A stretch of DNA of 48,835 bases, taken from IMG/VR virus record IMGVR_UViG_2740892051_000004, positions 1 through 48,835 of that record. One strand, 5' to 3'. Each line of letters opens with the position of its first letter. Positions within the stretch are counted from its first letter, which is position 1. The DNA comes from a virus. Taxonomy: Duplodnaviria; Heunggongvirae; Uroviricota; Caudoviricetes. Position numbers and translations under genes: made by a program. This document shows, one piece after another, positions 1 to 48,835 of this stretch. The notes under the pieces are model-generated. The model searched no databases, had not been told where the DNA came from, and saw nothing but the letters and a program-made list of their open reading frames with translations.

Positions 1-228
1 ATGAGCTTATTGCCTCGGGAAAACGCACCCCAAAAAAGATATAGACTTCTGAGAATATCAGAAGTGATTAATTTGACTGGCTTACCCAAGTCAACAATTT
101 ATCTAAAGATAAAGAATGATGAATTTCCGAACCAAGTTTCTATCGGTTCTCGTTCTGTTGCATGGGTGGAGCATGAAGTTAATGAATGGATAGAGAAGAA
201 TATTCTCAATAGAAAATTAAACTCCTAA
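1..228 (+). CDS. alpA: AlpA-family DNA-binding regulator (prophage CP4-57 AlpA-like)
   Basis: 75 aa; HTH core 'RLLRISEVINLTGLPKSTIY' and C-terminal 'VAWVEHEVNEWI' match the AlpA/Vis/Xis small winged-helix pattern. Confidence 0.75.
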   Translation: MSLLPRENAPQKRYRLLRISEVINLTGLPKSTIYLKIKNDEFPNQVSIGSRSVAWVEHEVNEWIEKNILNRKLNS

Positions 229-245
229 ATTGAGGTGGCAAATAT

Positions 246-1106
246 ATGGTTGACAATGTTTTTAAGAAGAAATTGGCATCAATTAAGAACGAACATGTGT
301 CGGTGTTAGATAGTTACAAAGTAAGATCATTTAAAGAGACTCATAGCGACACGGCCTGTATTGTGCGTATTATTGAAATATATTCACTGAATAAGCTGCG
401 AGCTAAAGGTGAAAAGCTGTATTCACTTACGGGGTTAACAGTACCTGATACGGAAACTGTGGCGAATGAGATCAACCTGCTCCTGAGCCGTTATGCCCAG
501 TTGTGTCGTCAGGAAGAGGAAGAGTTATCTTTCCGGCAGCGTGAAGTGACAAATGCGGAAGTTGCATGGAAAAGCACATTCTCAAAAAACGGCGTCAGTA
601 GCATTGCTGAAGCCAAAACGAATAAAATGGGGCATGCTGAACGAGCGGATGCTGAACGGTATTACCATCTGGCTGTTTCCCGGTTGAATGAACAACATAG
701 TCGATTGAGCACGATCAAGCTTTTGCCGGGAGTACTGGCCGATGAAGGAAACTACATTGGGAAGGGAATCGATAAGCGTTTACTGAATATATTTCCTCAA
801 TCCGGCCAGATCCCTGCTGATTTTATTTCTGTATTTAATGACAGTGACGTTGTCCGTGATATTAAATTTATTACTGATGCACTCAAGTCTTTATCTGATT
901 CCGTGAGTGAAATTATTAGTCGTTGTAGCGTTCCAACTGATCGTTATGTATTAAATAACGGTGGAATGGCAAGAGCTATGGCTTACAGGGAGTACTATCG
1001 AGCAGATAATTATGTATTACGTTCAGTCGTAAGTGACCGGGATTATGTTGAGCATGTAATGAAATACAATCTGGTTACTGAGTACAAAAATAAAATCTTT
1101 TCTTAA
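246..1106 (+). CDS. hypothetical protein; possibly capsid scaffold (GpO-like by position and size only)
   Basis: 286 aa ORF directly upstream of capsid-like gene in P2 O-N order; no recognisable motif. Confidence 0.45.
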   Translation: MVDNVFKKKLASIKNEHVSVLDSYKVRSFKETHSDTACIVRIIEIYSLNKLRAKGEKLYSLTGLTVPDTETVANEINLLLSRYAQLCRQEEEELSFRQREVTNAEVAWKSTFSKNGVSSIAEAKTNKMGHAERADAERYYHLAVSRLNEQHSRLSTIKLLPGVLADEGNYIGKGIDKRLLNIFPQSGQIPADFISVFNDSDVVRDIKFITDALKSLSDSVSEIISRCSVPTDRYVLNNGGMARAMAYREYYRADNYVLRSVVSDRDYVEHVMKYNLVTEYKNKIFS

Positions 1107-1128
1107 ATACTTAAAAAGGTGAAAAACT

Positions 1129-2133
1129 ATGTATGCCTTCAAAACTGAAAGGCCGGACGCAGCACGTCGTTATCATAATAAATTCGTCACTGGCACTAAC
1201 TATCAGGAAGAATCAAACAGACGCTTTGCATTAAGCGAACCTACTGAAAATATACTGCGTACCTCAATTCTGGAATCCGGGTGGCTTATTAAAAATATTA
1301 CCCTACGTGATGTTAACGCCGTGTCAGGTAATGCCGTCAATATTGGTGCCAGTGAACTGTATACCGGACGTGTGGATGGTGGCCGTTTCCACAAAAAAAT
1401 GGCAATCAATGGTACGGAGTTCTTTCTGACAGAGACGGATACCTGCGCCCGGATCAGCTATTCCGATATGTCTCATATTTACCATACCGGCGTGCCGGAT
1501 GAGTTTGAGAAAACGGTTGAGAGCTTTTTTGCCCAGGCATATGCGCTGGACATGCTGCGGGTCGGTTTCAACGGTGTGTCGATTGCAAATACTACAAACC
1601 CGGAAATCAATAAAAAAGGCGAGGATGTCAATATTGGCTGGCATGCACTGGCGAAAGCCTACGGGAACGGAAAGCAAATCATCTCTGAGCCTGTCACTCT
1701 GGGAGAGACTGGCACCTGGAAAAATATTGATGCTCTGGCCAACCATCTGATTACAGAGCTTATTGCTGAGCAGTTTCGTGAAGATCCTCGTCTGGTTGTA
1801 CTGGTTGGGGCAGAGCTGGCAGCACATCAACGCCTGAAGTTATTTAATGCCGCAGACCGCCCGTCTGATGTGAATGCGGCACAGATGGCTACAAGTTCTG
1901 TTGCTGGCCGCTTTGCGTTTATTCCCCCGTTTATGCCGGGTAAGCGTCTGGCAGTAACGACGCTGGATAATCTGCATATTTACACTCAGGCGATAACACG
2001 CTGGTTTCGTGCTGAGTTTGATGATGAAAGCAGTGAATACGTGCATTCCTACCTGCGCAATGAAGGTTATGCACTCGGTGAACCTGAACTGTACGCGGCT
2101 GTTGATGAGTGCACCCTGACGTTTGCGGATTGA
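1129..2133 (+). CDS. putative P2-family major capsid protein (GpN-like)
   Basis: 334 aa; segments 'GFNGV...NIGW...IDALA...DPRLVVLVGAELAAH' resemble recalled P2 GpN conserved blocks; needs HMM confirmation. Confidence 0.5.
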   Translation: MYAFKTERPDAARRYHNKFVTGTNYQEESNRRFALSEPTENILRTSILESGWLIKNITLRDVNAVSGNAVNIGASELYTGRVDGGRFHKKMAINGTEFFLTETDTCARISYSDMSHIYHTGVPDEFEKTVESFFAQAYALDMLRVGFNGVSIANTTNPEINKKGEDVNIGWHALAKAYGNGKQIISEPVTLGETGTWKNIDALANHLITELIAEQFREDPRLVVLVGAELAAHQRLKLFNAADRPSDVNAAQMATSSVAGRFAFIPPFMPGKRLAVTTLDNLHIYTQAITRWFRAEFDDESSEYVHSYLRNEGYALGEPELYAAVDECTLTFAD

Positions 2134-2147
2134 CTTAGCGACAGAAA

Positions 2148-2176
2148 GACCCGCTCAGAGGCGGGTCTCGTTTACA
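2148..2176 (+). terminator. rho-independent terminator after capsid-like gene
   Basis: GACCCGC-tcagag-GCGGGTC hairpin followed by TCGTTT, 15 nt after stop codon. Confidence 0.5.
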
Positions 2177-2271
2177 GCATCAGGAAAAATGAAGAACTAT
2201 TTTTAAGCAGAGGCTTAAGCATGCCAGCGTTAATTAATCCAGGCAATGATCAGTTTTCGGTTATAAATTTC

Positions 2272-2301
2272 TTGCCTCACCAGGAATGCGCGGGATATAG
2301 T
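2272..2301 (+). promoter_or_regulatory. candidate sigma70 promoter (P4 PLE-like) upstream of immunity region
   Basis: TTGCCT-N18-TATAGT upstream of seqA. Confidence 0.3.
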
Positions 2302-2332
2302 TTAAAGGTTGCCGCAAAATCGGCAGCCGGGC

Positions 2333-2356
2333 GTAGGAACCCGTGTTATCTGAAGG
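2333..2356 (+). promoter_or_regulatory. seqA-like target of CI immunity RNA
   Basis: GTAGGAA...TCTGAAGG; both arms exactly complementary to seqB (2510..2531). Confidence 0.5.
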
Positions 2357-2469
2357 CGATACTACACGCGCTAGGCGTGTTTTTTTGTGTCGCAGCTTTG
2401 ACTCACCTAAAATTTATGGTGTGGTGGCTGATTGTATTTTTTTATTTTTTACGCCACATCATCAGAATT

Positions 2470-2545
2470 ATGGTAGTCCAGGCGGGGCAGCTTTCGGGCT
2501 GGCCGGTATCCTTCAGAGCCGGTATTCCTACCCCCGTCTGGGCTA
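2470..2545 (+). ncRNA. P4-type CI immunity RNA (C4 antisense RNA-like) containing seqB; ends approximate
   Basis: seqB core CCTTCAGA-GCCGGTA-TTCCTAC at 2510..2531 is antiparallel-complementary to seqA and seqC; sits in a leader upstream of early ORFs as in P4. Confidence 0.45.
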
Positions 2546-2557
2546 CCACCCATGAGC

Positions 2558-2599
2558 GTAGGAACTCCGGTGGTAGCGTTACCCGCTATCTGAAGGAGG
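2558..2599 (+). promoter_or_regulatory. seqC-like target overlapping ribosome-binding site of first early ORF
   Basis: GTAGGAA...TCTGAAGG repeat of seqA, ending in AGGAGG 9 nt before ATG at 2608. Confidence 0.5.
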
Positions 2600-2607
2600 T
2601 TGCCATT

Positions 2608-2811
2608 ATGGCTACAGTCCCTGCTTTATCTCACCCTGAATTTACCTTTGTCTTTCTGGCTGTCCGCCGTACAGACCGTGATGCCCGTCCACGCCCTGTG
2701 CGTGTAATCGCAGAATGCGAGCATGCTGCACGCCTTAAACTTGCCACTGAATTTATCCTGAGCTTTGCTGCCCGTATCCCTGTGAAAAGAGCCGGGGAGG
2801 TGGTTGCATGA
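2608..2811 (+). CDS. hypothetical small early protein (satellite)
   Basis: 68-codon 3' part of track ORF 2221..2811 starting at internal ATG with AGGAGG RBS; upstream part of that ORF spans the RNA region. Confidence 0.5.
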   Translation: MATVPALSHPEFTFVFLAVRRTDRDARPRPVRVIAECEHAARLKLATEFILSFAARIPVKRAGEVVA

Positions 2812-3044
2812 AATCCATGAATTTTAAGCAAGGCTGCATATTGAGTGAACAGGGGGAGAGTCGTCTGTTACGGGCGGCACTGGCCAGTGAGTTTCTTGCA
2901 GAGGTCTTGTCCGTGCCCACAGTGAATGGAGCGAGAACTGTTTCAGCGGAAGGCGCTGCGGCTTTAGTGGCCTGTATTGCCGAACAACTGGATGGCGTTG
3001 TTAAGGAAACCAGCACAATTAAGGGAGTGATGCGCGATGAATAA
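2808..3044 (+). CDS. hypothetical protein (satellite early operon)
   Basis: 78 aa ORF, 4-nt overlap with flanking ORFs (translational coupling). Confidence 0.5.
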   Translation: MKSMNFKQGCILSEQGESRLLRAALASEFLAEVLSVPTVNGARTVSAEGAAALVACIAEQLDGVVKETSTIKGVMRDE

Positions 3045-3447
3045 TAATCAAAATTTAAAGGCGCATGCTTTACGAACAGCAGTCTTACGCTACTACATTG
3101 CTGATGCATTCATTTCCTTAATGGTGCGTGTTCATAATGAACCTGTTTATATTGAAGATGGCGAACGAATAGAACTCTCCCACGAAAAAGTGGTGAGTAA
3201 TATTATTTACCATATTGAAATGCCGTGGGTGAATGAGTTTGGGGCTGATGCTGGTTGCATACTGGCCGCAGAGAAACTGGAAAAAATGCTTAAACCAGGC
3301 TTTATGTCAGAAAATATTCGCCTGTCAGTTTTTGGTGTCACAGAGATGCGTGAGGTTTACCGGGATATTATTTTCGGAGCACCTGATGGCGAACTACCCG
3401 AAGGTTTTGAATTTGTGAAGCCGGAAGGTCAGGAGGTGCTGCTGTGA
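3037..3447 (+). CDS. hypothetical protein upstream of primase (position of P4 eps/orf151)
   Basis: 136 aa ORF overlapping primase start by 4 nt. Confidence 0.55.
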   Translation: MNNNQNLKAHALRTAVLRYYIADAFISLMVRVHNEPVYIEDGERIELSHEKVVSNIIYHIEMPWVNEFGADAGCILAAEKLEKMLKPGFMSENIRLSVFGVTEMREVYRDIIFGAPDGELPEGFEFVKPEGQEVLL

Positions 3448-6131
3448 AAACACCGTCTGTATCCACGATTTCCGGAGCTGCAATTGGGCGCTGGCCTTAT
3501 ATCCTGTCAGCATTAGGTATTAAAGTACCGTCCGCAGGACATCATGGGGCTTGCCCTGCCTGTGGTGGAAAAGATCGTTTTCGACTGGACGATAAAGCGG
3601 GGCGAGGGACGTGGTTTTGTAATCAGTGCGGTCATGGCGATGGTCTTGATCTGGTTCGTCTGGTGACAGGAAGAAAGATAAAAGAAGTCGCCGGGATGGT
3701 ATCTGAGGCGCTTGCATTACCAGAAATACAGGAGAAGCCCGCATTGCCAGCCAGGAAAAAGGCCGCAGGAAAAGAAGCGGGCGCGGAGCGATATACCAGA
3801 CTCAGACAGCAGTCCTGCAATGGTGAGCCGGTCTATCTGACAAATAAGAGCTTACACGGGTATTCACTTCCCTTGCTGTCACAGCCTTTGAATCTGGCCG
3901 GAATAACATTTTCCACCGGTTCATTACTGCTGCCTTTGACGGATATTTCCGGGAATATTACTGGTGGCCAGCTTATCAATCCTGACGGGGATAAAAGTCT
4001 GCTGCCCGGTAGCCAGCTGTCTGGCGCATTCATTGCCCTGACCGATATACCCGCTGAAACACCTGAACAGGTGATTATCACTGAGGGTTTTGCCACGGCG
4101 CTTACCGTCAGTCTGCTGACTGAAGGATGGATCGTGGCGGCTGTCGCTGCCACCAATTTACTGAAGGTGACGGAGCAGATCCGAAAACGCTGGCCGGAAA
4201 CCCGGATCATTCTGGCCGGAGATAATGATCTGGCTGACGGCAAAGAAAACACCGGGCGTATTCAGGCAGAGAAAGCCGCCAAAGCGGTGGATGGCTGGGT
4301 AACGCTCCCTCCGGTACGCCATAAGGCTGACTGGGATGATTATCGGCAGGAAGTGGGGAAAGAACGGGCGAGAGATGCCTTTCGTGAAGAAATGACGCTG
4401 CATGGCAAAGGGCAGACCCGTTTACCAGAAGGGTTCCGGCTGACAAAAGAATATTTGTGGTACGACAAGCTGGTTAATAAGTCTGATGGTGATACAGAGA
4501 TACGTAATATCAAAATTTGCAGTCCGTTGCGGGTGACGGCAATCACCAGTGATGCTGATGGAAGTAATTACGGGCGTTTGCTGGAATGGGAAGATACCAA
4601 CGGAAACAGCCGTAAATGGGCAATGCCGATGGAGATGCTGGGCGGTAGCGGGGAAGAACTGCGCCGCGTTCTGCTGGTTAACGGGCTTTCTTACATCAAC
4701 ATTAACGGCATGGCCAGAGCATTCCTGATGGAATATATCTCGCTGTGTAAACCGGACAGAAAAGTAACCTGTGTGAATAAAACTGGCTGGCACGGCGGGG
4801 TTTACGTTCTCCAGGATGAAGTGATAGGGCGCGAAGCCCAGTCAGTCATCTTACAAACATCGAGTGTGCAGGGGCGTGATTTTCGTGTCAGCGGCACATC
4901 AGAGGGCTGGCGTGAAAATATAGGCCGTTATTGCATAAAGAATGCCCGTCTTGCCTTTGCGGTGAGTCTGGCATTTGCTGCCCCCCTTCTGAAACTGGTT
5001 GGTATCGGCGGTGGAGGTTATCACCTCAAAGGGGAATCCACAGACGGTAAAACCACGACGATGAAAGTGGCTGCATCAGTATGTGGTGGAACAGATTTCT
5101 GGCATACGTGGCGGGCGACGGGGAATGCCTTAGAAGGAACGGCGAGCCGCCGCAATGATGCCACGCTGATGCTGGATGAAATCCGGGAGGTTGACGGCAG
5201 GGAGGCGGGAAATATCGCTTATATGCTGGCTAACGGGCAGGGCAAAGCCAGAGCCAGAACAGATGGTTCGGTAAGGGAAACCAACCGCTGGAATCTGTTG
5301 TTTCTGTCTACCGGGGAACTGTCACTGGTAGAGCATGCGGCAAGCGCCGGGGAACGTACGTATGCCGGGGTTGAGGTCAGAATGATCCAGATCCCAAGCG
5401 ATTCGGGCAAGTATGGCGTGTTTGAAGAACTTCATGGCTTCAGTAGCGGGAAAACCCTGGCTGAGCATCTTGAGCAGCACGTAGCGCATTATCATGGTGC
5501 ACCATTCCGCGACTGGCTGTATTGCCTGACCGCTGATCTGCCGGAACTGACCAGTCAGGCGAAAGCCTTATTGAAAGAGTATACCCGAAGGCTGACGCCG
5601 GAAAATGCCGGGAATCAGGTTGGCCGGGCTGTTACCCGTTTTGCTCTGGTTGCGATGGCCGGGGAGCTGGCCACAAAAGCGGGCATCACAGGATGGCCGG
5701 AGGGAGAGGCCTTTCGTGCCGCTCAAAGCTGTCTGGCTGCATGGATGGCTGACCGGGGCCATACAGCTAATCAGGAAGATAAAGCGGCACTTGAACAGGT
5801 TCGGGACTTCATGACGCGTAATCAGTTCAGTCGGTTTGCTGACTGGAATGACGACAGGAACCGGCCTGTTTCAATGATGGGATTCAGAAAAGTCGATAAA
5901 GGAGACAACGTGACAGAGCCGGTTGTGACGTTCTACGTTCTCCCGTCAGGCTGGAAGGAGATCTGTAAGGGATTTGACTCGCGTAAGGTGGCCAGGTTGT
6001 GTGTGGACGCGGGCTGGCTGAAACCCGGTGAAGATGGCCGGACGCAAAACAGCATTCGCCTGCCAGAAATAGGGCTTAAACGTGTGTACCAGTTCAATAC
6101 ACAGGTACTGGGAAGCGCTGAACCTGAGTGA
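3444..6131 (+). CDS. P4 alpha-type primase-helicase
   Basis: 895 aa; N-terminal zinc ribbon CPACGG...CNQCGH, TOPRIM-like 'ITEGF...ILAGDNDL', Walker A 'GESTDGKTT'. Confidence 0.9.
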   Translation: MKTPSVSTISGAAIGRWPYILSALGIKVPSAGHHGACPACGGKDRFRLDDKAGRGTWFCNQCGHGDGLDLVRLVTGRKIKEVAGMVSEALALPEIQEKPALPARKKAAGKEAGAERYTRLRQQSCNGEPVYLTNKSLHGYSLPLLSQPLNLAGITFSTGSLLLPLTDISGNITGGQLINPDGDKSLLPGSQLSGAFIALTDIPAETPEQVIITEGFATALTVSLLTEGWIVAAVAATNLLKVTEQIRKRWPETRIILAGDNDLADGKENTGRIQAEKAAKAVDGWVTLPPVRHKADWDDYRQEVGKERARDAFREEMTLHGKGQTRLPEGFRLTKEYLWYDKLVNKSDGDTEIRNIKICSPLRVTAITSDADGSNYGRLLEWEDTNGNSRKWAMPMEMLGGSGEELRRVLLVNGLSYININGMARAFLMEYISLCKPDRKVTCVNKTGWHGGVYVLQDEVIGREAQSVILQTSSVQGRDFRVSGTSEGWRENIGRYCIKNARLAFAVSLAFAAPLLKLVGIGGGGYHLKGESTDGKTTTMKVAASVCGGTDFWHTWRATGNALEGTASRRNDATLMLDEIREVDGREAGNIAYMLANGQGKARARTDGSVRETNRWNLLFLSTGELSLVEHAASAGERTYAGVEVRMIQIPSDSGKYGVFEELHGFSSGKTLAEHLEQHVAHYHGAPFRDWLYCLTADLPELTSQAKALLKEYTRRLTPENAGNQVGRAVTRFALVAMAGELATKAGITGWPEGEAFRAAQSCLAAWMADRGHTANQEDKAALEQVRDFMTRNQFSRFADWNDDRNRPVSMMGFRKVDKGDNVTEPVVTFYVLPSGWKEICKGFDSRKVARLCVDAGWLKPGEDGRTQNSIRLPEIGLKRVYQFNTQVLGSAEPE

Positions 6132-6156
6132 TTATCGCGTGAGTCTTATTTTTATG

Positions 6157-6347
6157 AGGTAACACTGGTAACAGAGGTAACACCCGTTACTGATGCGGTT
6201 CTTCAGTGTTACCAGTCAAAAATACTGACTGGTAACAGAGGTAACAAAAAATGGTGTGTTACCACGCGTTACCTCTTGATTTTGCTAACTGGTAACAGAT
6301 TAAATCCTTTTAAATCAATAGCGTTACACGTGTTACCAGTGTTACAC
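6157..6347 (+). repeat. iteron array (satellite ori/crr-like)
   Basis: More than 12 copies of GGTAACA / TGTTACC in both orientations immediately after primase stop. Confidence 0.6.
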
Positions 6348-6413
6348 GTTCAGAACAAGAGGTAGGGATCCAAATCCCTTCTTCTGGCGGGCAACAGTAT
6401 AGGGCACAGAACG

Positions 6414-6686
6414 ATGAAGATGATGAGAATGTACTGCCCCACATGTCAGGCAGTAGCACGGATAGGTAAAACAAACAGGAAACACCCACAACTGTACGAT
6501 GTGTACTGCTATTGCTCTAATGTGGAGTGCGGTCACTCGTTTGTGATGAATGTTGCTTTCTCCCATTCCGTTAGTCCAAGCGCGCTGAACGGGCAGGGAA
6601 GGGTTAAAGAGCTGATTGATGCAATTCCACCCGAGGAACGGGAAAAGGCTTTAAAGTTGCTGCTGGCTGCGCAAAAGAATGGGTAA
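6414..6686 (+). CDS. Ogr/Delta-family zinc-finger late transcription activator
   Basis: 90 aa; 'CPTCQ...16 aa...CYCSNVECGH' C4 zinc finger as in P2 Ogr / P4 Delta. Confidence 0.7.
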   Translation: MKMMRMYCPTCQAVARIGKTNRKHPQLYDVYCYCSNVECGHSFVMNVAFSHSVSPSALNGQGRVKELIDAIPPEEREKALKLLLAAQKNG

Positions 6687-7365
6687 AGTATGCGTCGGGA
6701 ATGGCCGATCTGTTCCCGGAACCTGAACACAGGATTTCAGTTTATACGGTCATAAAATTATTATTTTTCAACTGGTTATCTTCTTCATGTTTCACAAACC
6801 TTCATAAAATCACACACCTAAAATTAATTATCCATTTAATATCATAGAGTTGCGTATTCAGGCCATAGATTCGACGGACAGTAAAACTGAAAAAAAATGA
6901 ATTTCTTTTCATTCTTTTCAGTTCCTGTATCGCAGTACATCTCGAGGACTGGCACGGACTGGCGGTATCGTTTGTAAAAAATCCAGGCTGAAAATTTTTA
7001 GTGATATGAAAACCGCAGGCGGGTGCGGTGTAGTGCCGTTTTGGTCTGTCGAGCGTATATTTTCCTTTTTCACGATTGCTGCATATCAAAACGAATGTGC
7101 AGATATCAGGCCGTGTCAAACCGTGAATCGTGGAGCCTAAATGCCCAAACTACGTTTGTAGACCTAGCTAGGGGAAGGTTTCCACATATACTGCTACCTA
7201 TCTTCCAGTCGCTGGTGAGGATCAAGGTAAGCTAACTGGTGAACAAGAAAAGTACTTTCGTATCTTGCGTACTCGTTTTTTTTGATTAGTATGTACAGGT
7301 AGTAACTGGATGGTGAGAATTCGTCATAACTTATCAAATTGCATGATGTTTATAGAGTATGAGTA

Positions 7366-8247
7366 ATGAGTCATAATAAAAAGGAATATGCTAAATTTTT
7401 CCGTCGCCCCATTTTTTCATCCTTAGCAAAAGGTAAGGATATTTCGGATTTATTTGGGAGTTTTGATTCTTACTGCTATGAAACACTGTTTTCAAACAAT
7501 GATAATAATGAACATGAGATTTCACTAAGGGATTTATTTACATCATTATATGATTTTTTGCGTCTGAATTATAGAAATGAATATGTTTATAAGACAGCAC
7601 TTGTCAATAAAATAATATTCGGTAAGCACAGCCCAAAAACAAGTTCGTCGTCCATAGAGTTACCAATTAAAAACTCTATAGTGGATGTTGCGGTGTTTAA
7701 TGGTACGTCTACAGCTTACGAGATTAAGACAGAGTATGATTCACCAAAAAGGTTGATTACTCAAGCCCCTGATTATTTGGATGTTTTTGATAAAGTGTAT
7801 ATAGTTACACATCCAGAGTATGCAAGTAAATATTGTGCTTTAAATCTCCCCAGAGTGGGAGTTATGGTTTTGAATAAAAAAGATCAATTGAGTGTCATTA
7901 AGGAGGCAGATTCAAATATTGATTATATTAAAAGTGACAGCTTGTTTTCAGTTCTTAGAAAGGAAGAGTTCTTAGCTATAATAGAAGATTACACTTCAAC
8001 TAAAATAAATATGCCTAACGGATTGGTTTATGAATATTGTAAAGAGATATTCATGCAGATGCCATTAAACATAGCAAATAAATACTTTATCTCTGCTATG
8101 AAAAAAAGATGTAACGATAAAGTTTTTTTGGATTATATTTATTCTCTTCCAGCATGTTTACGTGTTTTAGGTTATGCAACACCATTATCAAGAAAGCAAA
8201 AAGAATTCATCATGAATTTGATGGATGTAAAAATTAAAATTTGTTGA
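7366..8247 (+). CDS. PD-(D/E)xK nuclease-like protein, first gene of AT-rich cargo cassette (candidate defense)
   Basis: 293 aa; 'SIVDVAVFNGTSTAYEIKTEY' gives D...E-x-K catalytic signature; Lys/Asn/Ile-rich, strongly AT-rich DNA. Confidence 0.7.
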   Translation: MSHNKKEYAKFFRRPIFSSLAKGKDISDLFGSFDSYCYETLFSNNDNNEHEISLRDLFTSLYDFLRLNYRNEYVYKTALVNKIIFGKHSPKTSSSSIELPIKNSIVDVAVFNGTSTAYEIKTEYDSPKRLITQAPDYLDVFDKVYIVTHPEYASKYCALNLPRVGVMVLNKKDQLSVIKEADSNIDYIKSDSLFSVLRKEEFLAIIEDYTSTKINMPNGLVYEYCKEIFMQMPLNIANKYFISAMKKRCNDKVFLDYIYSLPACLRVLGYATPLSRKQKEFIMNLMDVKIKIC

Positions 8248-8268
8248 TATCCTCAGGAGTTGTAAGTT

Positions 8269-9219
8269 ATGTATAGCCCATATTTGTATGCGAGAAGTAC
8301 AGAGTTATTATGCCTTAGGGACCTCGTTGCGAAGGGAGTTAGCCTAAATGGTCTGCTACCAATTTTAGAACCAATTAACGTCAATACGAGAAATTTATTA
8401 ACATGTTTAAATGTTTGGAATTCTGACATAATTGTTATCCTTAATCCTTATCAGGAAGATTTTTCTTCACACAATAACGTCTTAACTTTAAATCAAAATT
8501 TATCAAGTGTATTAACAAATAAAAATAATATCATCTCTGGATATCTTATTCAGCCCAATACAACGATTAATGATATTAATAATTGGTTGAATGCTAACTT
8601 AAATAGACGAGTTGCACTTCTATATGATAATCCATCATTATCCAACTCTGATATTCAGTTGTTGGCGACAAATCAATTGATTAGTTATCATGTTGTTTTA
8701 AATAATAAAATGCTTCCTAATCAGTGCGCTCTTCTTCCTTTGTCGAAGTTAATTATTATTAGCGATAACTTTAGAAAGTTAGCAAAAAATGCTGATTATA
8801 ATGGGCCGGAACTTTTCACGCACGCACATCAATTCGTGGGACAAAATTACTTAGGATTTGGCGATTATACAATTACTGGCCAGGTACTAGATCTTGGAGG
8901 TGGTCAACCTTCTGCTGTTGCCGCACATTTGGTGTTCAAGAATTTACAAGCGAATACAGTTTGGATTCGTCATTTTGTATCAAGCAACACGCAACGAGGA
9001 AGTTCAAATGTTACTGCAAAATTTTTAGATGTTTCAGATCAAATTACAAATCTTGTTCCCCAACATCCAACCCAGTTTGGCAGCAACATTGGTCTTAACT
9101 ATTATTATTACAATAGTCAACCAACTGTAAGGCATTTCCCTGGGTTGCCAAAAAACAAACAGTATCAAATTACTCACCATATTTGTTTCATGCTGGATTT
9201 AATAGCAGGTCGTATTTAA
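8269..9219 (+). CDS. hypothetical protein, second gene of cargo cassette (partner of nuclease-like protein)
   Basis: 316 aa, 21 nt after upstream gene, same AT-rich composition; N-terminus 'MYSPYLYARSTELLCLRDL'; 3' end overlaps integrase stop by 21 bp. Confidence 0.7.
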   Translation: MYSPYLYARSTELLCLRDLVAKGVSLNGLLPILEPINVNTRNLLTCLNVWNSDIIVILNPYQEDFSSHNNVLTLNQNLSSVLTNKNNIISGYLIQPNTTINDINNWLNANLNRRVALLYDNPSLSNSDIQLLATNQLISYHVVLNNKMLPNQCALLPLSKLIIISDNFRKLAKNADYNGPELFTHAHQFVGQNYLGFGDYTITGQVLDLGGGQPSAVAAHLVFKNLQANTVWIRHFVSSNTQRGSSNVTAKFLDVSDQITNLVPQHPTQFGSNIGLNYYYYNSQPTVRHFPGLPKNKQYQITHHICFMLDLIAGRI

Positions 9220-10374
9220 TAAGCTAGCGTACCATTCCATCATTACTTGTCGATCTTTAATATATTGCGCATGATTGTAAGTACCTCGAATAGAGTTCTT
9301 ATCAACATGCGCAAGCTGCATTTCAATCCAGGCACTTTCAAACCCATGCTCATGCAAGATGGTGCTCATGGTATGCCTGAAACCGTGACCCGTTAACCGA
9401 CCGTGATAACCCAGTAGTTTTATCACTTTGTTGATGCTGGCTTCGCTCATTGGTTTACTGACGTCATTCCGGCCAGGGAAAACGAGGCTGTAATTCCCTG
9501 TTATTTCTTGCAGCTTTTTCAGGATATTGATCGCCTGAGTTGATAACGGAACCAGATGGGGGCGGCGTTTCTTCATCCGTTCTTTGGGGATCTCCCATAA
9601 GGCATTATCTAAATCAAACTCAGCCCATTCCGCTGCACGTAGTTCAATTGTTCGCACGCCTGTTAGCATCAACAGCTGCGTGGCGTATTTGGTAACTAAA
9701 CTGCCCTGATAGTTATCCAGAGCATTAACGAACTCGGGCAACTCGCTTTCAGTCAGGAACGGGAAGTGTTGGGTTTTAGGTTTGTTGAGTGCGATAGCTA
9801 AATCGGGTGCAAAATTATACTTTGCTCTACCAGTGGCAACAGCATAACGAAGCACTTCACCACAGCGGCGGCGGATCTTACTGGTTTGCTCTAGCGCACC
9901 TCTTTTCTCTATTTTTTGCAGGACGGTTAGCAGTTCTAATGGTTCAATCTGCTCAATTGGGCGCTGGCCGATAAAAGGAAAAATATCCTTTTCCATACAA
10001 TTGAGAACCTCTTTTGCATAACCCTCTGACCAGGTGGCTTTTTTCGATGAGTGCCATTCTCTGGCCACAGACTCAAAGCTGTTCTCATGCGCGAACTGCA
10101 AAGCAATCTTATCTGCTTTTCTGGCTTCACTTGGGTTTATCCCGTTGGCTAACATCGAACGCGCTTCATCACGTTTGGTACGTGCCTGTGCCAACGACAC
10201 ATCGCCATATACGCCAAAGGAAATCATCTTAGGCTTACCTGCAAAGCGATAGCGAAAACGCCAGCCTTTACTGCCCGCTGTGTCGATCAGGAGTGATAGC
10301 CCCATACCATCGTTAAGCGTATAGGGTTTGTCCTTCGGTTTTGCTCTTTTTATTTGGATGTCAGATAGCAGCAT
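9199..10374 (-). CDS. int: tyrosine integrase, P4 family with arm-type N-terminal domain
   Basis: Start set at internal Met 'MLLSDIQIKRAKPK'; C-terminal catalytic 'HGFRHT...LAHVD...RGTYNHAQY'. Confidence 0.9.
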   Translation of the reverse strand: MLLSDIQIKRAKPKDKPYTLNDGMGLSLLIDTAGSKGWRFRYRFAGKPKMISFGVYGDVSLAQARTKRDEARSMLANGINPSEARKADKIALQFAHENSFESVAREWHSSKKATWSEGYAKEVLNCMEKDIFPFIGQRPIEQIEPLELLTVLQKIEKRGALEQTSKIRRRCGEVLRYAVATGRAKYNFAPDLAIALNKPKTQHFPFLTESELPEFVNALDNYQGSLVTKYATQLLMLTGVRTIELRAAEWAEFDLDNALWEIPKERMKKRRPHLVPLSTQAINILKKLQEITGNYSLVFPGRNDVSKPMSEASINKVIKLLGYHGRLTGHGFRHTMSTILHEHGFESAWIEMQLAHVDKNSIRGTYNHAQYIKDRQVMMEWYASLLNTTCY

Positions 10375-10622
10375 GTGTATAGAAAAAAGATCGAACTCAG
10401 TTATACACAATGTTATACGCAAAGATGTATAGATTCCATTAGAAATAATGGTACTTTGCTGGACGAGTATAAGGAGATGATATCAGTTAAAACAGTGAGT
10501 TATGGAATTAATTGAACTTAGTGAGAAGTGTTCATGGTGTCCCCTGCAGACATCTACTTGGCGCGGCAGGGGATTGATTGGAATGGTGTTTTTTAGATGT
10601 GAAAAATATTTTACCCGCTATT

Positions 10623-10823
10623 TTACCCATTGGCGCGGCTTAAGAGCTTATTTTTGAATTCACAATGGTCACGATATAACCATCTTGCTCGCCCGTGGAT
10701 AACTTTGGCTTTTGGCAGGTCGCCGGACTTAATCCGGTCATAGATGAAGGTCTTACCGAAGCCAGTATCAGCCATGATGAATTTCAAATCAACCAGTGAA
10801 TCAGGCTGTAGTTCGTGTTGCAT
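10623..10823 (-). CDS. AlpA-family excisionase-like protein upstream of integrase
   Basis: 66 aa; 'LKFIMADTGFGKTFIYDRIKSGDLP...HGRARWLYRDHCEF' AlpA/Xis pattern; cotranscribed orientation with int. Confidence 0.7.
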   Translation of the reverse strand: MQHELQPDSLVDLKFIMADTGFGKTFIYDRIKSGDLPKAKVIHGRARWLYRDHCEFKNKLLSRANG

Positions 10824-11156
10824 GAGTGCTATCTCCGAATAGGGAATCGAACCTGCAAATCAGGTAATAAAAAAACCGCTATCAGGCGGCTTGGTGTTCT
10901 TTCAGTTCTTCAATTCGAATATTGGTTACGTCTGCATGTGCTATCTGCGCCCATAGCATCCAGTGGTCATAGCAGTCGTTGATGTCCTCTGCTTAGATAA
11001 CTCTGTTGAATGGCTCTCCATTCCATTCTCCTGTGACTCGGAAGTGCATTTATCATCTCCATAAAACAAAACTCGCCGTAGCGAGTTCAGATAAAAGAAA
11101 TCCCCGCGAGTGCGAGGATTGTTATTCACCTTTGACGGCAAGTTGCAGGTTAGCCA

Positions 11157-11417
11157 TTACCGCACCTCCAGTCTCCATACCGCCTGACCAATCCGGCTGG
11201 CATGGGTATCTTTGGATACTGTTCCGTCTTTAGCCAGCTCCATAAGAATTTTGCGCAAATCTGCCGAACGCCATTCTTCATCAGGAAATTCCTTCTCCAT
11301 TGCCAACCGCAAATTCCAGGTTGCCATCCTGAATGGATATTCCCCGCCGAGAGCTTTATCTTGCAGGGCAGCCCGGGAACGCATCACCTGCAAAACCTTC
11401 TCTTTTACATCCATCAT
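11157..11417 (-). CDS. hypothetical early-left protein
   Basis: 86 aa ORF overlapping next gene by 4 nt. Confidence 0.5.
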   Translation of the reverse strand: MMDVKEKVLQVMRSRAALQDKALGGEYPFRMATWNLRLAMEKEFPDEEWRSADLRKILMELAKDGTVSKDTHASRIGQAVWRLEVR

Positions 11418-12427
11418 TTCGCCTCCTGCGGCGGTTCTGGTAGCGGCATCCAGTGGGTTACATTGCGGCTCTGCGTTTCGAAGAACTCCTCACCATTGCG
11501 GACGACATCAAAAAACTCACCGTCTCGATATTGCGCATAAAGAACGAATGCACCATCACATAAAATAATTACGTGCTGACCATCATCAGGCATTCGCTGA
11601 CTACAGCTTATCCAACCATCCGGAGTTACCGGATAGTTGCCATTCACAAGGTCAGCTCGAACATATAGTGTGTCATCATGGTGCTGATTGTGGCTGCACC
11701 ACGTTAATTCGCTTAACTCGCCATCTTCTGGCCATACTCCAGCTGTTTGCAGCCAGATATGGGCTGGCGCATCTTGGCAAGGTGTATTAACTGGCAACTT
11801 GTAAGTTTGGCTTACAGGTTCAGCACCATGAAGCATGGCCTTTTTGGTGGCGTCACCGAAATGGTCTACCATATCGAGGTTTTGCTCTGTATGATTGCCA
11901 TCCTGAGCAGTAGGCGTGTTCCGGTGATTATTCCATGAACCAACTTCGTCCAGTTGTTCTGAATTACAGAGCAACTTAAGCATTGCTGCGCGGCACTGGT
12001 TGAAGCCAATCGCCCATGCGGATGCCAGAGCAATGTCGTCTTCCGTGATTTCCTCTGGCACATCTTCCCAGCCGACTACTTCCGGCACAGATACCGGCGC
12101 TGGCTGCGGTAACTTTGGTGCTGTCAGTGATTCCAGTTCTGCGATTTTCTGCTCTGCATTTGTCGCCAAAGCAAGCTGCTTCCCAGCAACCACCTGCCAC
12201 GCTGATGATTCCTGTTTCCACTTATCCAACTCATCCAGTAGTGCAAGCACGTTTTCTGGTCCGGTCAGAAATTTGAAGGCGTTGAGCGCATCAATATCCA
12301 CACCGTAATCTTTAAGTTCCTGTTCACTTAACAAATCGTCATCATATGGCAACATTAACAGGCGTTCCATTGCTGGAATTGCACGTTCTGCCGCCTCACG
12401 CAGTCCCTGATAGTCAATCTTGCTCAC
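11414..12427 (-). CDS. Ea22-like / DUF551-type early protein
   Basis: 337 aa; C-terminal 'GWISCSQRMPDDGQHVIIL' block typical of lambdoid Ea22/DUF551 proteins; position between xis and recombination genes. Confidence 0.55.
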   Translation of the reverse strand: MSKIDYQGLREAAERAIPAMERLLMLPYDDDLLSEQELKDYGVDIDALNAFKFLTGPENVLALLDELDKWKQESSAWQVVAGKQLALATNAEQKIAELESLTAPKLPQPAPVSVPEVVGWEDVPEEITEDDIALASAWAIGFNQCRAAMLKLLCNSEQLDEVGSWNNHRNTPTAQDGNHTEQNLDMVDHFGDATKKAMLHGAEPVSQTYKLPVNTPCQDAPAHIWLQTAGVWPEDGELSELTWCSHNQHHDDTLYVRADLVNGNYPVTPDGWISCSQRMPDDGQHVIILCDGAFVLYAQYRDGEFFDVVRNGEEFFETQSRNVTHWMPLPEPPQEAK

Positions 12428-12731
12428 TGGTTGACTCCTTTGCTGGGCTTTCTAGCTTCTGAGTGGTTGTATCAAACTCAAACAACTTAACCACGTCATC
12501 AAACAGGACATAATCGCCATCAGAATCTTCAGTCATGTCAGCGCCACAATCCTGACCGAACGAGTCACAACCATCCATATCAAGCTCGTATCGCTTCAGG
12601 TTTGCGATATTTGATAAATTCAGCGCCAGTACAGCCAGGTCATAAACCTCTTCGGCGGTATACCCTGCACCATGCCCATACATTTCAATGCGGGATATGA
12701 TTTCTTCTACCCGTTGTTTTGTGATCGTCAT
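12414..12731 (-). CDS. hypothetical acidic early protein
   Basis: 105 aa ORF in operon. Confidence 0.5.
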   Translation of the reverse strand: MTITKQRVEEIISRIEMYGHGAGYTAEEVYDLAVLALNLSNIANLKRYELDMDGCDSFGQDCGADMTEDSDGDYVLFDDVVKLFEFDTTTQKLESPAKESTSEQD

Positions 12732-13207
12732 TTTTGCTCACCTCCCTGTTCTTCCAGAAAAATACGCATAGCCTCAAGCATCTCTTCGGTGTCATACGGA
12801 GACAGCTTGTCACACAGGATGTGTTCAATGCTGTTAATGAACTTTCGGATTGCTTTGCGTTCAATTTCAGCCAGAAAAGCATCGGTGGCTGGGGTGTCTG
12901 ATTGCAGAGACTTTGCGCGATAGTCATTCCACCCTCTTGCATACATGGGATTAACTTGCACTCCATCTTTTACGCAATATGCCTGCCCTCCACGGTTGAT
13001 AACCTTGATTTCGTCCATAGCGCCAGACTTCAGCCCCGCATTCTCCGCTGCCAGCGCCGCGTACTTGGCCTCCGCTTCAGCAAATTTACGCACAAGATAT
13101 TCAGCGTTTGTTTCGTTAACCTTTAAATCACATGGGATGCATTTACCTTTCAGAAATCCATCCATCTCAATTAGTGTCATTTGTTTCATTTTTTCCCACT
13201 CCGCCAC
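12728..13207 (-). CDS. hypothetical early protein
   Basis: 159 aa ORF, 4-nt overlap with neighbour. Confidence 0.5.
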
Positions 13208-13383
13208 ATCGCATTCAGATATTTGTTTTGATTCACTGACGGAAAAGAATTTCTCTTTAGCAATTCCTCTCTCGATGGCATTGGCTTTACGCGTTGGCGA
13301 ATAATCATTTCTGCCGGAAGAATGCCGGGATTGTATGCAAGTCCTCTCATGGTAAATTCCTCAGTCATTACTGATAGCGCCAT
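13186..13383 (-). CDS. hypothetical small protein
   Basis: 65 aa ORF in operon context. Confidence 0.4.
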
Positions 13384-13657
13384 AGCGTGAGCGGTAATTA
13401 CGCAGGCGCTGGTCGATATATTCAGGGAAGTGGGTATATGTGGATTTGCGGAATGGTCGGATTGATGTTTCGTTTATTCGGTCTTTTTCCTGTTTTTCTG
13501 CGAGTTGTATATCGCGTCGGTACTTCCGTTCTTCTTTTGTTTCTGGTGGCAGAGCAAGAAACGCGTCGAGATTATTCTTGATATTTTCCAGCACCTCCGA
13601 TATGGAATTGCCGGAACAGCGGCGCGGGTCGTCCGCACCATATAGAGGCGCTGGCAT
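13361..13657 (-). CDS. hypothetical early protein
   Basis: 98 aa ORF. Confidence 0.45.
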
Positions 13658-13673
13658 GGTTTTCTCCTGTTGA

Positions 13674-14222
13674 TTATTTAGCTAACTTTTTCCAGATCGC
13701 TGAAACGTATTTGGCTTGGTGGATGGCATCATCAAGCGCGTTGTGGCGAGTTCCTTTGAATGGCATATCTCGCTTAGGATCGAATCCTATTACCTTCCCA
13801 AGTTCGACGATTGTTCTTACGTCGCGGTCATTCCACCACTGCCACGGAACTGGCTGCCCTGTCAGCGAATAACTGTTGCGGAGAATAACGCAGTCAAATG
13901 ATGCTCCATTCCCCCAAACCTGAACGAATTTGTGGTTAGCGTTCTTTATGATGAATTCAGATAACCATGAAAGAGCCGTTGAAAGCTCCTGAGTGTTGCT
14001 GGTTAGCGATTTTCTGGCTTCTTCACTCTGTTCCATCCACCATAAAATCGTTGAAGCGTCAGGACGCGCTCGATATCGCATTGATGATTCAAGCGAGATA
14101 TTTACCGAGAACTCTTCTCCTGTTTCTCCGGTATTCGGGTCAAAGAATACCGCCCCAATAGAAATAACAGGCGCGTATGGCCCGTTGCCCATTGTTTCAA
14201 GGTCAACCATTAAGTGATTCAT
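13674..14222 (-). CDS. DEDDh-type 3'-5' exonuclease
   Basis: 'MVDLETMG' (Exo I D-x-E) and 'HNALDDAIHQAKY' (Exo III) motifs. Confidence 0.7.
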   Translation of the reverse strand: MNHLMVDLETMGNGPYAPVISIGAVFFDPNTGETGEEFSVNISLESSMRYRARPDASTILWWMEQSEEARKSLTSNTQELSTALSWLSEFIIKNANHKFVQVWGNGASFDCVILRNSYSLTGQPVPWQWWNDRDVRTIVELGKVIGFDPKRDMPFKGTRHNALDDAIHQAKYVSAIWKKLAK

Positions 14223-14230
14223 GTAAGTCC

Positions 14231-14746
14231 TTAAATTGCGTGAATAGCGTGACGAGGGAAGGGGAGAGTTACTGGTGCAAAGGGTATATCGTCGTCAAAA
14301 TCCATAGGTGGTTCGCTGTGATTCCCTTGCTGCTGAGGTTGCTGTCTTTGTTGCTGACCGTTATTTCGCTGAGGTGAAGACTGTTCATTGCCTCCTTGCT
14401 TGCCACCAATCATTTGCATAGTTCCACCAACGCCCACGATGACTTCAGTAGTGAACCGATCCTGTCCGCTTTGATCCTGCCATTTTCTTGTCCGCAATTT
14501 GCCTTCAAGATAAACCTCAGAGCCTTTTCGCAGATATTCGCTGGCAATTTCTGCCAGTTTCCCGCTCATTACCACGCGGTGCCACTCCGTCTGCTCCTTT
14601 TGCTCTCCAGTTTGCTTATCACGCCATTGTTCTGACGTAGCAACTGTAAGGTTTGCAAATGCCGTTCCTGATGGTGAATATCTGATTTCTGGATCATGCC
14701 CAAGGCGACCAATAATGATCACCTTATTTACGCCTCTGCTTGCCAT
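14231..14746 (-). CDS. ssb: single-stranded DNA-binding protein
   Basis: N-terminal OB-fold '[20 protein letters not shown]', Gly/Gln-rich linker, acidic tail 'DFDDDIPF'. Confidence 0.9.
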
Positions 14747-15454
14747 TTATGCCGCCTGTTTTAGCTCGTTAACTCTGATGTTCATTACCTGAACGCATTT
14801 AGCCTGCGCCTCCTCGTTTCCAGCCATTAATTGCCAGTCACGCTGATAACGCTCGATGAGTTTTTTCTTATCAGTTTCTTTCGATGCATAATCGCTGAAG
14901 TCTTTCAGGATTTGTTCGCAGTCAACCGATGGAGATTTCTGGTTGGTATTTTCTGGTGATGGTTTGTTATCTGATGCTGGGATTGCCCAGCCGGGCAGCG
15001 TTGGAGGGAGCCAGTAAAACCCTGTTCCATCCTTCAGTTTTGCCCTGTGCCACCCCTGCTTTTTATCGAGAGATGTTTGTGCGAAACCTTCCTCAAGGTT
15101 ATACAGATACCGACCGATTCCCCATTGAACGGCAGCGCGCTTCATTGCACCGGAACGACCACCTTTGACGGCTTCTACTTGCGTGTTTTCAGCAGCATCC
15201 CATTTGGTTACCCATTCGGAATCAATCTTGATTGATATGCCGCATTCAACTCCGCCGTTGTTGGGAATATCGCGGTATTCATTGCGCCATCCTGCTTTGC
15301 CGCAAACATCGTCCAGGCGTTTCATGATTGCCCTGTTCGTGACATAAGCCAGCACCATAGCCCACACTTTTCCATCGCGTGTTTTACCGCTTTGCTGTAT
15401 TCGCCATTCGATATCTTCAGGGCTGAATGGCTCATCGAATTTATTCAAATCCAT
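14747..15454 (-). CDS. Rad52-like single-strand annealing protein
   Basis: 235 aa; 'KRAAVQWGIGRYLY' block; conserved C-terminal tail 'KKKLIERYQRDWQL...CVQVMNIRVNELK'. Confidence 0.7.
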   Translation of the reverse strand: MDLNKFDEPFSPEDIEWRIQQSGKTRDGKVWAMVLAYVTNRAIMKRLDDVCGKAGWRNEYRDIPNNGGVECGISIKIDSEWVTKWDAAENTQVEAVKGGRSGAMKRAAVQWGIGRYLYNLEEGFAQTSLDKKQGWHRAKLKDGTGFYWLPPTLPGWAIPASDNKPSPENTNQKSPSVDCEQILKDFSDYASKETDKKKLIERYQRDWQLMAGNEEAQAKCVQVMNIRVNELKQAA

Positions 15455-15553
15455 AATTCACCTCAGAATGGACATGGCCAAAGGAAATAACGCTGGTTTA
15501 ATACTTCGACTCTGGACAAATTAAGGCATACCCGCATTCCTTCGCGGTCACCA

Positions 15554-15712
15554 TTATGGCGATACCAGAGAGCTTTCTGCGTGTACATGCGTCTCTGTAA
15601 CTTGCTCTCCTTCACTGTGGTTGCAAGTGACATGAATATCTCCTTCGTTACCGATTAATTCTTTCATCTGACGAATGAATTCTTCGTCTGACCAGTTATC
15701 TGTAAAACTCAT
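15554..15712 (-). CDS. hypothetical small protein (52 aa)
   Basis: ATGA start/stop overlap with kil-like gene; hand-called. Confidence 0.35.
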   Translation of the reverse strand: MSFTDNWSDEEFIRQMKELIGNEGDIHVTCNHSEGEQVTETHVHAESSLVSP

Positions 15713-15861
15713 TTCCTGCGATACCAAGGAAGGTTGATAGCTGATTTCATCGCTTTATTTGCTTCAAGCCACATTTTGGAATCACCAATAAATCTGGCTA
15801 TTACTGCTTTGTTCTGTGCAGCACGAAGCATCTGGTGATTGATGGCTATTTCATTGCGCAT
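15709..15861 (-). CDS. kil: Kil-like host division inhibitor
   Basis: 50 aa; 'ARFIGDSKMW' resembles lambda Kil 'ATFIGDEKM'; immediately downstream of cIII as in lambda. Confidence 0.5.
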   Translation of the reverse strand: MRNEIAINHQMLRAAQNKAVIARFIGDSKMWLEANKAMKSAINLPWYRRK

Positions 15862-15977
15862 AATAAGACCTCAACTCTTTTCCATCCGTCACGTAATTTA
15901 CGGGTGATTCGTTCAAGTAAAGATTCATTTAGTTGGAAGGCACCCATGCGAGCGCCTCCCGCGATTGCGTAAATCAT
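15846..15977 (-). CDS. cIII: CIII-like protease inhibitor
   Basis: 43 aa; 'ESLLERITRKLRDGWKR' matches lambda CIII core. Confidence 0.65.
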   Translation of the reverse strand: MIYAIAGGARMGAFQLNESLLERITRKLRDGWKRVEVLLCAMK

Positions 15978-16001
15978 GGGTGGTTCCTTATGTTGGTTTT
16001 A

Positions 16002-16970
16002 TTAGTAGGTTATTTTTGTTGCGAATACTTCGCCTTTTACGATGGCTGTTATGATATTTTTAGCAACATCTTCTGATGCGCCAACCTTGATAAGGTCAGC
16101 AAGTATTTTGTTATTTACTTCTTTCCGGTGAGCTTTATCCTTTGCTCTACGCTCTTCTTCTTCCTTGATTCTTTTTTCTTCTGCTATTCTGGCTTGCTCT
16201 TTTGCTTCAGCCTCGCGCCGGATTCGTTCAGCCTCCTCCTGTGCTTTTCGGCGTTCTGCTTCAATTGCCGCCTGCTTTTCTCTTTCAGCTCGTTCTGCTG
16301 CCTCTTTTGCTTCGCGCTGTGCTCGTTGCTCGGCTTCAATGCGTTCACGCTCTGCACGTTCCGCTGCGGCCTTAGCTTCTGCTTCTCGCCTTGCTGCTGA
16401 TTCAATTTCGGCTTTTGCCTTTGCTTCGGCTTCTGCTCTGGCTTTCTCTTCAGCTTCTCTTTTTAAGCGTTCTTCATGCTCTCGCTTTTCCTGCTCCGCT
16501 TTGAGTCTTGCCTCTTCTCTTTGGCGGTCAAATTCGCGATCCATCAAAATAGCTATTTCATGATCAGACTCAATTTGCTTTGCGAGAGCTTCAGCTGCTG
16601 CCTTAGCTTCTTCTTCGGCTTTAATCCGCGCCTGTTCCTCCTCATAATCAGTAAGAGGCTGGCGAGCCTTGGCTTTCAGTTCATCAAGGCGATCGCGCAC
16701 TGTCTTGCGGTTGGCATCAATTAGCTTTGGAATTTCCTTCAGTTCAGCAACAAGGTCTTTGCCAAGACCATCGAGATATGTTTTCGTCTGCGCAACTTTA
16801 TACGCCAGAGAAGCGATCTCCTTTCTGCCCTTTGCCGTTGTGATATCAGGCACAAAGGACATAACTTCACGTTCAACCTTTTGAAGGATTTCTTCAATCT
16901 GGTCTGCAGACTGAAATACAGTCATTGCATTTGCTTTTTCAATAACAACTAAGTCTGTTACTTCACTCAT
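16002..16970 (-). CDS. charged coiled-coil protein with long KAE/R-rich region (function unknown)
   Basis: Start set at 'MSEVTDL' with GGAGG RBS; ~170 aa of EAK/ERA-rich low-complexity sequence. Confidence 0.6.
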   Translation of the reverse strand: MSEVTDLVVIEKANAMTVFQSADQIEEILQKVEREVMSFVPDITTAKGRKEIASLAYKVAQTKTYLDGLGKDLVAELKEIPKLIDANRKTVRDRLDELKAKARQPLTDYEEEQARIKAEEEAKAAAEALAKQIESDHEIAILMDREFDRQREEARLKAEQEKREHEERLKREAEEKARAEAEAKAKAEIESAARREAEAKAAAERAERERIEAEQRAQREAKEAAERAEREKQAAIEAERRKAQEEAERIRREAEAKEQARIAEEKRIKEEEERRAKDKAHRKEVNNKILADLIKVGASEDVAKNIITAIVKGEVFATKITY

Positions 16971-17071
16971 ATATCCTCCATCAAAAAAATTGCCCTCACA
17001 CTGGAGGGCAAAGAAGATTTCCAATAATCAGAACAAGTCGGCTCCTGTTTAGTTACGAGCGACATTGCTCC

Positions 17072-17099
17072 GTGTATTCACTCGTTGGAATGAATACAC
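17072..17099. promoter_or_regulatory. 9-bp inverted repeat upstream of sieB-like gene
   Basis: GTGTATTCA-N10-TGAATACAC. Confidence 0.3.
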
Positions 17100-17225
17100 A
17101 GTGCAGTGTTTATTAGTATGCCTGTCTTTTAACCACATCAGGCTCGGTGGTTCTCGTGTACCCCTACAGCGAGAAATCGGATAAACTCTATTCACCCCTA
17201 CAGAGAGAATGATGGAGATTCACCG

Positions 17226-17765
17226 ATGAGTAACTGGTGGCAGGAACTATTACGTTTCTTCCTGCGTGGTCTTACGCTACAACAGTTAATTCATATGCTT
17301 ATTATTTTAATTGCCTTGATAATAATCACCCCAGCATCAATTAAAGAGTGGGTAGATATAAGGAACCCCGAAATACTTCCAGATCACTGGATGTATTACG
17401 CAATGCTTTTGTGTATCAGTTATGTTCTGAACAGGGTGATGGAGTTTATATTTCTGGCATCTTCAGACAGATATAAAAAATATCTCAGTAAGAGAGATGA
17501 GGCTAAAGTAATTGTGGAGACTGAGAGCCTATTCAATTCTCTGAGTATTCAGGAAAAAGAGGTTTTAGCATTTGCTGTTATGGCAAATAACAAAATCGTA
17601 CTTAAGCACGGCGATCCGGTCGCTTTATCTCTTATGAGAAAAGGCCTTCTCCATCGCTCAGGTGTGACTTACAGCGCGTCAGGTAAAGAGAAATTTGTTA
17701 TACCTGACGTCTGGTTCCATGAGTGTTATATGCGCTTTGCTGGTAAAGCTGATGAGCTAATTTAG
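17226..17765 (+). CDS. sieB: SieB-like superinfection exclusion membrane protein
   Basis: 179 aa; N-terminus 'MSNWWQELLRFFL' and TM segment 'LIHMLIILIALIIITPA' fit recalled SieB family; located between cIII and N. Confidence 0.5.
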   Translation: MSNWWQELLRFFLRGLTLQQLIHMLIILIALIIITPASIKEWVDIRNPEILPDHWMYYAMLLCISYVLNRVMEFIFLASSDRYKKYLSKRDEAKVIVETESLFNSLSIQEKEVLAFAVMANNKIVLKHGDPVALSLMRKGLLHRSGVTYSASGKEKFVIPDVWFHECYMRFAGKADELI

Positions 17766-17787
17766 TTCCTCGACGGCGGGGGGATCG

Positions 17788-18060
17788 TCACCTCGCCGTC
17801 AGTTGTTTTGATTTCCGGTAGCCTGCCGCGTAAATAGCTACGTTTGGCAGGCAAATACTTCCACTGCATTCATCTGCCTTCTTGCAGCAAAGGCTTCCTA
17901 GTGATGCTGCTTTGTCTGCTCTGACGCAACCAGAGAGCTTTAGCGCAATTTTTCGCGCCAGTGCTTCATTACTGCGTCGCTCGGCAATAAGTTCTGCTCT
18001 GCGAGCTTTGTAGCGGCTTTTTGCCGTACCTTTGGATTCTTTCCAGACAATGGTTACCAT
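17788..18060 (-). CDS. N: antitermination protein N (phage 21/P22 type)
   Basis: Start at 'MVTIVWKESKG'; arginine-rich motif 'SRYKARRAELIAERR'; C-terminus 'YAAGYRKSKQLTAR'. Confidence 0.75.
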   Translation of the reverse strand: MVTIVWKESKGTAKSRYKARRAELIAERRSNEALARKIALKLSGCVRADKAASLGSLCCKKADECSGSICLPNVAIYAAGYRKSKQLTAR

Positions 18061-18170
18061 GATGGTCTCCTTTAAGTGGCTTTGGCGCATGACGCGTCGA
18101 GGTGCTTATCTTCTCGATCGCTGTCTTGCAGCTGCAATTCGCGCCATCCCCAAAACCACTCAAGTTCTGG

Positions 18171-18212
18171 TCTCAACGGTTAGGTTGAGAGTCCGTCGAT
18201 GTTAAAGAGCCT
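18171..18212 (-). promoter_or_regulatory. nutL (boxA + boxB)
   Basis: Minus strand GCTCTTTAACA boxA followed by TCTCAAC-CTAACC-GTTGAGA hairpin; same CTAACC loop recurs in nutR. Confidence 0.5.
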
Positions 18213-18249
18213 GCCAATCTGTTCCGTTTGGCTTCCAGCGTCCTGCTGA

Positions 18250-18330
18250 TGGCTTAAATTTAAGACTTCTTAATTTATTGGTCAAGTGCATTTTTGAAGA
18301 AAACTTAATTTTATGGACGTGAATTTAGTT
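18250..18330 (-). promoter_or_regulatory. OL operators / pL region
   Basis: TTAAGA..TCTTAA palindromes shared with OR; TTGACC -35-like on minus strand. Confidence 0.4.
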
Positions 18331-18350
18331 TGTCTTTGATTTTTAACGGG

Positions 18351-18374
18351 AAATAAAAAAGGGGCGAAAGCCCC
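18351..18374 (-). terminator. rho-independent terminator at end of cI
   Basis: GGGGC-tttc-GCCCC hairpin followed by T-run on minus strand. Confidence 0.55.
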
Positions 18375-19025
18375 TTAAGGAAGGTTTGCTAGCTTGGCAT
18401 CAACGACAACGCCAATGATTTTACAGTTCCCATTGATTTCAATCATTGGGTATTGTGGATTGAGTGGTTTCAGGAATTTTCTACCGGCATCAATAACTAA
18501 CTTTTTGAATGTCGCCTCGTTTTCTCCTTCAAGTTTGGCGACTACCAGCTTTCCATTACGTGGTTCGACTTCTGGGTCGACGAGAATAATCATCCCCTCA
18601 GGAATACTCAGTCCTGCCGGGGCAGTCATTGAATCGCCTTTAACGTCGAGCCAAAAAGAGTCTTCAGAACAATCTACCGTTGTGTCGTACCAGTTATCTA
18701 TTGCACGCCTATGATATGGCTCTACAGCTTCCATCCAACATCCTGCGCTTACCCAACTAATTAGAGGATACGAACCTCTTGGATCATGCCTGCTGTGATA
18801 GGCAATGTTTGAAAGACTATCCTCTCCTTTCAACAGGTAATCAGGGGAGCACTGCAAAGCCTTGGCTAAGGCCAATAGGTTTTCGCCATTGGGCTCAGTT
18901 TCAGATCGCTCCCATTGGGAAATAGCAACATTAGACACGCCAACCATCTTGCCAAGGGCAGCCTGCCTAATCTTGAGTTCTTTTCTGCGAGCGCGAATAC
19001 GCTCACCCATCAGTTGTGTATTCAT
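18375..19025 (-). CDS. cI: CI-type repressor (HTH + S24 LexA-like peptidase)
   Basis: N-terminal HTH 'LKIRQAALGKMVGVSNVAISQWE'; 'SAG' cleavage region; 'KGDSM' Ser and 'KLVVAK' Lys dyad. Confidence 0.85.
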   Translation of the reverse strand: MNTQLMGERIRARRKELKIRQAALGKMVGVSNVAISQWERSETEPNGENLLALAKALQCSPDYLLKGEDSLSNIAYHSRHDPRGSYPLISWVSAGCWMEAVEPYHRRAIDNWYDTTVDCSEDSFWLDVKGDSMTAPAGLSIPEGMIILVDPEVEPRNGKLVVAKLEGENEATFKKLVIDAGRKFLKPLNPQYPMIEINGNCKIIGVVVDAKLANLP

Positions 19026-19105
19026 AGTTAAGACATCTTAAATAAACTTGACTTAAGATTCCTTTGGTGGATAATTTAAGTGTTCTTTAATTTCGGAGCG
19101 AGTCT
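19026..19105. promoter_or_regulatory. OR operators with pR/pRM
   Basis: Three TTAAGA-containing palindromes; TTGACT-N16-GATAAT promoter reading into cro. Confidence 0.5.
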
Positions 19106-19291
19106 ATGTACAAAAAAGATGTTATTGACCACTTCGGAACCCAGCGTGCTGTTGCTAAAGCACTAGGCATTAGCGATGCAGCAGTCTCTCAGTGGAAAGA
19201 AGTTATCCCAGAGAAAGACGCCTATCGATTGGAAATCGTTACAGCTGGCGCCCTGAAGTATCAAGAAAGTGCTTACCGCCAAGCGGCATAA
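19106..19291 (+). CDS. cro: Cro-type repressor
   Basis: 61 aa HTH 'RAVAKALGISDAAVSQW' divergent from cI. Confidence 0.75.
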   Translation: MYKKDVIDHFGTQRAVAKALGISDAAVSQWKEVIPEKDAYRLEIVTAGALKYQESAYRQAA

Positions 19292-19297
19292 GCAAAT

Positions 19298-19338
19298 TGC
19301 TCTTTAACAGTTCTGGCCTTTCACCTCTAACCGGGTGA
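19298..19338 (+). promoter_or_regulatory. nutR (boxA + boxB)
   Basis: TGCTCTTTAACA boxA then TCACC-TCTAACCG-GGTGA hairpin. Confidence 0.45.
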
Positions 19339-19406
19339 GCAAACATCAGCGGCAAATCCATTGGGTGTGCCGCTATAACTCAATATCAATATAGGTAAAT
19401 TAACAA

Positions 19407-19703
19407 ATGGCACAAGCAAGCTACAGCAAGCCAACACAGCGAGAAATTGATCGCGCTGAAACTGATTTACTCATCAACCTGTCAACGCTTACCCAGCGCG
19501 GTCTGGCAAAGATGATTGGCTGTCATGAATCGAAGATAAGCAGAACGGACTGGAGATTTATTGCTTCGGTCTTGTGTGCTTTCGGAATGGCATCAGACAT
19601 CAGTCCGATTAGCAGGGCTTTTAAGTATGCGCTTGATGAAATCACAAAGAAAAAATCCCCGGCCGCCACCGAGGATTTTAAGCAAATTGATATGCAATTC
19701 TGA
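19407..19703 (+). CDS. cII: CII transcriptional activator
   Basis: 98 aa; C-terminus 'KKKSPAATEDFKQIDMQF' closely matches lambda CII. Confidence 0.8.
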   Translation: MAQASYSKPTQREIDRAETDLLINLSTLTQRGLAKMIGCHESKISRTDWRFIASVLCAFGMASDISPISRAFKYALDEITKKKSPAATEDFKQIDMQF

Positions 19704-19883
19704 GGGAATTACTGGATCAATCCACAGGAGTAATTATGACAAAACGTCGTAAGAAATACCAGGAAAAAGAAGAGATTCGACACCCTGATTCACCTGAGGG
19801 ATTAGTGGTAGCCGCAGCAAATAACAGGGCGTTCGCAGAGCGCCTTGTTGGTGTTTACAGACTAGCCAAAGCAGGAGTGAAAC

Positions 19884-20714
19884 ATGGGCGTCGTTAAGTT
19901 AGCTGATTACAGGCCTCAACTGGAGGTCGTGGAGCATCGCGTGGCAGAACTCGAAGATGGCTACACTCGGACTGCAAACACACTGTTAGAAGCCGCCATG
20001 CTTTCTGGACTTACTCTACATCAGTTACTGATTGTTATGGCTGTGTGGCGCAAGACATACGGTTACAACAAAAAAATAGATTGGATCGGAAACGAACAGT
20101 TCGCTGAACTCACTGGCATGGCACCAACCAAATGCTCTACCGCCAAAAACGAGCTTATCAGAATGGGAGTTCTCATTCAGGTGGGGCGTCAAGTTGGTAT
20201 GAATACAAACATTTCCGAGTGGAAAACGAAAGTTAACGGATTCGGTAAAACATTTACCAATTCGGTAAAACAAACCTTCACCAAATCGGTAAAAAGCAAT
20301 TTACCGAATCAGTCAAACACAAAAGACAATATACAAAAGACAATAAATACAAATACCCCCTTACCCCCTAGCGGGGGTGGTGATGGGCAGGTTAAACCTG
20401 AACGTCGCAAGGCAGAACGAATCGACTACGAATCCTTCCTGAACGCCTACAACACCGAAGTCGGTGACAGACTGCCACACGCTGTTGCGGTCAACGAGAA
20501 ACGCAAACGCCGCCTGAAGAAAATCATCCCGCAACTGAAAACGCCAAACGTGGACGGTTTCAGAGCGTATGTCAGGGCGTTTGTGCATCAGGCCAAGCCG
20601 TTTTACTTCGGAGACAACGACACGGGCTGGACGGCAGATTTTGATTACCTGCTGAGGGAAGACTCGTTAACGGGAGTTCGGGAAGGGAAGTTTGCAGACA
20701 GGGGGATTGCATGA
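19884..20714 (+). CDS. O: replication initiator O
   Basis: 276 aa in O position; internal repeat '[16 protein letters not shown]' encoded by iterons. Confidence 0.8.
20238..20360 (+). repeat. replication origin: iterons plus AT-rich tract inside O gene
   Basis: Three direct TCGGTAAAA(C/A)A repeats plus inverted copy, followed by A-rich stretch. Confidence 0.5.
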
Positions 20715-22087
20715 GACAGGATATCGAAGCGAGCGTTATCGGTGGACTGCTGATTGGTGGATTAACACCAACCGCCAGCGACGTTCTGGCAACGCTGGAG
20801 CCGGAAGCGTTTTCAATTCCGCTCTACCGGAAAGCCTTCGAGGTTATCCGCAAGCAGGCGAGAAACAGAAACCTAATCGATGCGCTGATGGTTGCCGAGG
20901 CGTGCGGAGAGGAGCATTTCACGTCAATCCTGATGACCAGTAAGAACTGCCCGAGTGCCGCAAACCTGAAGGGATATGCCGGAATGGTCGCGGATAACTA
21001 TCACCGCCGTCTGGTGCTGGAAATCATGGATGAAATGCGTGAACCAATTCAGAGCGGAACCATCGACGCATCGAGTCAGGCGATGGATGAACTTGTAAAA
21101 CGTCTCTCAGCTATCAGAAAGCCCCGTGACGAGGTTAAACCTGTACGGTTAGGGGAAATCATCACTGACTACACTGACACGCTTGACAGGCGTCTGAGGA
21201 ACGGAGAAGAGTCAGATACCCTGAAGACCGGAATCGAAGAACTTGATGCCATCACCGGAGGGATGAACGCGGAAGACCTTGTGATAATCGCTGCTCGTCC
21301 TGGTATGGGGAAAACCGAACTGGCGCTGAAGATTGCCGAAGGCGTTGCAAGCCGCGTTATTCCTGGTTCTGACGTCCGGCGCGGGGTATTGATTTTCTCA
21401 ATGGAAATGAGCGCATTGCAGATTGCAGAGCGAAGCATTGCCAACGCTGGGAGGATGTCGGTTAGCGTGCTGCGAAATCCTGCATCGATGGATGACGAGG
21501 GCTGGGCACGTGTTGCTAACGGCATGAGTCAGCTTGCAGATTTGGATGTATGGGTAGTCGATGCCTCGCGGTTATCGGTCGAAGAAATACGCTCAATCGC
21601 AGAACGGCACAAACAGGAAAATCCAAACCTCTCACTCATCATGGCGGATTATCTTGGCCTGATTGAGAAGCCGAAAGCAGACCGCAACGACCTCGCAATT
21701 GCTCACATCTCCGGAAGCCTGAAGGCGATGGCGAAAGACCTGAAAACGCCTGTTATCTCCCTAAGTCAGCTTTCACGCGATGTTGAGAAGCGACCAAACA
21801 AACGCCCGACAAACGCAGATTTGCGTGATTCAGGAAGCATTGAGCAGGACGCAGACTCAATCATCATGCTCTATCGGGAAGCGGTATATGACGAGAACAG
21901 TAGCGCCGCGCCATTTGCTGAAATCATTGTGACGAAAAACCGTTTTGGCTCGCTTGGTACGGTTTACCAGCGGTTCTGCAACGGACACTTTGTTGCGTGT
22001 GACCAGGATGAAGCCAGACAGATTTGCACAGCATCAAATGCACCTGCTGCGCGTGGCAGACGATATGCACAAGGGGCTGACGTATGA
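20711..22087 (+). CDS. DnaB-like replicative helicase
   Basis: 458 aa; Walker A 'ARPGMGKTE'; translationally coupled to O. Confidence 0.85.
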
Positions 22088-22142
22088 CCATCTACATCAC
22101 TGAGCTTGTAACAGGCCTGCTGGTAATCGCAGGCCTTTTTAT

Positions 22143-22343
22143 TTGGGGGAGAGGGAAGTCATGAATCTGGACGAGCAAGATGCACAAACTATTAGCTCAT
22201 ACATAAGGGCATCAAGACCAGATTACAAAGGTCCGGTATTCGTAGATTTATCTCGCCTTGAAGAGATTTACATGTGGAAAGCAAGGTTACTTACGCATTT
22301 TGTTATTCGAACGATGACTAGCAACATTACAAAACCAATGTAA
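22143..22343 (+). CDS. hypothetical nin-region protein
   Basis: 66 aa ORF. Confidence 0.4.
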   Translation: MGEREVMNLDEQDAQTISSYIRASRPDYKGPVFVDLSRLEEIYMWKARLLTHFVIRTMTSNITKPM

Positions 22344-22352
22344 CTGGAAGAG

Positions 22353-22574
22353 GTGAATATGAGCACACTCGCAGACCTTATTCATGCCGATATGGCTGAA
22401 GATGGAGCAAGGCGTAATAGGTACTGGAAATCATCGAGACTTCCAGTTTGTGAAAGATTCAACCACAGGCCAAAACCAAAACGTAGCCGACGAGACAAAG
22501 TGTTGAAAAAACTCATGCAAATTAACATGGCTGGTTTTGTCAGATTCGTGAGTGAAACGACTAACGGGGATTGA
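22353..22574 (+). CDS. hypothetical nin-region protein (basic)
   Basis: 73 aa ORF. Confidence 0.4.
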   Translation: MNMSTLADLIHADMAEDGARRNRYWKSSRLPVCERFNHRPKPKRSRRDKVLKKLMQINMAGFVRFVSETTNGD

Positions 22575-22575
22575 T

Positions 22576-22932
22576 ATGGACGAATCAAGAAAGCAGTTTG
22601 AGGAATACGTTGCCAAAAAATTGAGATTACCATTCGAGATGATAACCGAGGCAAGAAATGGTGATAGGTACTTCGCATTTTCAAGCATGGATATTCGTCA
22701 CTCCTTAAATGAGTGGTGGACTTTATGGCAGGCATCGCGAGCAGCTATTGAACTGGATATCGACTGGCCAGAATCGAATGACGACTTTTGGAAAGATGGT
22801 GAAGAAGGTGCTTATGCGATGGGTTATGAGGATGGGCGTGACAAAACGGTAATTGCAGTAATGAAAGCTATCAGAGCCGCTGGAATTAAAGAGAAGAATT
22901 TCGATGAAGCAAACAATCTTCCTCCGAAGTAA
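22576..22932 (+). CDS. hypothetical nin-region protein
   Basis: Start set at internal Met 'MDESRKQ' of track ORF 22552..22932. Confidence 0.5.
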   Translation: MDESRKQFEEYVAKKLRLPFEMITEARNGDRYFAFSSMDIRHSLNEWWTLWQASRAAIELDIDWPESNDDFWKDGEEGAYAMGYEDGRDKTVIAVMKAIRAAGIKEKNFDEANNLPPK

Positions 22933-23314
22933 GCAACAACAGCAAGCCGCAATCAACACCATCCTCGCAACACCACTCGATAAAGACAAGCCAGTCACCA
23001 TCCGCATTACTGACTACAAGCGCAACCTTGACCAGAACGCAAAATTTCACGCGATGGTCGCAGATATCGCTAGGCAAGTTCAGTGGCGCGATAAATGGTT
23101 AAAACCAGAACAATGGAAGGTTTTGTTGATCAGCGGTCATGCAGTGGCAACAAAACAGGAAGCTGATGTTTTGCCAGGCCTTGAAGGCGAATACGTCAAC
23201 ATTCGCGAAAGCAGCGCGCAGATGAGCGTGAAGCGTATGGCAAGTCTGATCGAGTACACAACAGCCTGGGCTATTGGTCAGGGTGTCAGATTTACCGACA
23301 GGAGGTACGAATGA
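22904..23314 (+). CDS. ninB: NinB recombination protein
   Basis: 136 aa; blocks '[19 protein letters not shown]' align with lambda NinB. Confidence 0.8.
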
Positions 23315-23487
23315 GACGACAGCGACGAAGTTTCACCGACATCACCTGCGAAAACTGCAAATACCTTCCAACGAAACGCTCCAGAAATAAACGCAAGCCA
23401 ATCCCAAAAGAATCTGACGTAAAAACCTTCAATTACACGGCTCACCTGTGGGATATCCGGTGGCTAAGACATCGTGCGAGGAAATGA
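23311..23487 (+). CDS. ninE: NinE
   Basis: 58 aa '[23 protein letters not shown]...' near-identical to lambda NinE; below track size cutoff. Confidence 0.7.
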
Positions 23488-23849
23488 CAATGGATTATTC
23501 ACAGTTAAGTGATTTTGAAATTAACGTGGCTGTATTCGAAGCTATTCATAACGGATCACCGGATTACAAAGAAGGTGAGAATGGCGATATGGTGTTTGTC
23601 TCATTTGAGGGAGACATTGTAAACGGAGACGCAGTTGAAGTAGAAGTTGAGCGCGGTTCCTTTAACCCATGCGCAAACCCAGCAGACGCATGGCCGATTA
23701 TTGAAAAATACAGGATTAGCATTATCAATCTCGATGAAGACGAGTGGGGTGCACGCGGTGTGGCCTACTGTAAATCTAAGCGAGCTATACATGAAAATCC
23801 CCTCCGCGCCGCCATGATTGTCTTTCTCATGATGCAGAGAATCCAATAA
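23484..23849 (+). CDS. hypothetical nin-region protein
   Basis: Start 'MTMDYSQ' overlapping ninE stop (ATGA). Confidence 0.5.
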
Positions 23850-24025
23850 TGCTTAGCCCATCCCAATCCATTCAATACCAGAAAGAAAGCGTCGAGCGAG
23901 CTTTAACGTGCGCTAACTGCGGTCAGAAGCTGCATGTGCTGGAAGTTCACGTGTGTGAGCACTGCTGCGCAGAACTGATGAGCGATCCGAATAGCTCAAT
24001 GTACGAGGAAGAAGACGATGGCTAA
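23849..24025 (+). CDS. ninF: NinF (zinc-finger-like)
   Basis: 58 aa '[40 protein letters not shown]' matches lambda NinF. Confidence 0.7.
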
Positions 24026-24629
24026 ACCAGCGCGAAGACGATGTAAAAACGATGAATGTCGGGAATGGTTTCACCCTGCATTCGCTAATCAGTGGTGGTG
24101 CTCTCCAGAGTGTGGAACCAAGATAGCACTCGAACGACGAAGCAAAGAACGCGAAAAAGCGGAAAAAGCAGCAGAGAAGAAACGACGACGAGAGGAGCAG
24201 AAACAGAAAGATAAACTTAAGATTCGAAAACTCGCCTTAAAGCCCCGCAGTTACTGGATTAAACAAGCCCAACAAGCCGTAAACTCCTTCATCAGAGAAA
24301 GAGACCGCGACTTACCATGTATCTCGTGCGGAACGCTCACGTCTGCTCAGTGGGATGCCGGACATTACCGGACAACTGCTGCGGCACCTCAACTCCGATT
24401 TGATGAACGCAATATTCACAAGCAATGCGTGGTTTGCAACCAGCACAAAAGCGGAAATCTCGTTCCGTATCGCGTCGAACTGATTAATCGCATCGGGCAG
24501 GAAGCAGTAGACGAAATCGAATCAAACCATAACCGCCATCGCTGGACTGTCGAAGAGTGCAAGGCGATCAAGGCAGAGTACCAGCAGAAACTCAAAGACC
24601 TGCGAAATAGCAGAAGTGAGGCCGCATGA
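24018..24629 (+). CDS. ninG: NinG (Rap) recombination endonuclease
   Basis: 203 aa with Cys-rich motifs matching lambda NinG. Confidence 0.85.
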
Positions 24630-24832
24630 CGTTCTCAGTAAAAACCATTCCAGACATGCTCGTTGAAGCATACGGAAACCAGACAGAAGTAGCACGCAGA
24701 CTGAAATGTAGTCGCGGTACGGTCAGAAAATACGTTGATGATAAAGACGGGAAAATGCACGCCATCGTCAACGACGTTCTTATGGTTCATCGCGGATGGA
24801 GTGAAAGAGATGCGCTATTACGAAAGAATTGA
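24626..24832 (+). CDS. ninH: NinH
   Basis: 68 aa '[26 protein letters not shown]' matches lambda NinH. Confidence 0.8.
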
Positions 24833-25481
24833 TGGCAGCAAATACCGAAATATTTGGGTAGTTGGCGATCTGCACGGATGCTACACGAACCTGATGAAAA
24901 AACTGGAGACAATTGGATTCGACACCAAAAAAGACCTGCTTATCTCGGTTGGCGATTTGGTCGATCGCGGTACAGAGAACGTCGAATGCCTGGAATTAAT
25001 CACATTCCCCTGGTTCAGAGCTGTACGTGGAAACCATGAGCAAATGATGATTGATGGCTTATCAGAGCGCGGAAACGTCAATCACTGGATGCTTAATGGC
25101 GGTGGCTGGTTCTTTAATCTCAATTACGACAAAGAAATTCTGGCTAAAGCTCTTGCCCATAAAGCAGAAGAACTTCCGTTAATCATCGAACTGGTGAGCA
25201 AAGATAAAAAATACGTCATCTGCCACGCCGATTATCCCTGTGACGAATACGAGTTTGGAAAGCCAGTTGATCATCAGCAGGTAATCTGGAACCGCGAACG
25301 AATCAGCAACTCACAAGACGGGATCGTGAAAGAAATCAAAGGCGCGGACACGTTCATCTTTGGTCATACGCCAGCAGTGAAACCACTCAAGTTTGCCAAC
25401 CAGATGTATATCGATACCGGCGCAGTGTTCTGCGGAAACCTCACATTGATTCAGGTACAGGGAGAAGGCGCATGGGCATAA
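24810..25481 (+). CDS. serine/threonine protein phosphatase (lambda NinI / PP-lambda type)
   Basis: Metallophosphatase motifs 'GDLHG', 'GDLVDRG', 'RGNHE'; start at internal Met 'MRYYERI'. Confidence 0.8.
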
Positions 25482-25990
25482 GAGAACTAAACCTCACCAA
25501 AGAGCAGCACGAGTGGCTGAATGGCTGGCTTGAACTGTGGGGCGCATGGGTTTATTCAGGTCGTCTGGAAAAGCGCATGAGCAGCGTAATAGCGAAGTTC
25601 ATGGAGAGCGTAGAGCCGGGAAGAGTTATGACAAGGCCAATGTGCAATGATGATGATGGAATGTTGATTTCTCAGGTCGTCGATTCCGTCATGTACATTG
25701 ACAAAAAAGCCTTTGGCATCCTCCTCAGCTACTACGCTCATGGTTCATCTAAGCGAGCAATTGCATCCTACTATCACGCGACTGCAAAGCCACGCAAGAT
25801 GTGTGGACGTGGTGGCGAGAGATGGAGAAAACCTTCACTGGCAACCTGTAGAAACGAAATTGACGACATCCTGAAAGCGTCGTTATTTGTTTTGTACCAG
25901 CCAATGCAAAATGCTTTTAAAATGCGTAAACGTGTTGAGAAAGTTAAGCATGTTGCTGTTAAAAGCCTTGACATGCAATTATCCATTTAG
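25472..25990 (+). CDS. Q: late antiterminator Q
   Basis: 172 aa; 'LELWGAW' and Cys/Asp-rich '[10 protein letters not shown]' typical of Q-family; followed by promoter, terminator and lysis genes. Confidence 0.7.
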
Positions 25991-25997
25991 CCATAAT
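25968..25997 (+). promoter_or_regulatory. candidate late promoter pR'
   Basis: TTGACA-N18-CATAAT at end of Q gene. Confidence 0.35.
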
Positions 25998-26007
25998 TAG
26001 AAGGTAA

Positions 26008-26050
26008 GCTGCCGTTAGTGACTCTTAAGTTGCAACGGTGGCTTTTTTTA
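26008..26050 (+). terminator. candidate tR' terminator
   Basis: Imperfect hairpin followed by TTTTTTTATTT. Confidence 0.4.
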
Positions 26051-26053
26051 TTT

Positions 26054-26128
26054 GGGTCAGTCGTATAAAGGTCATTACGGAAGGCTGTTAACCTTCTTAT
26101 CGTGGTTCGAGTCCACGCTGTCCCGCCA
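26054..26128 (+). tRNA. tRNA, anticodon GTT (Asn), hand-folded
   Basis: Acceptor stem with one mismatch, D-loop GG, anticodon loop CTGTTAA, T-arm CGTGG-TTCGAGT-CCACG, 3' CCA encoded. Confidence 0.55.
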
Positions 26129-26133
26129 AACAT

Positions 26134-26209
26134 GCTGGTTTAGCTCCAATGGTAGAGCAGTCGCCTTGTAAGCGAATGGGTAGCGGTTCAAGTCCGTTAA
26201 CCAGCACCA
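26134..26209 (+). tRNA. tRNA-Thr (anticodon TGT), hand-folded
   Basis: Acceptor GCTGGTT/AACCAGC, D-arm GCTC-CAATGGT-AGAGC, anticodon loop CTTGTAA, T-loop TTCAAGT, CCA encoded. Confidence 0.65.
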
Positions 26210-26451
26210 TAACTGAGCCGTAGCCACTGGCTATCCTGAATTCATCAGTGATAGTTACGCTGCGGCATTCTACGCATGACCTTCGTGAAAGCGGGTGGCA
26301 AGAGGCTGCGCTAACAACCTCATGCCGTTTTGCCCGTGCATATCGGTCACGAACAAATCTGATTACTAAACACAGTAGCCTGGATTTGTTCTATCAGTAA
26401 TCGACCTTATTCCTAATTAAATAGAGCAAATCCCCTTATTGGGGGTAAGAC

Positions 26452-26775
26452 ATGAAGATGCCAGAAAAACATGACCTGTTAGCCGCCATTCTCGCGGCAA
26501 AGGAACAAGGCATCGGGGCAATCCTTGCGTTTGCAATGGCGTACCTTCGCGGCAGATATAATGGCGGTGCGTTTACAAAAACAGTAATCGACGCAACGAT
26601 GTGCGCCATTATCGCCTGGTTCATTCGTGACCTTCTCGACTTCGCCGGACTAAGTAGCAATCTCGCTTATATAACGAGCGTGTTCATCGGCTACATCGGT
26701 ACTGACTCGATTGGTTCGCTTATCAAACGCTTCGCTGCTAAAAAAGCCGGAGTAGAAGATGGTGGAAATCAATAA
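26452..26775 (+). CDS. S: holin S (lambda type, dual-start MKM)
   Basis: 107 aa essentially identical to recalled lambda S. Confidence 0.9.
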
Positions 26776-27235
26776 TCAACGTAAGGCGTTCCTCGATATG
26801 CTGGCGTGGTCAGAGGGAACTGATAACGGACGGCAGAAAACCAGAAATCATGGTTATGACGTCATTGTAGGAGGAGAGCTATTCACTGATTACTCCGATC
26901 ACCCTCGCAAACTTGTCACGCTAAACCCAAAGCTCAAATCAACAGCCGCCGGACGTTACCAGCTTCTTTCACGTTGGTGGGATGCCTACCGCAAGCAACT
27001 TGGCCTGAAAGACTTCTCTCCGAAAAGCCAGGACGCTGTGGCATTGCAACAGATTAAAGAGCGTGGCGCTTTACCGATGATTGATCGCGGTGATATCCGT
27101 CAGGCAATCGACCGTTGCAGCAATATCTGGGCTTCACTGCCGGGCGCTGGTTATGGTCAGTTCGAGCATAAGGCTGACAGCCTGATTGCAAAATTCAAAG
27201 AAGCTGGCGGAACGGTAAGAGAGATTGAGGCATGA
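26759..27235 (+). CDS. R: endolysin R (lytic transglycosylase)
   Basis: 158 aa near-identical to lambda R. Confidence 0.9.
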
Positions 27236-27699
27236 GCAGAGTAACCGCGATTATCTCCGCTCTGATTATCTGCATCATCGTCTGCCTGTCGTGGGCTGTT
27301 AATCATTACCGTGATAACGCCATCGCCTACAAAGAACAGCGAGATAAAAAAGTCAGTGAGCTGAAGCAGGCGACCGCCACCATTACTGACATGCAGCAAC
27401 GCCAGCGTGCTGCTGATGCACTCGATGCTAAATACACGAAGGAGTTAGCTGATGCGAAAGCTGAAAATGATGCTCTTCGGCGCAAGCTTGATAATGGTGG
27501 CAGGGTGCTCGTCAAAGGAAAATGCCCTGTGCCATCCTCAGCCGAAACCTCCGGCGCCTCCGGCATGGGCAATGATGCCACCGTCGAACTCTCTCCAGTT
27601 GCTGGACGAAACGTTCTCGGTGTCCGGGACGGAATTATCCGCGACCAAACAGCACTGAGAACGCTTCAGGAATACATCAGGACGCAATGCCTTCGATGA
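27232..27699 (+). CDS. Rz: i-spanin Rz
   Basis: N-terminal TM '[18 protein letters not shown]', coiled-coil body, lambda Rz-like. Confidence 0.85.
27452..27658 (+). CDS. Rz1: o-spanin Rz1 lipoprotein embedded in Rz (+1 frame)
   Basis: Signal/lipobox 'LIMVAGCSS', Pro-rich mature region; nested as in lambda. Confidence 0.6.
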
Positions 27700-28042
27700 T
27701 AGCGATAATTTTACTCATCATCCTTCACATCTGGCTCTGTAGACAGGGTGATGATCACTTCTGGAGTGAATCCAGATTAAACATCTCATTGCTGATGCTT
27801 GATATTGAGCATCTGGCGCGCAGTAAGGGGCTGCGTTGAGATAAGAGCCAGTCATCACAAACACCAGGATTTAGCCTCGCATTTGCGGGGCTTTTTTACA
27901 TCTGCAGTAAACCGCGCATCGCAGCGCGTAACAATCCCGAGTCTTTCAGAAAGCTGAGCCTGAGAACTGCCGTATATGGTGGCGACCATCTCGGGGCGGC
28001 TTTTCTGTGCGAACAGGCTCATCTTTCTAAAAGGTAAACGCT

Positions 28043-28528
28043 ATGAATAACTTTGTTGAAATTACCTCAAGAATTGGTCGCATGTACCAAGATTTTCTTA
28101 TAAGTGGAAAGGGGTCTGGCGACATCATAGAGGAAATTGACAAGCTAAGTGCAGAGCTGAGAAGGAATGGGTGTGTTAATTCTATCTTTTTTGAAACTTT
28201 GCTAAAGCAAGGCTTCATGTTTGACATGATTAATTACAACAAAGTCGCACCCAGTGCTTCGCAAAAATCATATGTGTACGTTCTGCATGCTGAAGATAGT
28301 GGGCTAACAAAAATAGGGTTTAGTCGCAGGGTTAATAAACGGATTTCAGAGATATCTCGCATGAGTGGTGGGAAGCTAAATCTAATTGCAAAGATTCCGG
28401 CCGATAGAGAGCTTGAAACCAAATTGCACCAAAAATATTACAACTATAGGTCGCACGGGGAGTGGTTTAGTCTCAATCGTTGTCATTTGAAAGAGCTAAA
28501 AGAAATGCCTGGTAACGAACTGAAATAA
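28043..28528 (+). CDS. T5orf172 / GIY-YIG-like domain protein (AT-rich moron)
   Basis: 'YVYVLHAEDSGLTKIGFSRRVNKRISE...KLHQKYYNYRSHGEWFSL' GIY-YIG-like signature; AT-rich relative to flanks. Confidence 0.55.
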   Translation: MNNFVEITSRIGRMYQDFLISGKGSGDIIEEIDKLSAELRRNGCVNSIFFETLLKQGFMFDMINYNKVAPSASQKSYVYVLHAEDSGLTKIGFSRRVNKRISEISRMSGGKLNLIAKIPADRELETKLHQKYYNYRSHGEWFSLNRCHLKELKEMPGNELK

Positions 28529-28706
28529 TCCCCGGACTCACCAATTAACGGCAGTACAGCGAAACAACCCAAGCCAGTAAGTGGGGAAATAACACTGGCA
28601 GCCACTGAAAGATGAACCTCCTGCCTTATGGCAAAAAAGATTCTTTGTGGTGGCGGACTGATGGAAAGACATCCTAATCAAGCAACCACTCTACAGGGTC
28701 ATAATT

Positions 28707-29078
28707 ATGAACGACCAGCAAATCGAAAAAGAAATCGTTGAGAAAGGCAAAACGGCACCGCGCGTTACGCCAGACCATATCGAAGGAATTATTGCTCAGG
28801 AGGCATATTTCACAGCAGAGGATGGTGCCTTTGGCAAAGCCATAAAAGCGAAACATACTGGCGGAGAGGTAAACTACCAGCCGCACGAATCACTTTCTCT
28901 GCTGACGTTCTGCGTCCTGGTGCTGCGCAACGGCTTCACCGTCACCGGAGAGAGTGCCTGTGCAAGTCCGGAAAATTTTGATGCAGAAATTGGTCGGAAG
29001 ATTGCCCGGCAGAATGCTGTAAACAAAATCTGGATGCTTGAAGGTTACTTGCTGAAGCAGAAGCTAAGCGAACAGTAG
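28707..29078 (+). CDS. hypothetical protein
   Basis: 123 aa ORF. Confidence 0.5.
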   Translation: MNDQQIEKEIVEKGKTAPRVTPDHIEGIIAQEAYFTAEDGAFGKAIKAKHTGGEVNYQPHESLSLLTFCVLVLRNGFTVTGESACASPENFDAEIGRKIARQNAVNKIWMLEGYLLKQKLSEQ

Positions 29079-29181
29079 TTATTACAAAAGCCATTCCCTA
29101 CAGAGTGGCTTTGATAATGGCTTATACCCTGCACGGGATAACTTAACTGATATCCCTTTTAACGGATAAACGGAGCCAACA

Positions 29182-29424
29182 ATGGCAGAGATTATTCCCA
29201 TGACTGAAGAACAGAAATTCCAGTTAGAGATTTACAAACTGGTCATGAACCAGAACGCAGCCGCAGAGGAAGCATTTCAATTCATCGGCACTGACGAGCT
29301 GAAGCTTGAGCTATTCAAAATTCACTTCCAGTCAGGCGGCGCTAATTCAGATATCACGATCCGCACATTCGAAGCGGTGCGTAAATCGAAGGAAGCGTTA
29401 GACCTGTTCACTACCGGAGCATAA
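29182..29424 (+). CDS. hypothetical protein
   Basis: 80 aa ORF upstream of terminase. Confidence 0.45.
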   Translation: MAEIIPMTEEQKFQLEIYKLVMNQNAAAEEAFQFIGTDELKLELFKIHFQSGGANSDITIRTFEAVRKSKEALDLFTTGA

Positions 29425-29426
29425 AC

Positions 29427-29867
29427 ATGGCGCGCCCAACAAAGTATCAAGAGGCGTATGCCGAACAGGCACGCAAACTGTGCTTGCTGGGCTACACCGA
29501 TGCAGAACTTGCTGATTTCTTTGAAGTCAGTGAGTCAACTATTAACAAGTGGAAGCTTGATTATCCTAAGTTTTCGGAGTCCATAAAAAAGGGTAAGGCC
29601 GTCGCTGATGCAGAAGTTAGTGACCGTCTTTATCAACGCGCTATGGGCTTCGTGGCTCCAGACATCGATATTCGTGTTATTGAAAACAGAATTGTCGAAA
29701 CTCCGCTTGAGAAGTATTACCCGCCTGATACAACCGCTGCCATCTTCTGGCTTAAGAACCGACAGAAGGATAAATGGCGCGACAAGGTTGATCACGAGCT
29801 AACAGGCAAAGACGGCGGCGCAATCCAGATTGAAACATCACCGATGAGCACTCTATTTGGAAAATGA
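29427..29867 (+). CDS. terminase small subunit
   Basis: 146 aa, N-terminal HTH 'GYTDAELADFFEVSESTINKWK'; overlaps large subunit start. Confidence 0.8.
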   Translation: MARPTKYQEAYAEQARKLCLLGYTDAELADFFEVSESTINKWKLDYPKFSESIKKGKAVADAEVSDRLYQRAMGFVAPDIDIRVIENRIVETPLEKYYPPDTTAAIFWLKNRQKDKWRDKVDHELTGKDGGAIQIETSPMSTLFGK

Positions 29868-31279
29868 CCTCGATTAATCCTATCTTTGAACCGTTCATTG
29901 AGGCGCATCGCTATAAAGTCGCCAAAGGCGGTCGAGGTAGCGGTAAATCATGGGCAATTGCGAGGCTGCTTGTTGAAGCGGCGCGTCGGCAGCCAGTACG
30001 TATTCTCTGCGCTCGTGAACTGCAAAACAGTATCAGCGATTCGGTAATCCGGTTGCTTGAAGATACCATCGAGCGTGAAGGGTATTCGGCTGAGTTTGAA
30101 ATTCAGCGTTCAATGATTCGTCATCTCGGAACGAATGCTGAATTCATGTTCTACGGCATCAAAAACAACCCGACGAAGATTAAATCGCTCGAAGGCATTG
30201 ATATCTGCTGGGTGGAGGAAGCGGAAGCGGTAACGAAGGAATCATGGGATATCCTGATACCAACCATCCGCAAGCCATTTTCCGAAATATGGGTGAGCTT
30301 CAACCCGAAAAACATCCTCGACGATACCTATCAGCGATTCGTAGTAAACCCTCCCGATGATATTTGTCTGCTGACGGTGAACTACACCGACAACCCGCAC
30401 TTTCCTGAAGTTCTCCGTCTGGAGATGGAAGAGTGTAAACGCAGAAACCCGACACTGTATCGTCACATCTGGCTTGGTGAGCCGGTAAGCGCAAGTGATA
30501 TGGCAATCATCAAACGTGAATGGCTTGAAGCCGCAACCGATGCGCACAAGAAACTCGGATGGAAAGCGAAAGGCGCTGTTGTCTCTGCGCATGACCCATC
30601 AGATACAGGGCCGGATGCTAAAGGTTATGCATCGCGTCACGGTTCGGTAGTTAAGCGCATTGCCGAAGGTCTGCTGATGGACATCAACGAGGGTGCTGAC
30701 TGGGCTACTTCGCTGGCGATTGAAGACGGCGCTGACCATTACCTGTGGGATGGCGATGGTGTCGGTGCAGGGCTGCGCAGACAGACAACGGAAGCGTTCT
30801 CCGGTAAGAAAATCACCGCCACGATGTTCAAGGGCAGCGAATCGCCATTCGATGAAGATGCACCGTATCAGGCCGGAGCATGGGCTGATGAAGTCGTACA
30901 GGGTGACAACGTTCGCACTATTGGTGATGTATTCCGCAATAAGCGAGCGCAATTCTATTACGCACTGGCTGACAGGCTGTATCTGACATATCGGGCGGTT
31001 GTCCACGGTGAGTATGCAGACCCCGACGACATGCTGAGCTTCGATAAAGAAGCGATAGGCGAGAAGATGCTGGAGAAGCTGTTTGCAGAACTGACGCAGA
31101 TTCAGCGCAAATTCAATAACAACGGGAAGCTGGAGCTTATGACTAAGGTCGAAATGAAGCAGAAGCTCGGGATCCCATCTCCTAACCTGGCTGATGCGTT
31201 GATGATGTGTATGCATTGCCCGGAGTCGGCTGCGCAACCCGACTATTCCAGTTACTCAATTCCTTGTGGTGTAGGTTGA
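29864..31279 (+). CDS. terminase large subunit
   Basis: 471 aa; Walker A 'VAKGGRGSGKS'; C-terminal nuclease-type acidic residues. Confidence 0.9.
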   Translation: MTSINPIFEPFIEAHRYKVAKGGRGSGKSWAIARLLVEAARRQPVRILCARELQNSISDSVIRLLEDTIEREGYSAEFEIQRSMIRHLGTNAEFMFYGIKNNPTKIKSLEGIDICWVEEAEAVTKESWDILIPTIRKPFSEIWVSFNPKNILDDTYQRFVVNPPDDICLLTVNYTDNPHFPEVLRLEMEECKRRNPTLYRHIWLGEPVSASDMAIIKREWLEAATDAHKKLGWKAKGAVVSAHDPSDTGPDAKGYASRHGSVVKRIAEGLLMDINEGADWATSLAIEDGADHYLWDGDGVGAGLRRQTTEAFSGKKITATMFKGSESPFDEDAPYQAGAWADEVVQGDNVRTIGDVFRNKRAQFYYALADRLYLTYRAVVHGEYADPDDMLSFDKEAIGEKMLEKLFAELTQIQRKFNNNGKLELMTKVEMKQKLGIPSPNLADALMMCMHCPESAAQPDYSSYSIPCGVG

Positions 31280-31280
31280 T

Positions 31281-33479
31281 ATGGCAGAAAAAAAGATGAC
31301 TGACTGGCATCGCAAGGTGCTGTGCAACTTTGATAATGCCTGGTCAGCAACGCAGGATATGCGTGAGCAGATTATTGAGGCTCAACGTTTCGTCAGGGTG
31401 TCCGGCGCACAGTGGGAAGGTAGCACAAACGCTGGTTACTCGTTTGATGAGGGCAGGTTTGAGCATTACCCGCGTTTTGAACTGAATAAGATTGCCCGTG
31501 AATGTGATCGCATCATTGGCGAGTATCGACAGAATCGCATCAGCGTTAAATTCAGGCCGAAGGATGACAAGGCATCGGAATCGTTAGCCGAAAAGATGAA
31601 CGGCAAATTCCGCGCTGACTATCAGGAAACATCCGGTGGTGAAGCGTGTGATAACGCATTTGATGATGCTGTAACGGGCGGATTCGGTTGTTTCCGCATG
31701 TGTGCCGATTACGAAGATGAAATGGATCCGAGTAACGAGCAGCGCCGCATCAGCCTTCTTCCTGTTTACGACCCAGCGACATGCGTCTTCTTCGATCAGG
31801 ACAGCAAGCAATATGACCGCTCTGATGCTATGTGGGCTATGGAAATGTTCTCCATGACGCCTAAAGCGTTCGAGGCTGAATACCCTGATTCCATCGCGGC
31901 AAGCCTTTCTCGTGATGACACTGGCACTCAATATGACTGGTCAACGCCCGATGCCATCTATGTTGGACGTTACTACGAAGTCCGCATAGAGAAGGTGAAG
32001 CTCACAGCATGGCGTAACCCTGTCAGCGGAGAAACGGCAATCTATGATGAAGAGCAAATCAAAGATATTGTCGACGAGCTGACCGATGGTGCATTCGAAC
32101 TGATTGGCGAGCGAACGGTGAAGAAGCGCCGCGTTTATTGCGGTCTTCTGTCTGGCGCTGAATGGCTGGAAGAACCGAAGCGTATTCCGGGCGAACATAT
32201 TCCTCTCATCCCGGTATATGGGCGTCGCTCATTTGTTGATAATCAGGAGCGAATAGAAGGCCACGCAGCAAAAGCGATGGATGCACAGCGTCTTGAGAAC
32301 CTGATGGTTTCCATGATTGCAGATAACGCTACTCAGGCTGGCGGTGATGGCATTCCTATCGTGGATGTTGATTTCATTCCCGGTCCATTAATGAATCACT
32401 GGGCAGAGAGGAATAAGAAAAGACCTGCAGTTCTTCCCATGACCAGCAAGAAGGACAAAAACGGAACGGTCATTTCAGAGGCTCAGGTTGCTGGCTGGAC
32501 ACCTCCGACACAAATGCCTCCTGCTCTTGCCGGGCTATTGCAGTACACCGGAACGGCTATTCAGCAAATTACAGGTGCGTCGCAGCTTGAGAACATGCCG
32601 AGCAACGTCGCTACCGATACCGTTGATAGCATCTTTAACCGGATGGATACGCAGTCCTATATCTACATGGACAACATGGCTAAATCCATGCGTCGCGCTG
32701 GCGTTGTGTGGCTTTCTATGGCGCGTGAGGTCTATGGCAGTGATACGCCGATGCGTATCGTTAATGAGGACGGCAGCGATGACGTGGCGCTGATGACTGG
32801 TGAAGTGGTTGACCGTCAGACAGGGCAGGTTATCGCGCTTAACGACCTTTCGCAGGGTAACTATGAAGTGACTGTCGATGTCGGTCAGTCGTTCGCTACT
32901 CGCCGTGATGCAACGGTTAAGTCGTTACTTTCCATGCTAGCACTTATCCCGCCCGGAACGCCGAAACACGACCTTGTATCGTCGATGATTCTCGACAATA
33001 TGGACGGCGAAGGGATGGACGACCTTAAAGAATACAACCGCAATCAGTTGCTTCTGTCTGGCGTTATCAAGCCGAGAACGCCTGAAGAACAGCAGATGGT
33101 TGAACAGGCGAAACAACAACAGGCCAGTCAGCCAGATCCGGCTATGGTTGCTGCGCAAGGTCAGCTTCTTGCTGGTCAGGCTGAATTGCAGAAAGCGCAG
33201 AACGAGCAGGCAGCCATTCAGGTTAAAGCATTCCAGGCACAGACTGATGCTCAGGTTGCAGCGGCAAACGTTGTGAAAATCCTCGCATCTGCTGATAGCC
33301 AGCAGAAATCTGATATCCGCGAGGCTCTGAAACTGCTCGGACAGTTCCAGCAACAGCAAGGAGACAATGCCCGTGCTGATGCAGAGCTTGTCCTGAAAAG
33401 TCAGGCACAGGGCCATGCGCAGCGCATGGACATCAGCAGCATCCTGCAAAAATCAACTCAGCAACAACCACAGCAGTAA
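31281..33479 (+). CDS. portal protein (P22 gp1-like)
   Basis: 732 aa; C-terminal Gln-rich helical region 'TPEEQQMVEQAKQQQASQPDPAMVAAQGQLLAGQAELQKAQNEQ' as in P22 portal barrel. Confidence 0.9.
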   Translation: MAEKKMTDWHRKVLCNFDNAWSATQDMREQIIEAQRFVRVSGAQWEGSTNAGYSFDEGRFEHYPRFELNKIARECDRIIGEYRQNRISVKFRPKDDKASESLAEKMNGKFRADYQETSGGEACDNAFDDAVTGGFGCFRMCADYEDEMDPSNEQRRISLLPVYDPATCVFFDQDSKQYDRSDAMWAMEMFSMTPKAFEAEYPDSIAASLSRDDTGTQYDWSTPDAIYVGRYYEVRIEKVKLTAWRNPVSGETAIYDEEQIKDIVDELTDGAFELIGERTVKKRRVYCGLLSGAEWLEEPKRIPGEHIPLIPVYGRRSFVDNQERIEGHAAKAMDAQRLENLMVSMIADNATQAGGDGIPIVDVDFIPGPLMNHWAERNKKRPAVLPMTSKKDKNGTVISEAQVAGWTPPTQMPPALAGLLQYTGTAIQQITGASQLENMPSNVATDTVDSIFNRMDTQSYIYMDNMAKSMRRAGVVWLSMAREVYGSDTPMRIVNEDGSDDVALMTGEVVDRQTGQVIALNDLSQGNYEVTVDVGQSFATRRDATVKSLLSMLALIPPGTPKHDLVSSMILDNMDGEGMDDLKEYNRNQLLLSGVIKPRTPEEQQMVEQAKQQQASQPDPAMVAAQGQLLAGQAELQKAQNEQAAIQVKAFQAQTDAQVAAANVVKILASADSQQKSDIREALKLLGQFQQQQGDNARADAELVLKSQAQGHAQRMDISSILQKSTQQQPQQ

Positions 33480-33569
33480 TTAACCCATAACGTGCAATGG
33501 CTGTCTTTATGAGGCCTGGCACCCTATTGCCTTCCGATGGGCTGAACATCGAGTAAACAGGGGTAACAA

Positions 33570-34463
33570 ATGGACCAGATGGCAGAAAACACACCAGAAG
33601 TTGAAATCGAAACCGACGCGTCAGAGCAGATTCCTGATGATGTCGAACTGGCTGAAGAAGTCGAAACAGAAGATGGCAGTGAGTCCTCCGGCAATGATGC
33701 AGAGGAAGCTACTGAAACTGATGACGACGAATCAGAACAGGAATTCTACTTTGGTGACGAAAAGCTGGATTCGCCAACCAGCGAAGATGGCGCAGAGCAT
33801 GGACTGGTAAAACACCTGCGCAAGACGATTAAAGAGAAAGACCGCGAGCTGAAAGAGCTGATGCGTCAGTCTCAGAAACCCGTCGAGCAGCAGCCGGTAA
33901 TCACTCAACCACCGCGAATGCCAAAACTGGATGATGAGGACATCGGTTTCGATGAAGAAATCTATCAGCAACGTATGGCTAAGTGGGCAGAGGAAAACGG
34001 CAAATACCAGGAGCAAGTACGAGAGCGGAAACGAGAGGAAGAGGCGCGTACCGCAACGCTTCAGCAGAAAGCAGCCAATTACATGCAGAGAGTAAAAGCA
34101 CTGAAAGTGGCTGGCTACCAGGATGCAGAGCAGGCTGTACGCGAAGATGTTCCTGTTCATATTCAGGACATGATCCTTCTTGAGTCAGAGAAGCCGGAAA
34201 TCGTTGTTCTGGCGCTCGGCCGCAACGCTGAACTGCGCAAGCAACTGGCAGAAGCTACCAACCCCGTAGCAATTGGTCGTCTGCTGGAACGTATCGAATC
34301 GAAGGCCAGAATCATGCCAAAAGCAAAAACCACGGCAGCCACAACCCCGACAGTTAAGGGGAGCAACGGCGCAGTAATCAATAACCTCGACAAACTGAAA
34401 GCCAAGGCGCTGGAAACTGGTGACTGGACGCCGTATTTCGCCGCTAAAAAGGCAAAAAAATAA
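33570..34463 (+). CDS. scaffolding protein
   Basis: 297 aa acidic/helical protein between portal and coat. Confidence 0.7.
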   Translation: MDQMAENTPEVEIETDASEQIPDDVELAEEVETEDGSESSGNDAEEATETDDDESEQEFYFGDEKLDSPTSEDGAEHGLVKHLRKTIKEKDRELKELMRQSQKPVEQQPVITQPPRMPKLDDEDIGFDEEIYQQRMAKWAEENGKYQEQVRERKREEEARTATLQQKAANYMQRVKALKVAGYQDAEQAVREDVPVHIQDMILLESEKPEIVVLALGRNAELRKQLAEATNPVAIGRLLERIESKARIMPKAKTTAATTPTVKGSNGAVINNLDKLKAKALETGDWTPYFAAKKAKK

Positions 34464-34481
34464 CCTATCGGAGCATTAAGC

Positions 34482-35735
34482 ATGGCTAACCAATTAGCAA
34501 AAGACCTTGAAATCATGTTCGAAAACTACGTTGAAGGCTTTGAGGCCGCCTGCGTAGTTTCCCGTAACGCTAAAAAATTCCGTCCCGGTGATACAGCAAT
34601 GCAGCGAGCAGGTGATGTTCTGTATCGTCCGCAGCATTACCACATGAACATTGAGGAAGGCCTCGACCTCAGCAGCAAAACGCCAACAGCACTGGTTCAG
34701 CGCCTTGTTCCTTCTGTGTTCAAGGAGCCGAAAAACATTCTGTACACTCTGGATGCGCGTGAAATGCGTGACCCGGAACATAAAACTGAAGCTGGTCGCG
34801 CCGCAGGTATGCGCCTTGCTGCACAGATTGACTCTGATCTGATTTCCATGGTGACGCAGCGTGCTACTAACGTGATCACGATGGCTGACTCAACCACAGG
34901 TTCACAGGGCCGTGATTTGTGGAACTGTGCGGCAGGTATTGATGCCACCATGACGGCGATTGGTGTACCTCAGGGTATCAACCGTCGCTCTTTCTGGAAC
35001 CCCTTCAACTACAAAGACCTTGCTGGCGAGCTTGGTCACCGTGCCTATGCTCAGGGTGCAACCCTGACAGCATACGAAAAAGCGCAGATCCCTCCGGTTG
35101 CGTCCTTCGATAGCTACAAGACCGATATTTCTGGTCGTGTTCCGAAGGGTACAGCAACTTCCCTGACGCTGGCGGCAGAACCTGCGCACAAGGTTGAAGC
35201 GAAAGATGTCAACGATATGCCAGTGGATAACCGACAGGGGACTATTACGGTATCTGCATCTGGGTTGCAGGTTGGCGATGCGTTCACCATTGCTGGCGTG
35301 AATTCTGTACACCAGATCACCAAAGACACCACCGGGCAGCCGCAGGTATTCCGCGTTCTGGCAGTAAGCGGAACGACAGTAACTATCTCCCCGAAAATTC
35401 TGCCGCCTGACAACGCAGATGTCGCCAGCCGTCCATATGCAAACGTTGATGCTAACGCGGCAAATGGTGCAGCAATTACCATTCTCAACAAAAATGCCGC
35501 ACCGGCTAACCTGTTCTGGGCTGATGGTTCTGTTGAACTGATGTACGGCAAGCTGGCGTTCCCGACTGGTCAGGGTCCACAGGTAATGACAGCAACCACC
35601 GAGCAGGGCGCTACGCTGATCATGTCTTACGCCTTCGACCACATCAAAGGCGTAACCACTGCTCGTTTCACCACTCTGTACGGTTGCTCTGTACTTGTTC
35701 CTGAATATACGGGCATCGTTATTGCCGGGCAGTAA
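34482..35735 (+). CDS. major coat protein (P22 gp5-like)
   Basis: 417 aa; 'NLFWADGSVELMYG' aligns with P22 coat 'NVFWADDAIRIV'. Confidence 0.85.
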   Translation: MANQLAKDLEIMFENYVEGFEAACVVSRNAKKFRPGDTAMQRAGDVLYRPQHYHMNIEEGLDLSSKTPTALVQRLVPSVFKEPKNILYTLDAREMRDPEHKTEAGRAAGMRLAAQIDSDLISMVTQRATNVITMADSTTGSQGRDLWNCAAGIDATMTAIGVPQGINRRSFWNPFNYKDLAGELGHRAYAQGATLTAYEKAQIPPVASFDSYKTDISGRVPKGTATSLTLAAEPAHKVEAKDVNDMPVDNRQGTITVSASGLQVGDAFTIAGVNSVHQITKDTTGQPQVFRVLAVSGTTVTISPKILPPDNADVASRPYANVDANAANGAAITILNKNAAPANLFWADGSVELMYGKLAFPTGQGPQVMTATTEQGATLIMSYAFDHIKGVTTARFTTLYGCSVLVPEYTGIVIAGQ

Positions 35736-35776
35736 TTTTGGTGGGGCTTCGGCCCCATTTTTATTGGGAGAAGACA

Positions 35777-35965
35777 ATGGCACGAACAATGCTCTATAAG
35801 CCTGGCAACATGATCACCTGTGGTCAGTTTGCTGTCGATTACATCATTGTTGATGACGAAGAAGTTAAATCTCACCTGAAAAAAGGCTGGGTAAAAACTC
35901 CTGAAGAAACCGCAGCGAAGCAAAAAGTGGCTAAGGCGGAAGAAGATGGCGAAAACGAAGGGTGA
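35777..35965 (+). CDS. hypothetical small protein
   Basis: Start at internal Met 'MARTMLYK' of track ORF. Confidence 0.45.
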   Translation: MARTMLYKPGNMITCGQFAVDYIIVDDEEVKSHLKKGWVKTPEETAAKQKVAKAEEDGENEG

Positions 35966-36407
35966 TCTCGTTCTAAAGGCTTTACGAAAAGCCGGGCTGT
36001 ATTCCAATGCCACGTTGACAGATGCTGACCCTCAGGCGATTGAAGATGCCATTAATGACCTCGAAGACATGATGGCAGCATGGCAGGCTAAAGGTATCGA
36101 GCTTGGGTATCAGTTTGCTGATACAGAAAACGGCATCATGCCGTTACCAGACGATGACTCAGGTATCCCTGCATGGGCAAATGATGGCGTCGCTTTGAAA
36201 CTCGCTGTGCAAGTGTGCATGGATAACGTCATTCAGCCGTCAGACGCTCTCCTTACCGCTGCTGACAGTGCATATCAAACAATCTGTATCGCTTTAACCA
36301 AAATACCACCACTTGAGCGGCGAAATGACATGCCTCGCGGTAGTGGTAACAAAAGCGCGTTTACGTGGAATCGGTTTTACATCGAGAAAGATGATCCGAG
36401 TACGTGA
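35946..36407 (+). CDS. head-to-tail adaptor (P22 gp4-like)
   Basis: 'KGDLVLKALRKAGLYSNATLTDADPQAIEDAINDLEDMMAAW' matches gp4 N-terminus. Confidence 0.75.
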   Translation: MAKTKGDLVLKALRKAGLYSNATLTDADPQAIEDAINDLEDMMAAWQAKGIELGYQFADTENGIMPLPDDDSGIPAWANDGVALKLAVQVCMDNVIQPSDALLTAADSAYQTICIALTKIPPLERRNDMPRGSGNKSAFTWNRFYIEKDDPST

Positions 36408-36416
36408 GGTGAATAA

Positions 36417-37835
36417 ATGCCGATTCAGCAACTTCCGCTTATGAAAGGTGTCGGCAAAGACTTTCGAAACGCCGACTATATCGACTATCTGCCAGTGAAT
36501 ATGTTGGCTACACCCAAAGAAATCCTGAACAGCAGCGGATATCTTCGCTCATTCCCGGGCATTACCAAACGTTCTGATGTGAACGGTGTATCGCGCGGAG
36601 TCGAGTACAACATGGCGCAGAATGCTGTTTATCGTGTCTGTGGTGGCAAGCTCTACAAAGGAGAAAGTGAAGTCGGTGATGTTGCCGGAAGTGGTCGCGT
36701 ATCAATGGCGCATGGTCGGACATCACAGGCGGTAGGCGTTAATGGTCAACTGGTCGAGTATCGCTATGATGGCACGGTTAAAACCGTCTCAAACTGGCCT
36801 ACAGACAGCGGATTCACACAGTACGAGTTAGGCTCAGTCCGCGACATTACGCGCTTACGTGGCCGTTATGCGTGGTCAAAAGACGGCACCGATTCATGGT
36901 TTATCACTGACCTTGGAGACGAATCGCATCCTGACCGATACAGCGCACAATATCGGGCAGAATCACAGCCTGACGGCATCATCGGCATCGGAACATGGCG
37001 AGACTTCATCGTCTGCTTTGGCTCATCGACGATTGAATATTTCTCCCTGACGGGGGCAACCACCGTTGGTGCCGCTTTGTATGTCGCACAGCCATCGCTG
37101 ATGGTGCAGAAAGGTATTGCCGGGACTTACTGCAAAACACCATTCGCTGATTCTTATGCGTTCATCAGCAATCCGGCAACAGGTGCGCCGTCTGTATACA
37201 TCATCGGCTCCGGTCAGGTATCACCAATCGCCAGCGCGAGCATTGAGAAAATCCTCCGCTCCTACACTGCTGATGAACTGGCTGATGGCGTGATGGAATC
37301 GTTGCGGTTTGATGCTCATGAGTTGCTGATTATTCACCTGCCGCGCCATGTTCTGGTGTACGACGCATCTTCAAGCGCCAATGGCCCACAATGGTGTGTG
37401 CTGAAAACAGGCTTATATGACGATGCGTACCGCGCTATTGACTTCATTTACGAAGGAAATCAGATAACGTGCGGCGATAAGCTGGAGTCCGTGACCGGGA
37501 AATTGCAATTCGACATCAGCAGCCAGTACGACAAGCAACAGGAACATCTTCTGTTTACTCCGCTGTTCAAAGCGGATAACGCCAGAGTGTTCGACCTTGA
37601 GGTTGAATCTTCAACTGGAGTTGCGCAGTATGCTGACCGCCTTTTTCTCTCTGCAACCACTGACGGCATCAATTACGGGCGTGAGCAGATGATTGAGCAG
37701 AATGAACCGTTCGTTTACGACAAACGCGTTTTGTGGAAGCGGGTCGGACGCATCAGGAAAAATGTCGGCTTCAAATTGCGCGTTATCACTAAGTCACCTG
37801 TCACTCTCTCAGGCTGCCAGATAAGGATTGAGTAA
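36417..37835 (+). CDS. tail accessory factor (P22 gp10-like)
   Basis: 472 aa, size and order as P22 gp10. Confidence 0.7.
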
Positions 37836-38536
37836 TGGTTGATTCATCACTGAATGATCCTGTCGTGGTTCAGGCTACGCGCCTTGATGCTTCAATTTTG
37901 CCACGCAATATATTCAGCCAGTCTTACCTGCTGTATGTCATAAATCAGGGAGCTGATGTCGGTGCAATTGCTGGGAAGGCAAATCAGGCTGGTCAGGGCG
38001 CTTACGATGCCCAGGTAAAAAACGATGAACAGGACGTAGAACTGGCTGATCACGACGCAAGAATCACCGCAAACACAAAAGCGATAAATCTCCTTGAGGT
38101 CAGGTTAACAACCGCCGAAGGGAAGATAGTCGTACTGCGTAGCGATGTTGATTACTTGCTGGATGAGGTTATCGATATTCAGGGGCATCTGGTCACTGTT
38201 GACCAAAGACTGGATGGCGTAGAAAGCGATGTATCTGACATTAAGAGTGATTACGTATCGAAAACCGTAACCGAATCGCAGTCTCTTGCGTCACCGCTGG
38301 ATGTAAAAACATCATATTCAGTTGATGGAATTCAGGTCGTTGGAGCAAGGCAGACCGGATGGACTGCAGCCACAGGTACGCCACTTCTTGGCTCATTCAA
38401 CGCTAACCAGTCATACACGGTCGGCACTACGTACACACAATCCGAAGTCGCAGCTCTCGCTACAGGTTTGGAGCAGGCGCGGCAGCGTATTCTGGCGCTT
38501 GAAACAGCACTTAGATTACATGGGCTGATTGACTGA
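37835..38536 (+). CDS. tail needle protein (P22 gp26-like)
   Basis: 233 aa; N- and C-termini near-identical to recalled gp26. Confidence 0.85.
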
Positions 38537-38991
38537 TGATTACATTCAAACCAACGCGAAACATCGACCTGATCGAAGCAGTCGGAAATCACCCTGACAT
38601 TATTGCCGGAAGCAACAACGGTGATGGATACGACTACAAGCCTGAATGCCGTTACTTTGAGGTTAACGTGCACGGTCAGTTCGGCGGCATTGTTTACTAT
38701 CAGGAGATTCAGCCGCTGACATTCGATTGCCACGCCATGTACCTGCCAGAGATTCGGGGATTCAGCAAGGAAATCGGGCTGGCGTTTTGGCGATACATTC
38801 TGACTAACACCACCGTTCAGTGCGTCACATCGTTCGCTGCACGCAAATTCCGCCACGGTCAGATGTACTGCGCAATGATTGGCCTTAATCGTGTAGGAAC
38901 CATCAAGAAATACTTCAAAGGCGTGGATGACGTGACTTTTTACAGCGCCACACGCGAAGAACTAATCGACTTCCTGAATCACGGGAGATAG
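38536..38991 (+). CDS. head assembly protein (P22 gp14-like)
   Basis: 151 aa, synteny. Confidence 0.55.
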   Translation: MITFKPTRNIDLIEAVGNHPDIIAGSNNGDGYDYKPECRYFEVNVHGQFGGIVYYQEIQPLTFDCHAMYLPEIRGFSKEIGLAFWRYILTNTTVQCVTSFAARKFRHGQMYCAMIGLNRVGTIKKYFKGVDDVTFYSATREELIDFLNHGR

Positions 38992-38993
38992 CC

Positions 38994-39686
38994 ATGTTAT
39001 ATGCATTTAAGCTGGGCAGAAAACTGCGCGGCGAGGAACCTTATTGCCCTGAAAAAGGCGGGAAAGGTGGCAGCTCTGATAAAAGCGCAAAGTATGCAGC
39101 AGAAGCTCAGAAGTATGCCGCAGACCTGCAAAATCAGCAGTGGCAGACGATCATGAAAAACCTTGCTCCGTTCACGCCTCTTGCGGAGCAGTATGTTAAC
39201 CAGCTTCAGAACCTTTCCAGTTTAGAAGGTCAGGGGCAGGCACTTAATCAGTATTACAACTCTCAGCAGTATAAAGACCTTGCAGGTCAGGCTCGTTACC
39301 AGAGTCTTGCTGCTGCGGAGGCGACGGGTGGACTTGGTTCGACAGCCACAAGCAATCAACTGGCTACGATCGCGCCGACACTCGGTCAGTCTTGGTTATC
39401 AAATCAGATGAGCAATTACAACAATCTGGCAAACGTTGGGCTTGGTGCTCTGCAAGGTCAGGCAAACGCCGGGCAGACGTACGCCAACAACATGAGCAGC
39501 ATTGCACAGCAAAGCGCAGCTCTTGCCGCTGCTAATGCCAATAAACCATCAAGTCTTCAGACTGCAATTAGCGGTGGCACGTCTGGTGCGATTGCCGGTG
39601 CAGGTCTTGCCAGCCTTTTGGGAACATCAACGCCTTGGGGCGCTGGCATTGGTGCTGGTATCGGATTGCTTGGCTCGTTGTTTTAA
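38994..39686 (+). CDS. ejection protein (P22 gp7-like)
   Basis: 230 aa Gln/Ala/Gly-rich with C-terminal glycine-zipper TM-like segment. Confidence 0.6.
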   Translation: MLYAFKLGRKLRGEEPYCPEKGGKGGSSDKSAKYAAEAQKYAADLQNQQWQTIMKNLAPFTPLAEQYVNQLQNLSSLEGQGQALNQYYNSQQYKDLAGQARYQSLAAAEATGGLGSTATSNQLATIAPTLGQSWLSNQMSNYNNLANVGLGALQGQANAGQTYANNMSSIAQQSAALAAANANKPSSLQTAISGGTSGAIAGAGLASLLGTSTPWGAGIGAGIGLLGSLF

Positions 39687-39695
39687 GGGGTAATA

Positions 39696-41027
39696 ATGGC
39701 TACTTGGCAAGGATCAAATGGCGGATTGTTGGCTGGTATCGGCGGCGTCAACTCAAACGCTCCGAGCGTAAATGACATCGGCAATACGCTTCAGCTTATC
39801 AGGCAGAACAATGATATTGAGCGTTCAGGCGCTAACAATGTTGGGCTGACTGCTTTGCAAGGCCTTTCAGGTATTGCAGGGGTGTTTCAGCAGGAAAAGC
39901 AGGCTCAGCGGCAGAAAGAATTTCAGCAGGCGTACGCTAATGCTTATGCGTCTGGTGATCGCGGTGCTTTGCGTCAGTTGGCTACTCAATATCCAGACCA
40001 GATTGAATCCGTTCGTAAAGGCATGGGATTCATTGATGAAGACCAGCGCAATTCTATCGGCACCTTAGCTGCTGGCGCACGCCTTGCTGCCTCGTCTCCA
40101 GAAGCAATGCAATCATGGCTGCAAAACAACGCCGGTGAGTTAGCTCGTGTTGGCGTTAATCCTCAGGATGTCGCTCAGATGTACCAACAGAACCCGCAGC
40201 AGTTCGGCGAATTTGTCGATCACCTGGGGATGGCCAGTCTCGGACCCGAAAAATACTTTGACCTTCAGGATAAAATGCAGGGTCGACAGGTGACTATGCG
40301 CGGTCAGGATCTGGATTCGCAAACCGCCGCCCGGAATCAGGCAATCACAATGCGTGGGCAAGATATCCAGGCAAATTTAGGTCAGCAGCGCATTAATCTG
40401 GACGCAGAAACAAACCGCATTAACAACGAAAATAAGCACCTTGACCGGATGCTATCAGCAGAAACTAACGACCTGAAGCGCCAGGAAATACAGAGCCGCA
40501 TAGCAGCCAACAACCAGAAGTTGCAGCAGAAGCAGCAAGAGCTAAATGATGGCTACAAAGACGGCATCAACACTCTCACAACCAGCATGTTCACTCTGAA
40601 CGATATCGTTAATTCTCCTGCACTTAAGAGCATTACAGGCTTACGTGGAGCAATCCCCAACGTTCCAGGCTCACAGGCTGCAGACACTCAGGCACGACTT
40701 GATACCTTTAAATCCCAAGCATACCTGACAGCGGTTCAGGCCATGCGAGGCATGGGCGCACTTTCTGATGCCGAGGGCAAAAAGCTCGACCAGGCTGTTG
40801 GTTCGCTGCAGAACTCGCAGAGCGAGGAGTCCTTTCGTCGCAACGCTGGCGTCATCCTGAACACGCTCAACCAGAAGCGTAATGAGGCGGTTGGTAAGTA
40901 CGTTCAGCAAAACGGTATCAAGCGAGTGGAAGCGCCTCAGGCTTCTATAGATTACCTGAAGCAGCACCCAGAGCTGTCAATCGACTTCATTAATCGCTAC
41001 GGATATCTTCCATCTTTGGGGCAGTAA
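39696..41027 (+). CDS. ejection protein (P22 gp20-like)
   Basis: 443 aa, synteny. Confidence 0.6.
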   Translation: MATWQGSNGGLLAGIGGVNSNAPSVNDIGNTLQLIRQNNDIERSGANNVGLTALQGLSGIAGVFQQEKQAQRQKEFQQAYANAYASGDRGALRQLATQYPDQIESVRKGMGFIDEDQRNSIGTLAAGARLAASSPEAMQSWLQNNAGELARVGVNPQDVAQMYQQNPQQFGEFVDHLGMASLGPEKYFDLQDKMQGRQVTMRGQDLDSQTAARNQAITMRGQDIQANLGQQRINLDAETNRINNENKHLDRMLSAETNDLKRQEIQSRIAANNQKLQQKQQELNDGYKDGINTLTTSMFTLNDIVNSPALKSITGLRGAIPNVPGSQAADTQARLDTFKSQAYLTAVQAMRGMGALSDAEGKKLDQAVGSLQNSQSEESFRRNAGVILNTLNQKRNEAVGKYVQQNGIKRVEAPQASIDYLKQHPELSIDFINRYGYLPSLGQ

Positions 41028-43763
41028 ATGGCTAATTACCGTGATTTGTTAGAGCAGGCTGGCGCACGTTACGGTGTGCCAGAAGGGTTGATGACTGCAC
41101 TGGGTGCCAAGGAGTCTTCTTACAACCCTGCAGCAGTAAGCTCCTCCGGGGCTGTAGGATTGACTCAGGTTATGCCTGGGACATGGCGTGATATGGGTTA
41201 TACCGATGAGCAAATGCAAAACCCCGAATATCAGGCTGACGCTGGCGCGCGCTATCTGGCAAAGATGTACCAGCAGTTTGGTAACTGGCGTGATGCTCTT
41301 CAGGCTTATCACGACGGCCCCGGCAACGTTATGAAGGCAAAACGTGGTGAATATACGCCAGGACCTGAAGGCCGCGGTTACGTTGATGATCGCTTTGCTC
41401 AATGGGCGGGTGACCCGGTGACAGACTCAACAGTCGAACAGCGCGCCACCTCTGCAAAGGTACATCCTCAGCAAGACCCTAACAACCCGTTTGCACAACT
41501 GGAAGCACAGTCATCCGAACAAGTATCGGCATCAGGTGTGCAGTCAGACCCAAATAATCCATTTGCTCAGATTGAGCAGCAGGCAGCCAGTCAGCAGCCA
41601 CCTCAACCCGTAAGTTCTGTCGCACCGAAACCTGTTCAGCAACAAACAGTTAATCAGGCCAATAATGCACCAACACGGGAAGAACCATCATTGATGCAAC
41701 AAGCTGGCGATTGGCTCACTGGTGGTCAAAGTGCAGGGCAAATTGCAGAACAGGCTGGTCGTGGTCTGGTAAACATACCATTTGACGTATTACAGGGTGG
41801 CGCAAGTCTGATTAATGCAATCAGCCAGGGGCTCGGTGGCCCCAAGGTTTTGGATGATGTTTATCGCCCTGTCGATCGACCGACAGACCCTTATGCGCAA
41901 GCTGGAGAGTCAATAGGCGGTTATCTTGTTCCTGGAGCAGGTGTAGCTGGAAACATGGTCATTGGTTCTCTCGCTGACGCGGCGAATCAACGGGGTGATT
42001 TTGCCGAAAATGCCGCTATTAATGCCGGACTTAACATTGCTACGCATGGCCTGATAAATGGCGTTACCCGTGGTGTTCGTGGTGCATCAAATATAATTAG
42101 TGGCAATAAAACATCTGCACAGAGAGCGACCACTGCGCCAACAGAAACATCACCATTCTCCGGTGATGCCGCAGAGGCAACAAATCCTGCGGTTCATGCC
42201 GCAGAGGCAAGAGCAGCACAAGGTGTACCAATGACTCCTGCGACGAGGAACCCAGAGGAAGTCGTTCGCACAGTAGCAGCACAAAAAAGGCCAAATCTCG
42301 CTTCATCGCTTGATGAACTAGATATCAATCCTCAGGCTGAAGTTCTGGAGTCTGCTGAAAGGCTTAATGTTGATTCATTACTCCCTTCACACTTTTCCGG
42401 GAACGAGCAATACAAGGCAGTTGAGCAAGCAATCAAGTCCCGTGCGGGTTCTGCTCTACAGGTGCAGGAAAATGAAGCAATCAGGCAGCTAGCACAGGGT
42501 GCGGGGGAGATAATTGATCGCGTTTCCGGTGCAAAAGATGCTCTTGGTATGAGCGACAAGTTTATTGATACGGTCAATGGAAGAATGTCTGCGCTGATGA
42601 AACGAAGCGACCAGCTTTATCGCAATGTTGAAAAGGCGATGCCTGCAGGTGCAAAAATTGATGCGCCATCAACAAGGTCAATGCTCAAACAGGTGGCAGA
42701 AGATCTTGGCGGGATGAAAAACCTTGACCCTATTGAAAAGAGAGTCTTTCGGGCAGTTAATCCAGGCAAGAACGGCGCATTAACTTATGCAAATCTCAAT
42801 AAGCAACGACGACTTGTTGGTGATGCACTTCATAAGAATTCTGGACCATATAAAGATGCTGATCGCGCTGCTTTATCGAGGCTTTACGGTTCGCTCGCCG
42901 ATGATCAAAAGGCGGCGCTGTCAGAGACAAATGCATTACGTGATTTTGAAGTTGCTCAGAGGCTTGTTCAGATGCGAAAAAGCATGGAAGAGCAAATGAT
43001 TAATCTAACTGGCAGAACGCTGAACGGTGATGTTTCTCGCAAAGCAACTACAGCACTACAGGCAATGTCGAAAGGCGATGCCAAAGGATTTCGTGAATTG
43101 ATGCAAAACACGCCGTCCAGGAAGCTAAGAACCGAGCTACTGGGAACAGGTCTTCGTGATATGCTTTCGAACGGAAAACGTGGCGCTGATTTTAATCCTG
43201 CAGGGTTTGCTGACTGGTATCAAAACATGTTAGCAAACGGGCAGATGCGCAATCTTGCCCGACATTTACCAAAAGAGACTATGTCAGGTCTGAACGATGT
43301 ATATAAGGTCGCAAAGGCTATCAAAGATGCAAAATCTTACGAGATAACTACAGGAAGACTAAACGAGTTCGTCAAACGGTTTAATCGCGTCACTGCGGCA
43401 AATGAATTTGTTGCTAACCATGCCCAACGCATTGGCACTGCGGTTGGTTCAACTGTGTCAGGACCGTTCAGTGCAGTAGGTGCTGTTGCTGGGTCAGAAA
43501 TTGGGGCAAAAGTCGCCAGCAAAATTAGGGCGATGGGCGGCGCTGCATCAATGGAATCTGCAGAAAAGCTAATTAGCTCACCAGAATTCCAGAAAGCAGC
43601 AAGGTTGGCAGTAAGACAAGCACCAGAAAGCATCGTTGATACAACTGTAAGACGCTCTTCTGCTTGGCGCTCGTTTTACAACTCACTTCCAGAATCAGAT
43701 AAGAAAACCATATCAAGGCTAGGCATCATGTACTGGATGAACAGTGATGATAACCAGAAGTAA
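41028..43763 (+). CDS. ejection/injection protein with N-terminal lytic transglycosylase (SLT) domain
   Basis: '[28 protein letters not shown]...YLAKMY' SLT catalytic Glu motif; 911 aa. Confidence 0.75.
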
Positions 43764-43780
43764 CGGAAAGCCACGGATGG

Positions 43781-43861
43781 TTAGTTGCTGTCTTTTTTAT
43801 ATAAATCTCTGAGCGTATCAAAGAAAATTTTCTTTACCATATCAGATTGTTGTTCTGCCAT
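43781..43861 (-). pseudogene. mnt-like 3' remnant (26 codons)
   Basis: Minus strand encodes 'MAEQQSDMVKKIFFDTLRDLYKKDSN', homologous to C-terminus of intact Mnt at 45008..45259; no N-terminal half. Confidence 0.4.
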
Positions 43862-43951
43862 ACGCGATGCTATTGGTAGCGATGAATTCAATCGCTTGTC
43901 GAGAGCTGGTATTGTCGCCTCGTTAAGCGGTATGAATGAATATGAATAGCT

Positions 43952-44437
43952 TTATCTAATGTTGCTGCTACTGTTGCATGTGACGGTATTTCCAAATCCT
44001 GAATTGCAGTTTGTATAGGTGTCAACACGCGTCGGGTAAGGTTGAGTTATAACAGGCTGGCGCGCTTTTTGCTCGATCGCTTGCATTGTGTTTACAGCCT
44101 GATAATTCAATAAAGCCTGCTGGAATGCTTGGCTTTGCGCTATTTGTTGGGCTTGTTCTTGGCTTTGTAATTGAACATAAAGATTCTGAAGCTCAAGTCT
44201 TGCCTGCGCGTCACTTATCTTGCCATCATCGACACCTTGCCCGAGCATCTTCGCAGCAAGGACATATAACTTAGGTGTTGGTGCTGATGCCATGCGTGAG
44301 TCGTTCTTCACGCTAGCATCAAGGCAATTAGCCATATCGCTAAGCTTTGGATAGCGTTGTTCGCAACTTGCCTGATAGTCGCTAACCTTTGCACACCCTG
44401 CCAGCAGAAGCGGGATAATTAACAGTGATTTTTTCAT
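43952..44437 (-). CDS. lipoprotein (moron), function unknown
   Basis: Start 'MKKSLLIIPLLLAGC' signal peptide with lipobox, GGAGAG RBS; Gln-rich C-terminal half. Confidence 0.6.
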   Translation of the reverse strand: MKKSLLIIPLLLAGCAKVSDYQASCEQRYPKLSDMANCLDASVKNDSRMASAPTPKLYVLAAKMLGQGVDDGKISDAQARLELQNLYVQLQSQEQAQQIAQSQAFQQALLNYQAVNTMQAIEQKARQPVITQPYPTRVDTYTNCNSGFGNTVTCNSSSNIR

Positions 44438-44571
44438 ATGATTAACTCTCCTTATCTTTGCCATCATGGCACTGTTGGGTGTAAATGAGTTATTAACTCA
44501 ATCGACAATATCTTCACGAAAATACTTTTTATTATTAAGATCTTTCTGATTCTAACAAAACGGAAAGTAAT

Positions 44572-44991
44572 ATGAAGAGGATTATCGGCGTCGTTGCTGG
44601 CGCTATATTGTTATCTGGGTGCGCAACTATTGTTGGTGATGAAACGCAGCTTGTGCAAGTGAACAGCAATCCTTCTGGCGCGAGCTTTAAGGTAAAAGAT
44701 GAATCTGGTGTGATTGTTGCGCAAGGTAAGACTCCACAAGGTGTAACACTCGCCAAGTCAGATGGTAGCTATTTTGGCAAAAAGAGCTACCAGATCACTA
44801 TGGAGAAGGATGGGTACGAACCAGTTACCCTGCCAATCAAAGCCAATGCTAATGGTTGGTATATTGGTGGGAACCTTGTGTTTGGTGGGTTAATTGGTTG
44901 GCTTGCTGTAGATCCATTTAATGGTGGGATGTATACCTTGAAGCCAAAAGAGGCAAACGCATCTCTTATACCATCAACAAAGCAAGACTAA
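44572..44991 (+). CDS. lipoprotein (moron), function unknown
   Basis: 'MKRIIGVVAGAILLSGC' lipobox; Gly-rich 'GWYIGGNLVFGGLIGWL' segment. Confidence 0.6.
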   Translation: MKRIIGVVAGAILLSGCATIVGDETQLVQVNSNPSGASFKVKDESGVIVAQGKTPQGVTLAKSDGSYFGKKSYQITMEKDGYEPVTLPIKANANGWYIGGNLVFGGLIGWLAVDPFNGGMYTLKPKEANASLIPSTKQD

Positions 44992-44997
44992 TAAATA

Positions 44998-45025
44998 GGA
45001 CCCACCTTCAGGTGGGTTTTTTGTA
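44998..45025. terminator. bidirectional rho-independent terminator
   Basis: CCCACC-ttca-GGTGGG then TTTTTT; overlaps mnt stop. Confidence 0.55.
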
Positions 45026-45259
45026 CAAATCCTTCAGCGTATCAAACACCATCTTCTTAACAAGCTCTGATTGCTCATCAGCGATGCGTTCCGCATCGTC
45101 TCGATAGCCTGAAATTTTGGATGGCCTTGATACAGCATCAGTCACTATCTGAACTAATTCTGAATTAAGAGAGCGGCCATTGGATTTGGCTCGCTGTTTT
45201 AGTTTTTCCTTTAATTCGTAAGGTAGCCGCAGATTAAATTGCGGGTCATCTCTTCCCAT
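45008..45259 (-). CDS. mnt: Mnt repressor (Arc/MetJ ribbon-helix-helix family)
   Basis: 83 aa; 'DDPQFNLRLPYELKEKLKQRAKSNGRSLNSELVQIV...DAERIADEQSELVKKMVFDTLKDLYKK' closely matches P22 Mnt. Confidence 0.85.
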   Translation of the reverse strand: MGRDDPQFNLRLPYELKEKLKQRAKSNGRSLNSELVQIVTDAVSRPSKISGYRDDAERIADEQSELVKKMVFDTLKDLYKKPT

Positions 45260-45323
45260 TCTTGATGCCTCGCTCTTGTGAGTGGATCGGCATCTTATTA
45301 TCTGCTGGTTGCATCCTCAATAA

Positions 45324-45336
45324 GACCACGGTGGTC
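45324..45336. promoter_or_regulatory. candidate Mnt operator
   Basis: Perfect palindrome GACCACGGTGGTC upstream of mnt, resembling the P22 Omnt core. Confidence 0.45.
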
Positions 45337-45394
45337 GTATTTTTTGGTTAATAATGCATCACTGCGGCCATTCCTTGTATCTGGAGCAAATTAA

Positions 45395-47569
45395 ATGACA
45401 GACATTACAGCCAATGTTGTGGTGAGCATGCCTTCGCAACTCTTCACTATGGCCCGCTCTTTTAAAGCCGTAGCTAATGGCAAAATTTATATCGGTAAAA
45501 TTGACACTGACCCAGTAAATCCTGAAAACCAGATTCAGGTTTATGTGGAGAATGAAGACGGTTCTCACGTTCCTGTTTCGCAACCAATAATCATTAACGC
45601 TGCTGGATATCCGGTATATAACGGACAGATTGCCAAATTCGTAACCGTGCAAGGCCATTCTATGGCTGTTTATGATGCGTATGGTACACAGCAGTTCTAT
45701 TTTCCGAATGTGCTGAAGTATGACCCGGATCAGTTTAAATTACTTATTGGCGGTACAGATGGTAGTAAATATATCGGTTTCGGCGCTTCAACGGTTTACG
45801 ATGCAATCAGGAAAACACCTCAATACTATGGAGCTAAAGCAGATGGATTGACATCAGATTCTGATGCCATTAATGCCGCAGCATTAGCTGCTTTTAATAA
45901 TGGTGGTGGGGAAATATTTTACCCTCCAGGTGTTTATTTAATAGATTCTCCTATCATTCTTTATACAGGCGTTCATCATAAAGGCTCTGGAAAGAGAGCA
46001 ACATTTCTGTATGTTAAAAAAGGTAGTAATACAGATGTATTTAAAACACATGGCTTTGGCGTTGTGGAAAATCTGTCTGATGCGCCATATGGATTTAGCA
46101 TAAAAGATATGACCATTGATGGTAATTATCTTGACTTGCAAAGAGATACAAACTCATGGAGAACTTGCGACACTGTTAACAATGACTATGGAACTGCCAT
46201 TAAAATATTCGGCAGCATGTACCATATTGACGTTGAGATTAATAATGTTGCAGAACATGCTCTCTATTCAGAGGGGTATGGATCATTTCATGATAATCAG
46301 GAACACGCCTCTGAAGTGAGGATAACGGGGAGAATTTCAGGGAGAGAGGGGGTTGTGTTCAGGGGGCCAGGTGATATTAACCTGGATTATATTGTTTTTG
46401 GCCTGTGTGGACTTCCTCCTTACAGCGCAAGATTAACAGCAACAAGCCAACAAAGCCTTCTTTATCCAGGAGAACCATGTCATGGAATTGTTCTTGATAA
46501 TCAGTCTCCTTATACAGGACATGTCGATATAAATTACATCCATGTATATGCCGCGTATTATGGCTATGGATTTAAGACGCTGGGTGTTAACCGATTTAAT
46601 GCGAGGCATGTGTGTGTTGATAATAGTTTAGGTGGTTACTGGTTTACCAACGGGGCACATGGTGTTGTTGCCATCGCAGAAGCCAGGGCGTGCGGAAGAA
46701 TGCCAGATAACTACACTGGCGATTCAATTTCTCCTCTCCGCGACATGCTTCTGGATAACGGTACAATCTGGACACTTAACATCAATATAAAAGCACAAAG
46801 ATATTCACCTTCAATTGATGATGATGGGTATCAGATAGCTATATCAGGCAACAACAATGTAGTTACAATAAACCAAATCGGTCAGTTGCAGAGTGACAAT
46901 GCCCCTATTAAAGCCTCGCTTCTTTCTGTTACTGGTGACAATAACAATGTTACTTTTACATCCAAGAGGATAAAAGGAAATTTATGTTACTTATCCGGCG
47001 GTGGTAATAATATAAGAGGTTCGTGTGATAATTTGTTTTCGGGTTCTGCTCTTATTCGCGATGCAGTAAATTCAACAACAATTTGTTTTGCGAACAGCGT
47101 AGATATAACTGCGAAGGGGCTTTCTTCTGATTGCACTGGATTTAACAGCATTGGCACATGTGCATCAGAGAATATAAGATTAATCACTTCAGGCGCAAAT
47201 GGTTATAATAGGTTTTTAGGTGATAGAATGGCAGCCCTTAACAGGACGTGTACGTGGACGATTATGGCAACAGTTGGAAACTCAATAAATGGGAAATCAA
47301 CTGACGATTATATTGAGTGGAATATGCCAAACCCAACAGGTAGCGAATCTAACGAGGTTGATATTGAGCATAATTTTCTGTATGCCCCAACACCAAACCA
47401 GATTGCTGTGTTGGGGTTTAGACAACCTGCTGGTTCTGCAGAAGGTGCAACTTTAAGTCCAATAGAAATTATCGGAACTCCAAGTGAGTCTTCTTTCAGA
47501 ATTAGATACCATTGGTCAGGCCCTTTATCTTCTGGCTCTGCTCCAATTGTAATGTTCAGGATTAGATAG
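45395..47569 (+). CDS. tailspike protein (P22 gp9-like head-binding domain + divergent receptor-binding domain)
   Basis: N-terminus '[18 protein letters not shown]...[37 protein letters not shown]...LKYDPDQF' matches P22 tailspike; remainder AT-rich and unrelated. Confidence 0.85.
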
Positions 47570-47619
47570 AATTAATTGATATTTTAAAAAATTAAATTAT
47601 TAGTTGATAAATTGTATGC

Positions 47620-47665
47620 GCAAGGCCTGTAACTTGAGTGCCAGGCCTTGCATGTTTTCATTGAT
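47620..47665. terminator. terminator between tailspike and integrase
   Basis: GCAAGGCCTG-N12-CAGGCCTTGC 10-bp stem followed by T-rich tract. Confidence 0.5.
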
Positions 47666-47677
47666 TTTTAAGATGGT

Positions 47678-48835
47678 TCACTCCACCTTTTCATCAAGCC
47701 AGTCCGCCCACCATTGCATCATTTCTCTGCGCTTATCGAGATACTGAGCATGGTTGTAAATTCCACGTACAGATCCGCCGTTGGCATGTGCCAGTTGCAC
47801 TTCAATGGCGTCGGCAGGCCATTCGTGCTCGTTCATAATCGTGCTGAATTCATGCCTGAATCCGTGACCGCTTTCCAGCCCCTCATAGCCGATTTGTTTG
47901 ATCACAAGCAATACCGCGTTCTCGCAGATTGGTTTCTTCTTATCGTTGCGCCCGGCAAAAACAAACTCTGAGACTGGTTTGGTGATTGAGCTTAGCGTAG
48001 TAAGAAGTTCAACCACCTGGTCTGACATAGGAACCACATGAATTTTGCGTCCCTTCATCACACTGGCGTCGATGGTGATAATCCTGTTTTCAAAATCGAC
48101 GTTCTTCCATTGCATGGAGCGAAGCTCTTTCGTTCTTAGGGCTGTGTAGCGTAAAACTTTGGTCGCAATGAGCGATACGATACTTCCTGAAAATGTTGCC
48201 AGTGCTTTGTTGAATGCCGGGATCTGGTCTGCAGGAAGAAACGGGAAGTTCTTCTTGCGGTATCCCTTCATGGCGTCAGCAAGGTCAGGTGCCGGGTTAT
48301 ATTTAGCCCTACCAGTAACAATAGCGTAACGAAAAACCTCGCCGCATCTTCTGCGGGCTTTGTTGGCTCGCTCCATTGCACCGCGATCTTCAAATCTGCG
48401 GATTACTTCCAGCAGTTGCATCGGCTCAATATCCTGAATCTCAAGACCGCCGATGATGGGTAAAATGTCGTCATCAAACATTTTGGCAAGTTCAGTTGCA
48501 TAGCCTACTGACCAGACTTGCTTCTTGTGCTCGTACCATTCCTTGTAAATCGCACTAAATGAATTGTTGTTAGACGAAGCCTTTTTCGCCTTTACCGGAT
48601 CGATGCCAACCGAGATGTCTTTCCTCGCAGTCCATGCCTTATCCCTTGCTTCCTGCAAAGTCATAAGCGGATATTTTCCGACGGTCAGGATTTTCTCCTT
48701 ACCGTCAATCTTGTAGCGAAGCTGCCATACCTTTTTCCCTGACACAGGGACATAAAGGTACAGGCCATTACCATCGAGAAGGCGGTATGGTTTTTCTTTT
48801 GGCTTTGCTGCTTCAATCTGCTTAACGGTGAGCAT
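47678..48835 (-). CDS. int: tyrosine integrase, P4 family (second copy); start codon at window edge
   Basis: 385 aa; paralogous to 9199..10374 ('RRRCGEVFRYAIVTGRAKYNPAPDLA', 'HGFRHE', 'RGIYNHAQY'). Confidence 0.9.
   Translation of the reverse strand: MLTVKQIEAAKPKEKPYRLLDGNGLYLYVPVSGKKVWQLRYKIDGKEKILTVGKYPLMTLQEARDKAWTARKDISVGIDPVKAKKASSNNNSFSAIYKEWYEHKKQVWSVGYATELAKMFDDDILPIIGGLEIQDIEPMQLLEVIRRFEDRGAMERANKARRRCGEVFRYAIVTGRAKYNPAPDLADAMKGYRKKNFPFLPADQIPAFNKALATFSGSIVSLIATKVLRYTALRTKELRSMQWKNVDFENRIITIDASVMKGRKIHVVPMSDQVVELLTTLSSITKPVSEFVFAGRNDKKKPICENAVLLVIKQIGYEGLESGHGFRHEFSTIMNEHEWPADAIEVQLAHANGGSVRGIYNHAQYLDKRREMMQWWADWLDEKVE

What the first reader, a model, noticed from the sequence alone, without database searches (positions are those of the whole stretch)
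17040..17765. SieB-like exclusion gene with unusual upstream repeats
A plus-strand membrane protein resembling SieB (known abortive-infection/superinfection exclusion factor) lies opposite to the early-left operon. Its upstream region has a 9-bp inverted repeat (17072..17099) and two direct repeats CCCCTACAG(C/A)GAGAA (17161..17175, 17195..17209).
Basis: partly seen in the sequence, partly recalled or inferred. Interest (0 to 1): 0.4.

Follow-up and report, generated by a model that had tools for sequence, protein, structure and literature searches.

The report
sieB exclusion gene with antisense-RNA control module
This is an ordinary lambdoid-phage sieB superinfection-exclusion gene, and its two upstream direct repeats belong to the conserved promoter/antisense-RNA module known from phage P22: one copy is the start of the sieB mRNA and the other sits in a hairpin of the antisense RNA that silences it.

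Summary
The ORF at 17226-17765 (+) is a SieB-family protein (Pfam PF14163, 72.9 bits against a cut-off of 26; 49% identical to P22 SieB). It lies opposite the pL operon next to an N-like gene.

Both repeats are real. The direct repeat ACCCCTACAG[C/A]GAGAA (17160-17175 and 17194-17209) lies in a ~90-bp module that is nearly identical in lambda and P22. It overlaps the annotated P22 sieB promoter and the P22 sas antisense RNA, which contains both copies. It is kept in 78 of 80 SieB loci found by protein search.

New detail:
- Copy 2 begins at the predicted mRNA start.
- Copy 1 is the loop plus 5' arm of a minus-strand RNA hairpin (H1). All its non-Watson-Crick pairs are G-U on that strand.
- H1 is followed by an H-type pseudoknot whose two stems co-vary.
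- The same architecture recurs before unrelated cargo genes with four other repeat sequences, and the two copies always match each other.

Best reading: RNA-RNA recognition of the mRNA 5' end by the antisense RNA.

The inverted repeat (17062-17109) belongs to a separate mosaic segment of the pL transcript and is not a sieB operator. This is a new member of a known system, with possibly unreported RNA structure.

The parts
17226..17765 (+). sieB coding sequence (179 aa, stop included)
   Evidence: ORF. Pfam PF14163 at 72.9 bits against a cut-off of 26. PHROG 1301 at E = 6e-94. 49% identity to P22 SieB, E = 9e-58. Hydrophobic segments at about residues 15-40 and 57-78.
17295..17765 (+). Nested in-frame Esc-equivalent reading frame, starting at Met24
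   Evidence: The P22 record annotates Esc from the in-frame ATG in ...LIHM|LII..., 72 nt into sieB. The window has the same LIHMLII context, with ATG at 17295. All 63 SieB-type cargo proteins collected keep a Met at position 21-26. Translation from this start is inferred.
17157..17187 (+). sieB promoter, with -10 TAAACT at 17182-17187 and a predicted mRNA start near 17194
   Evidence: These 31 bases are identical to the P22 feature 'promoter; sieB RNA start site', L001:1539-1569. A -10-like hexamer is kept at this position in all cassette variants (TAAACT, TAAAAT, TATAAT and others). The generic promoter scan does not flag it, because the -35 is poor.
17160..17175 (.). Direct repeat copy 1, ACCCCTACAGCGAGAA
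   Evidence: It lies inside hairpin H1 and overlaps the promoter's -35/spacer region.
17194..17209 (.). Direct repeat copy 2, ACCCCTACAGAGAGAA; predicted first 16 nt of the sieB mRNA
   Evidence: It begins 6 nt after the -10 hexamer. The gap is 5-7 nt in 32 of 37 cassette variants.
17151..17175 (-). Hairpin H1 of the antisense RNA: UUCUCG-C-UGUA-GGGG-UACA-CGAGAA
   Evidence: Folds at -9.9 kcal/mol. Across homologues the non-Watson-Crick pairs are 16 G-U on the minus strand and 0 A-C. 92.4% of cells are paired. The region folds better on the minus strand in 53 of 55 variants. A GGGG-capped stem is present in all five motif classes.
17120..17152 (-). H-type pseudoknot PK. On the minus strand: AACCAC-cga-GCCUG-au-GUGGUU-aaaaga-CAGGC
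   Evidence: Both stems can form in 23 of 25 distinct variants, with compensatory changes such as CCAC/GUGG to CCUCA/UGAGG, CGGGA/UCCCG and UCACG/CGUGA, and GCCUG/CAGGC to GCCGGG/CCCGGC. Loop lengths are 0-3, 0-2 and 5-10 nt, the last A-rich. Pair counts beat the shuffled and slid controls. The two outermost pairs (17151-17152) compete with H1.
17120..17230 (-). Predicted sas-type antisense RNA: complement of the sieB start codon, ribosome-binding site and 5' UTR, then H1, then PK
   Evidence: The window matches P22 at 91.5% over 17119-17235. The P22 sas RNA seen by RNA-seq (P22 11513 to 11387, minus strand) covers the start codon, both repeat copies and PK. PK ends at nucleotide 110 of that RNA, and sas is listed as 105 nt. 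The ends in this phage are inferred.
17213..17216 (+). Shine-Dalgarno GGAG of sieB
   Evidence: Read from the sequence, 9 nt before the ATG.
17062..17109 (-).
   Evidence: On the minus strand 20 of 22 positions pair, 2 of them G-U; on the plus strand 18 of 22 pair. It is nearly invariant in 53 loci. The lambda copy (core arms at 34013-34021 and 34032-34040) lies on the far side of ral from sieB.
16990..17011 (-). Intrinsic terminator hairpin followed by a U run (the tL2A equivalent)
   Evidence: Found by the terminator scan. The homologous HK620 sequence is annotated 'tL2A'. The lambda equivalent is at 33933-33950.
17788..18090 (-). N-like antiterminator gene, convergent with sieB (context)
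   Evidence: Pfam PF25694 N_peptide at 59.9 bits; PHROG 271.

Best explanation
The locus is a sieB/esc superinfection-exclusion gene with the regulatory module described for phage P22.

How it works:
1. Rightward transcription starts from a weak constitutive promoter (-10 TAAACT at 17182-17187, start near 17194). It gives an mRNA whose first 16 nt are repeat copy 2. The mRNA encodes SieB, and from Met24 the shorter Esc-type antagonist.
2. Leftward pL transcription from an induced or superinfecting phage runs antisense through sieB. It yields a sas-type RNA (about 17230 to 17120). Its 5' part is complementary to the first ~36 nt of the mRNA, including the ribosome-binding site and start codon. 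SieB initiation is blocked while Esc initiation continues.
3. The 3' domain of this RNA is hairpin H1 followed by an H-type pseudoknot.
4. Repeat copy 1 is the GGGG loop plus the 5' arm of H1. The antisense RNA therefore also presents, in a hairpin, a second complement of the mRNA's extreme 5' end.

I propose that H1 captures the C-rich mRNA 5' end, as the RNA-OUT loop captures the 5' end of RNA-IN in IS10. I propose that the pseudoknot defines or stabilises the 3' end of the antisense RNA.

Shown here: gene family, homology to the P22 promoter/sas region, the structures and their strand, and the co-variation of the two copies.

Inferred: transcription ends in this phage, the Esc switch, and the recognition role of H1.

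Sub-confidences: sieB/esc + promoter + sas homologue 0.85; minus-strand H1 and pseudoknot 0.75; H1 as recognition element 0.4.
For: - SieB family membership.
- The 31-bp promoter is identical to the annotated P22 sieB promoter.
- The P22 sas RNA sequence from RNA-seq contains CUGUAGGGG twice, followed by the pseudoknot sequence. sas is listed as 105 nt, and PK ends at nucleotide 110 of the RNA-seq species.
- Repeats are kept in 78 of 80 protein-anchored SieB loci. One is in Yersinia and one in Phytobacter.
- H1: 16 G-U against 0 A-C on the minus strand. The minus strand folds better in 53 of 55 variants.
- Structure test on 25 variants: 94.7% of cells paired against at most 49.8% when the partners are slid; 5 pairs with changes on both sides (1 of 500 shuffles reach this). 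Both pseudoknot stems have several compensatory variants and canonical loop lengths.
- Copy 2 starts 5-7 nt after the -10 in 32 of 37 variants.
- The same architecture occurs with four other repeat sequences (CCCCAATGCAA, TTCCACAGTCAA, TCCCCAACAAC, CCCCCACAA). The two copies match within each cassette: 14 of 46 sequences against 0.24% of shuffles.
- The motif is not tied to the cargo family. The PHROG 1244 family occurs with three motif classes, and CCCCTACAG occurs with SieB, PHROG 1244 and an 83-aa ORF.
- The mRNA 5' end is predicted to open H1 with a net gain of -9 to -19 kcal/mol in all six cassettes tested.
Against: - There are no RNA data for this phage. The transcript ends are carried over from P22.
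- I could not read the primary P22 papers. Whether sas is processed from pL or has its own promoter is unconfirmed.
- The contiguous 5' part of the antisense RNA already pairs perfectly with the mRNA (-54 kcal/mol). A second hairpin-presented complement looks redundant and could even compete with it.
- The complementarity of H1 to the mRNA follows from the DNA repeat by construction, so one search is not independent evidence.
- Whole-region folding energies do not differ from shuffles (z = -0.14 and -0.57).
- A second hairpin around copy 2 is not consistently conserved.
- The variants are related and partly selected through the motif itself.
- The strand of the pseudoknot is not fixed by G-U asymmetry. 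It rests on loop geometry and on the fact that the inferred plus-strand starts lie downstream of it.
- The G-rich minus strand may fold better partly because of its composition.
Confidence: 0.55

Rival explanations
1. The two direct repeats are DNA operator sites. A regulator protein binds both copies, which flank the -10 hexamer 34 bp apart, and so controls sieB transcription.
For: - The copies bracket the -10 element at a constant 33-35 bp spacing.
- Copy 1 overlaps the -35/spacer region of a promoter with a poor -35, which might need a factor.
- Co-variation of the two copies is also what two sites for one protein would show.
Against: - The same CCCCTACAG motif is shared by lambda, a lambda carrying the phage 434 immunity region, P22, HK620 and this window. 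These phages have different repressors and N proteins.
- The motif class does not follow the cargo protein family.
- The motif occurs nowhere else in the window.
- Phages of the same hosts use different motifs, which argues against a host factor.
- Copy 1 is embedded in a stem whose exceptions are all G-U on the minus strand. This is an RNA signature that a DNA site does not explain.
Confidence: 0.12
2. The repeat has no function of its own. It is the scar of a short tandem duplication or of module exchange that moved a promoter in front of the cargo. H1 and the pseudoknot act only as a 3' stabiliser or end-defining structure of the antisense RNA.
For: - Some pseudoknot-linked cassettes have no repeat. 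In them the hairpin's 5' arm is the -10 (TGgTATCCT) and its 3' arm is the Shine-Dalgarno sequence. The repeat cassettes look like a 34-bp expansion of that design.
- In the TTCCACAGTCAA class the similarity between the two units extends beyond the core (AGGAA...TATG).
- The contiguous antisense part is sufficient for pairing.
Against: - The core is kept in 78 of 80 loci, while the 24-bp spacer and the flanks diverge widely.
- Five different motif sequences each keep two matching copies at the same position and spacing.
- The commonest change in copy 1 (G to A, CCCCTACAAC) falls on the bulged base of H1 and leaves the pairing intact.
Confidence: 0.2
3. H1 and the pseudoknot act in cis on the pL transcript, as a processing, pause or termination signal or as an insulator for downstream genes. 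Copy 2, being identical to the 5' arm of H1, serves as an alternative pairing partner for the 3' arm of H1. The fold would then depend on whether copy 2 is occupied by sieB mRNA.
For: - In the minus-strand RNA the two copies are identical, so both can pair with the 3' arm of H1.
- The module is a discrete mosaic unit bounded exactly at the pseudoknot edge and after copy 2, lying within the pL operon.
- The pseudoknot also occurs next to cassettes with no repeat.
Against: - No U tract follows H1 or the pseudoknot, so this is not an intrinsic terminator.
- One of the two copies is always free, so no obvious on/off switch results.
- I found no experimental hint for such a function.
Confidence: 0.1

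Closest known systems
Phage P22 sieB / esc / sas system (Ranade and Poteete 1993; P22 records OQ031658 and AF217253)
   Same: - Same gene family and same genomic position, convergent with gene 24/N.
- SieB is 49% identical.
- The nested Met start is conserved.
- The 31-bp promoter is identical.
- The region that is the sas antisense RNA in P22 is 91.5% identical, including both repeat copies, H1 and the pseudoknot.
   Different: - The SieB allele differs (179 against 192 aa).
- The ribosome-binding region between copy 2 and the ATG differs.
- The left flank differs: the module abuts the ral-distal hairpin segment directly, with no ral gene.
- The hairpin/pseudoknot reading of the repeats is my inference. 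I did not find it in the literature I could read.
Phage lambda sieB (lambda 34.4-35.0 kb)
   Same: The upstream module is nearly identical: pseudoknot at lambda 34397-34420, repeats at 34438-34446 and 34472-34480. The position next to N is the same.
   Different: The lambda SieB protein shows no pairwise similarity to the window protein (E = 0.11); both match only the Pfam profile. In lambda the ATG follows copy 2 almost directly. In lambda ral separates the module from the inverted-repeat segment.
IS10 RNA-OUT / RNA-IN antisense control (from my own knowledge of the system)
   Same: It works alike in principle. A stable antisense stem-loop has a loop and 5' stem side complementary to the extreme 5' end of an mRNA, with an overlap of ~36 nt that covers the ribosome-binding site.
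   Different: There is no sequence relation. Here the hairpin-presented complement (H1) is a second copy created by a DNA direct repeat, separate from the contiguous antisense segment. The antisense RNA probably derives from a long operon transcript and ends in a pseudoknot.
HK620 hkaP cassette (PHROG 1244, 'putative superinfection exclusion protein')
   Same: Same pseudoknot, H1, -10 and second-copy module, with the same CCCCTACAG repeat, at the same genomic position.
   Different: The cargo protein is unrelated: a coiled-coil protein with a C-terminal CxxC...CxxC motif and no Pfam family.

Membership tests
SieB superinfection-exclusion protein (Pfam PF14163) | Profile match above the curated threshold | tested here: met
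   72.9 bits against a cut-off of 26, E = 2.7e-20, residues 23-154. PHROG 1301 at E = 6.4e-94. 49% identity to P22 SieB over 178 aa.
SieB superinfection-exclusion protein (Pfam PF14163) | Small protein with hydrophobic N-terminal membrane segments | tested here: met
   179 aa. Kyte-Doolittle 19-residue windows exceed 1.6 at about residues 11-45 and 59-78.
SieB superinfection-exclusion protein (Pfam PF14163) | Position in the lambdoid early-left region, transcribed against pL, adjacent to N/gene 24 | tested here: met
   N-like gene at 18090-17788 (-), cI-like gene at 19025-18375 (-), cro-like and cII-like ORFs to the right (read from their positions and sequences), pL-operon genes to the left. 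Same order as in P22 and lambda.
SieB superinfection-exclusion protein (Pfam PF14163) | Aborts lytic growth of superinfecting phages | not testable with these tools
   This is a phenotype. No PADLOC or NCBIfam model matches the protein.
P22-type Esc (nested antagonist of SieB) | In-frame internal start about 24 codons into sieB | tested here: met
   Met24 (ATG at 17295) in the same LIHMLII context as the annotated P22 Esc start. Kept in 63 of 63 SieB cargo proteins. Actual initiation was not tested.
P22 sas antisense RNA | Minus-strand sequence covering the sieB start codon, ribosome-binding site and 5' UTR, homologous to P22 sas | tested here: met
   91.5% identity to P22 over window 17119-17235. 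The P22 RNA-seq sas sequence aligns with this stretch, both repeats and the pseudoknot.
P22 sas antisense RNA | A discrete ~105-nt RNA is made and switches translation from SieB to Esc | not testable with these tools
   RNA evidence exists only for P22. No expression data are available for this window.
Any curated RNA family (Rfam 15) | Covariance-model match at or near the gathering score | tested here: not met
   In 16800-18500 the best matches have E of 1.6 or more and lie far below the gathering scores. None lies on H1 or the pseudoknot.
H-type RNA pseudoknot | Two interleaved stems, each kept by compensatory changes, with loop lengths that allow the fold | tested here: met
   Stem A has 7 or more sequence variants and stem B has 5. 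Both form in 23 of 25 variants. Loops are 0-3, 0-2 and 5-10 nt (A-rich) on the minus strand. Helices 2 and 3 are 94.8% and 99.2% paired, with changes on both sides. A pair of mutually exclusive hairpins is not excluded.
IS10 RNA-OUT-like recognition (mechanistic analogy, not membership) | The antisense hairpin's loop and 5' stem side are complementary to the first nucleotides of the target mRNA | tested here: inconclusive
   The complementarity is present in all five motif classes and pairing is predicted to be favourable. However, the mRNA start is inferred from the P22 annotation and the -10 position, and no pairing kinetics are available.
Protein-bound operator pair | The motif class tracks a candidate regulator (repressor, N or cargo protein) | tested here: not met
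   The same motif occurs with different immunity regions and cargo families, and one cargo family occurs with three motifs. There are no further copies in the window.
Intrinsic terminator (tL2a equivalent) at 17011-16990 | G+C-rich hairpin followed by a U run on the transcribed strand | tested here: met
   TTGCCCTCCAGTGTGAGGGCAA followed by TTTTTTT on the minus strand. The homologous HK620 feature is annotated tL2A.

The most novel reading that the evidence does not exclude
The ~90-bp module is a portable two-strand control cassette and an unannotated RNA family, consisting of a GGGG-capped hairpin plus an H-type pseudoknot. Lambdoid phages would place it in front of interchangeable exclusion or 'moron' genes. 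One strand carries the cargo promoter. The other strand gives the 3' scaffold of an antisense RNA made only when the phage grows lytically.

The co-varying repeat would be an address code that matches the scaffold hairpin to the first nucleotides of the cargo mRNA. The five or more motif classes would be specificity groups. A superinfecting phage of the same class might then also silence a resident prophage's exclusion gene in trans, even when the genes themselves differ.
Probability: 0.3. Interest if true: 0.65.

Novelty: new member of a known kind. Interest (0 to 1): 0.42.

Why it matters
SieB is one of the oldest known prophage-encoded abortive-infection functions, and how phages avoid killing themselves with it is known only for P22. 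The analysis shows three things:
- The control module is far better conserved than the genes it controls. It is nearly identical in lambda, P22 and this phage, although their SieB proteins are 49% identical or unalignable.
- It is present, without annotation under any of the matches listed, in 988 of 5426 complete E. coli genomes.
- It is reused before unrelated cargo genes.

If the hairpin/repeat reading is right, it gives a concrete, testable rule for how a phage couples lytic growth to shut-off of its own exclusion genes. It also gives a handle for finding new exclusion genes by looking to the right of the pseudoknot.

Tried and rejected
- Rfam scan of 16800-18500 at a permissive threshold: only chance-level hits, none on the module.
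- Whole-region minimum-free-energy folds of either strand do not differ from shuffles. Thermodynamics alone does not support a structure; the case rests on comparative data.
- A second hairpin around copy 2 (CUCU/AGAG): the pairing register differs between variants and only about half the cells pair. I rejected it as a conserved element.
- A minus-strand promoter for the antisense RNA inside the 5' end of sieB: the scan found none in the window, and I saw none on reading the P22 sequence. I therefore assume processing from pL, which is unconfirmed.
The narrower P22-type alignment gave only 3 loci in genome contigs and 80 in viral contigs.
- The primary paper on sas (Genes Dev 1993) is not held in the library. 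Literature searches for tL1/sieB and for a lambdoid hotspot found nothing relevant.
- PADLOC and NCBIfam have no model for this protein or for the alternative cargo proteins.
- The inverted repeat at 17062-17109 is almost invariant in 53 loci, so its covariation could not be assessed.
- I considered and rejected the idea that the repeat motif is tied to the cargo protein or to the immunity type.
Full report
**Observation.** The window between 16.9 and 18.1 kb reads as a lambdoid early-left region.
- An N-like antiterminator gene lies at 18090-17788 (-) (Pfam N_peptide, 59.9 bits).
- To its right are a cI-like repressor gene (19025-18375, -) and cro-like and cII-like ORFs.
- To its left is a 323/340-aa gene of the pL operon (16973-16002, -).
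- Between them, on the opposite strand, lies the ORF 17226-17765 (179 aa).
- The direct repeat is real: ACCCCTACAGCGAGAA at 17160-17175 and ACCCCTACAGAGAGAA at 17194-17209, 34 bp apart.
- The 9-bp inverted repeat is exact and is the core of a 22-nt-arm imperfect palindrome, 17062-17083 with 17088-17109.
- CCCCTACAG occurs only at these two places in the window.

**The gene.** The protein matches Pfam SieB (PF14163, 72.9 bits against a cut-off of 26) and PHROG 1301 (E = 6e-94). It is 49% identical to P22 SieB over its whole length (E = 9e-58). It shows no pairwise similarity to lambda SieB, although lambda SieB matches the same Pfam profile. It has hydrophobic N-terminal segments. It keeps the internal Met24 (ATG at 17295) in the same LIHMLII context where the P22 record annotates the nested Esc protein. 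All 63 SieB-type proteins I collected keep such a Met. PADLOC and NCBIfam hold no model for it.

**The upstream region is two mosaic segments.** A distant BLAST of 17025-17240 against phage records splits the region.
- Segment 17025-17114 holds the inverted repeat. It is 98-100% identical in hundreds of lambdoid phages. In lambda the repeat's core arms lie at 34013-34021 and 34032-34040, on the far side of ral from sieB.
- This segment lies just upstream, in the pL direction, of an intrinsic terminator hairpin (17011-16990). The homologous HK620 feature is annotated tL2A.
- The palindrome folds well (-24.9 kcal/mol, z = -6.3 on the minus strand). It pairs at 20 of 22 positions on the minus strand and 18 of 22 on the plus strand. 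It is almost invariant, so covariation cannot be assessed.
- It is best read as an RNA hairpin of the pL transcript of unknown role, not as part of sieB control.
- Segment 17119-17235 holds the direct repeats. It is the stretch shared with P22 and lambda directly upstream of sieB.

**Known annotation of that segment.**
- The P22virB-3 record annotates a 31-bp 'promoter; sieB RNA start site'. The window is identical to it at 17157-17187, ending in the -10 hexamer TAAACT.
- A 2026 RNA-seq paper lists the P22 sas antisense RNA as P22 11513 to 11387 on the minus strand (PMC13397905).
- Its printed sequence begins at the complement of the sieB start codon. It contains CUGUAGGGG twice and continues through CCACCGAGCCUGACGUGGUUAAAAGACAGGC.
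- A review lists sas as 105 nt (PMC12197685). The last stem ends at nucleotide 110 of the RNA-seq species.
- Both repeat copies are therefore part of a known antisense RNA. That RNA inhibits SieB synthesis while Esc synthesis continues.
- I could not read the primary paper.

**Are the repeats conserved?** I retrieved SieB loci by protein similarity only. This gave 80 loci with enough upstream sequence and 36 distinct upstream sequences. One locus is in Yersinia pekkanenii and one in Phytobacter.
- Both exact copies are present in 66 loci.
- One exact copy and one single-mismatch copy are present in 12 loci.
- Of the remaining two, one has a single mismatch in each copy and one has a replaced upstream region.
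- The commonest change (CCCCTACAAC in copy 1) falls on the bulged base of the hairpin described below.

**What the repeats are.**
- In all variants a -10-like hexamer (TAAACT, TAAAAT, TATAAT, TAATAT and others) sits between the copies, while the rest of the spacer diverges.
- Copy 2 begins 5-7 nt after that hexamer in 32 of 37 variants, which is the expected transcription start.
- Copy 1 lies inside an inverted repeat, TTCTCG-TGTA-CCCC-TACA-g-CGAGAA (17151-17175).
- Across homologues every departure from Watson-Crick pairing in this stem is a G-U pair on the minus strand: 16 G-U against 0 A-C.
- The region folds better on the minus strand in 53 of 55 variants.
- H1 is therefore an RNA hairpin of the leftward transcript, a stem capped by a GGGG loop. 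Copy 1 corresponds to its loop plus the loop-proximal 5' arm.

**A pseudoknot next to H1.** To the left of H1, two interleaved stems both show compensatory changes.
- Stem A changes from AACCAC/GUGGUU to CCACG/CGUGG, UCACG/CGUGA, CGGGA/UCCCG and AACCUCA/UGAGGUU.
- Stem B changes from GCCUG/CAGGC to GCCGGG/CCCGGC, GCCUGA/UCAGGC and CGCCUG/CAGGCG.
- Both stems form in 23 of 25 distinct variants. On the minus strand the loops are 0-3, 0-2 and 5-10 nt, the last A-rich, which is the usual H-type geometry.
- On the alignment of 25 variants, 94.7% of cells pair, against at most 49.8% when the partners are slid. Five pairs change on both sides (reached in 1 of 500 shuffles). The covariation score is 0.145 against 0.090 (reached in 0 of 500 shuffles).
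- G-U asymmetry does not decide the strand here. The inferred plus-strand starts lie downstream of the pseudoknot, so it should be transcribed only leftward.
- No Rfam family matches.

**The module is reused, and the two copies co-vary.**
- A scan anchored only on the pseudoknot found it next to many different rightward cassettes.
- Some have the window's layout (pseudoknot, H1, -10, second copy, ribosome-binding site, ATG) but another repeated sequence: CCCCAATGCAA, TTCCACAGTCAA, TCCCCAACAAC or CCCCCACAA. Position and spacing (33-35 bp) are the same, and the two copies match within each cassette.
- Among 46 distinct downstream sequences lacking CCCTACA, 14 have such a repeat, against 0.24% of shuffles.
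- The cargo differs: several SieB subfamilies, the unrelated PHROG 1244 family (HK620 HkaP), and small ORFs.
- PHROG 1244 occurs with three motif classes, and CCCCTACAG occurs with three cargo types. The motif is therefore not tied to the cargo protein.
- It is not tied to the immunity type either. Lambda, a lambda carrying the phage 434 immunity region, P22, HK620 and this window share it.
- Other cassettes have no repeat. There the hairpin's 5' arm supplies an extended -10 (TGgTATCCT) and its 3' arm supplies the Shine-Dalgarno sequence. The mRNA would then start in the hairpin loop. This promoter reading is my inference.

**Mechanism.**
- The part resting on P22 knowledge and homology: a weak constitutive promoter makes sieB mRNA. 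Leftward pL transcription gives an antisense RNA that covers the first ~36 nt of that mRNA. The predicted duplex gain is -54 kcal/mol. This blocks SieB initiation but not Esc initiation.
- The part I add: the antisense RNA has a structured 3' domain of H1 plus pseudoknot.
- H1 displays a second complement of the mRNA's first 10-16 nt, with the GGGG loop facing the 5'-terminal CCCC. In principle this resembles the loop-to-5'-end pairing of IS10 RNA-OUT and RNA-IN.
- Predicted invasion of H1 by the mRNA 5' end is favourable in all six cassettes tested (-9 to -19 kcal/mol). That follows from the repeat itself and is not independent evidence.
- The co-variation of the copies and the fixed link of copy 2 to the transcription start are the real arguments.
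- The weak point is redundancy with the contiguous antisense segment.
- Rivals are listed with their tests: a protein operator pair, a functionless duplication scar, and a cis role of H1 and the pseudoknot in pL transcript processing.

**Prevalence and novelty.**
- The module occurs in 988 of 5426 complete E. coli genomes. None of the 12 sampled matches shown has an RNA or other non-coding feature annotated under the module.
- The locus is a new member of the known sieB/esc/sas system.
- I did not find the hairpin/pseudoknot structure, the co-varying repeat or the reuse before other cargo genes in the literature I could search. I cannot exclude that the 1993 papers describe parts of it.

Noticed in passing
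Loci L127, L131, L134, L146, L148, L150, L155, L156, L161, L167, L168, L202, L203, L210, L226 (downstream of the pseudoknot match in each): Cassettes with the window's architecture but other repeated motifs (CCCCAATGCAA, TTCCACAGTCAA, TCCCCAA[CT]AAC, CCCCCACAA). The two copies match within each cassette, and the cargo genes are mostly small and uncharacterised.
   Followed up: partly
Loci L128, L136, L137, L173, L188, L207, L208, L223: Pseudoknot-linked cassettes without a repeat. A perfect hairpin follows the pseudoknot directly. Its 5' arm with the pseudoknot end reads TGgTATCCT (extended -10-like) and its 3' arm holds the Shine-Dalgarno sequence. The cargo is a 55-106-aa protein, several with zinc-ribbon motifs. 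In two of these hairpins (L188, L223) my manual reading of the sequences places a G-U pair on the plus strand.
   Followed up: partly
L126:1435-1929 (HK620 hkaP), and L023, L024, L037, L060, L064, L104: An unrelated protein family (PHROG 1244) occupies the sieB position behind the same module. It has an N-terminal coiled-coil-like region and a C-terminal CxxC...CxxC motif, with no Pfam or PADLOC match. This makes it a candidate exclusion gene of unknown mechanism.
   Followed up: partly
window 16002-16973 (-): A 323-aa gene of the pL operon encodes a very Glu/Ala/Lys/Arg-rich, repetitive protein (PHROG 1376, function unknown; no Pfam or NCBIfam match). A homologue is labelled 'TolA' in one phage record.
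   Followed up: no
window 17771-17815 (+): Inverted repeat GACGGCG...CGCCGTC followed by AGTTGTTTTGATTT, between the convergent sieB and N-like genes. It may be a terminator for sieB. The scan does not flag it because the loop is long.
   Followed up: no
L244 (upstream of its sieB): One SieB locus has the whole module replaced by unrelated sequence containing a palindrome, TATCACTTAAATAAGTGATA, that looks like an operator. SieB would then have a different control region.
   Followed up: no
L231 (Phytobacter), upstream of sieB: Both repeats and H1 are intact, but one pseudoknot stem cannot form (ACCGGGCCAGGCTCTCG). This is the only clear loss of the pseudoknot among the distinct variants.
   Followed up: no
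L070, L026, L014/L116: CCCCTACAG also occurs in unrelated contigs, as part of longer tandem arrays (for example GTTGTAGGGGTTTCCCCTACAGAAGAAAATAGGGG repeated). These are unrelated to the lambdoid module and were excluded from the counts.
   Followed up: no
window 17115-17230, against complete E. coli genomes: The module matches 988 of 5426 complete E. coli genomes. In the matches listed, the only feature annotated under it is the start of sieB; no RNA feature is annotated.
   Followed up: partly

Follow-up and report, generated by a model that had tools for sequence, protein, structure and literature searches.

What sort of gene lies between the lysis cassette and the packaging genes of this prophage, does it belong to the core of the phage, and what might it be doing there? 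The window—the whole stretch of 48,835 nucleotides that was analyzed—is a CUS-3/Sf6-type P22-like (Lederbergvirus) prophage. For positions 27900 to 28540, the initial annotation, made from the sequence alone, described a single 161-aa ORF with a GIY-YIG-like C-terminal half in an AT-rich island between Rz and the terminase module, and read it as a recently acquired moron of a kind associated with defense. This one ORF is found within these positions, on the plus strand and with an ATG start (Table 1). On its 5′ side lie Q, two tRNAs, the holin, the endolysin, Rz with the embedded Rz1, and a 50-aa ORF resembling gene 65 of Sf6 phage; on its 3′ side follow a gp49/66-family gene, a DUF2560 gene, the small terminase (phrog_309, E=1e-67), the large terminase, and the portal. 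From Q through to the portal, every gene is encoded on the plus strand.

The AT-richness of the gene is real but modest. Its GC content of 0.391 (GC3 0.401) compares with an average of 0.471 (sd 0.049) for 486-nt windows across the whole stretch, so that the ORF falls at the 6th percentile. The neighboring late genes have a GC content of 0.45 to 0.53 and a GC3 of 0.48 to 0.56, and the 161-aa gene is the sole low-GC block of the late operon.

Neither the gene nor its family is new. gp68 of epsilon34 phage (2008), gp64 of g341c phage, and a protein of phage NM-3 are 100% identical to the 161-aa protein; the family exists as PHROG 4284, and RefSeq names the identical proteins "GIY-YIG nuclease family protein"—hence, gene, family, and annotation were already known, although gene 68 is not discussed in the epsilon34 genome paper (PMC2629481). 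What we have not found described elsewhere are the hkbL-like origin of the N-terminal domain, the start-to-stop replacement of cassettes behind a leader that is common to Rha and KilA-N genes, and the strong conservation of this leader.

Table 1. Positions of the genes, domains, codons, and noncoding elements in the window
Feature	Position	Strand	Remarks
Q	25472..25990		Upstream of the 161-aa gene
Rz	27232..27699		Pfam Phage_lysis, E=5e-29; Rz1 embedded
Gene-65-like ORF, 50 aa	27687..27839	+	Part of the conserved left flank of the slot
Rho-independent terminator-like hairpin with T-run	27873..27898	+	8-pair stem (6 G-C), loop of 4, TTTTTT
Noncoding leader, 146 nt	27897..28042	+	Conserved; common to Rha, KilA-N, and T5orf172 cassettes
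Long imperfect hairpin in the leader (predicted)	27941-28035		Base pairs with the Shine-Dalgarno AAAGG, 28030-28034
T5orf172/MUG113-type GIY-YIG nuclease gene, 161 aa	28043..28528	+	phrog_4284 over full length; AlphaFold2 model
N-terminal domain, aa 1-68	28043..28246	+	Acidic three-helix bundle; homolog of standalone HK620 hkbL (phrog_875 family)
GIY-YIG (T5orf172) domain, aa 77-161	28271..28525	+	Pfam, fold, conserved residues
Invariant codons	Y79 28277; K90 28310; G92 28316; R100 28340; E125 28415; H129 28427; E140-W141-F142 28460-28468
I91 codon	28313		At least 90% conserved
Conserved right flank of the slot	28529..28673	+	96-99% identical whatever the occupant
Presence/absence segment with Phage_gp49_66 gene	28674..29078	+	Second such segment; neighbor, outside the nuclease cassette
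Phage_gp49_66 family gene, 123 aa	28707..29078	+	Pfam PF13876, E=9e-35

The T5orf172-type GIY-YIG domain

The C-terminal half of the protein matches two Pfam families of the GIY-YIG clan above their gathering scores: MUG113 (PF13455; aa 90-154, E=4.2e-13, 50.1 bits against a cut-off of 22.3) and T5orf172 (PF10544; aa 77-154, E=1.1e-9, 39.2 bits against a cut-off of 20). DUF4041, which the initial annotation had named beside T5orf172, is absent from the protein. Over its full 161-aa length, the protein matches phrog_4284, a family of unknown function (E=1e-75); a search of NCBIfam returned no match. The AlphaFold2 model of the full protein, built on an alignment of 36 sequences, has a mean pLDDT of 95 and displays three long helices, a short linker, and a compact α/β domain. 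As fold searches with the whole chain were swamped by helical bundles, aa 70-161 were modeled alone (pLDDT 95.2, pTM 0.85). For this model of the C-terminal half, the top five matches of a structural search are GIY-YIG nucleases, and the domain has the α/β fold of this family—a three-stranded sheet with flanking helices.

The residues Y79, K90, G92, R100, E125, H129, E140, W141, and F142 are invariant among 66 relatives of 26 to 65% identity, and I91 is conserved to at least 90%. A profile of the family places the Y..KIG..R block on the GIY/YIG/Arg block of UPF0213 (1zg2) and T4 EndoII (2wsh), whereby these matches to PDB chains are marginal (E=0.2-0.5), though at the right motifs. Following this alignment, Lys90 occupies the usual position of the second Tyr. 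The first Tyr, a (Y/K)IG motif, the catalytic Arg, and the catalytic Glu within a GEWF motif are all found in the protein, and the domain is basic (pI 9.6). The His/Tyr of the first helix, which is found in most GIY-YIG enzymes, is missing from the sequence. The combination of profile match, predicted fold, and conserved catalytic residues makes the assignment secure: the protein belongs to the T5orf172 subfamily of GIY-YIG proteins, and the C-terminal half had been read correctly.

Whether such a domain cuts DNA can be judged from analogy. Metal-dependent activity has been seen only in a distant relative, Odn (Gp88, origin-directed) of the vibriophage ICP1, from which DNA cleavage by the 161-aa protein would be expected. 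In Odn, the equivalent Glu, E180, is needed for cleavage in vitro and in vivo, with E180A being inactive (PMC8263062); the activity of the GIY-YIG domain of SNIPE is likewise Glu-dependent, as seen for E414A (bioRxiv 10.1101/2025.11.03.685801). Odn and the 161-aa protein both retain the catalytic Arg and Glu, and both are without the first-helix His/Tyr. A literature search on MUG113 returned nothing functional. Considering the ssDNA GIY-YIG nucleases of the Ssn family led nowhere either, as the Ssn paper names neither MUG113 nor T5orf172.

Conversely, the protein might not be catalytic and act as a DNA-binding or regulatory protein equivalent to Rha and KilA-N proteins, with T5orf172 as its DNA-binding module. 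T5orf172 was first predicted to bind DNA from its co-occurrence with Bro-N and KilA-N domains (PMC8096241), and CapR—a transcriptional repressor of the PLE satellite—is derived from the DNA-binding domain of T5orf172 homing endonucleases (PMC8096241). The basic C-terminal domain would fit such a role, as would the slot and the leader that the gene has in common with Rha and KilA-N genes (see below). However, the Tyr, Arg, and Glu of the catalytic core are invariant in all 66 diverged relatives, and domesticated derivatives are unlikely to keep all of them. In addition, the sole T5orf172 enzyme tested is an active nuclease, and we consider a noncatalytic role very improbable.

The N-terminal helical module

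The N-terminal domain is modeled by AlphaFold2 as three helices (residues 3-21, 25-41, and 47-68) and is acidic, with a pI of 5.2 and a net charge of -1. Its aa 5-59 match hkbL of HK620 phage, a standalone protein of 85 aa (BLASTP E=9e-11), and phrog_875 matches aa 2-60 (E=1.4e-6). A profile search for hkbL-like proteins yielded 138 homologs from enterobacterial prophages, almost all of 75 to 110 aa and mostly standalone proteins of ∼85 aa; p61 of HK97 belongs to this set. On the grounds of these sequence matches, the N-terminal domain is homologous to hkbL, the small partner of KilA-N cassettes. In both proteins, the helical module is acidic. hkbL continues into a basic tail (pI 11) and is not fused to a nuclease, whereas the 161-aa protein has its basic nuclease domain in this place instead. 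By homology and domain layout, the protein is best regarded as a fusion of an hkbL-like module with a T5orf172 nuclease. In an exhaustive search, the C-terminal domain was found in 5717 proteins, and the two-domain architecture in only ∼15 cluster representatives.

The hkbL gene itself lies directly downstream of a KilA-N gene in all eight contexts that were read, as well as in HK620. Of these nine gene pairs, five show a 4-nt overlap, and four have a gap of 2 nt between the genes. The KilA-N partner bears an ORF11CD3 or P63C tail, and in the contexts read, the pair is always positioned between Rz and terminase, amid many different lysis and packaging modules. In FSL SP-016 phage, a 672-nt gene overlaps with the 258-nt gene behind it, a layout that, by gene lengths and order, resembles KilA-N/hkbL.

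What the module does within the fusion has to be judged from related systems. Pfam identifies no DNA-binding domain in the 161-aa protein, in fold searches, the N-terminal domain matched generic helical bundles only and no recognizable DNA-binding fold, and a Zn-finger is not found in the protein, which has only two Cys. For T5orf172 nucleases, specificity comes from the attached domain, which is sometimes borrowed from a competitor, as for Odn with the RepA_N domain of PLE (PMC8263062; PMC10448857). The shared N-terminal module links two orphan families—hkbL and the nuclease—and hints at a way in which the nuclease could recognize its target.

The slot, its junctions, and its leader

By comparison of related phages, the gene sits in a swap slot as one of several interchangeable accessory genes. 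Between flanks of 96 to 99% identity, the slot is occupied by GIY-YIG, by Rha, by KilA-N plus hkbL, by a Tad2-like gene, or by nothing. Gene 65, the terminator, and the 146-nt leader make up the left flank. Its gene-65-like ORF is 97 to 99% identical in epsilon34, Sf101, HK620, Huey, Sf6, and FREC5, is annotated as gene 65 in Sf6 and as gene 67 in epsilon34, and has no match in Pfam. In pairwise mapping, homology of the left flank reaches the start codon (window 28047), and homology of the right flank—compared for the same six phages—restarts at the stop codon (28526-28539) and continues to 28673. Hence, the exchange of cassettes spans exactly from start codon to stop codon.

In Sf101, the slot bears Rha, in HK620 KilA-N plus hkbL, in Huey a gene with a Tad2-like (Thoeris anti-defense 2) domain, and in Sf6 it is empty. 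For Huey, the left flank stops at the terminator, and the leader is missing. HK620 hkbK (KilA-N plus ORF11CD3) with hkbL and the Rha of P22 and Sf101 (orf201) share slot, leader, and right flank with the 161-aa gene; they differ from it in lacking a nuclease domain and in joining KilA-N or Phage_pRha domains to an ORF11CD3 tail. As Rha and KilA-N proteins are DNA-binding and not nucleases, the slot itself implies no nuclease biology. Among E. coli genomes with a lysis-to-terminase backbone that is 96 to 98% identical to the window, the slot bears GIY-YIG, KilA-N, or Rha. Phages with the same flanks and another occupant or none mark the 161-aa gene as an exchangeable accessory rather than a core gene: it is a real, correctly spotted, and fairly ordinary accessory gene in a well-studied phage group, which has its GIY-YIG match and is no conserved core component.

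The closest known relative is gene 68 of epsilon34 (gene 64 of g341c), with DNA 99.6% identical to the window gene. In epsilon34, it has the same position after Rz, gene 67, and terminator, and the leader and right flank are also the same; the lysis and packaging modules differ, and the gp49/66 gene is lacking. Across the window, Salmonella phage epsilon34, and E. coli FREC5, the cassette is 99.6 to 100% identical, whereas the alignable part of the adjacent Rz is only ∼78% identical, which supports horizontal exchange. The full cassette is found in ∼58 of 5426 complete E. coli genomes, always chromosomally. Its presence is sporadic, with 5 of 268 flank-matching phage records and ∼58 of at least 225 E. 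coli genomes, whereby such frequencies of slot occupants are lower bounds, as the E. coli listing is dominated by ubiquitous Rz homologs. Lambdoid phages whose holin, endolysin, and terminase modules are quite different carry alleles of ∼60% amino acid identity at this position between Rz and terminase, and homologs of 37 to 40% identity are located in other accessory regions, one of them (37% identical) next to KilA-N/P63C, Arc, and Bro-N genes. The proposed recent acquisition hence holds for this allele, which has spread recently; the tie of the family to the slot is old, as the ∼60% identical alleles at the same position indicate.

Sporadic presence and a near-identical cassette beside diverged lysis genes might also be the signature of a free-standing homing endonuclease, which would cut the rival allele—Rha, KilA-N, or the empty slot—of a related phage, co-infecting or resident, and have the cassette copied in by repair over the flanks. 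T5orf172 genes of the same nuclease subfamily have been proposed as homing endonucleases in ICP1-like, T5-like, and other phages, where 35% of their neighborhoods contain a terminase gene (Barth, Dunham, and Seed 2023; PMC10448857). Like the 161-aa gene, they lie between essential late genes, near terminase, and occur sporadically. The clean junctions with homology arms of 97 to 99% identity and occasional decayed or fused copies (P0005, P0014, and P0004) would fit as well. However, the slot is also traded among cassettes without a nuclease: Rha and KilA-N have the same clean junctions and conserved flanks, so that ordinary flank recombination suffices. The flanks of carriers are no more similar to each other than to those of Rha phages, and this equal conservation leaves no visible signal of co-conversion. 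Alleles of 60% identity keep their position beside unrelated terminase and lysis modules, which argues against a common neighboring target gene, and the majority of copies is intact. Furthermore, 87% of the surveyed T5orf172 homing endonucleases bear Zn-finger CapR, DUF723, or DUF4397 domains (PMC10448857), whereas this protein, of only 161 aa, has two Cys and an acidic helical bundle, with no recognizable sequence-specific DNA-binding domain. Homing is, thus, rather unlikely in our view.

The leader is present in 145 phage records, mostly ahead of Rha-type genes, with hosts among E. coli, Salmonella, Klebsiella, Enterobacter, Hafnia, and Providencia, and including Stx phages. Its identity to the window is 98.6% in Sf101 (Rha), 97.8% in locus L007, and 82% in HK620 (KilA-N). 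L007 has a T5orf172 allele of 67% identity and an Rz of 69% identity; for Sf101 and L007, Rz is only 69 to 78% identical despite the near-identical leader. The folding z-scores of the leader are -2.7 on the plus and -4.1 on the minus strand. An RNAalifold consensus of ten diverse copies keeps 33 pairs: seven with one-sided changes remain G-U/U-G in the sequences concerned, two are compensatory with changes on both sides, and in four, a single sequence is broken or gapped—the copies being too conserved for much covariation signal. With its pairing over the Shine-Dalgarno sequence, the hairpin may play a regulatory role, as suggested by structure prediction. Rfam, searched with a permissive threshold over 27600-29300, gave no match.

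Two other readings of the leader were dropped. On the minus strand, a 55-aa ORF (27855..28022) runs across it; this ORF has no Pfam match, and in HK620-type copies, 1-nt indels break its frame, which argues against a coding function. The leader as an IHF site, as reported for rha, is unsupported: the IHF consensus (WATCAANNNNTTR, at most one mismatch) does not occur in 27840-28060, and its genome-wide counts equal chance.

How might a gene behind this leader be expressed? A rho-independent terminator is annotated at the equivalent site in epsilon34 and just upstream of the leader in HK639. A simple consensus scan, which weak or noncanonical sites could escape, identified no sigma-70-like promoter in 27893-28042, and a consensus scan for plus-strand terminators identified none after the gene in 28529-28706. 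Upstream terminator and hairpin over the ribosome-binding site suggest that a gene in this slot is silent in the lysogen; on the basis of these scans and the predicted structure, the occupants would then be made late and under translational restraint. For P22, rha—the usual occupant behind the leader—is described as belonging to the late operon and as harmful to the phage if IHF is absent or if the gene is misregulated (PMC4936722). Mutually exclusive late accessory genes may share the conserved hairpin leader as their switch.

This bears on the moron and on the defense association that had been proposed for the gene. A true moron would be made in the lysogen, as a defense or superinfection-exclusion nuclease that degrades incoming foreign DNA. 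The foreign base composition would fit, GIY-YIG defense nucleases such as SNIPE and PD-T4-3 exist, and the Tad2-like anti-defense gene of Huey indicates that the slot is used for conflict genes. PADLOC-DB v2 returns a weak candidate model, PDC-S57 (E=4e-4, 18 bits), and beyond it only the candidate PDC-M64B (E=0.03), but no established defense model of PADLOC or NCBIfam matches. From the upstream terminator to the start codon, there is no promoter-like site, the scan showed no terminator behind the gene, the ribosome-binding site is paired inside the conserved hairpin in the predicted structure, and the gene lies within a Q-dependent late operon. Unlike SNIPE, with its TM segment, DUF4041, and GIY-YIG domain, and unlike PD-T4-3, the protein has no TM segment, no DUF4041, and no modified-base sensor domain, and its gene is located in a phage late operon and not in a host defense island. 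It bears no membrane anchor (maximum Kyte-Doolittle value of 0.84), a sensor or partner gene is lacking, and for a free cytoplasmic nuclease, no mechanism to tell self from non-self is evident. A defense nuclease made in the lysogen is, hence, improbable. Of the term moron, absence from similar phages and deviant composition can be retained, and a promoter and terminator of its own cannot; the defense association falls back to the weak PADLOC candidate.

A possible role in mobile-element conflict

With moderate confidence, we propose that the gene encodes a late-expressed accessory endonuclease with a part in mobile-element conflict, and that the hkbL-like module recognizes a partner or target. 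The cassette would be a nonessential, horizontally exchanged part of the late operon, and its putative enzyme has two domains, with the acidic hkbL-like three-helix module joined to a basic T5orf172 endonuclease domain whose catalytic core—Tyr79, Lys90 replacing the second Tyr, Arg100, and Glu140—is intact. It would have replaced Rha or KilA-N/hkbL exactly from start codon to stop codon and retained their leader. In the lysogen, it would be kept silent by the terminator ahead of it and by the hairpin that covers the ribosome-binding site. During late lytic growth, Q-modified polymerase might read through, and the protein would be made. It would then cut DNA, with the N-terminal module supplying targeting or partner binding, as RepA_N does for ICP1 Odn. 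It would serve in conflict, against competing phages or other mobile elements, rather than in virion production.

Odn is the closest model for such a role. It likewise combines an N-terminal targeting domain with a C-terminal T5orf172 domain, it is phage-encoded and accessory, and its N-terminal domain is homologous to a protein of a competing element. In the 161-aa protein, the N-terminal domain is the acidic hkbL-like bundle. Odn comes from a lytic vibriophage and has demonstrated activity, whereas the 161-aa gene belongs to a temperate lambdoid phage, within its late operon, with an activity that we infer. If the protein indeed acts against rival phages or satellites, Odn-type warfare would extend from lytic vibriophages to temperate enterobacterial phages. 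As the T5orf172 nuclease subfamily has hitherto been studied only in ICP1, a very small member of 161 aa in tractable P22-like phages would also be a convenient model.

A bolder version goes further than a late-expressed accessory endonuclease and is, in our estimate, improbable as a whole. The junction from lysis to packaging would be a dedicated slot of lambdoid phages for conflict cassettes that can replace one another and may be toxic—Rha, KilA-N plus hkbL, hkbL::T5orf172, and Tad2-like; a single conserved cis-regulatory RNA leader, whose hairpin occludes the ribosome-binding site, would gate all of them but the Tad2-like one. Hereby, hkbL::T5orf172 would be an Odn-like chimera, in which a T5orf172 nuclease has captured the hkbL module and is, thus, directed at rival phages or satellites that use KilA-N/hkbL.

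Next to the slot, the window bears a further segment of variable presence, which contains the gp49/66 gene. A relation of the gp49/66 protein to the Tad2-like protein of Huey was considered and dropped (BLASTP E=0.09). The segment is present in Sf6 and Huey at ∼79% identity and missing from epsilon34, Sf101, HK620, and FREC5.

The leader upstream of the slot genes

The slot between Rz and the terminase genes, which in the window holds the T5orf172 GIY-YIG nuclease gene, is preceded by a strongly conserved non-coding leader: it retains 98–99% identity even in phages where the identity of the flanking genes is 67–78%. Copies are found in 145 phage records, with a Rha, KilA-N or T5orf172 gene downstream. 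In the predicted fold, the Shine–Dalgarno sequence would be paired within a long hairpin (27941–28035). An Rfam search of the leader returned no family, and a scan for the IHF consensus gave no site. The leader could be a shared switch—acting on translation or through RNase III—or else a recombination linker.

Features at and around the slot
Feature	Location	Strand	Basis or context
Non-coding leader, 146 nt	window 27897–28042	+	sequence conservation, predicted hairpin
Second presence/absence segment	window 28674–29078; gene 28707..29078	+	Phage_gp49_66, PF13876
Tad2-like protein gene	phage Huey locus (L004) 2222–2722		PF11195 match
KilA-N/hkbL pair	HK620 locus (L003) 2343–3094; hkbL-family loci L018–L025, around 2270–3264		gene context
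tRNA-Asn(GTT) and tRNA-Thr(TGT) genes	window 26054–26209	+	between Q and holin gene

Variable cargo and its decay

In phage Huey, the slot encodes a 166-aa protein that matches PF11195 (Tad2-like, Thoeris anti-defence 2; E = 1.7e-24), and, given this domain, the lysis-to-packaging junction likely also holds anti-defence cargo. The segment directly 3′ of the nuclease cassette varies as well, being carried by Sf6 and Huey at ~79% identity and missing from epsilon34, Sf101, HK620 and FREC5. Its Phage_gp49_66 homologue in Huey bears the annotation "anti-CRISPR protein"; a BLASTP comparison of the Phage_gp49_66 protein with the Tad2-like protein of Huey showed no link between the two.

The slot of HK620 is occupied by a KilA-N gene followed by hkbL, whose family (phrog_875, products of ~85 aa) includes HK97 p61. 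The same order, with KilA-N directly upstream, recurs in all eight further hkbL-family contexts read, and the two genes are tightly spaced—overlapping by 4 nt in five of the nine contexts and separated by a 2-nt gap in the other four. In the contexts read, the tail of the KilA-N gene product is either ORF11CD3 or P63C, and Rz always lies on one side of the two genes and terminase on the other. KilA-N and hkbL look like a previously unrecognised two-gene module.

Three proteins from public assemblies (P0005, P0014 and P0004) are deletion or fusion derivatives of the nuclease cassette: in one, nuclease residues 1–107 are followed by DUF2560; a second has an Rz fragment fused to the final 40 residues of the nuclease; and in the third the nuclease C-terminus is frameshifted. 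Hence, the cassette is occasionally decaying.

Strain records and other window regions

The cassette is also present at 99.8% identity in two E. coli records labelled "DH5alpha" (NZ_CP026085.1 and NZ_CM135829.1; 4.83 Mb). Such a K-12 derivative would not be expected to carry it, so the strains may be mislabelled or may have acquired a prophage.

Upstream of the lysis genes, the tRNA pair of the window has counterparts in Sf6 and phage 21, which likewise carry tRNA genes between Q and the holin gene. At its left end (1–6200), the window appears to contain a P4-like satellite, or some other small integrated element, adjoining the P22-like prophage. E. coli chromosomal segments with 100% identity to this region carry annotations for a DUF927 protein, a "P2 family phage major capsid protein", an Icd-like inhibitor of cell division and an HTH regulator.

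Follow-up and report, generated by a model that had tools for sequence, protein, structure and literature searches.

The region between the last ejection-protein gene and the tailspike gene of this P22-like (Lederbergvirus) E. coli prophage, which is integrated at argW, is another mosaic state of the hypervariable slot called the "ant moron", which in P22 separates genes 16 and 9. In the window (the whole 48,835-nucleotide stretch of DNA that was analysed) the slot holds, from left to right, the truncated 3' end of an mnt gene, two lipoprotein genes (here lipoA and lipoB), an intact mnt and a palindromic operator; arc and ant are absent. The explanation that we favour, with somewhat more confidence than doubt, is that a mosaic slot with a traceable scar history has taken up two independent moron cassettes with putative functions. 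As a genome feature this is an ordinary addition to the known mosaic states, with a microhomology scar that is unusually easy to read. Every element listed in an initial annotation of this DNA is present at or near the position given there, and the locus does correspond to the sieA/immI position of P22, as that annotation had proposed. The borders of the slot and the two remnants at its left end are as follows.

41028..43763, plus strand: last ejection-protein gene, P22 gene-16 homologue of the Sf101/APC_JM3.2 type (911 aa); left border of the slot
43781..43865, minus strand: mnt remnant of the Sf101 type, a pseudogene/recombination scar (85 nt, ~27 codons plus stop)
43857..43949, plus strand: second remnant, the 3' end of gene 16' (Bas106/QML220601-type allele; ~93 nt, ~30 codons plus stop)
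45395..47569, plus strand: tailspike gene (Pfam Head_binding, E=4e-67); right border of the slot

The gene-16 homologue has an N-terminal SLT transglycosylase domain (Pfam SLT, E=2e-25), and its 3' end is 96-98% identical at the nucleotide level to Sf101 and APC_JM3.2. The tailspike consists of P22 head-binding and pectate-lyase-like receptor domains. The slot was described as the "ant moron", mnt-only versions included, by Villafane et al. (2008, BMC Microbiol 8:227; PMC2629481), and its high genetic flux has been known since that year. With the slot described there the window shares the position between gene-16 and gene-9 homologues, the variable content, the independently expressed genes, the truncated or damaged genes and the mnt-only versions; it differs in that the combination of an Sf101-type scar, a gene-16' scar, lipoA, lipoB and mnt does not appear in the figure of that paper, and lipoA was not yet known at the time. 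ST64T and ST104 have mnt-only slots without any lipoprotein gene, and other phages have damaged-gene variants, for example with degraded arc/ant (PMC2629481). In the relative H39, the slot carries an IS insertion.

The minus-strand ORF at 43781-43891 matched Pfam Repressor_Mnt (PF11423) with E=2.9e-11, by the C-terminal domain alone, and residues 56-81 of P22 Mnt matched the remnant in tblastn (E=2.8e-8). Over positions 43600-43865 the DNA is 96.6% identical to phage Sf101, where the stretch covers the gene-16 end and the 3' end of the mnt-like gene; collinearity with Sf101 stops at 43865, and identity collapses beyond it. The remnant peptide RMAEQQSDMVKKIFFDTLRDLYKKDSN aligned to RMAEQQSDMVKKIVFDTLKELYKKDSS of Sf101, and in E. 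coli WCHEC050613 PGAP labels this piece an Arc-family gene that is incomplete. Because of the DNA match to the gene 16/mnt end of Sf101, the remnant is a true truncated gene and not a chance ORF, so that profile, tblastn and DNA alignment all uphold the earlier reading of this fragment as mnt-like. Judged by its sequence, it stems from a different (Sf101-type) allele and is no duplicate of the resident mnt. The idea that the remnant peptide acts as a dominant-negative fragment in Mnt tetramerisation was rejected: the start is TTG, there is no Shine-Dalgarno sequence and the N-terminal codons are derived from the junction.

While the initial annotation was right to place a real mnt remnant beside an intact mnt, it overlooked the second remnant at 43857-43949. 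This piece of gene 16' is 93.8% identical to the end of the Bas106 DNA-transfer-protein gene and 99.3% identical to E. coli QML220601, where gene 16' is intact and is followed directly by lipoA. The two scars join in a 9-nt microhomology, GCCATACGC (43857-43865). Seven complete E. coli genomes have the same scar, as does one IMG/VR contig, and what lies downstream of it differs among them; a search for the exact junction gave no match in the GTDB species representatives and one in IMG/VR. The parental arrangements exist intact in Sf101, in QML220601 (gene 16', then lipoA) and in Gally/EC32 (lipoA-lipoB-mnt-tailspike). These alignments show an illegitimate recombination between an Sf101-like genome (gene 16, mnt, tailspike) and a second P22-like genome, in which gene 16' was followed by a Gally-like block, lipoA-lipoB-mnt-tailspike; the crossover through the 9-nt microhomology left 85 nt of the old mnt and ~93 nt of gene 16' as dead scars. 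The Gally-type donor block was already without arc-ant.

A near-identical lipoA-lipoB-mnt-tailspike block is already present in the published Escherichia phage Gally, the prophage of AIEC LF82: over GALLYPH_13-16, up to the tailspike head domain, it is 96% identical to the window in DNA and 99-100% in protein. Gally differs in having another gene 16 and neither scar, in its integration at torS-torT instead of argW and in the central base of its operator, which is A in Gally and G in the window.

The right half of the slot retains part of the immunity I region of P22.

45008..45259, minus strand: intact mnt (83 aa; Arc PF03869, E=1e-21; Repressor_Mnt PF11423, E=1e-18)
45292..45320, minus strand: Pmnt-like promoter (-35 TTGAGG at 45320-45315, 17-nt spacer, -10 TAAGAT at 45297-45292)
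45324..45336, no strand: Mnt operator homologue, palindrome GACCACGGTGGTC (P22 counterpart GTCCACGGTGGAC)

The mnt product has both domains that define Mnt, an Arc-like ribbon-helix-helix domain and the Mnt tetramerisation domain. It is 75% identical to P22 Mnt (dN/dS 0.13) and has Gln at mature position 6, where P22 Mnt has His. The palindrome, which occurs once in the window and lies 58 nt upstream of the tailspike start codon, aligned position by position with what is annotated in P22 as protein_bind, "mnt operator", and is thus a predicted operator, with the half-site GACCAC compared to GTCCAC in P22, a change that may have co-varied with the Gln at position 6 of Mnt. An intact mnt and a palindromic operator upstream of the tailspike gene, both claimed earlier, were therefore recovered. 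The Pmnt-like promoter was inferred from the alignment to P22 Pmnt/Pant, and the consensus scan did not pick it up; Pant, which overlaps it and points rightward, has degenerate hexamers (TCGGCA / TGCATC). Compared with P22 immI (mnt-Omnt/Pant/Pmnt-arc-sar-ant), the window keeps mnt, the operator palindrome and the Pmnt hexamers at homologous positions, whereas the Pant -10 has decayed to TGCATC and arc, sar and ant, which complete the immunity I region downstream of mnt, are missing; the gap from mnt to the tailspike gene measures 135 nt. In agreement with the initial annotation, the Arc-like domain of Mnt was the only match in the window for P22 Arc and three Ant variants in tblastn, and homologues of arc, ant, sieA, hkcB and rha were found nowhere in the window. 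The present role of Mnt would be autoregulation and/or modulation of the transcription that enters the tailspike gene, and probably this is all that it does.

Between the remnants and mnt lie the two lipoprotein genes.

43952..44437, minus strand: lipoA, predicted outer-membrane lipoprotein (161 aa; lipobox LLAG/C; Ala at +2; PHROG 6067)
44438..44571, no strand: divergent lipoA/lipoB intergenic region, expected to carry both promoters
44572..44991, plus strand: lipoB, predicted outer-membrane lipoprotein (139 aa; lipobox LLSG/C; Ala at +2; PHROG 6823)
45000..45017, no strand: terminator from the terminator scan, a GC-rich hairpin with T-runs between convergent lipoB and mnt

The likeliest start of lipoA is MKKSLLIIPLLLAGC, preceded by an AGGAG Shine-Dalgarno sequence, and the 171-codon ORF that reaches 44467 is an upstream extension; lipoB starts MKRIIGVVAGAILLSGC. 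The LipoA signal peptide and lipobox, MKKSLLIIPLLLAG followed by C, show a basic n-region, a hydrophobic h-region and the pattern [LVI][ASTVI][GAS]C, and those of LipoB, MKRIIGVVAGAILLSG followed by C, likewise have the sequence of a lipobox. In a 33-sequence family alignment of each protein the lipobox Cys is invariant, and among 94 LipoA homologues this Cys and three further Cys are invariant, which bears out the earlier call of two divergent lipobox genes. The mature proteins begin CAKV... (LipoA) and CATI... (LipoB), with no Asp at +2. Both would be made as prolipoproteins, with predicted lipidation of the lipobox Cys and, because of the Ala at +2, Lol sorting to the outer membrane, into its inner leaflet. 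Profile searches and structure prediction, proposed in the initial annotation, assigned the proteins to PHROG 6067 and 6823 and gave AF2 models but no informative structural neighbour or fold match in the PDB and BFVD; Pfam, NCBIfam and PADLOC yielded nothing meaningful for either protein, with no family of PADLOC-DB 2.0 at E<=0.1.

LipoA matched phrog_6067 with E=3e-110. Helices predominate in its AF2 model (pLDDT 67), one of them a long one at 76-125, and a profile search of solved structures matched nothing. In the loci examined, LipoA occurs in P22-like prophages only, from Escherichia to Providencia and Tatumella, and lipoA adjoins the 3' end of gene 16 in all of them; it is present in 186 of 5426 E. 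coli genomes. P22 SieA acts in exclusion from the inner membrane, by blocking the injection of DNA (Leavitt et al. 2024, PMC10883804). LipoA resembles it in size, in its restriction to P22-like prophages and in its expression from the prophage, and its gene has the same position and orientation, directly after gene 16 and convergent with it. However, SieA is polytopic in the inner membrane and carries the motif FxRYPxEAxxFNK (found in P22 and HS1 SieA), whereas LipoA, with a lipobox, a soluble helical body and a predicted outer-membrane anchor, has neither of these hallmarks of SieA types A-C and gave no BLASTP alignment to P22 SieA. SieA of type A or B was found neither in the window nor in any of >90 LipoA loci. 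As few E. coli genomes carry type B (21 of 5426), this lack of co-occurrence is uninformative, and we discarded mutual exclusivity as evidence, the loci also being non-independent.

LipoB has a PEGA/transthyretin/CnaB-like beta-sandwich core in its AF2 model, with a highly conserved Gly-rich hydrophobic motif beside the sandwich; a profile search of solved structures gave only a marginal match to a collagen-adhesin sandwich. It scores 17.6 bits against Pfam PEGA (PF08308; gathering cut-off 20.8), and its homologues are called "PEGA domain-containing" in some sources. Its sequence is identical to Gally GALLYPH_14 and 97.8% identical to epsilon34 gene 15 (PMC2629481), which is LipoB, and lipoB is present in 124 of the 5426 E. 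coli genomes. The protein belongs to a very large bacterial lipoprotein superfamily (>5000 cluster representatives), in which some members are lone chromosomal genes outside prophages and one relative is fused to an OmpA-like barrel. Prophage homologues lie upstream of the tape-measure gene in Proteus and, in a lambda-like prophage, just upstream of a gpJ-like tail-tip gene and downstream of a gpI-like gene. The prophage tail regions in which LipoB homologues lie contain porin morons as well. In HK97-like E. coli prophages a 68%-identical homologue sits between the tail chaperone and tape-measure genes, in the slot of HK97 gp15, a 62-aa protein that has no sequence similarity to LipoB and gave no BLASTP alignment with it. 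HK97 gp15 is reportedly an inner-membrane protein. It is a moron that acts in superinfection exclusion (Cumby et al. 2012, as cited in PMC10883804). A match of LipoB to PHROG 1119 (Cor) covered residues 1-20, that is the signal peptide only (E=0.0034), and was rejected. The known exclusion lipoproteins T5 Llp, phi80/N15 Cor and Streptococcus TP-J34 Ltp are small and phage-encoded, and some are expressed from the prophage. They are a precedent for exclusion, but neither LipoA nor LipoB is homologous to them, nor does either share the mature-protein homology of the Cor/Llp type.

The consensus promoter scan showed no enrichment over shuffles, and two minus-strand sigma-70-like sites (44576->44549 and 44558->44531) did not exceed the chance expectation; statements on promoters are made by eye, from P22 homology and from published RNA-seq. 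The site in epsilon34 that is homologous to the terminator is annotated as Rho-independent, and lipoA and lipoB are each antisense to, or insulated from, the late operon. In LF82 (Gally), transcription of the orthologues does not depend on the late genes, which are silent: in DMEM, log2(fpkm+5) is 7.9-8.2 for LipoA and 9.8-10.5 for LipoB, and after 1 h in macrophages 10.3 and 11.0, compared to about 2.5-4 for the neighbouring injection genes (PMC9928086, S1/S4 tables). Their levels are low in LB stationary phase and strong in DMEM and inside macrophages, a pattern that fits host fitness as well as defence. The LF82 study lists no Gally morons in LB (PMC9928086), because the two lipoprotein genes fall just under its 5-fold cut-off (4.5x and 3.3x). 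Transcription from the prophage is thus shown for both genes in the LF82/Gally orthologues, whose proteins are 99-100% identical. Presence or absence among syntenic relatives, the terminator and this transcription mark lipoA and lipoB as morons.

The initial annotation had viewed the two genes as one surface-acting exclusion module that replaced the antirepressor genes. The genes are indeed adjacent and divergent with a common intergenic region, they occur together in Gally, in vB_EcoP-720R6 and, next to mnt-tailspike, in ~24 of the 5426 E. coli genomes, and the window is without arc/ant. However, each gene mostly occurs without the other (186 and 124 genomes versus ~24), with agreeing patterns in IMG/VR, and the comparison of the locus across P22-like prophages proposed by that annotation showed that they vary independently. 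Each also adjoins an intact mnt-arc-ant elsewhere: for lipoB this is the usual state (epsilon34, the E. coli O111:H8 and NCTC11121 prophages and most of the 124 genomes), and lipoA, in places even with the same scar, does so in ETEC1730, QML220601 and WCHEC050613 and is found together with ant in 20 of 80 IMG/VR loci. One IMG/VR locus (L084) appears to have both lipoprotein genes and ant. The lipoprotein genes occupy the sieA/hkcB sub-slot to the left of mnt, whereas the arc-ant position is to its right, and for this reason they did not replace arc/ant; conversely, mnt-only slots exist without lipoprotein genes (PMC2629481; Sf101). A co-adapted module whose insertion displaced arc-ant from immI is therefore very improbable: lipoA and lipoB are independent moron cassettes, and the absence of arc-ant is a separate, common state of the slot and no consequence of the lipoprotein genes. 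Even less credible is that the two genes are functionless, decaying passengers like the neighbouring remnants. The slot does gather damaged genes (the two scars, the IS in H39, degraded arc/ant in other phages), but both lipoprotein genes are under strong purifying selection (dN/dS 0.02-0.09 over dS up to 0.7; 0.02-0.03 for lipoA, 0-0.09 for lipoB), their ORFs are intact, their lipoboxes are conserved in all aligned homologues and their orthologues are actively transcribed.

As to function, the likeliest single role for LipoA, though less probable than not, would be that of a homotypic superinfection-exclusion factor, a reasonable guess because the protein is confined to P22-like prophages and encoded in the sieA position of P22. 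From the periplasmic face of the outer membrane it would disturb the conduit that the ejection proteins form across the envelope. LipoB, which phages of several types have repeatedly taken up as a moron and which is also found as a chromosomal gene, more probably modifies the envelope in a general way or contributes to fitness, because of its lone chromosomal members outside prophages and its superfamily of >5000 representatives, and an exclusion role for it is possible but less likely. No homology linked LipoA or LipoB to exclusion in comparisons with SieA, Cor, HK97 gp15, PADLOC models and solved or viral structures. The more far-reaching proposal, that LipoA (PHROG 6067) founds a new outer-membrane-anchored exclusion family of P22-like podoviruses, a periplasmic-side counterpart of SieA that blocks assembly or function of the gp7/gp20/gp16 conduit, with LipoB as a second exclusion lipoprotein of broader range, seems to us rather doubtful. 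A little less doubtful, and still unlikely, is that both are host-fitness (lysogenic-conversion) outer-membrane factors that alter the envelope (stress tolerance, serum or macrophage survival, adhesion), as do lambda Bor or Lom. The low expression of the LF82 orthologues in LB stationary phase and their strong expression in DMEM and macrophages speak for this, as do the huge LipoB family with its non-prophage members and OmpA-like barrel relative, and the porin morons in the same prophage tail regions. In contrast, LipoA never leaves the gene 16-tailspike slot of P22-like prophages across genera that differ greatly in lifestyle, a pattern that suits a function linked to that type of phage better than a factor for a host niche, and deletion of the co-induced mnt left the survival of LF82 in macrophages unchanged, in a test that concerned mnt and not the lipoprotein genes (PMC9928086).

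These are two strongly conserved, prophage-expressed lipoprotein morons found in 2-3% of complete E. coli genomes, AIEC LF82 and ST131 lineages included. Being strictly linked to the DNA-ejection genes, LipoA is a well-defined candidate for a novel way of excluding P22-like phages, with relevance to the host range of therapeutic and BASEL-type podoviruses; if such a LipoA exclusion family were real, it would outnumber SieA type B in E. coli about ninefold (186 versus 21 of 5426 genomes). A spurious NCBIfam match of LipoA to GspK (18 bits against a cut-off of 130) probably explains why one database record names a LipoA homologue "GspK".

The interval between the last ejection gene (gene 16) and the tailspike gene, here called the slot, contained every element described in the initial annotation: an mnt remnant, two lipoprotein genes, an intact mnt and a palindrome. 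No homologue of arc, ant, sieA, hkcB or rha was found in the whole window. The lipoA ORF formally reaches 44467, and AGGAG precedes the MKKSLLIIPLLLAGC at 44437, which is the start used in relatives.

Features of the slot and its flanks
41028-43763, plus strand, gene-16 homologue, the last ejection gene (911 aa, SLT domain at the N-terminus)
43781-43891, minus strand, short ORF with the mnt 3′ end (36 codons)
43952-44437, minus strand, lipoA, start MKKSLLIIPLLLAGC at 44437
44572-44991, plus strand, lipoB
45000-45017, GC-rich hairpin with T-runs
45008-45259, minus strand, mnt
45324-45336, palindrome GACCACGGTGGTC
45395-47569, plus strand, tailspike gene
47678-48835, minus strand, IntS-type integrase gene

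LipoA and LipoB carry canonical lipoboxes with Ala at +2; by sequence rules both would be lipidated, and the Ala at +2 predicts sorting to the outer membrane. The lipobox Cys was invariant in the alignments (33/33 homologues of each family), and dN/dS was 0.02-0.03 for lipoA (dS up to 0.71) and 0-0.09 for lipoB. Both genes are intact and under strong purifying selection; they are uncharacterised, evidently functional lipoprotein morons. The LF82 study (PMC9928086) gives values, in its supplementary tables, for their orthologues in the LF82 prophage Gally, GALLYPH_13 (LipoA) and GALLYPH_14 (LipoB); GALLYPH_13-17 correspond to 3501-7882 of our locus L001. In stationary LB culture they reached 70 and 51 (fpkm-type units; prophage median 15.6), i.e. 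4.5 and 3.3 times above background. Both are just below the moron cut-off of that study (5-fold, or 78, applied to LB only), and because they fell under it Gally was reported to be moron-free. On the log2(fpkm+5) scale of the same study, LipoA and LipoB stood at 7.9-8.2 and 9.8-10.5 in DMEM and at 10.3 and 11.0 after 1 h in macrophages, while the adjacent injection genes stayed at ∼2.5-4 in both conditions, a tens- to hundreds-fold excess over the neighbouring late genes. Thus, the orthologues are transcribed from the prophage in a near-identical relative, independently of the late operon. The mnt and tailspike genes were co-induced with them, and deletion of mnt was without effect on macrophage survival (PMC9928086).

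The slot itself is a known hypervariable site, the 'ant moron' of Villafane et al. (PMC2629481), who used this name for the gene16-gene9 interval. They distinguished ten types in sixteen genomes, noted truncated genes, and described versions that consist of mnt and a single unknown gene (ST64T, ST104); genes 14 and 15 of epsilon34 were unknowns in their list. Epsilon34 gene 15 is LipoB (97.8% identity), and the region is a further member of this well-described kind of slot. The initial annotation had proposed that a surface-acting exclusion module replaced the antirepressor genes. This part of its interpretation did not hold, because lipoA and lipoB lie to the left of mnt and the arc-ant position is to its right, and because each gene also occurs beside an intact mnt-arc-ant: lipoB in epsilon34, E. 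coli O111:H8 and E. coli NCTC11121, lipoA in ETEC1730, QML220601 and WCHEC050613. Nor do the two genes travel as a pair. This lipoB allele is present in 124 E. coli genomes, and in only ∼24 of them does lipoA adjoin it; ST131 prophages and Salmonella phage VSe13 have LipoA without LipoB. Of the 80 IMG/VR loci with LipoA, with patterns defined by the queried genes only, 31 showed LipoA-Mnt-tailspike, 14 showed LipoA-LipoB-Mnt and 17 had two ST131-type ORFs instead of LipoB; Ant was present in 20, and in one LipoA, LipoB and Ant were apparently together. In complete E. coli genomes the counts were 186/5426 for LipoA, 124/5426 for LipoB and 21/5426 for SieA type B. lipoA and lipoB are independent cassettes, also of arc-ant, which they have not replaced.

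The claim of an intact mnt with a palindromic operator upstream of the tailspike gene was borne out. Mnt (83 aa) has both Pfam domains and is 75% identical to P22 Mnt, and the annotated Pmnt/Pant/Oarc/Omnt region of P22 aligned with the mnt-tailspike spacer, where GACCACGGTGGTC coincided exactly with the 'mnt operator' of P22. Pmnt, reading leftward, has kept its hexamers (TTGAGG, 17 nt, TAAGAT; in P22 TTGAGA, 17 nt, TATCAT), the rightward Pant hexamers have decayed (TCGGCA / TGCATC versus TTGACA / TATATT in P22), and no Arc operator was recognisable in the spacer in this alignment. The predicted operator half-site is GACCAC versus GTCCAC in P22, a symmetric change, and position 6 of mature Mnt is Gln here and His in P22 and epsilon34; Gally shares both Gln6 and GACCAC. 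Residue 6 of Mnt is a base-contacting specificity residue, and therefore the two changes look like co-variation.

The slot has a mosaic history. The short ORF at 43781-43891 matched Pfam Repressor_Mnt (E=2.9e-11), and window 43600-43865 was 96.6% identical to Sf101 DNA through the gene 16 end, a spacer of 17 nt and the 3′-terminal 85 nt of an mnt-like gene of 97 codons, so the supposed mnt fragment is a real remnant. Identity to Sf101 dropped off past 43865. From 43857 the window matched the final ∼90 nt of the Bas106 DNA-transfer (gene-16) gene at 93.8% identity and E. coli QML220601 at 99.3%; in the latter gene 16 is intact and lipoA follows two bases on; from 43952 to past 45500 it was 96% identical to Gally. 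Two scars can thus be read from the alignments, an mnt 3′ end and the end of a second gene-16 allele (gene 16′). The Sf101 and Bas106 homologies overlap in GCCATACGC (GCAATACGC in Bas106), a 9-nt microhomology at an illegitimate junction. The breakpoints show that an Sf101-type left arm (gene 16 with mnt immediately after it) was joined within mnt to an incoming gene16′-lipoA-lipoB-mnt-tailspike block, cut ∼30 codons short of the gene 16′ end. The same scar recurs in 7 complete E. coli genomes and 1 IMG/VR contig with differing downstream genes, and therefore predates the present gene content. The remnant ORF begins with TTG, lacks a ribosome-binding site and takes its N-terminal codons from the junction, so nothing suggests that it is expressed; in E. 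coli WCHEC050613, PGAP annotates the scar as an incomplete Arc-family gene. That locus (L029, 4857-5897) has the same scar and lipoA, with one XhlA-family gene and one Rap1a/Tai-family gene between lipoA and mnt. The Rap1a/Tai family provides type VI effector immunity, and these genes are further evidence that the slot gathers envelope- or periplasm-acting accessory genes. In Bas106 (L005, 3088-3107) no moron separates gene 16 from the tailspike gene, yet the match to the window continues ∼20 nt beyond the gene-16 stop into what corresponds to the lipoA 3′ end; a lipoA since deleted may have left this trace.

What might the lipoproteins do? LipoA (PHROG 6067, without assigned function) had only 94 homologues in a large protein search, all in Enterobacterales. 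A homologue 55% identical to it is encoded by a Proteus phage. The AF2 model of LipoA (pLDDT 67) combines a small helical domain with a Gln-rich helix of ∼50 residues and with a C-terminal hairpin that is Cys-stapled and has at least 2 sequence variants. In every locus examined (Escherichia, Salmonella, Serratia, Morganella, Providencia, Tatumella, Citrobacter and one metagenome-assembled genome), the gene-16 homologue stood on one side of lipoA and the tailspike head-binding domain on the other, and lipoA abutted the gene 16 3′ end convergently, down to 50% identity. P22 sieA has the same position and orientation; no sequence similarity was found between LipoA and SieA. Our best guess for LipoA, a tentative one that we rate somewhat below an even chance, is homotypic exclusion, in which LipoA, on the periplasmic side of the outer membrane, would act on the ejection-protein conduit. 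We favour it because lipoA stays linked to the ejection-gene module of a single phage type throughout many host genera, and because it replaces sieA positionally. The main rival is that LipoA and LipoB could be Bor/Lom-like host-fitness factors, which fits the induction of both genes in DMEM and macrophages.

For LipoB (PHROG 6823, without assigned function), a general envelope or fitness role seems at least as likely as exclusion. AF2 gave a confident transthyretin/PEGA-like sandwich (pLDDT >90); the most conserved part of the protein, the motif NGWYIGGN-x3-GG-x2-G-x4-DP-x2-G-x-MY, was poorly modelled. The superfamily comprises 5382 representatives of 50%-identity clusters (E<=1e-3). In other phage types, close homologues are morons. 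HK97-like E. coli prophages (loci L011-L015, each at about 6001-6414; ED1a, CU928162, is an example) have a 68%-identical one flanked by the tail-chaperone T gene and the tape-measure gene, in the slot that the exclusion 'moron product' gp15 occupies in HK97; in most of these prophages a porin gene also separates tail genes M and L. Other homologues precede the tape-measure gene in Proteus prophages, sit between a gpI-like gene and, just downstream, a gpJ-like tail-tip gene in a lambda-like prophage, or stand as lone chromosomal genes outside prophages. A distant family representative (P0236, 365 aa) carries, as a fusion, an OmpA-like outer-membrane beta-barrel domain, which would fit an outer-membrane location of the family and could be a gene-calling artefact.

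Positions 1-10422 of the window lie outside the P22-like prophage and belong to a P4-like/PICI-like satellite.

Features of the satellite
1129-2133, P2-family major capsid gene
2221-2811, Ash-family gene
3444-6131, primase-helicase gene (Zn-ribbon, Toprim, DUF927)
9199-10422, minus strand, P4-type integrase gene

The satellite integrase and the prophage IntS share 45% identity. TGGTGTCCCCTGCAG, at 10536-10550, matches the tRNA-Arg(CCT) argW 3′ end in reverse complement, and related loci have the full argW tRNA beside the IntS gene; this partial copy marks the distal att site of the prophage. The satellite integrase gene has its 5′ end 114 nt away, which points to tandem integration at argW, so that a satellite with a capsid gene would stand in tandem with the prophage at one tRNA site. 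Genes for tRNA-Asn(GTT) and tRNA-Thr(TGT) lie inside the prophage (26054-26209), just upstream of the lysis genes.

Follow-up and report, generated by a model that had tools for sequence, protein, structure and literature searches.

Why would a prophage that encodes no antirepressor keep the repressor of that antirepressor, and keep it together with its operator directly in front of its tailspike gene? In phage P22, the Mnt protein of the prophage represses ant on superinfecting genomes, and the bipartite immunity of this phage is reportedly known from the work of Botstein and Susskind. The stretch of DNA analyzed here (henceforth the window; 48.8 kb) contains an Escherichia coli P22-like (Lederbergvirus) prophage, which spans approximately 11.4 to 47.6 kb and is flanked by a satellite-like element on the left and an intS-type integrase gene on the right. 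Close to the right end of this prophage lies an orphan mnt, i.e., one that stands without arc and ant, in a layout beside the tailspike gene that is already known and widespread. We favor, at about an even chance, the explanation that the locus is a deletion derivative of an immI region of the class marked by the operator half-site AAGACCAC, which survives as a functional and probably self-regulating cassette of mnt, its operator (Omnt) and its promoter (Pmnt), with the tailspike being transcribed via the late operon and read-through, and with immunity in trans as the most plausible value of the cassette.

The right end of the late operon comprises, in order, a gene 16 homologue (41028-43763), two lipoprotein genes (43952-44467 on the minus strand and 44572-44991 on the plus strand), a terminator, mnt (45008-45259, minus strand, 83 aa), an intergenic region of 135 nt (45260-45394), which equals exactly the interval flagged by the first-pass annotation, and the tailspike gene (45395-47569, plus strand, 724 aa). 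The terminator scan places a bidirectional intrinsic terminator at 44997-45020 on both strands, common to the convergent plus-strand lipoprotein gene and minus-strand mnt; its folding energies are -14.2 kcal/mol (z=-3.1) for the plus strand and -12.0 kcal/mol (z=-2.7) for the minus strand, and in phage epsilon34 a terminator is annotated at the equivalent spot. The tailspike joins a P22-type head-binding domain to a pectate-lyase-like receptor-binding part: its ORF matches PF09008 (P22 head-binding domain; E=3.9e-67) and also PF12708, and it shares 75% identity with residues 1-116 of P22 gp9. Its leader (45360-45394, plus strand), with the Shine-Dalgarno motif GGAG at 45383-45386, is homologous to that of P22 gene 9 (L004 4668-4704) and was found in all orphans aligned.

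A few other features of this end of the prophage deserve mention. Between the gene 16 homologue and the first lipoprotein gene there is a relic of the 3' end of a second mnt (43793-43870, minus strand), which is reduced to the C-terminal helix (65% identity to P22 Mnt residues 56-81 by tblastn) and makes a 72-nt direct repeat with 45017-45088. A 38-aa ORF with a GTG start, which occupies 45278-45394 and spans the operator, was dismissed as spurious on account of having no family match and of being broken in frame by 11-12-nt indels in relatives. At the position of P22 rha, the window codes for a T5orf172/MUG113-type protein.

That the minus-strand ORF beside the tailspike encodes a Mnt repressor, as the first-pass annotation had it, is borne out along its full length by domain, sequence and structure comparisons. 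Its N-terminal ribbon-helix-helix (residues 3-50) matches Arc (PF03869, E=1.1e-21) and its C-terminal tetramerization helix (residues 53-80) matches Repressor_Mnt (PF11423, E=1.4e-18); the protein is 75% identical to P22 Mnt across all 83 residues; and, among solved Mnt structures, it recovers 1mnt (E=7e-34) and the tetramerization domain 1qey (E=3e-12, with 28/31 residues identical). The two proteins differ in the strand that reads the DNA: the window Mnt has the N-terminal strand GRDDPQFNLRLP, with Gln at position 6 versus His in P22, its recognition strand being RDDPQFNLRL as against RDDPHFNFRM. Correspondingly, the operator half-site is AAGACCAC in the window and AGGTCCAC in P22. The gene itself is a mosaic. 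Its 3' third shows ~94% nucleotide identity to the P22-type mnt of ~100 E. coli genomes that carry a complete P22-type immI, and the divergence of its DNA-binding part from P22-type mnt is saturated.

Comparison with the P22 immI region (mnt-Pmnt/Pant-Oarc-Omnt-arc-sar-ant) reveals a common plan. In both, mnt has the same orientation and occupies the same site, flanked by the gene 16 homologue and tailspike gene 9; the 21-bp dyad operators are homologous and equally far from the mnt start; Pmnt takes a homologous position; and the tailspike leader and ribosome-binding site are the same. However, the window is missing arc, sar, ant and the ant terminator (~1.3 kb; L004 ~3350-4668), the hexamers of its Pant have decayed, and its two lipoprotein genes stand where P22 has sieA and orf59a. 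The homology to P22 ends within a few bases of the right side of the operator. It begins again in the gene 9 leader with its ribosome-binding site, 35 bp ahead of the tailspike ATG, and a short variable filler forms the deletion junction between operator and leader (45341-45359, from the P22 comparison). The position of the Arc operator is filled by unrelated sequence, and the tailspike start comes 136 nt from the mnt start. The first-pass observation that no arc or ant follows mnt also holds: tblastn with P22 Arc and Ant against the window matched only mnt itself, and scans of 19 less obvious prophage ORFs against PHROGs and Pfam detected no antirepressor, Bro-N, KilA or Rha domain. Nor did an ant turn up elsewhere, be it in the window, in these scanned ORFs or in the tblastn search of the prophage that was run with P22 SieA alongside Arc and Ant. 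Accordingly, neither an ant downstream of the operator nor an arc with its operator within Pant, both of which belong to a functional P22-type immI, is present.

These junctions would be most simply accounted for by one ancient deletion that removed arc, sar and ant, from just right of the operator to ~35 bp upstream of the tailspike start, and spared mnt, the leftward Pmnt and a single 21-bp operator. As the same change in the Pant -35 hexamer and the same left junction are common to all orphans, these loci appear to share a single origin.

The architecture has been encountered before. Direct adjacency of mnt and tailspike is seen in the Salmonella phages ST160, SE1, SPN9CC, L, ST64T and ST104 and in the Escherichia phages Gally and vB_EcoP-720R6, and the mnt-only arrangement with homologous junctions recurs in L001, L002 and more than 60 IMG/VR loci. 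Villafane et al. 2008 named this variable region the 'ant moron' and listed ST64T, ST104 and Para1 as having only mnt and one gene of unknown function there (PMC2629481); the window, with its leftward mnt between the gene 16 homologue and the tailspike and no arc or ant, belongs to this mnt-only class. Whether mnt without ant has gained a new function in the L-group phages or is a remnant is a question already in print in the phage L genome paper (PMC8022706). Phages L, ST64T, ST104, SE1, ST160 and SPN9CC share with the window the leftward mnt, 136 nt from the mnt ATG to the tailspike ATG, the operator class and the TCGGCA hexamer at the Pant -35 position. In contrast to the window, the L type has a Mnt that is only 69% identical, with a divergent C-terminal half; an operator that forms a perfect palindrome, AAGACCAC-C-GTGGTCTT, where the right arm of the window is GTGGTCGT; a stable hairpin upstream of the tailspike ribosome-binding site, which the window has lost; and orf62 on the left in place of the two lipoprotein genes. 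Across the orphans, the tailspike ATG is 136-149 nt from the mnt ATG, or ~425 nt where the 5' end of the tailspike gene has been exchanged; one orphan locus has an IS1 in its tailspike gene. To this known picture the present analysis adds that the orphans constitute a single Mnt/operator class, that the same class is live elsewhere, and that Pant has decayed against a conserved Pmnt, operator and mnt.

The operator is the best-defined element of the intergenic region. An inverted repeat, AATAAGACCAC-G-GTGGTCGTATT, occupies 45319-45341 with 10/11 arm positions complementary, a quality reached in 0.2-0.3% of shuffles of the 135-nt region. Within it lies the 21-bp Omnt homologue ATAAGACCAC-G-GTGGTCGTAT (45320-45340), with arms at 45322-45329 and 45331-45338, a dyad center at 45330 and the half-sites AAGACCAC-G-GTGGTC; it aligns, as a positional homologue, with the annotated P22 mnt operator ATAGGTCCAC-G-GTGGACCTGT. 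Its center is 65 bp and its right edge 54 bp upstream of the tailspike ATG (45395), in good agreement with the operator-like palindrome that had been noted about 60 bp before the tailspike start. No second operator-like site exists in the 48.8-kb window, the 3-mismatch match at 41747 being within chance expectation. By sequence comparison, both the operator and the promoter-like hexamers are conserved at P22-homologous positions, and binding of Mnt to this operator is putative. A set of 38 distinct intergenic sequences from orphans has 0.36 extra alleles per column in the operator arms and 1.56 in the junction (45341-45372); the arms are nearly invariant while all four bases occur at the central position. 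Even the divergent orphans L155 (58% identity) and L171 (72%) retain CAATAAGACCACNGTGGTCTTAA exactly, with their surroundings diverged.

Could the palindrome instead act at the RNA level, as a hairpin or intrinsic terminator (GACCA-CGG-TGGTC followed by a T run) that limits read-through into the tailspike? The terminator scan does flag 45324-45336 followed by GTATTTTTTG on the plus strand. However, the hairpin is weak (-6.8 kcal/mol, z=-0.8), with 36/200 shuffles folding as well; the T run is absent from the L-type, L155 and L171 orphans; the arms show no compensatory changes, with only the central base varying freely; and the P22 operator to which the site is homologous has been defined biochemically. 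Conserved arms about a center that is free to vary fit a dyad bound by a protein that leaves the center uncontacted, rather than an RNA hairpin. We therefore rejected the terminator, which we hold to be extremely improbable. On the strength of the P22 geometry, Mnt tetramers most likely bind the predicted operator ATAAGACCACGGTGGTCGTAT and thereby set their own level.

The promoters on the two strands have had opposite fates. The candidate Pmnt (45292-45320, minus strand), which we infer from the sequence, consists of a -35 TTGAGG (45320-45315) and a -10 TAAGAT (45297-45292) separated by a 17-nt spacer; it is the best sigma-70 match of the region (8/12) and takes the place of the annotated P22 Pmnt (TTGAGA-17-TATCAT). 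The 21-bp operator abuts its -35 hexamer, such that the operator center would fall at ~-45 relative to the predicted start site. In the alignment, the pattern TTGnnn-17-TAnnAT is retained in all divergent orphans. On the plus strand, the position of Pant (45287-45315) now reads TCGGCA at -35 and TGCATC at -10 with 17-nt spacing, as against TTGACA-17-TATATT in P22. In every orphan aligned the -35 is TCGGCA, or ATGGCA in L155, and the final T of the -10, otherwise invariant, is absent in all. A scan of the region for rightward promoters returned no match of at least 9/12, the best being a 7/12 match that is not conserved (TCCTCA-18-TATTTT, 45314-45343). The strong rightward Pant overlapped by Omnt that typifies immI is thus missing from the window. 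With Pant decayed, the operator no longer gates a promoter reading into the tailspike. The decay of Pant, while repressor, Pmnt and operator were kept, also indicates that unconstrained elements in this region do degrade.

How, then, is the tailspike transcribed? Going by synteny, its transcript most likely comes from the late operon, which the tailspike gene closes, under antitermination, and some read-through from the moron genes upstream would add to it. A P22-type late promoter could not be aligned to the window, owing to the different Q-type antiterminator of the latter. Experiments, namely RNA-seq and a mnt deletion, come from a single relative, phage Gally (OV696608, a prophage of E. 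coli LF82), which is 94% identical in nucleotides over the mnt-to-tailspike region, has a 98.8% identical Mnt (annotated as 'Mnt repressor' beside the tailspike) and has the same two lipoprotein genes upstream. It differs from the window in an intergenic region longer by 11 nt (a CTGCGGC repeat), in an operator with A rather than G at the center and the right arm GTGGTCTC, and in the receptor-binding part of its tailspike. According to Misson et al. 2023 (PMC9928086), Gally mnt does not rise above background in overnight LB cultures (log2 ~3.6-3.9, raw counts of 2-4 reads) and climbs via cell-culture medium to log2 ~9 in macrophages, a 40-fold rise. In macrophages, tailspike RNA goes up 21-fold, with the late gene GALLYPH_12 upstream of it remaining flat (log2 ~3.6-4.1), which implies that some tailspike transcription is independent of the late promoter; this partial independence counts somewhat against our preferred explanation. 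Both lipoprotein genes are strongly induced, and the ratio between the tailspike and the upstream moron gene GALLYPH_14 at 6 h is ~26-fold in medium, as against ~3-fold in macrophages. A lysogen with mnt::kan is viable, and its survival in macrophages resembles that of the wild type; thus, Mnt is not needed for the maintenance of lysogeny, as expected where there is no ant.

These observations bear directly on the first-pass suggestion that Mnt was co-opted to regulate the tailspike, either by repressing the weak 7/12 promoter, whose match spans the operator, or by standing, 65 bp before the tailspike ATG, as a roadblock in the way of RNA polymerase arriving from the late operon or an upstream moron gene. 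All rightward transcription that enters the tailspike does have to cross the operator. Furthermore, the Gally tailspike is transcribed independently of the upstream late genes and does not simply follow GALLYPH_14, and in P22 the region affects late transcription reaching gene 9, with the possible participation of Mnt and Arc (Villafane et al. 2008, PMC2629481). Against this, the candidate promoter is poor and is missing from orphans of the Gally type and the L type and from L171; among the orphans, no part of the region varies more than the stretch from the operator to the ribosome-binding site of the tailspike; and the ancestral Pant has decayed in all of them. Moreover, Gally mnt and tailspike RNAs move together rather than inversely, unlike a simple repressor-target pair, and cytoplasmic tailspike would presumably come at no obvious cost to a lysogen. 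Hence, co-option found no positive support in the promoter comparisons or in the joint induction, and we regard it as unlikely, if still the foremost of the alternatives.

The other first-pass reading, that the locus is a remnant, is right as history, in that the locus derives from immI by deletion, and wrong as a description of its present status. A functionless leftover of a degrading immI that persists only by its linkage to the tailspike would have no arc or ant to regulate, as is the case here, and is one of the two options offered by the phage L genome paper (PMC8022706). The absence of a phenotype of the Gally mnt deletion in the one assay performed and the background expression in LB (PMC9928086) are also compatible with it. 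Moreover, decay occurs sporadically among the orphans: codon 53 of mnt is a stop in L064 and L065, and the operator deviates by a single base in six loci and has a degenerate right arm in four distinct loci (within L221-L226). Such decay in a few orphans sits uneasily with our preferred explanation too. Nevertheless, mnt evolves at a dN/dS of 0.07-0.10 between orphan lineages (window type versus SE1/ST160 type), with substantial synonymous divergence (dS ~0.5-0.6); in the comparisons with L, L155 and L171, synonymous sites are saturated at a pN of 0.2-0.3. The ORF is intact in ~78/80 sampled loci; the operator arms and key Pmnt positions are kept where the flanks have diverged beyond recognition; and Pant, unlike the cassette, decayed over the same period. 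A locus under such purifying selection makes a functionless leftover distinctly improbable, and in our estimation even less probable than the co-option for tailspike control.

What the preserved cassette might be directed against is suggested by the classes into which Mnt proteins and their operators fall. Our comparative sample consists of 80 IMG/VR loci encoding Mnt relatives along with reference phages, each classified by Mnt strand, operator and the presence of arc/ant. All orphans sampled belong to one class, with the Mnt N-terminus RDDPQFNLR (GRDDPQFNLRLP) and the operator AAGACCAC-N-GTGGTC. Reciprocally, a Mnt with GRDDPQFNLRLP and Gln at position 6 is an orphan in every case among the 80 loci, and all such orphans bear the operator CAATAAGACCAC-N-GTGGTC, making the pairing of strand and operator perfect across them. 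By comparison, the P22 class (RDDPHFNFR; ARDDPHFNFRMP, His at position 6) is always linked to arc and ant in the sampled loci and, where an adjacent operator is found, this is AGGTCCAC-N-GTGGACC in every case. An Emek-type class (ARNDPQFNVRMP) has the operator ATAGTAGTAC-G-GTACTAT, and a class with ARDDPQFRIRLP has two GTCACAC-N-GTGTGAC sites. A single-residue code for operator choice (His6/Gln6) was considered and discarded, because the Emek-type Mnt likewise has Gln6 and yet a different operator; judging from these alignments, it is the whole recognition strand that co-varies with the half-site, and residue 6 alone does not appear to set specificity.

The class of the orphans is also found in a live form. 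IMG/VR searches with the operator pattern and with divergent Mnt recovered ten contigs with complete AAGACCAC-class modules (the loci listed being L087, L211-L219 and L225). These have the operator AATAAGACCACGGTGGTCTCA as in the window, a Mnt with the similar strand ARDDPQFNLRM and the same divergent layout relative to mnt; in contrast to that of the window, their Pant is still strong, with TTGACA, a spacer of 17/18 nt and a good -10, and arc and an antirepressor lie beyond it. The C-terminal domains of their Mnt proteins are unrelated to that of the window, and these proteins are longer (98-120 aa). The modules belong to other Enterobacterales phages (IMGVR_UViG_3300028186_000124 is one such contig) and reside in genomes related to Yersinia myophages rather than in P22-like podophages, with one of the contigs being related to temperate Yersinia myophages; their host range is read from IMG/VR contigs only. 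An integrative element likewise has the same operator ahead of a gene for a 147-aa ribbon-helix-helix protein (SREDPQFKLRMP). The bare 14-base operator pattern matched IMG/VR mostly by chance, with 90/120 loci being irrelevant, and revealed L087, L113, L116, L155 and L171. Among GTDB species representatives, an exact-pattern scan for AAGACCAC-class Pant/Oarc gave no matches, and a protein-based scan with Mnt gave pattern matches of which none was confirmed. The complete immI modules that we inspected in complete E. coli genomes are P22-type or Emek-type, with none of the AAGACCAC class, and the operator of the P22-type immI circulating alongside in E. coli is a different one.

Taken together, the purifying selection on the cassette and the use of the same class to drive real arc-ant modules elsewhere make secondary immunity acting in trans its most likely present role. 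Under this proposal, Mnt made by the prophage would block the expression of the antirepressor from incoming or co-resident phages of the same class and would thereby spare the main repressor of the prophage. Three observations pull the other way: complete AAGACCAC-class modules are rare in the collections searched, so that targets may be scarce in E. coli; the P22-type immI of E. coli has another operator; and the background expression of Gally mnt in LB is odd for a constitutive immunity repressor. The question is thus narrowed to whether a prophage devoid of an antirepressor gains from keeping the repressor of one, with trans-immunity as a concrete and testable answer. If it is true, orphan repressors would be a simple prophage defense against induction by the antirepressor of a rival, which would partly explain the rapid turnover of the region in P22-like phages; if it is false, the locus is a well-known mosaic scar.

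A further role for the protein would dispense with a target site of its own. The tetramerization helix of the window Mnt is near-identical to that of P22-type Mnt (28/31 residues), while its DNA-binding domain reads a different half-site, and the orphan could accordingly work as a dominant-negative subunit instead of repressing a target of its own. In a cell shared with an incoming or co-resident phage that has a P22-type immI, mixed tetramers of one AAGACCAC-reading and one AGGTCCAC-reading dimer would bind neither operator well; a rival P22-type antirepressor might then be derepressed and the outcome of prophage induction or superinfection altered, amounting to prophage cross-talk by subunit poisoning of a secondary-immunity repressor. 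We consider this very unlikely, and trans-immunity remains the role that we prefer for the cassette.

Finally, the window is an ordinary instance of this locus, since many E. coli genomes carry the same sequence: of 5,426 complete E. coli genomes, 112 match at least 80% of the length of mnt plus the intergenic region, and in one of these the identity is 100%.

Comparison with P22-type relatives at the level of sequence shows that the orphan mnt (45008-45259, minus strand) is itself a mosaic: against P22-type mnt, synonymous divergence is saturated over codons 1-45 (pS about 0.9) and falls to a dS of 0.2-0.4 over codons 46-83; further, in about 100 E. coli genomes with a complete P22-type immI, the secondary-immunity region, only the 3' ~100 nt of mnt are held in common, at 94-95% identity. 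Together, these features suggest that the DNA-binding and tetramerisation domains meet at a recombination joint.

A second copy of the mnt 3' end persists as a relic at 43793-43870 (minus strand), directly after the gene 16 homologue. It is enclosed by a 36-aa ORF, shows 65% identity to residues 56-81 of P22 Mnt, and, together with 45017-45088 at the 3' end of the genuine mnt, makes up a direct repeat of 72 nt that is 72% identical. This repeat brackets two divergently transcribed genes, both with a lipoprotein-like signal peptide, at 43952-44467 (minus strand; phrog_6067) and 44572-44991 (plus strand; phrog_6823, with a weak PEGA-domain match). The flanking of both genes by the repeat suggests that they came in through recombination inside mnt. 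In P22 the position that they hold is occupied by sieA. The 139-aa gene of the pair is also found in phage epsilon34, as gene 15. In Gally, the near-identical prophage of E. coli LF82, the homologues of the two genes (GALLYPH_13 and GALLYPH_14) show expression in the lysogen and strong induction in macrophages.

On the other side of mnt, phages L and P22 and three further loci (L019, L155 and L171) possess a stable hairpin directly upstream of the ribosome-binding site of the tailspike gene (3213-3232 in L; 4660-4680 in P22). In phage L it takes the form CCGTAGC-CAC-GCTGCGG (-17.4 kcal/mol, z=-3.0), and from lineage to lineage its arms differ by compensatory changes. Unlike these, the window has no such hairpin in the corresponding region (45360-45372), apparently because 11 nt were deleted between CTGCGGC repeats, which Gally still has.

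One set of relatives (L029, L041, L051-L055, L060, L064 and L065) marks the start of the tailspike gene as a recombination hot spot. In these the usual tailspike frame runs for four codons (ATGACAGATATT) and then gives way to ~290 bp of AT-rich DNA and a different tailspike gene, the N-terminus of which is ~70% identical; an upstream in-frame ATG could add 28 residues. In L037, which is otherwise of the Gally type, an IS1 lies within the tailspike gene, about 100 bp in, and hence this prophage is probably defective.

Operators of the orphan mnt class also occur in a different setting. In L113 and L116 (L116 8218-8670) a AAGACCAC-N-GTGGTC site lies directly upstream of a gene whose 147-aa product (SREDPQFKLRMP...) is a ribbon-helix-helix protein; the surrounding integrative element also carries an AAA-ATPase gene and a P4-type integrase. 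The repressor/operator pair is thus reused beyond phage immI regions. Additional Mnt/operator specificity classes exist (loci L231 and L233; L229 and L230; L208): in the class typified by phage Emek (L231, L233) the Mnt strand ARNDPQFNVRMP is paired with the operator ATAGTAGTAC-G-GTACTAT, and in a further one the strand ARDDPQFRIRLP goes with two GTCACAC-N-GTGTGAC sites. In L208 and L070-L074 an additional ribbon-helix-helix gene separates mnt from arc.

Elsewhere in the prophage (26054-26209 and 26215-26290), tRNA-Asn and tRNA-Thr genes separate the Q-type antiterminator gene from the lysis genes. Directly behind these tRNA genes recur CCGTAGCCAC and GCTGCGGCATTC, the two halves of the motif that lies upstream of the P22 and L tailspike genes; they may be a module-boundary sequence. 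The gene 16 homologue (41028-43763) is unusually long at 911 aa. On inspection by eye, the N-terminal part resembles a lytic transglycosylase domain, and a relative (E. coli E189) carries that annotation.

Other integrative DNA adjoins the prophage on both sides (1-10422 and 47678-48835). The left element has its P4-type integrase gene at 9199-10422 (minus strand), and also genes annotated in relatives as DUF927 primase-like, helicase, P2-family capsid and sce7725. The right flank holds an intS-type integrase gene, whose start codon coincides with the end of the window; in strain EC32 the intS-type integrase adjoins tRNA-Arg (argW).
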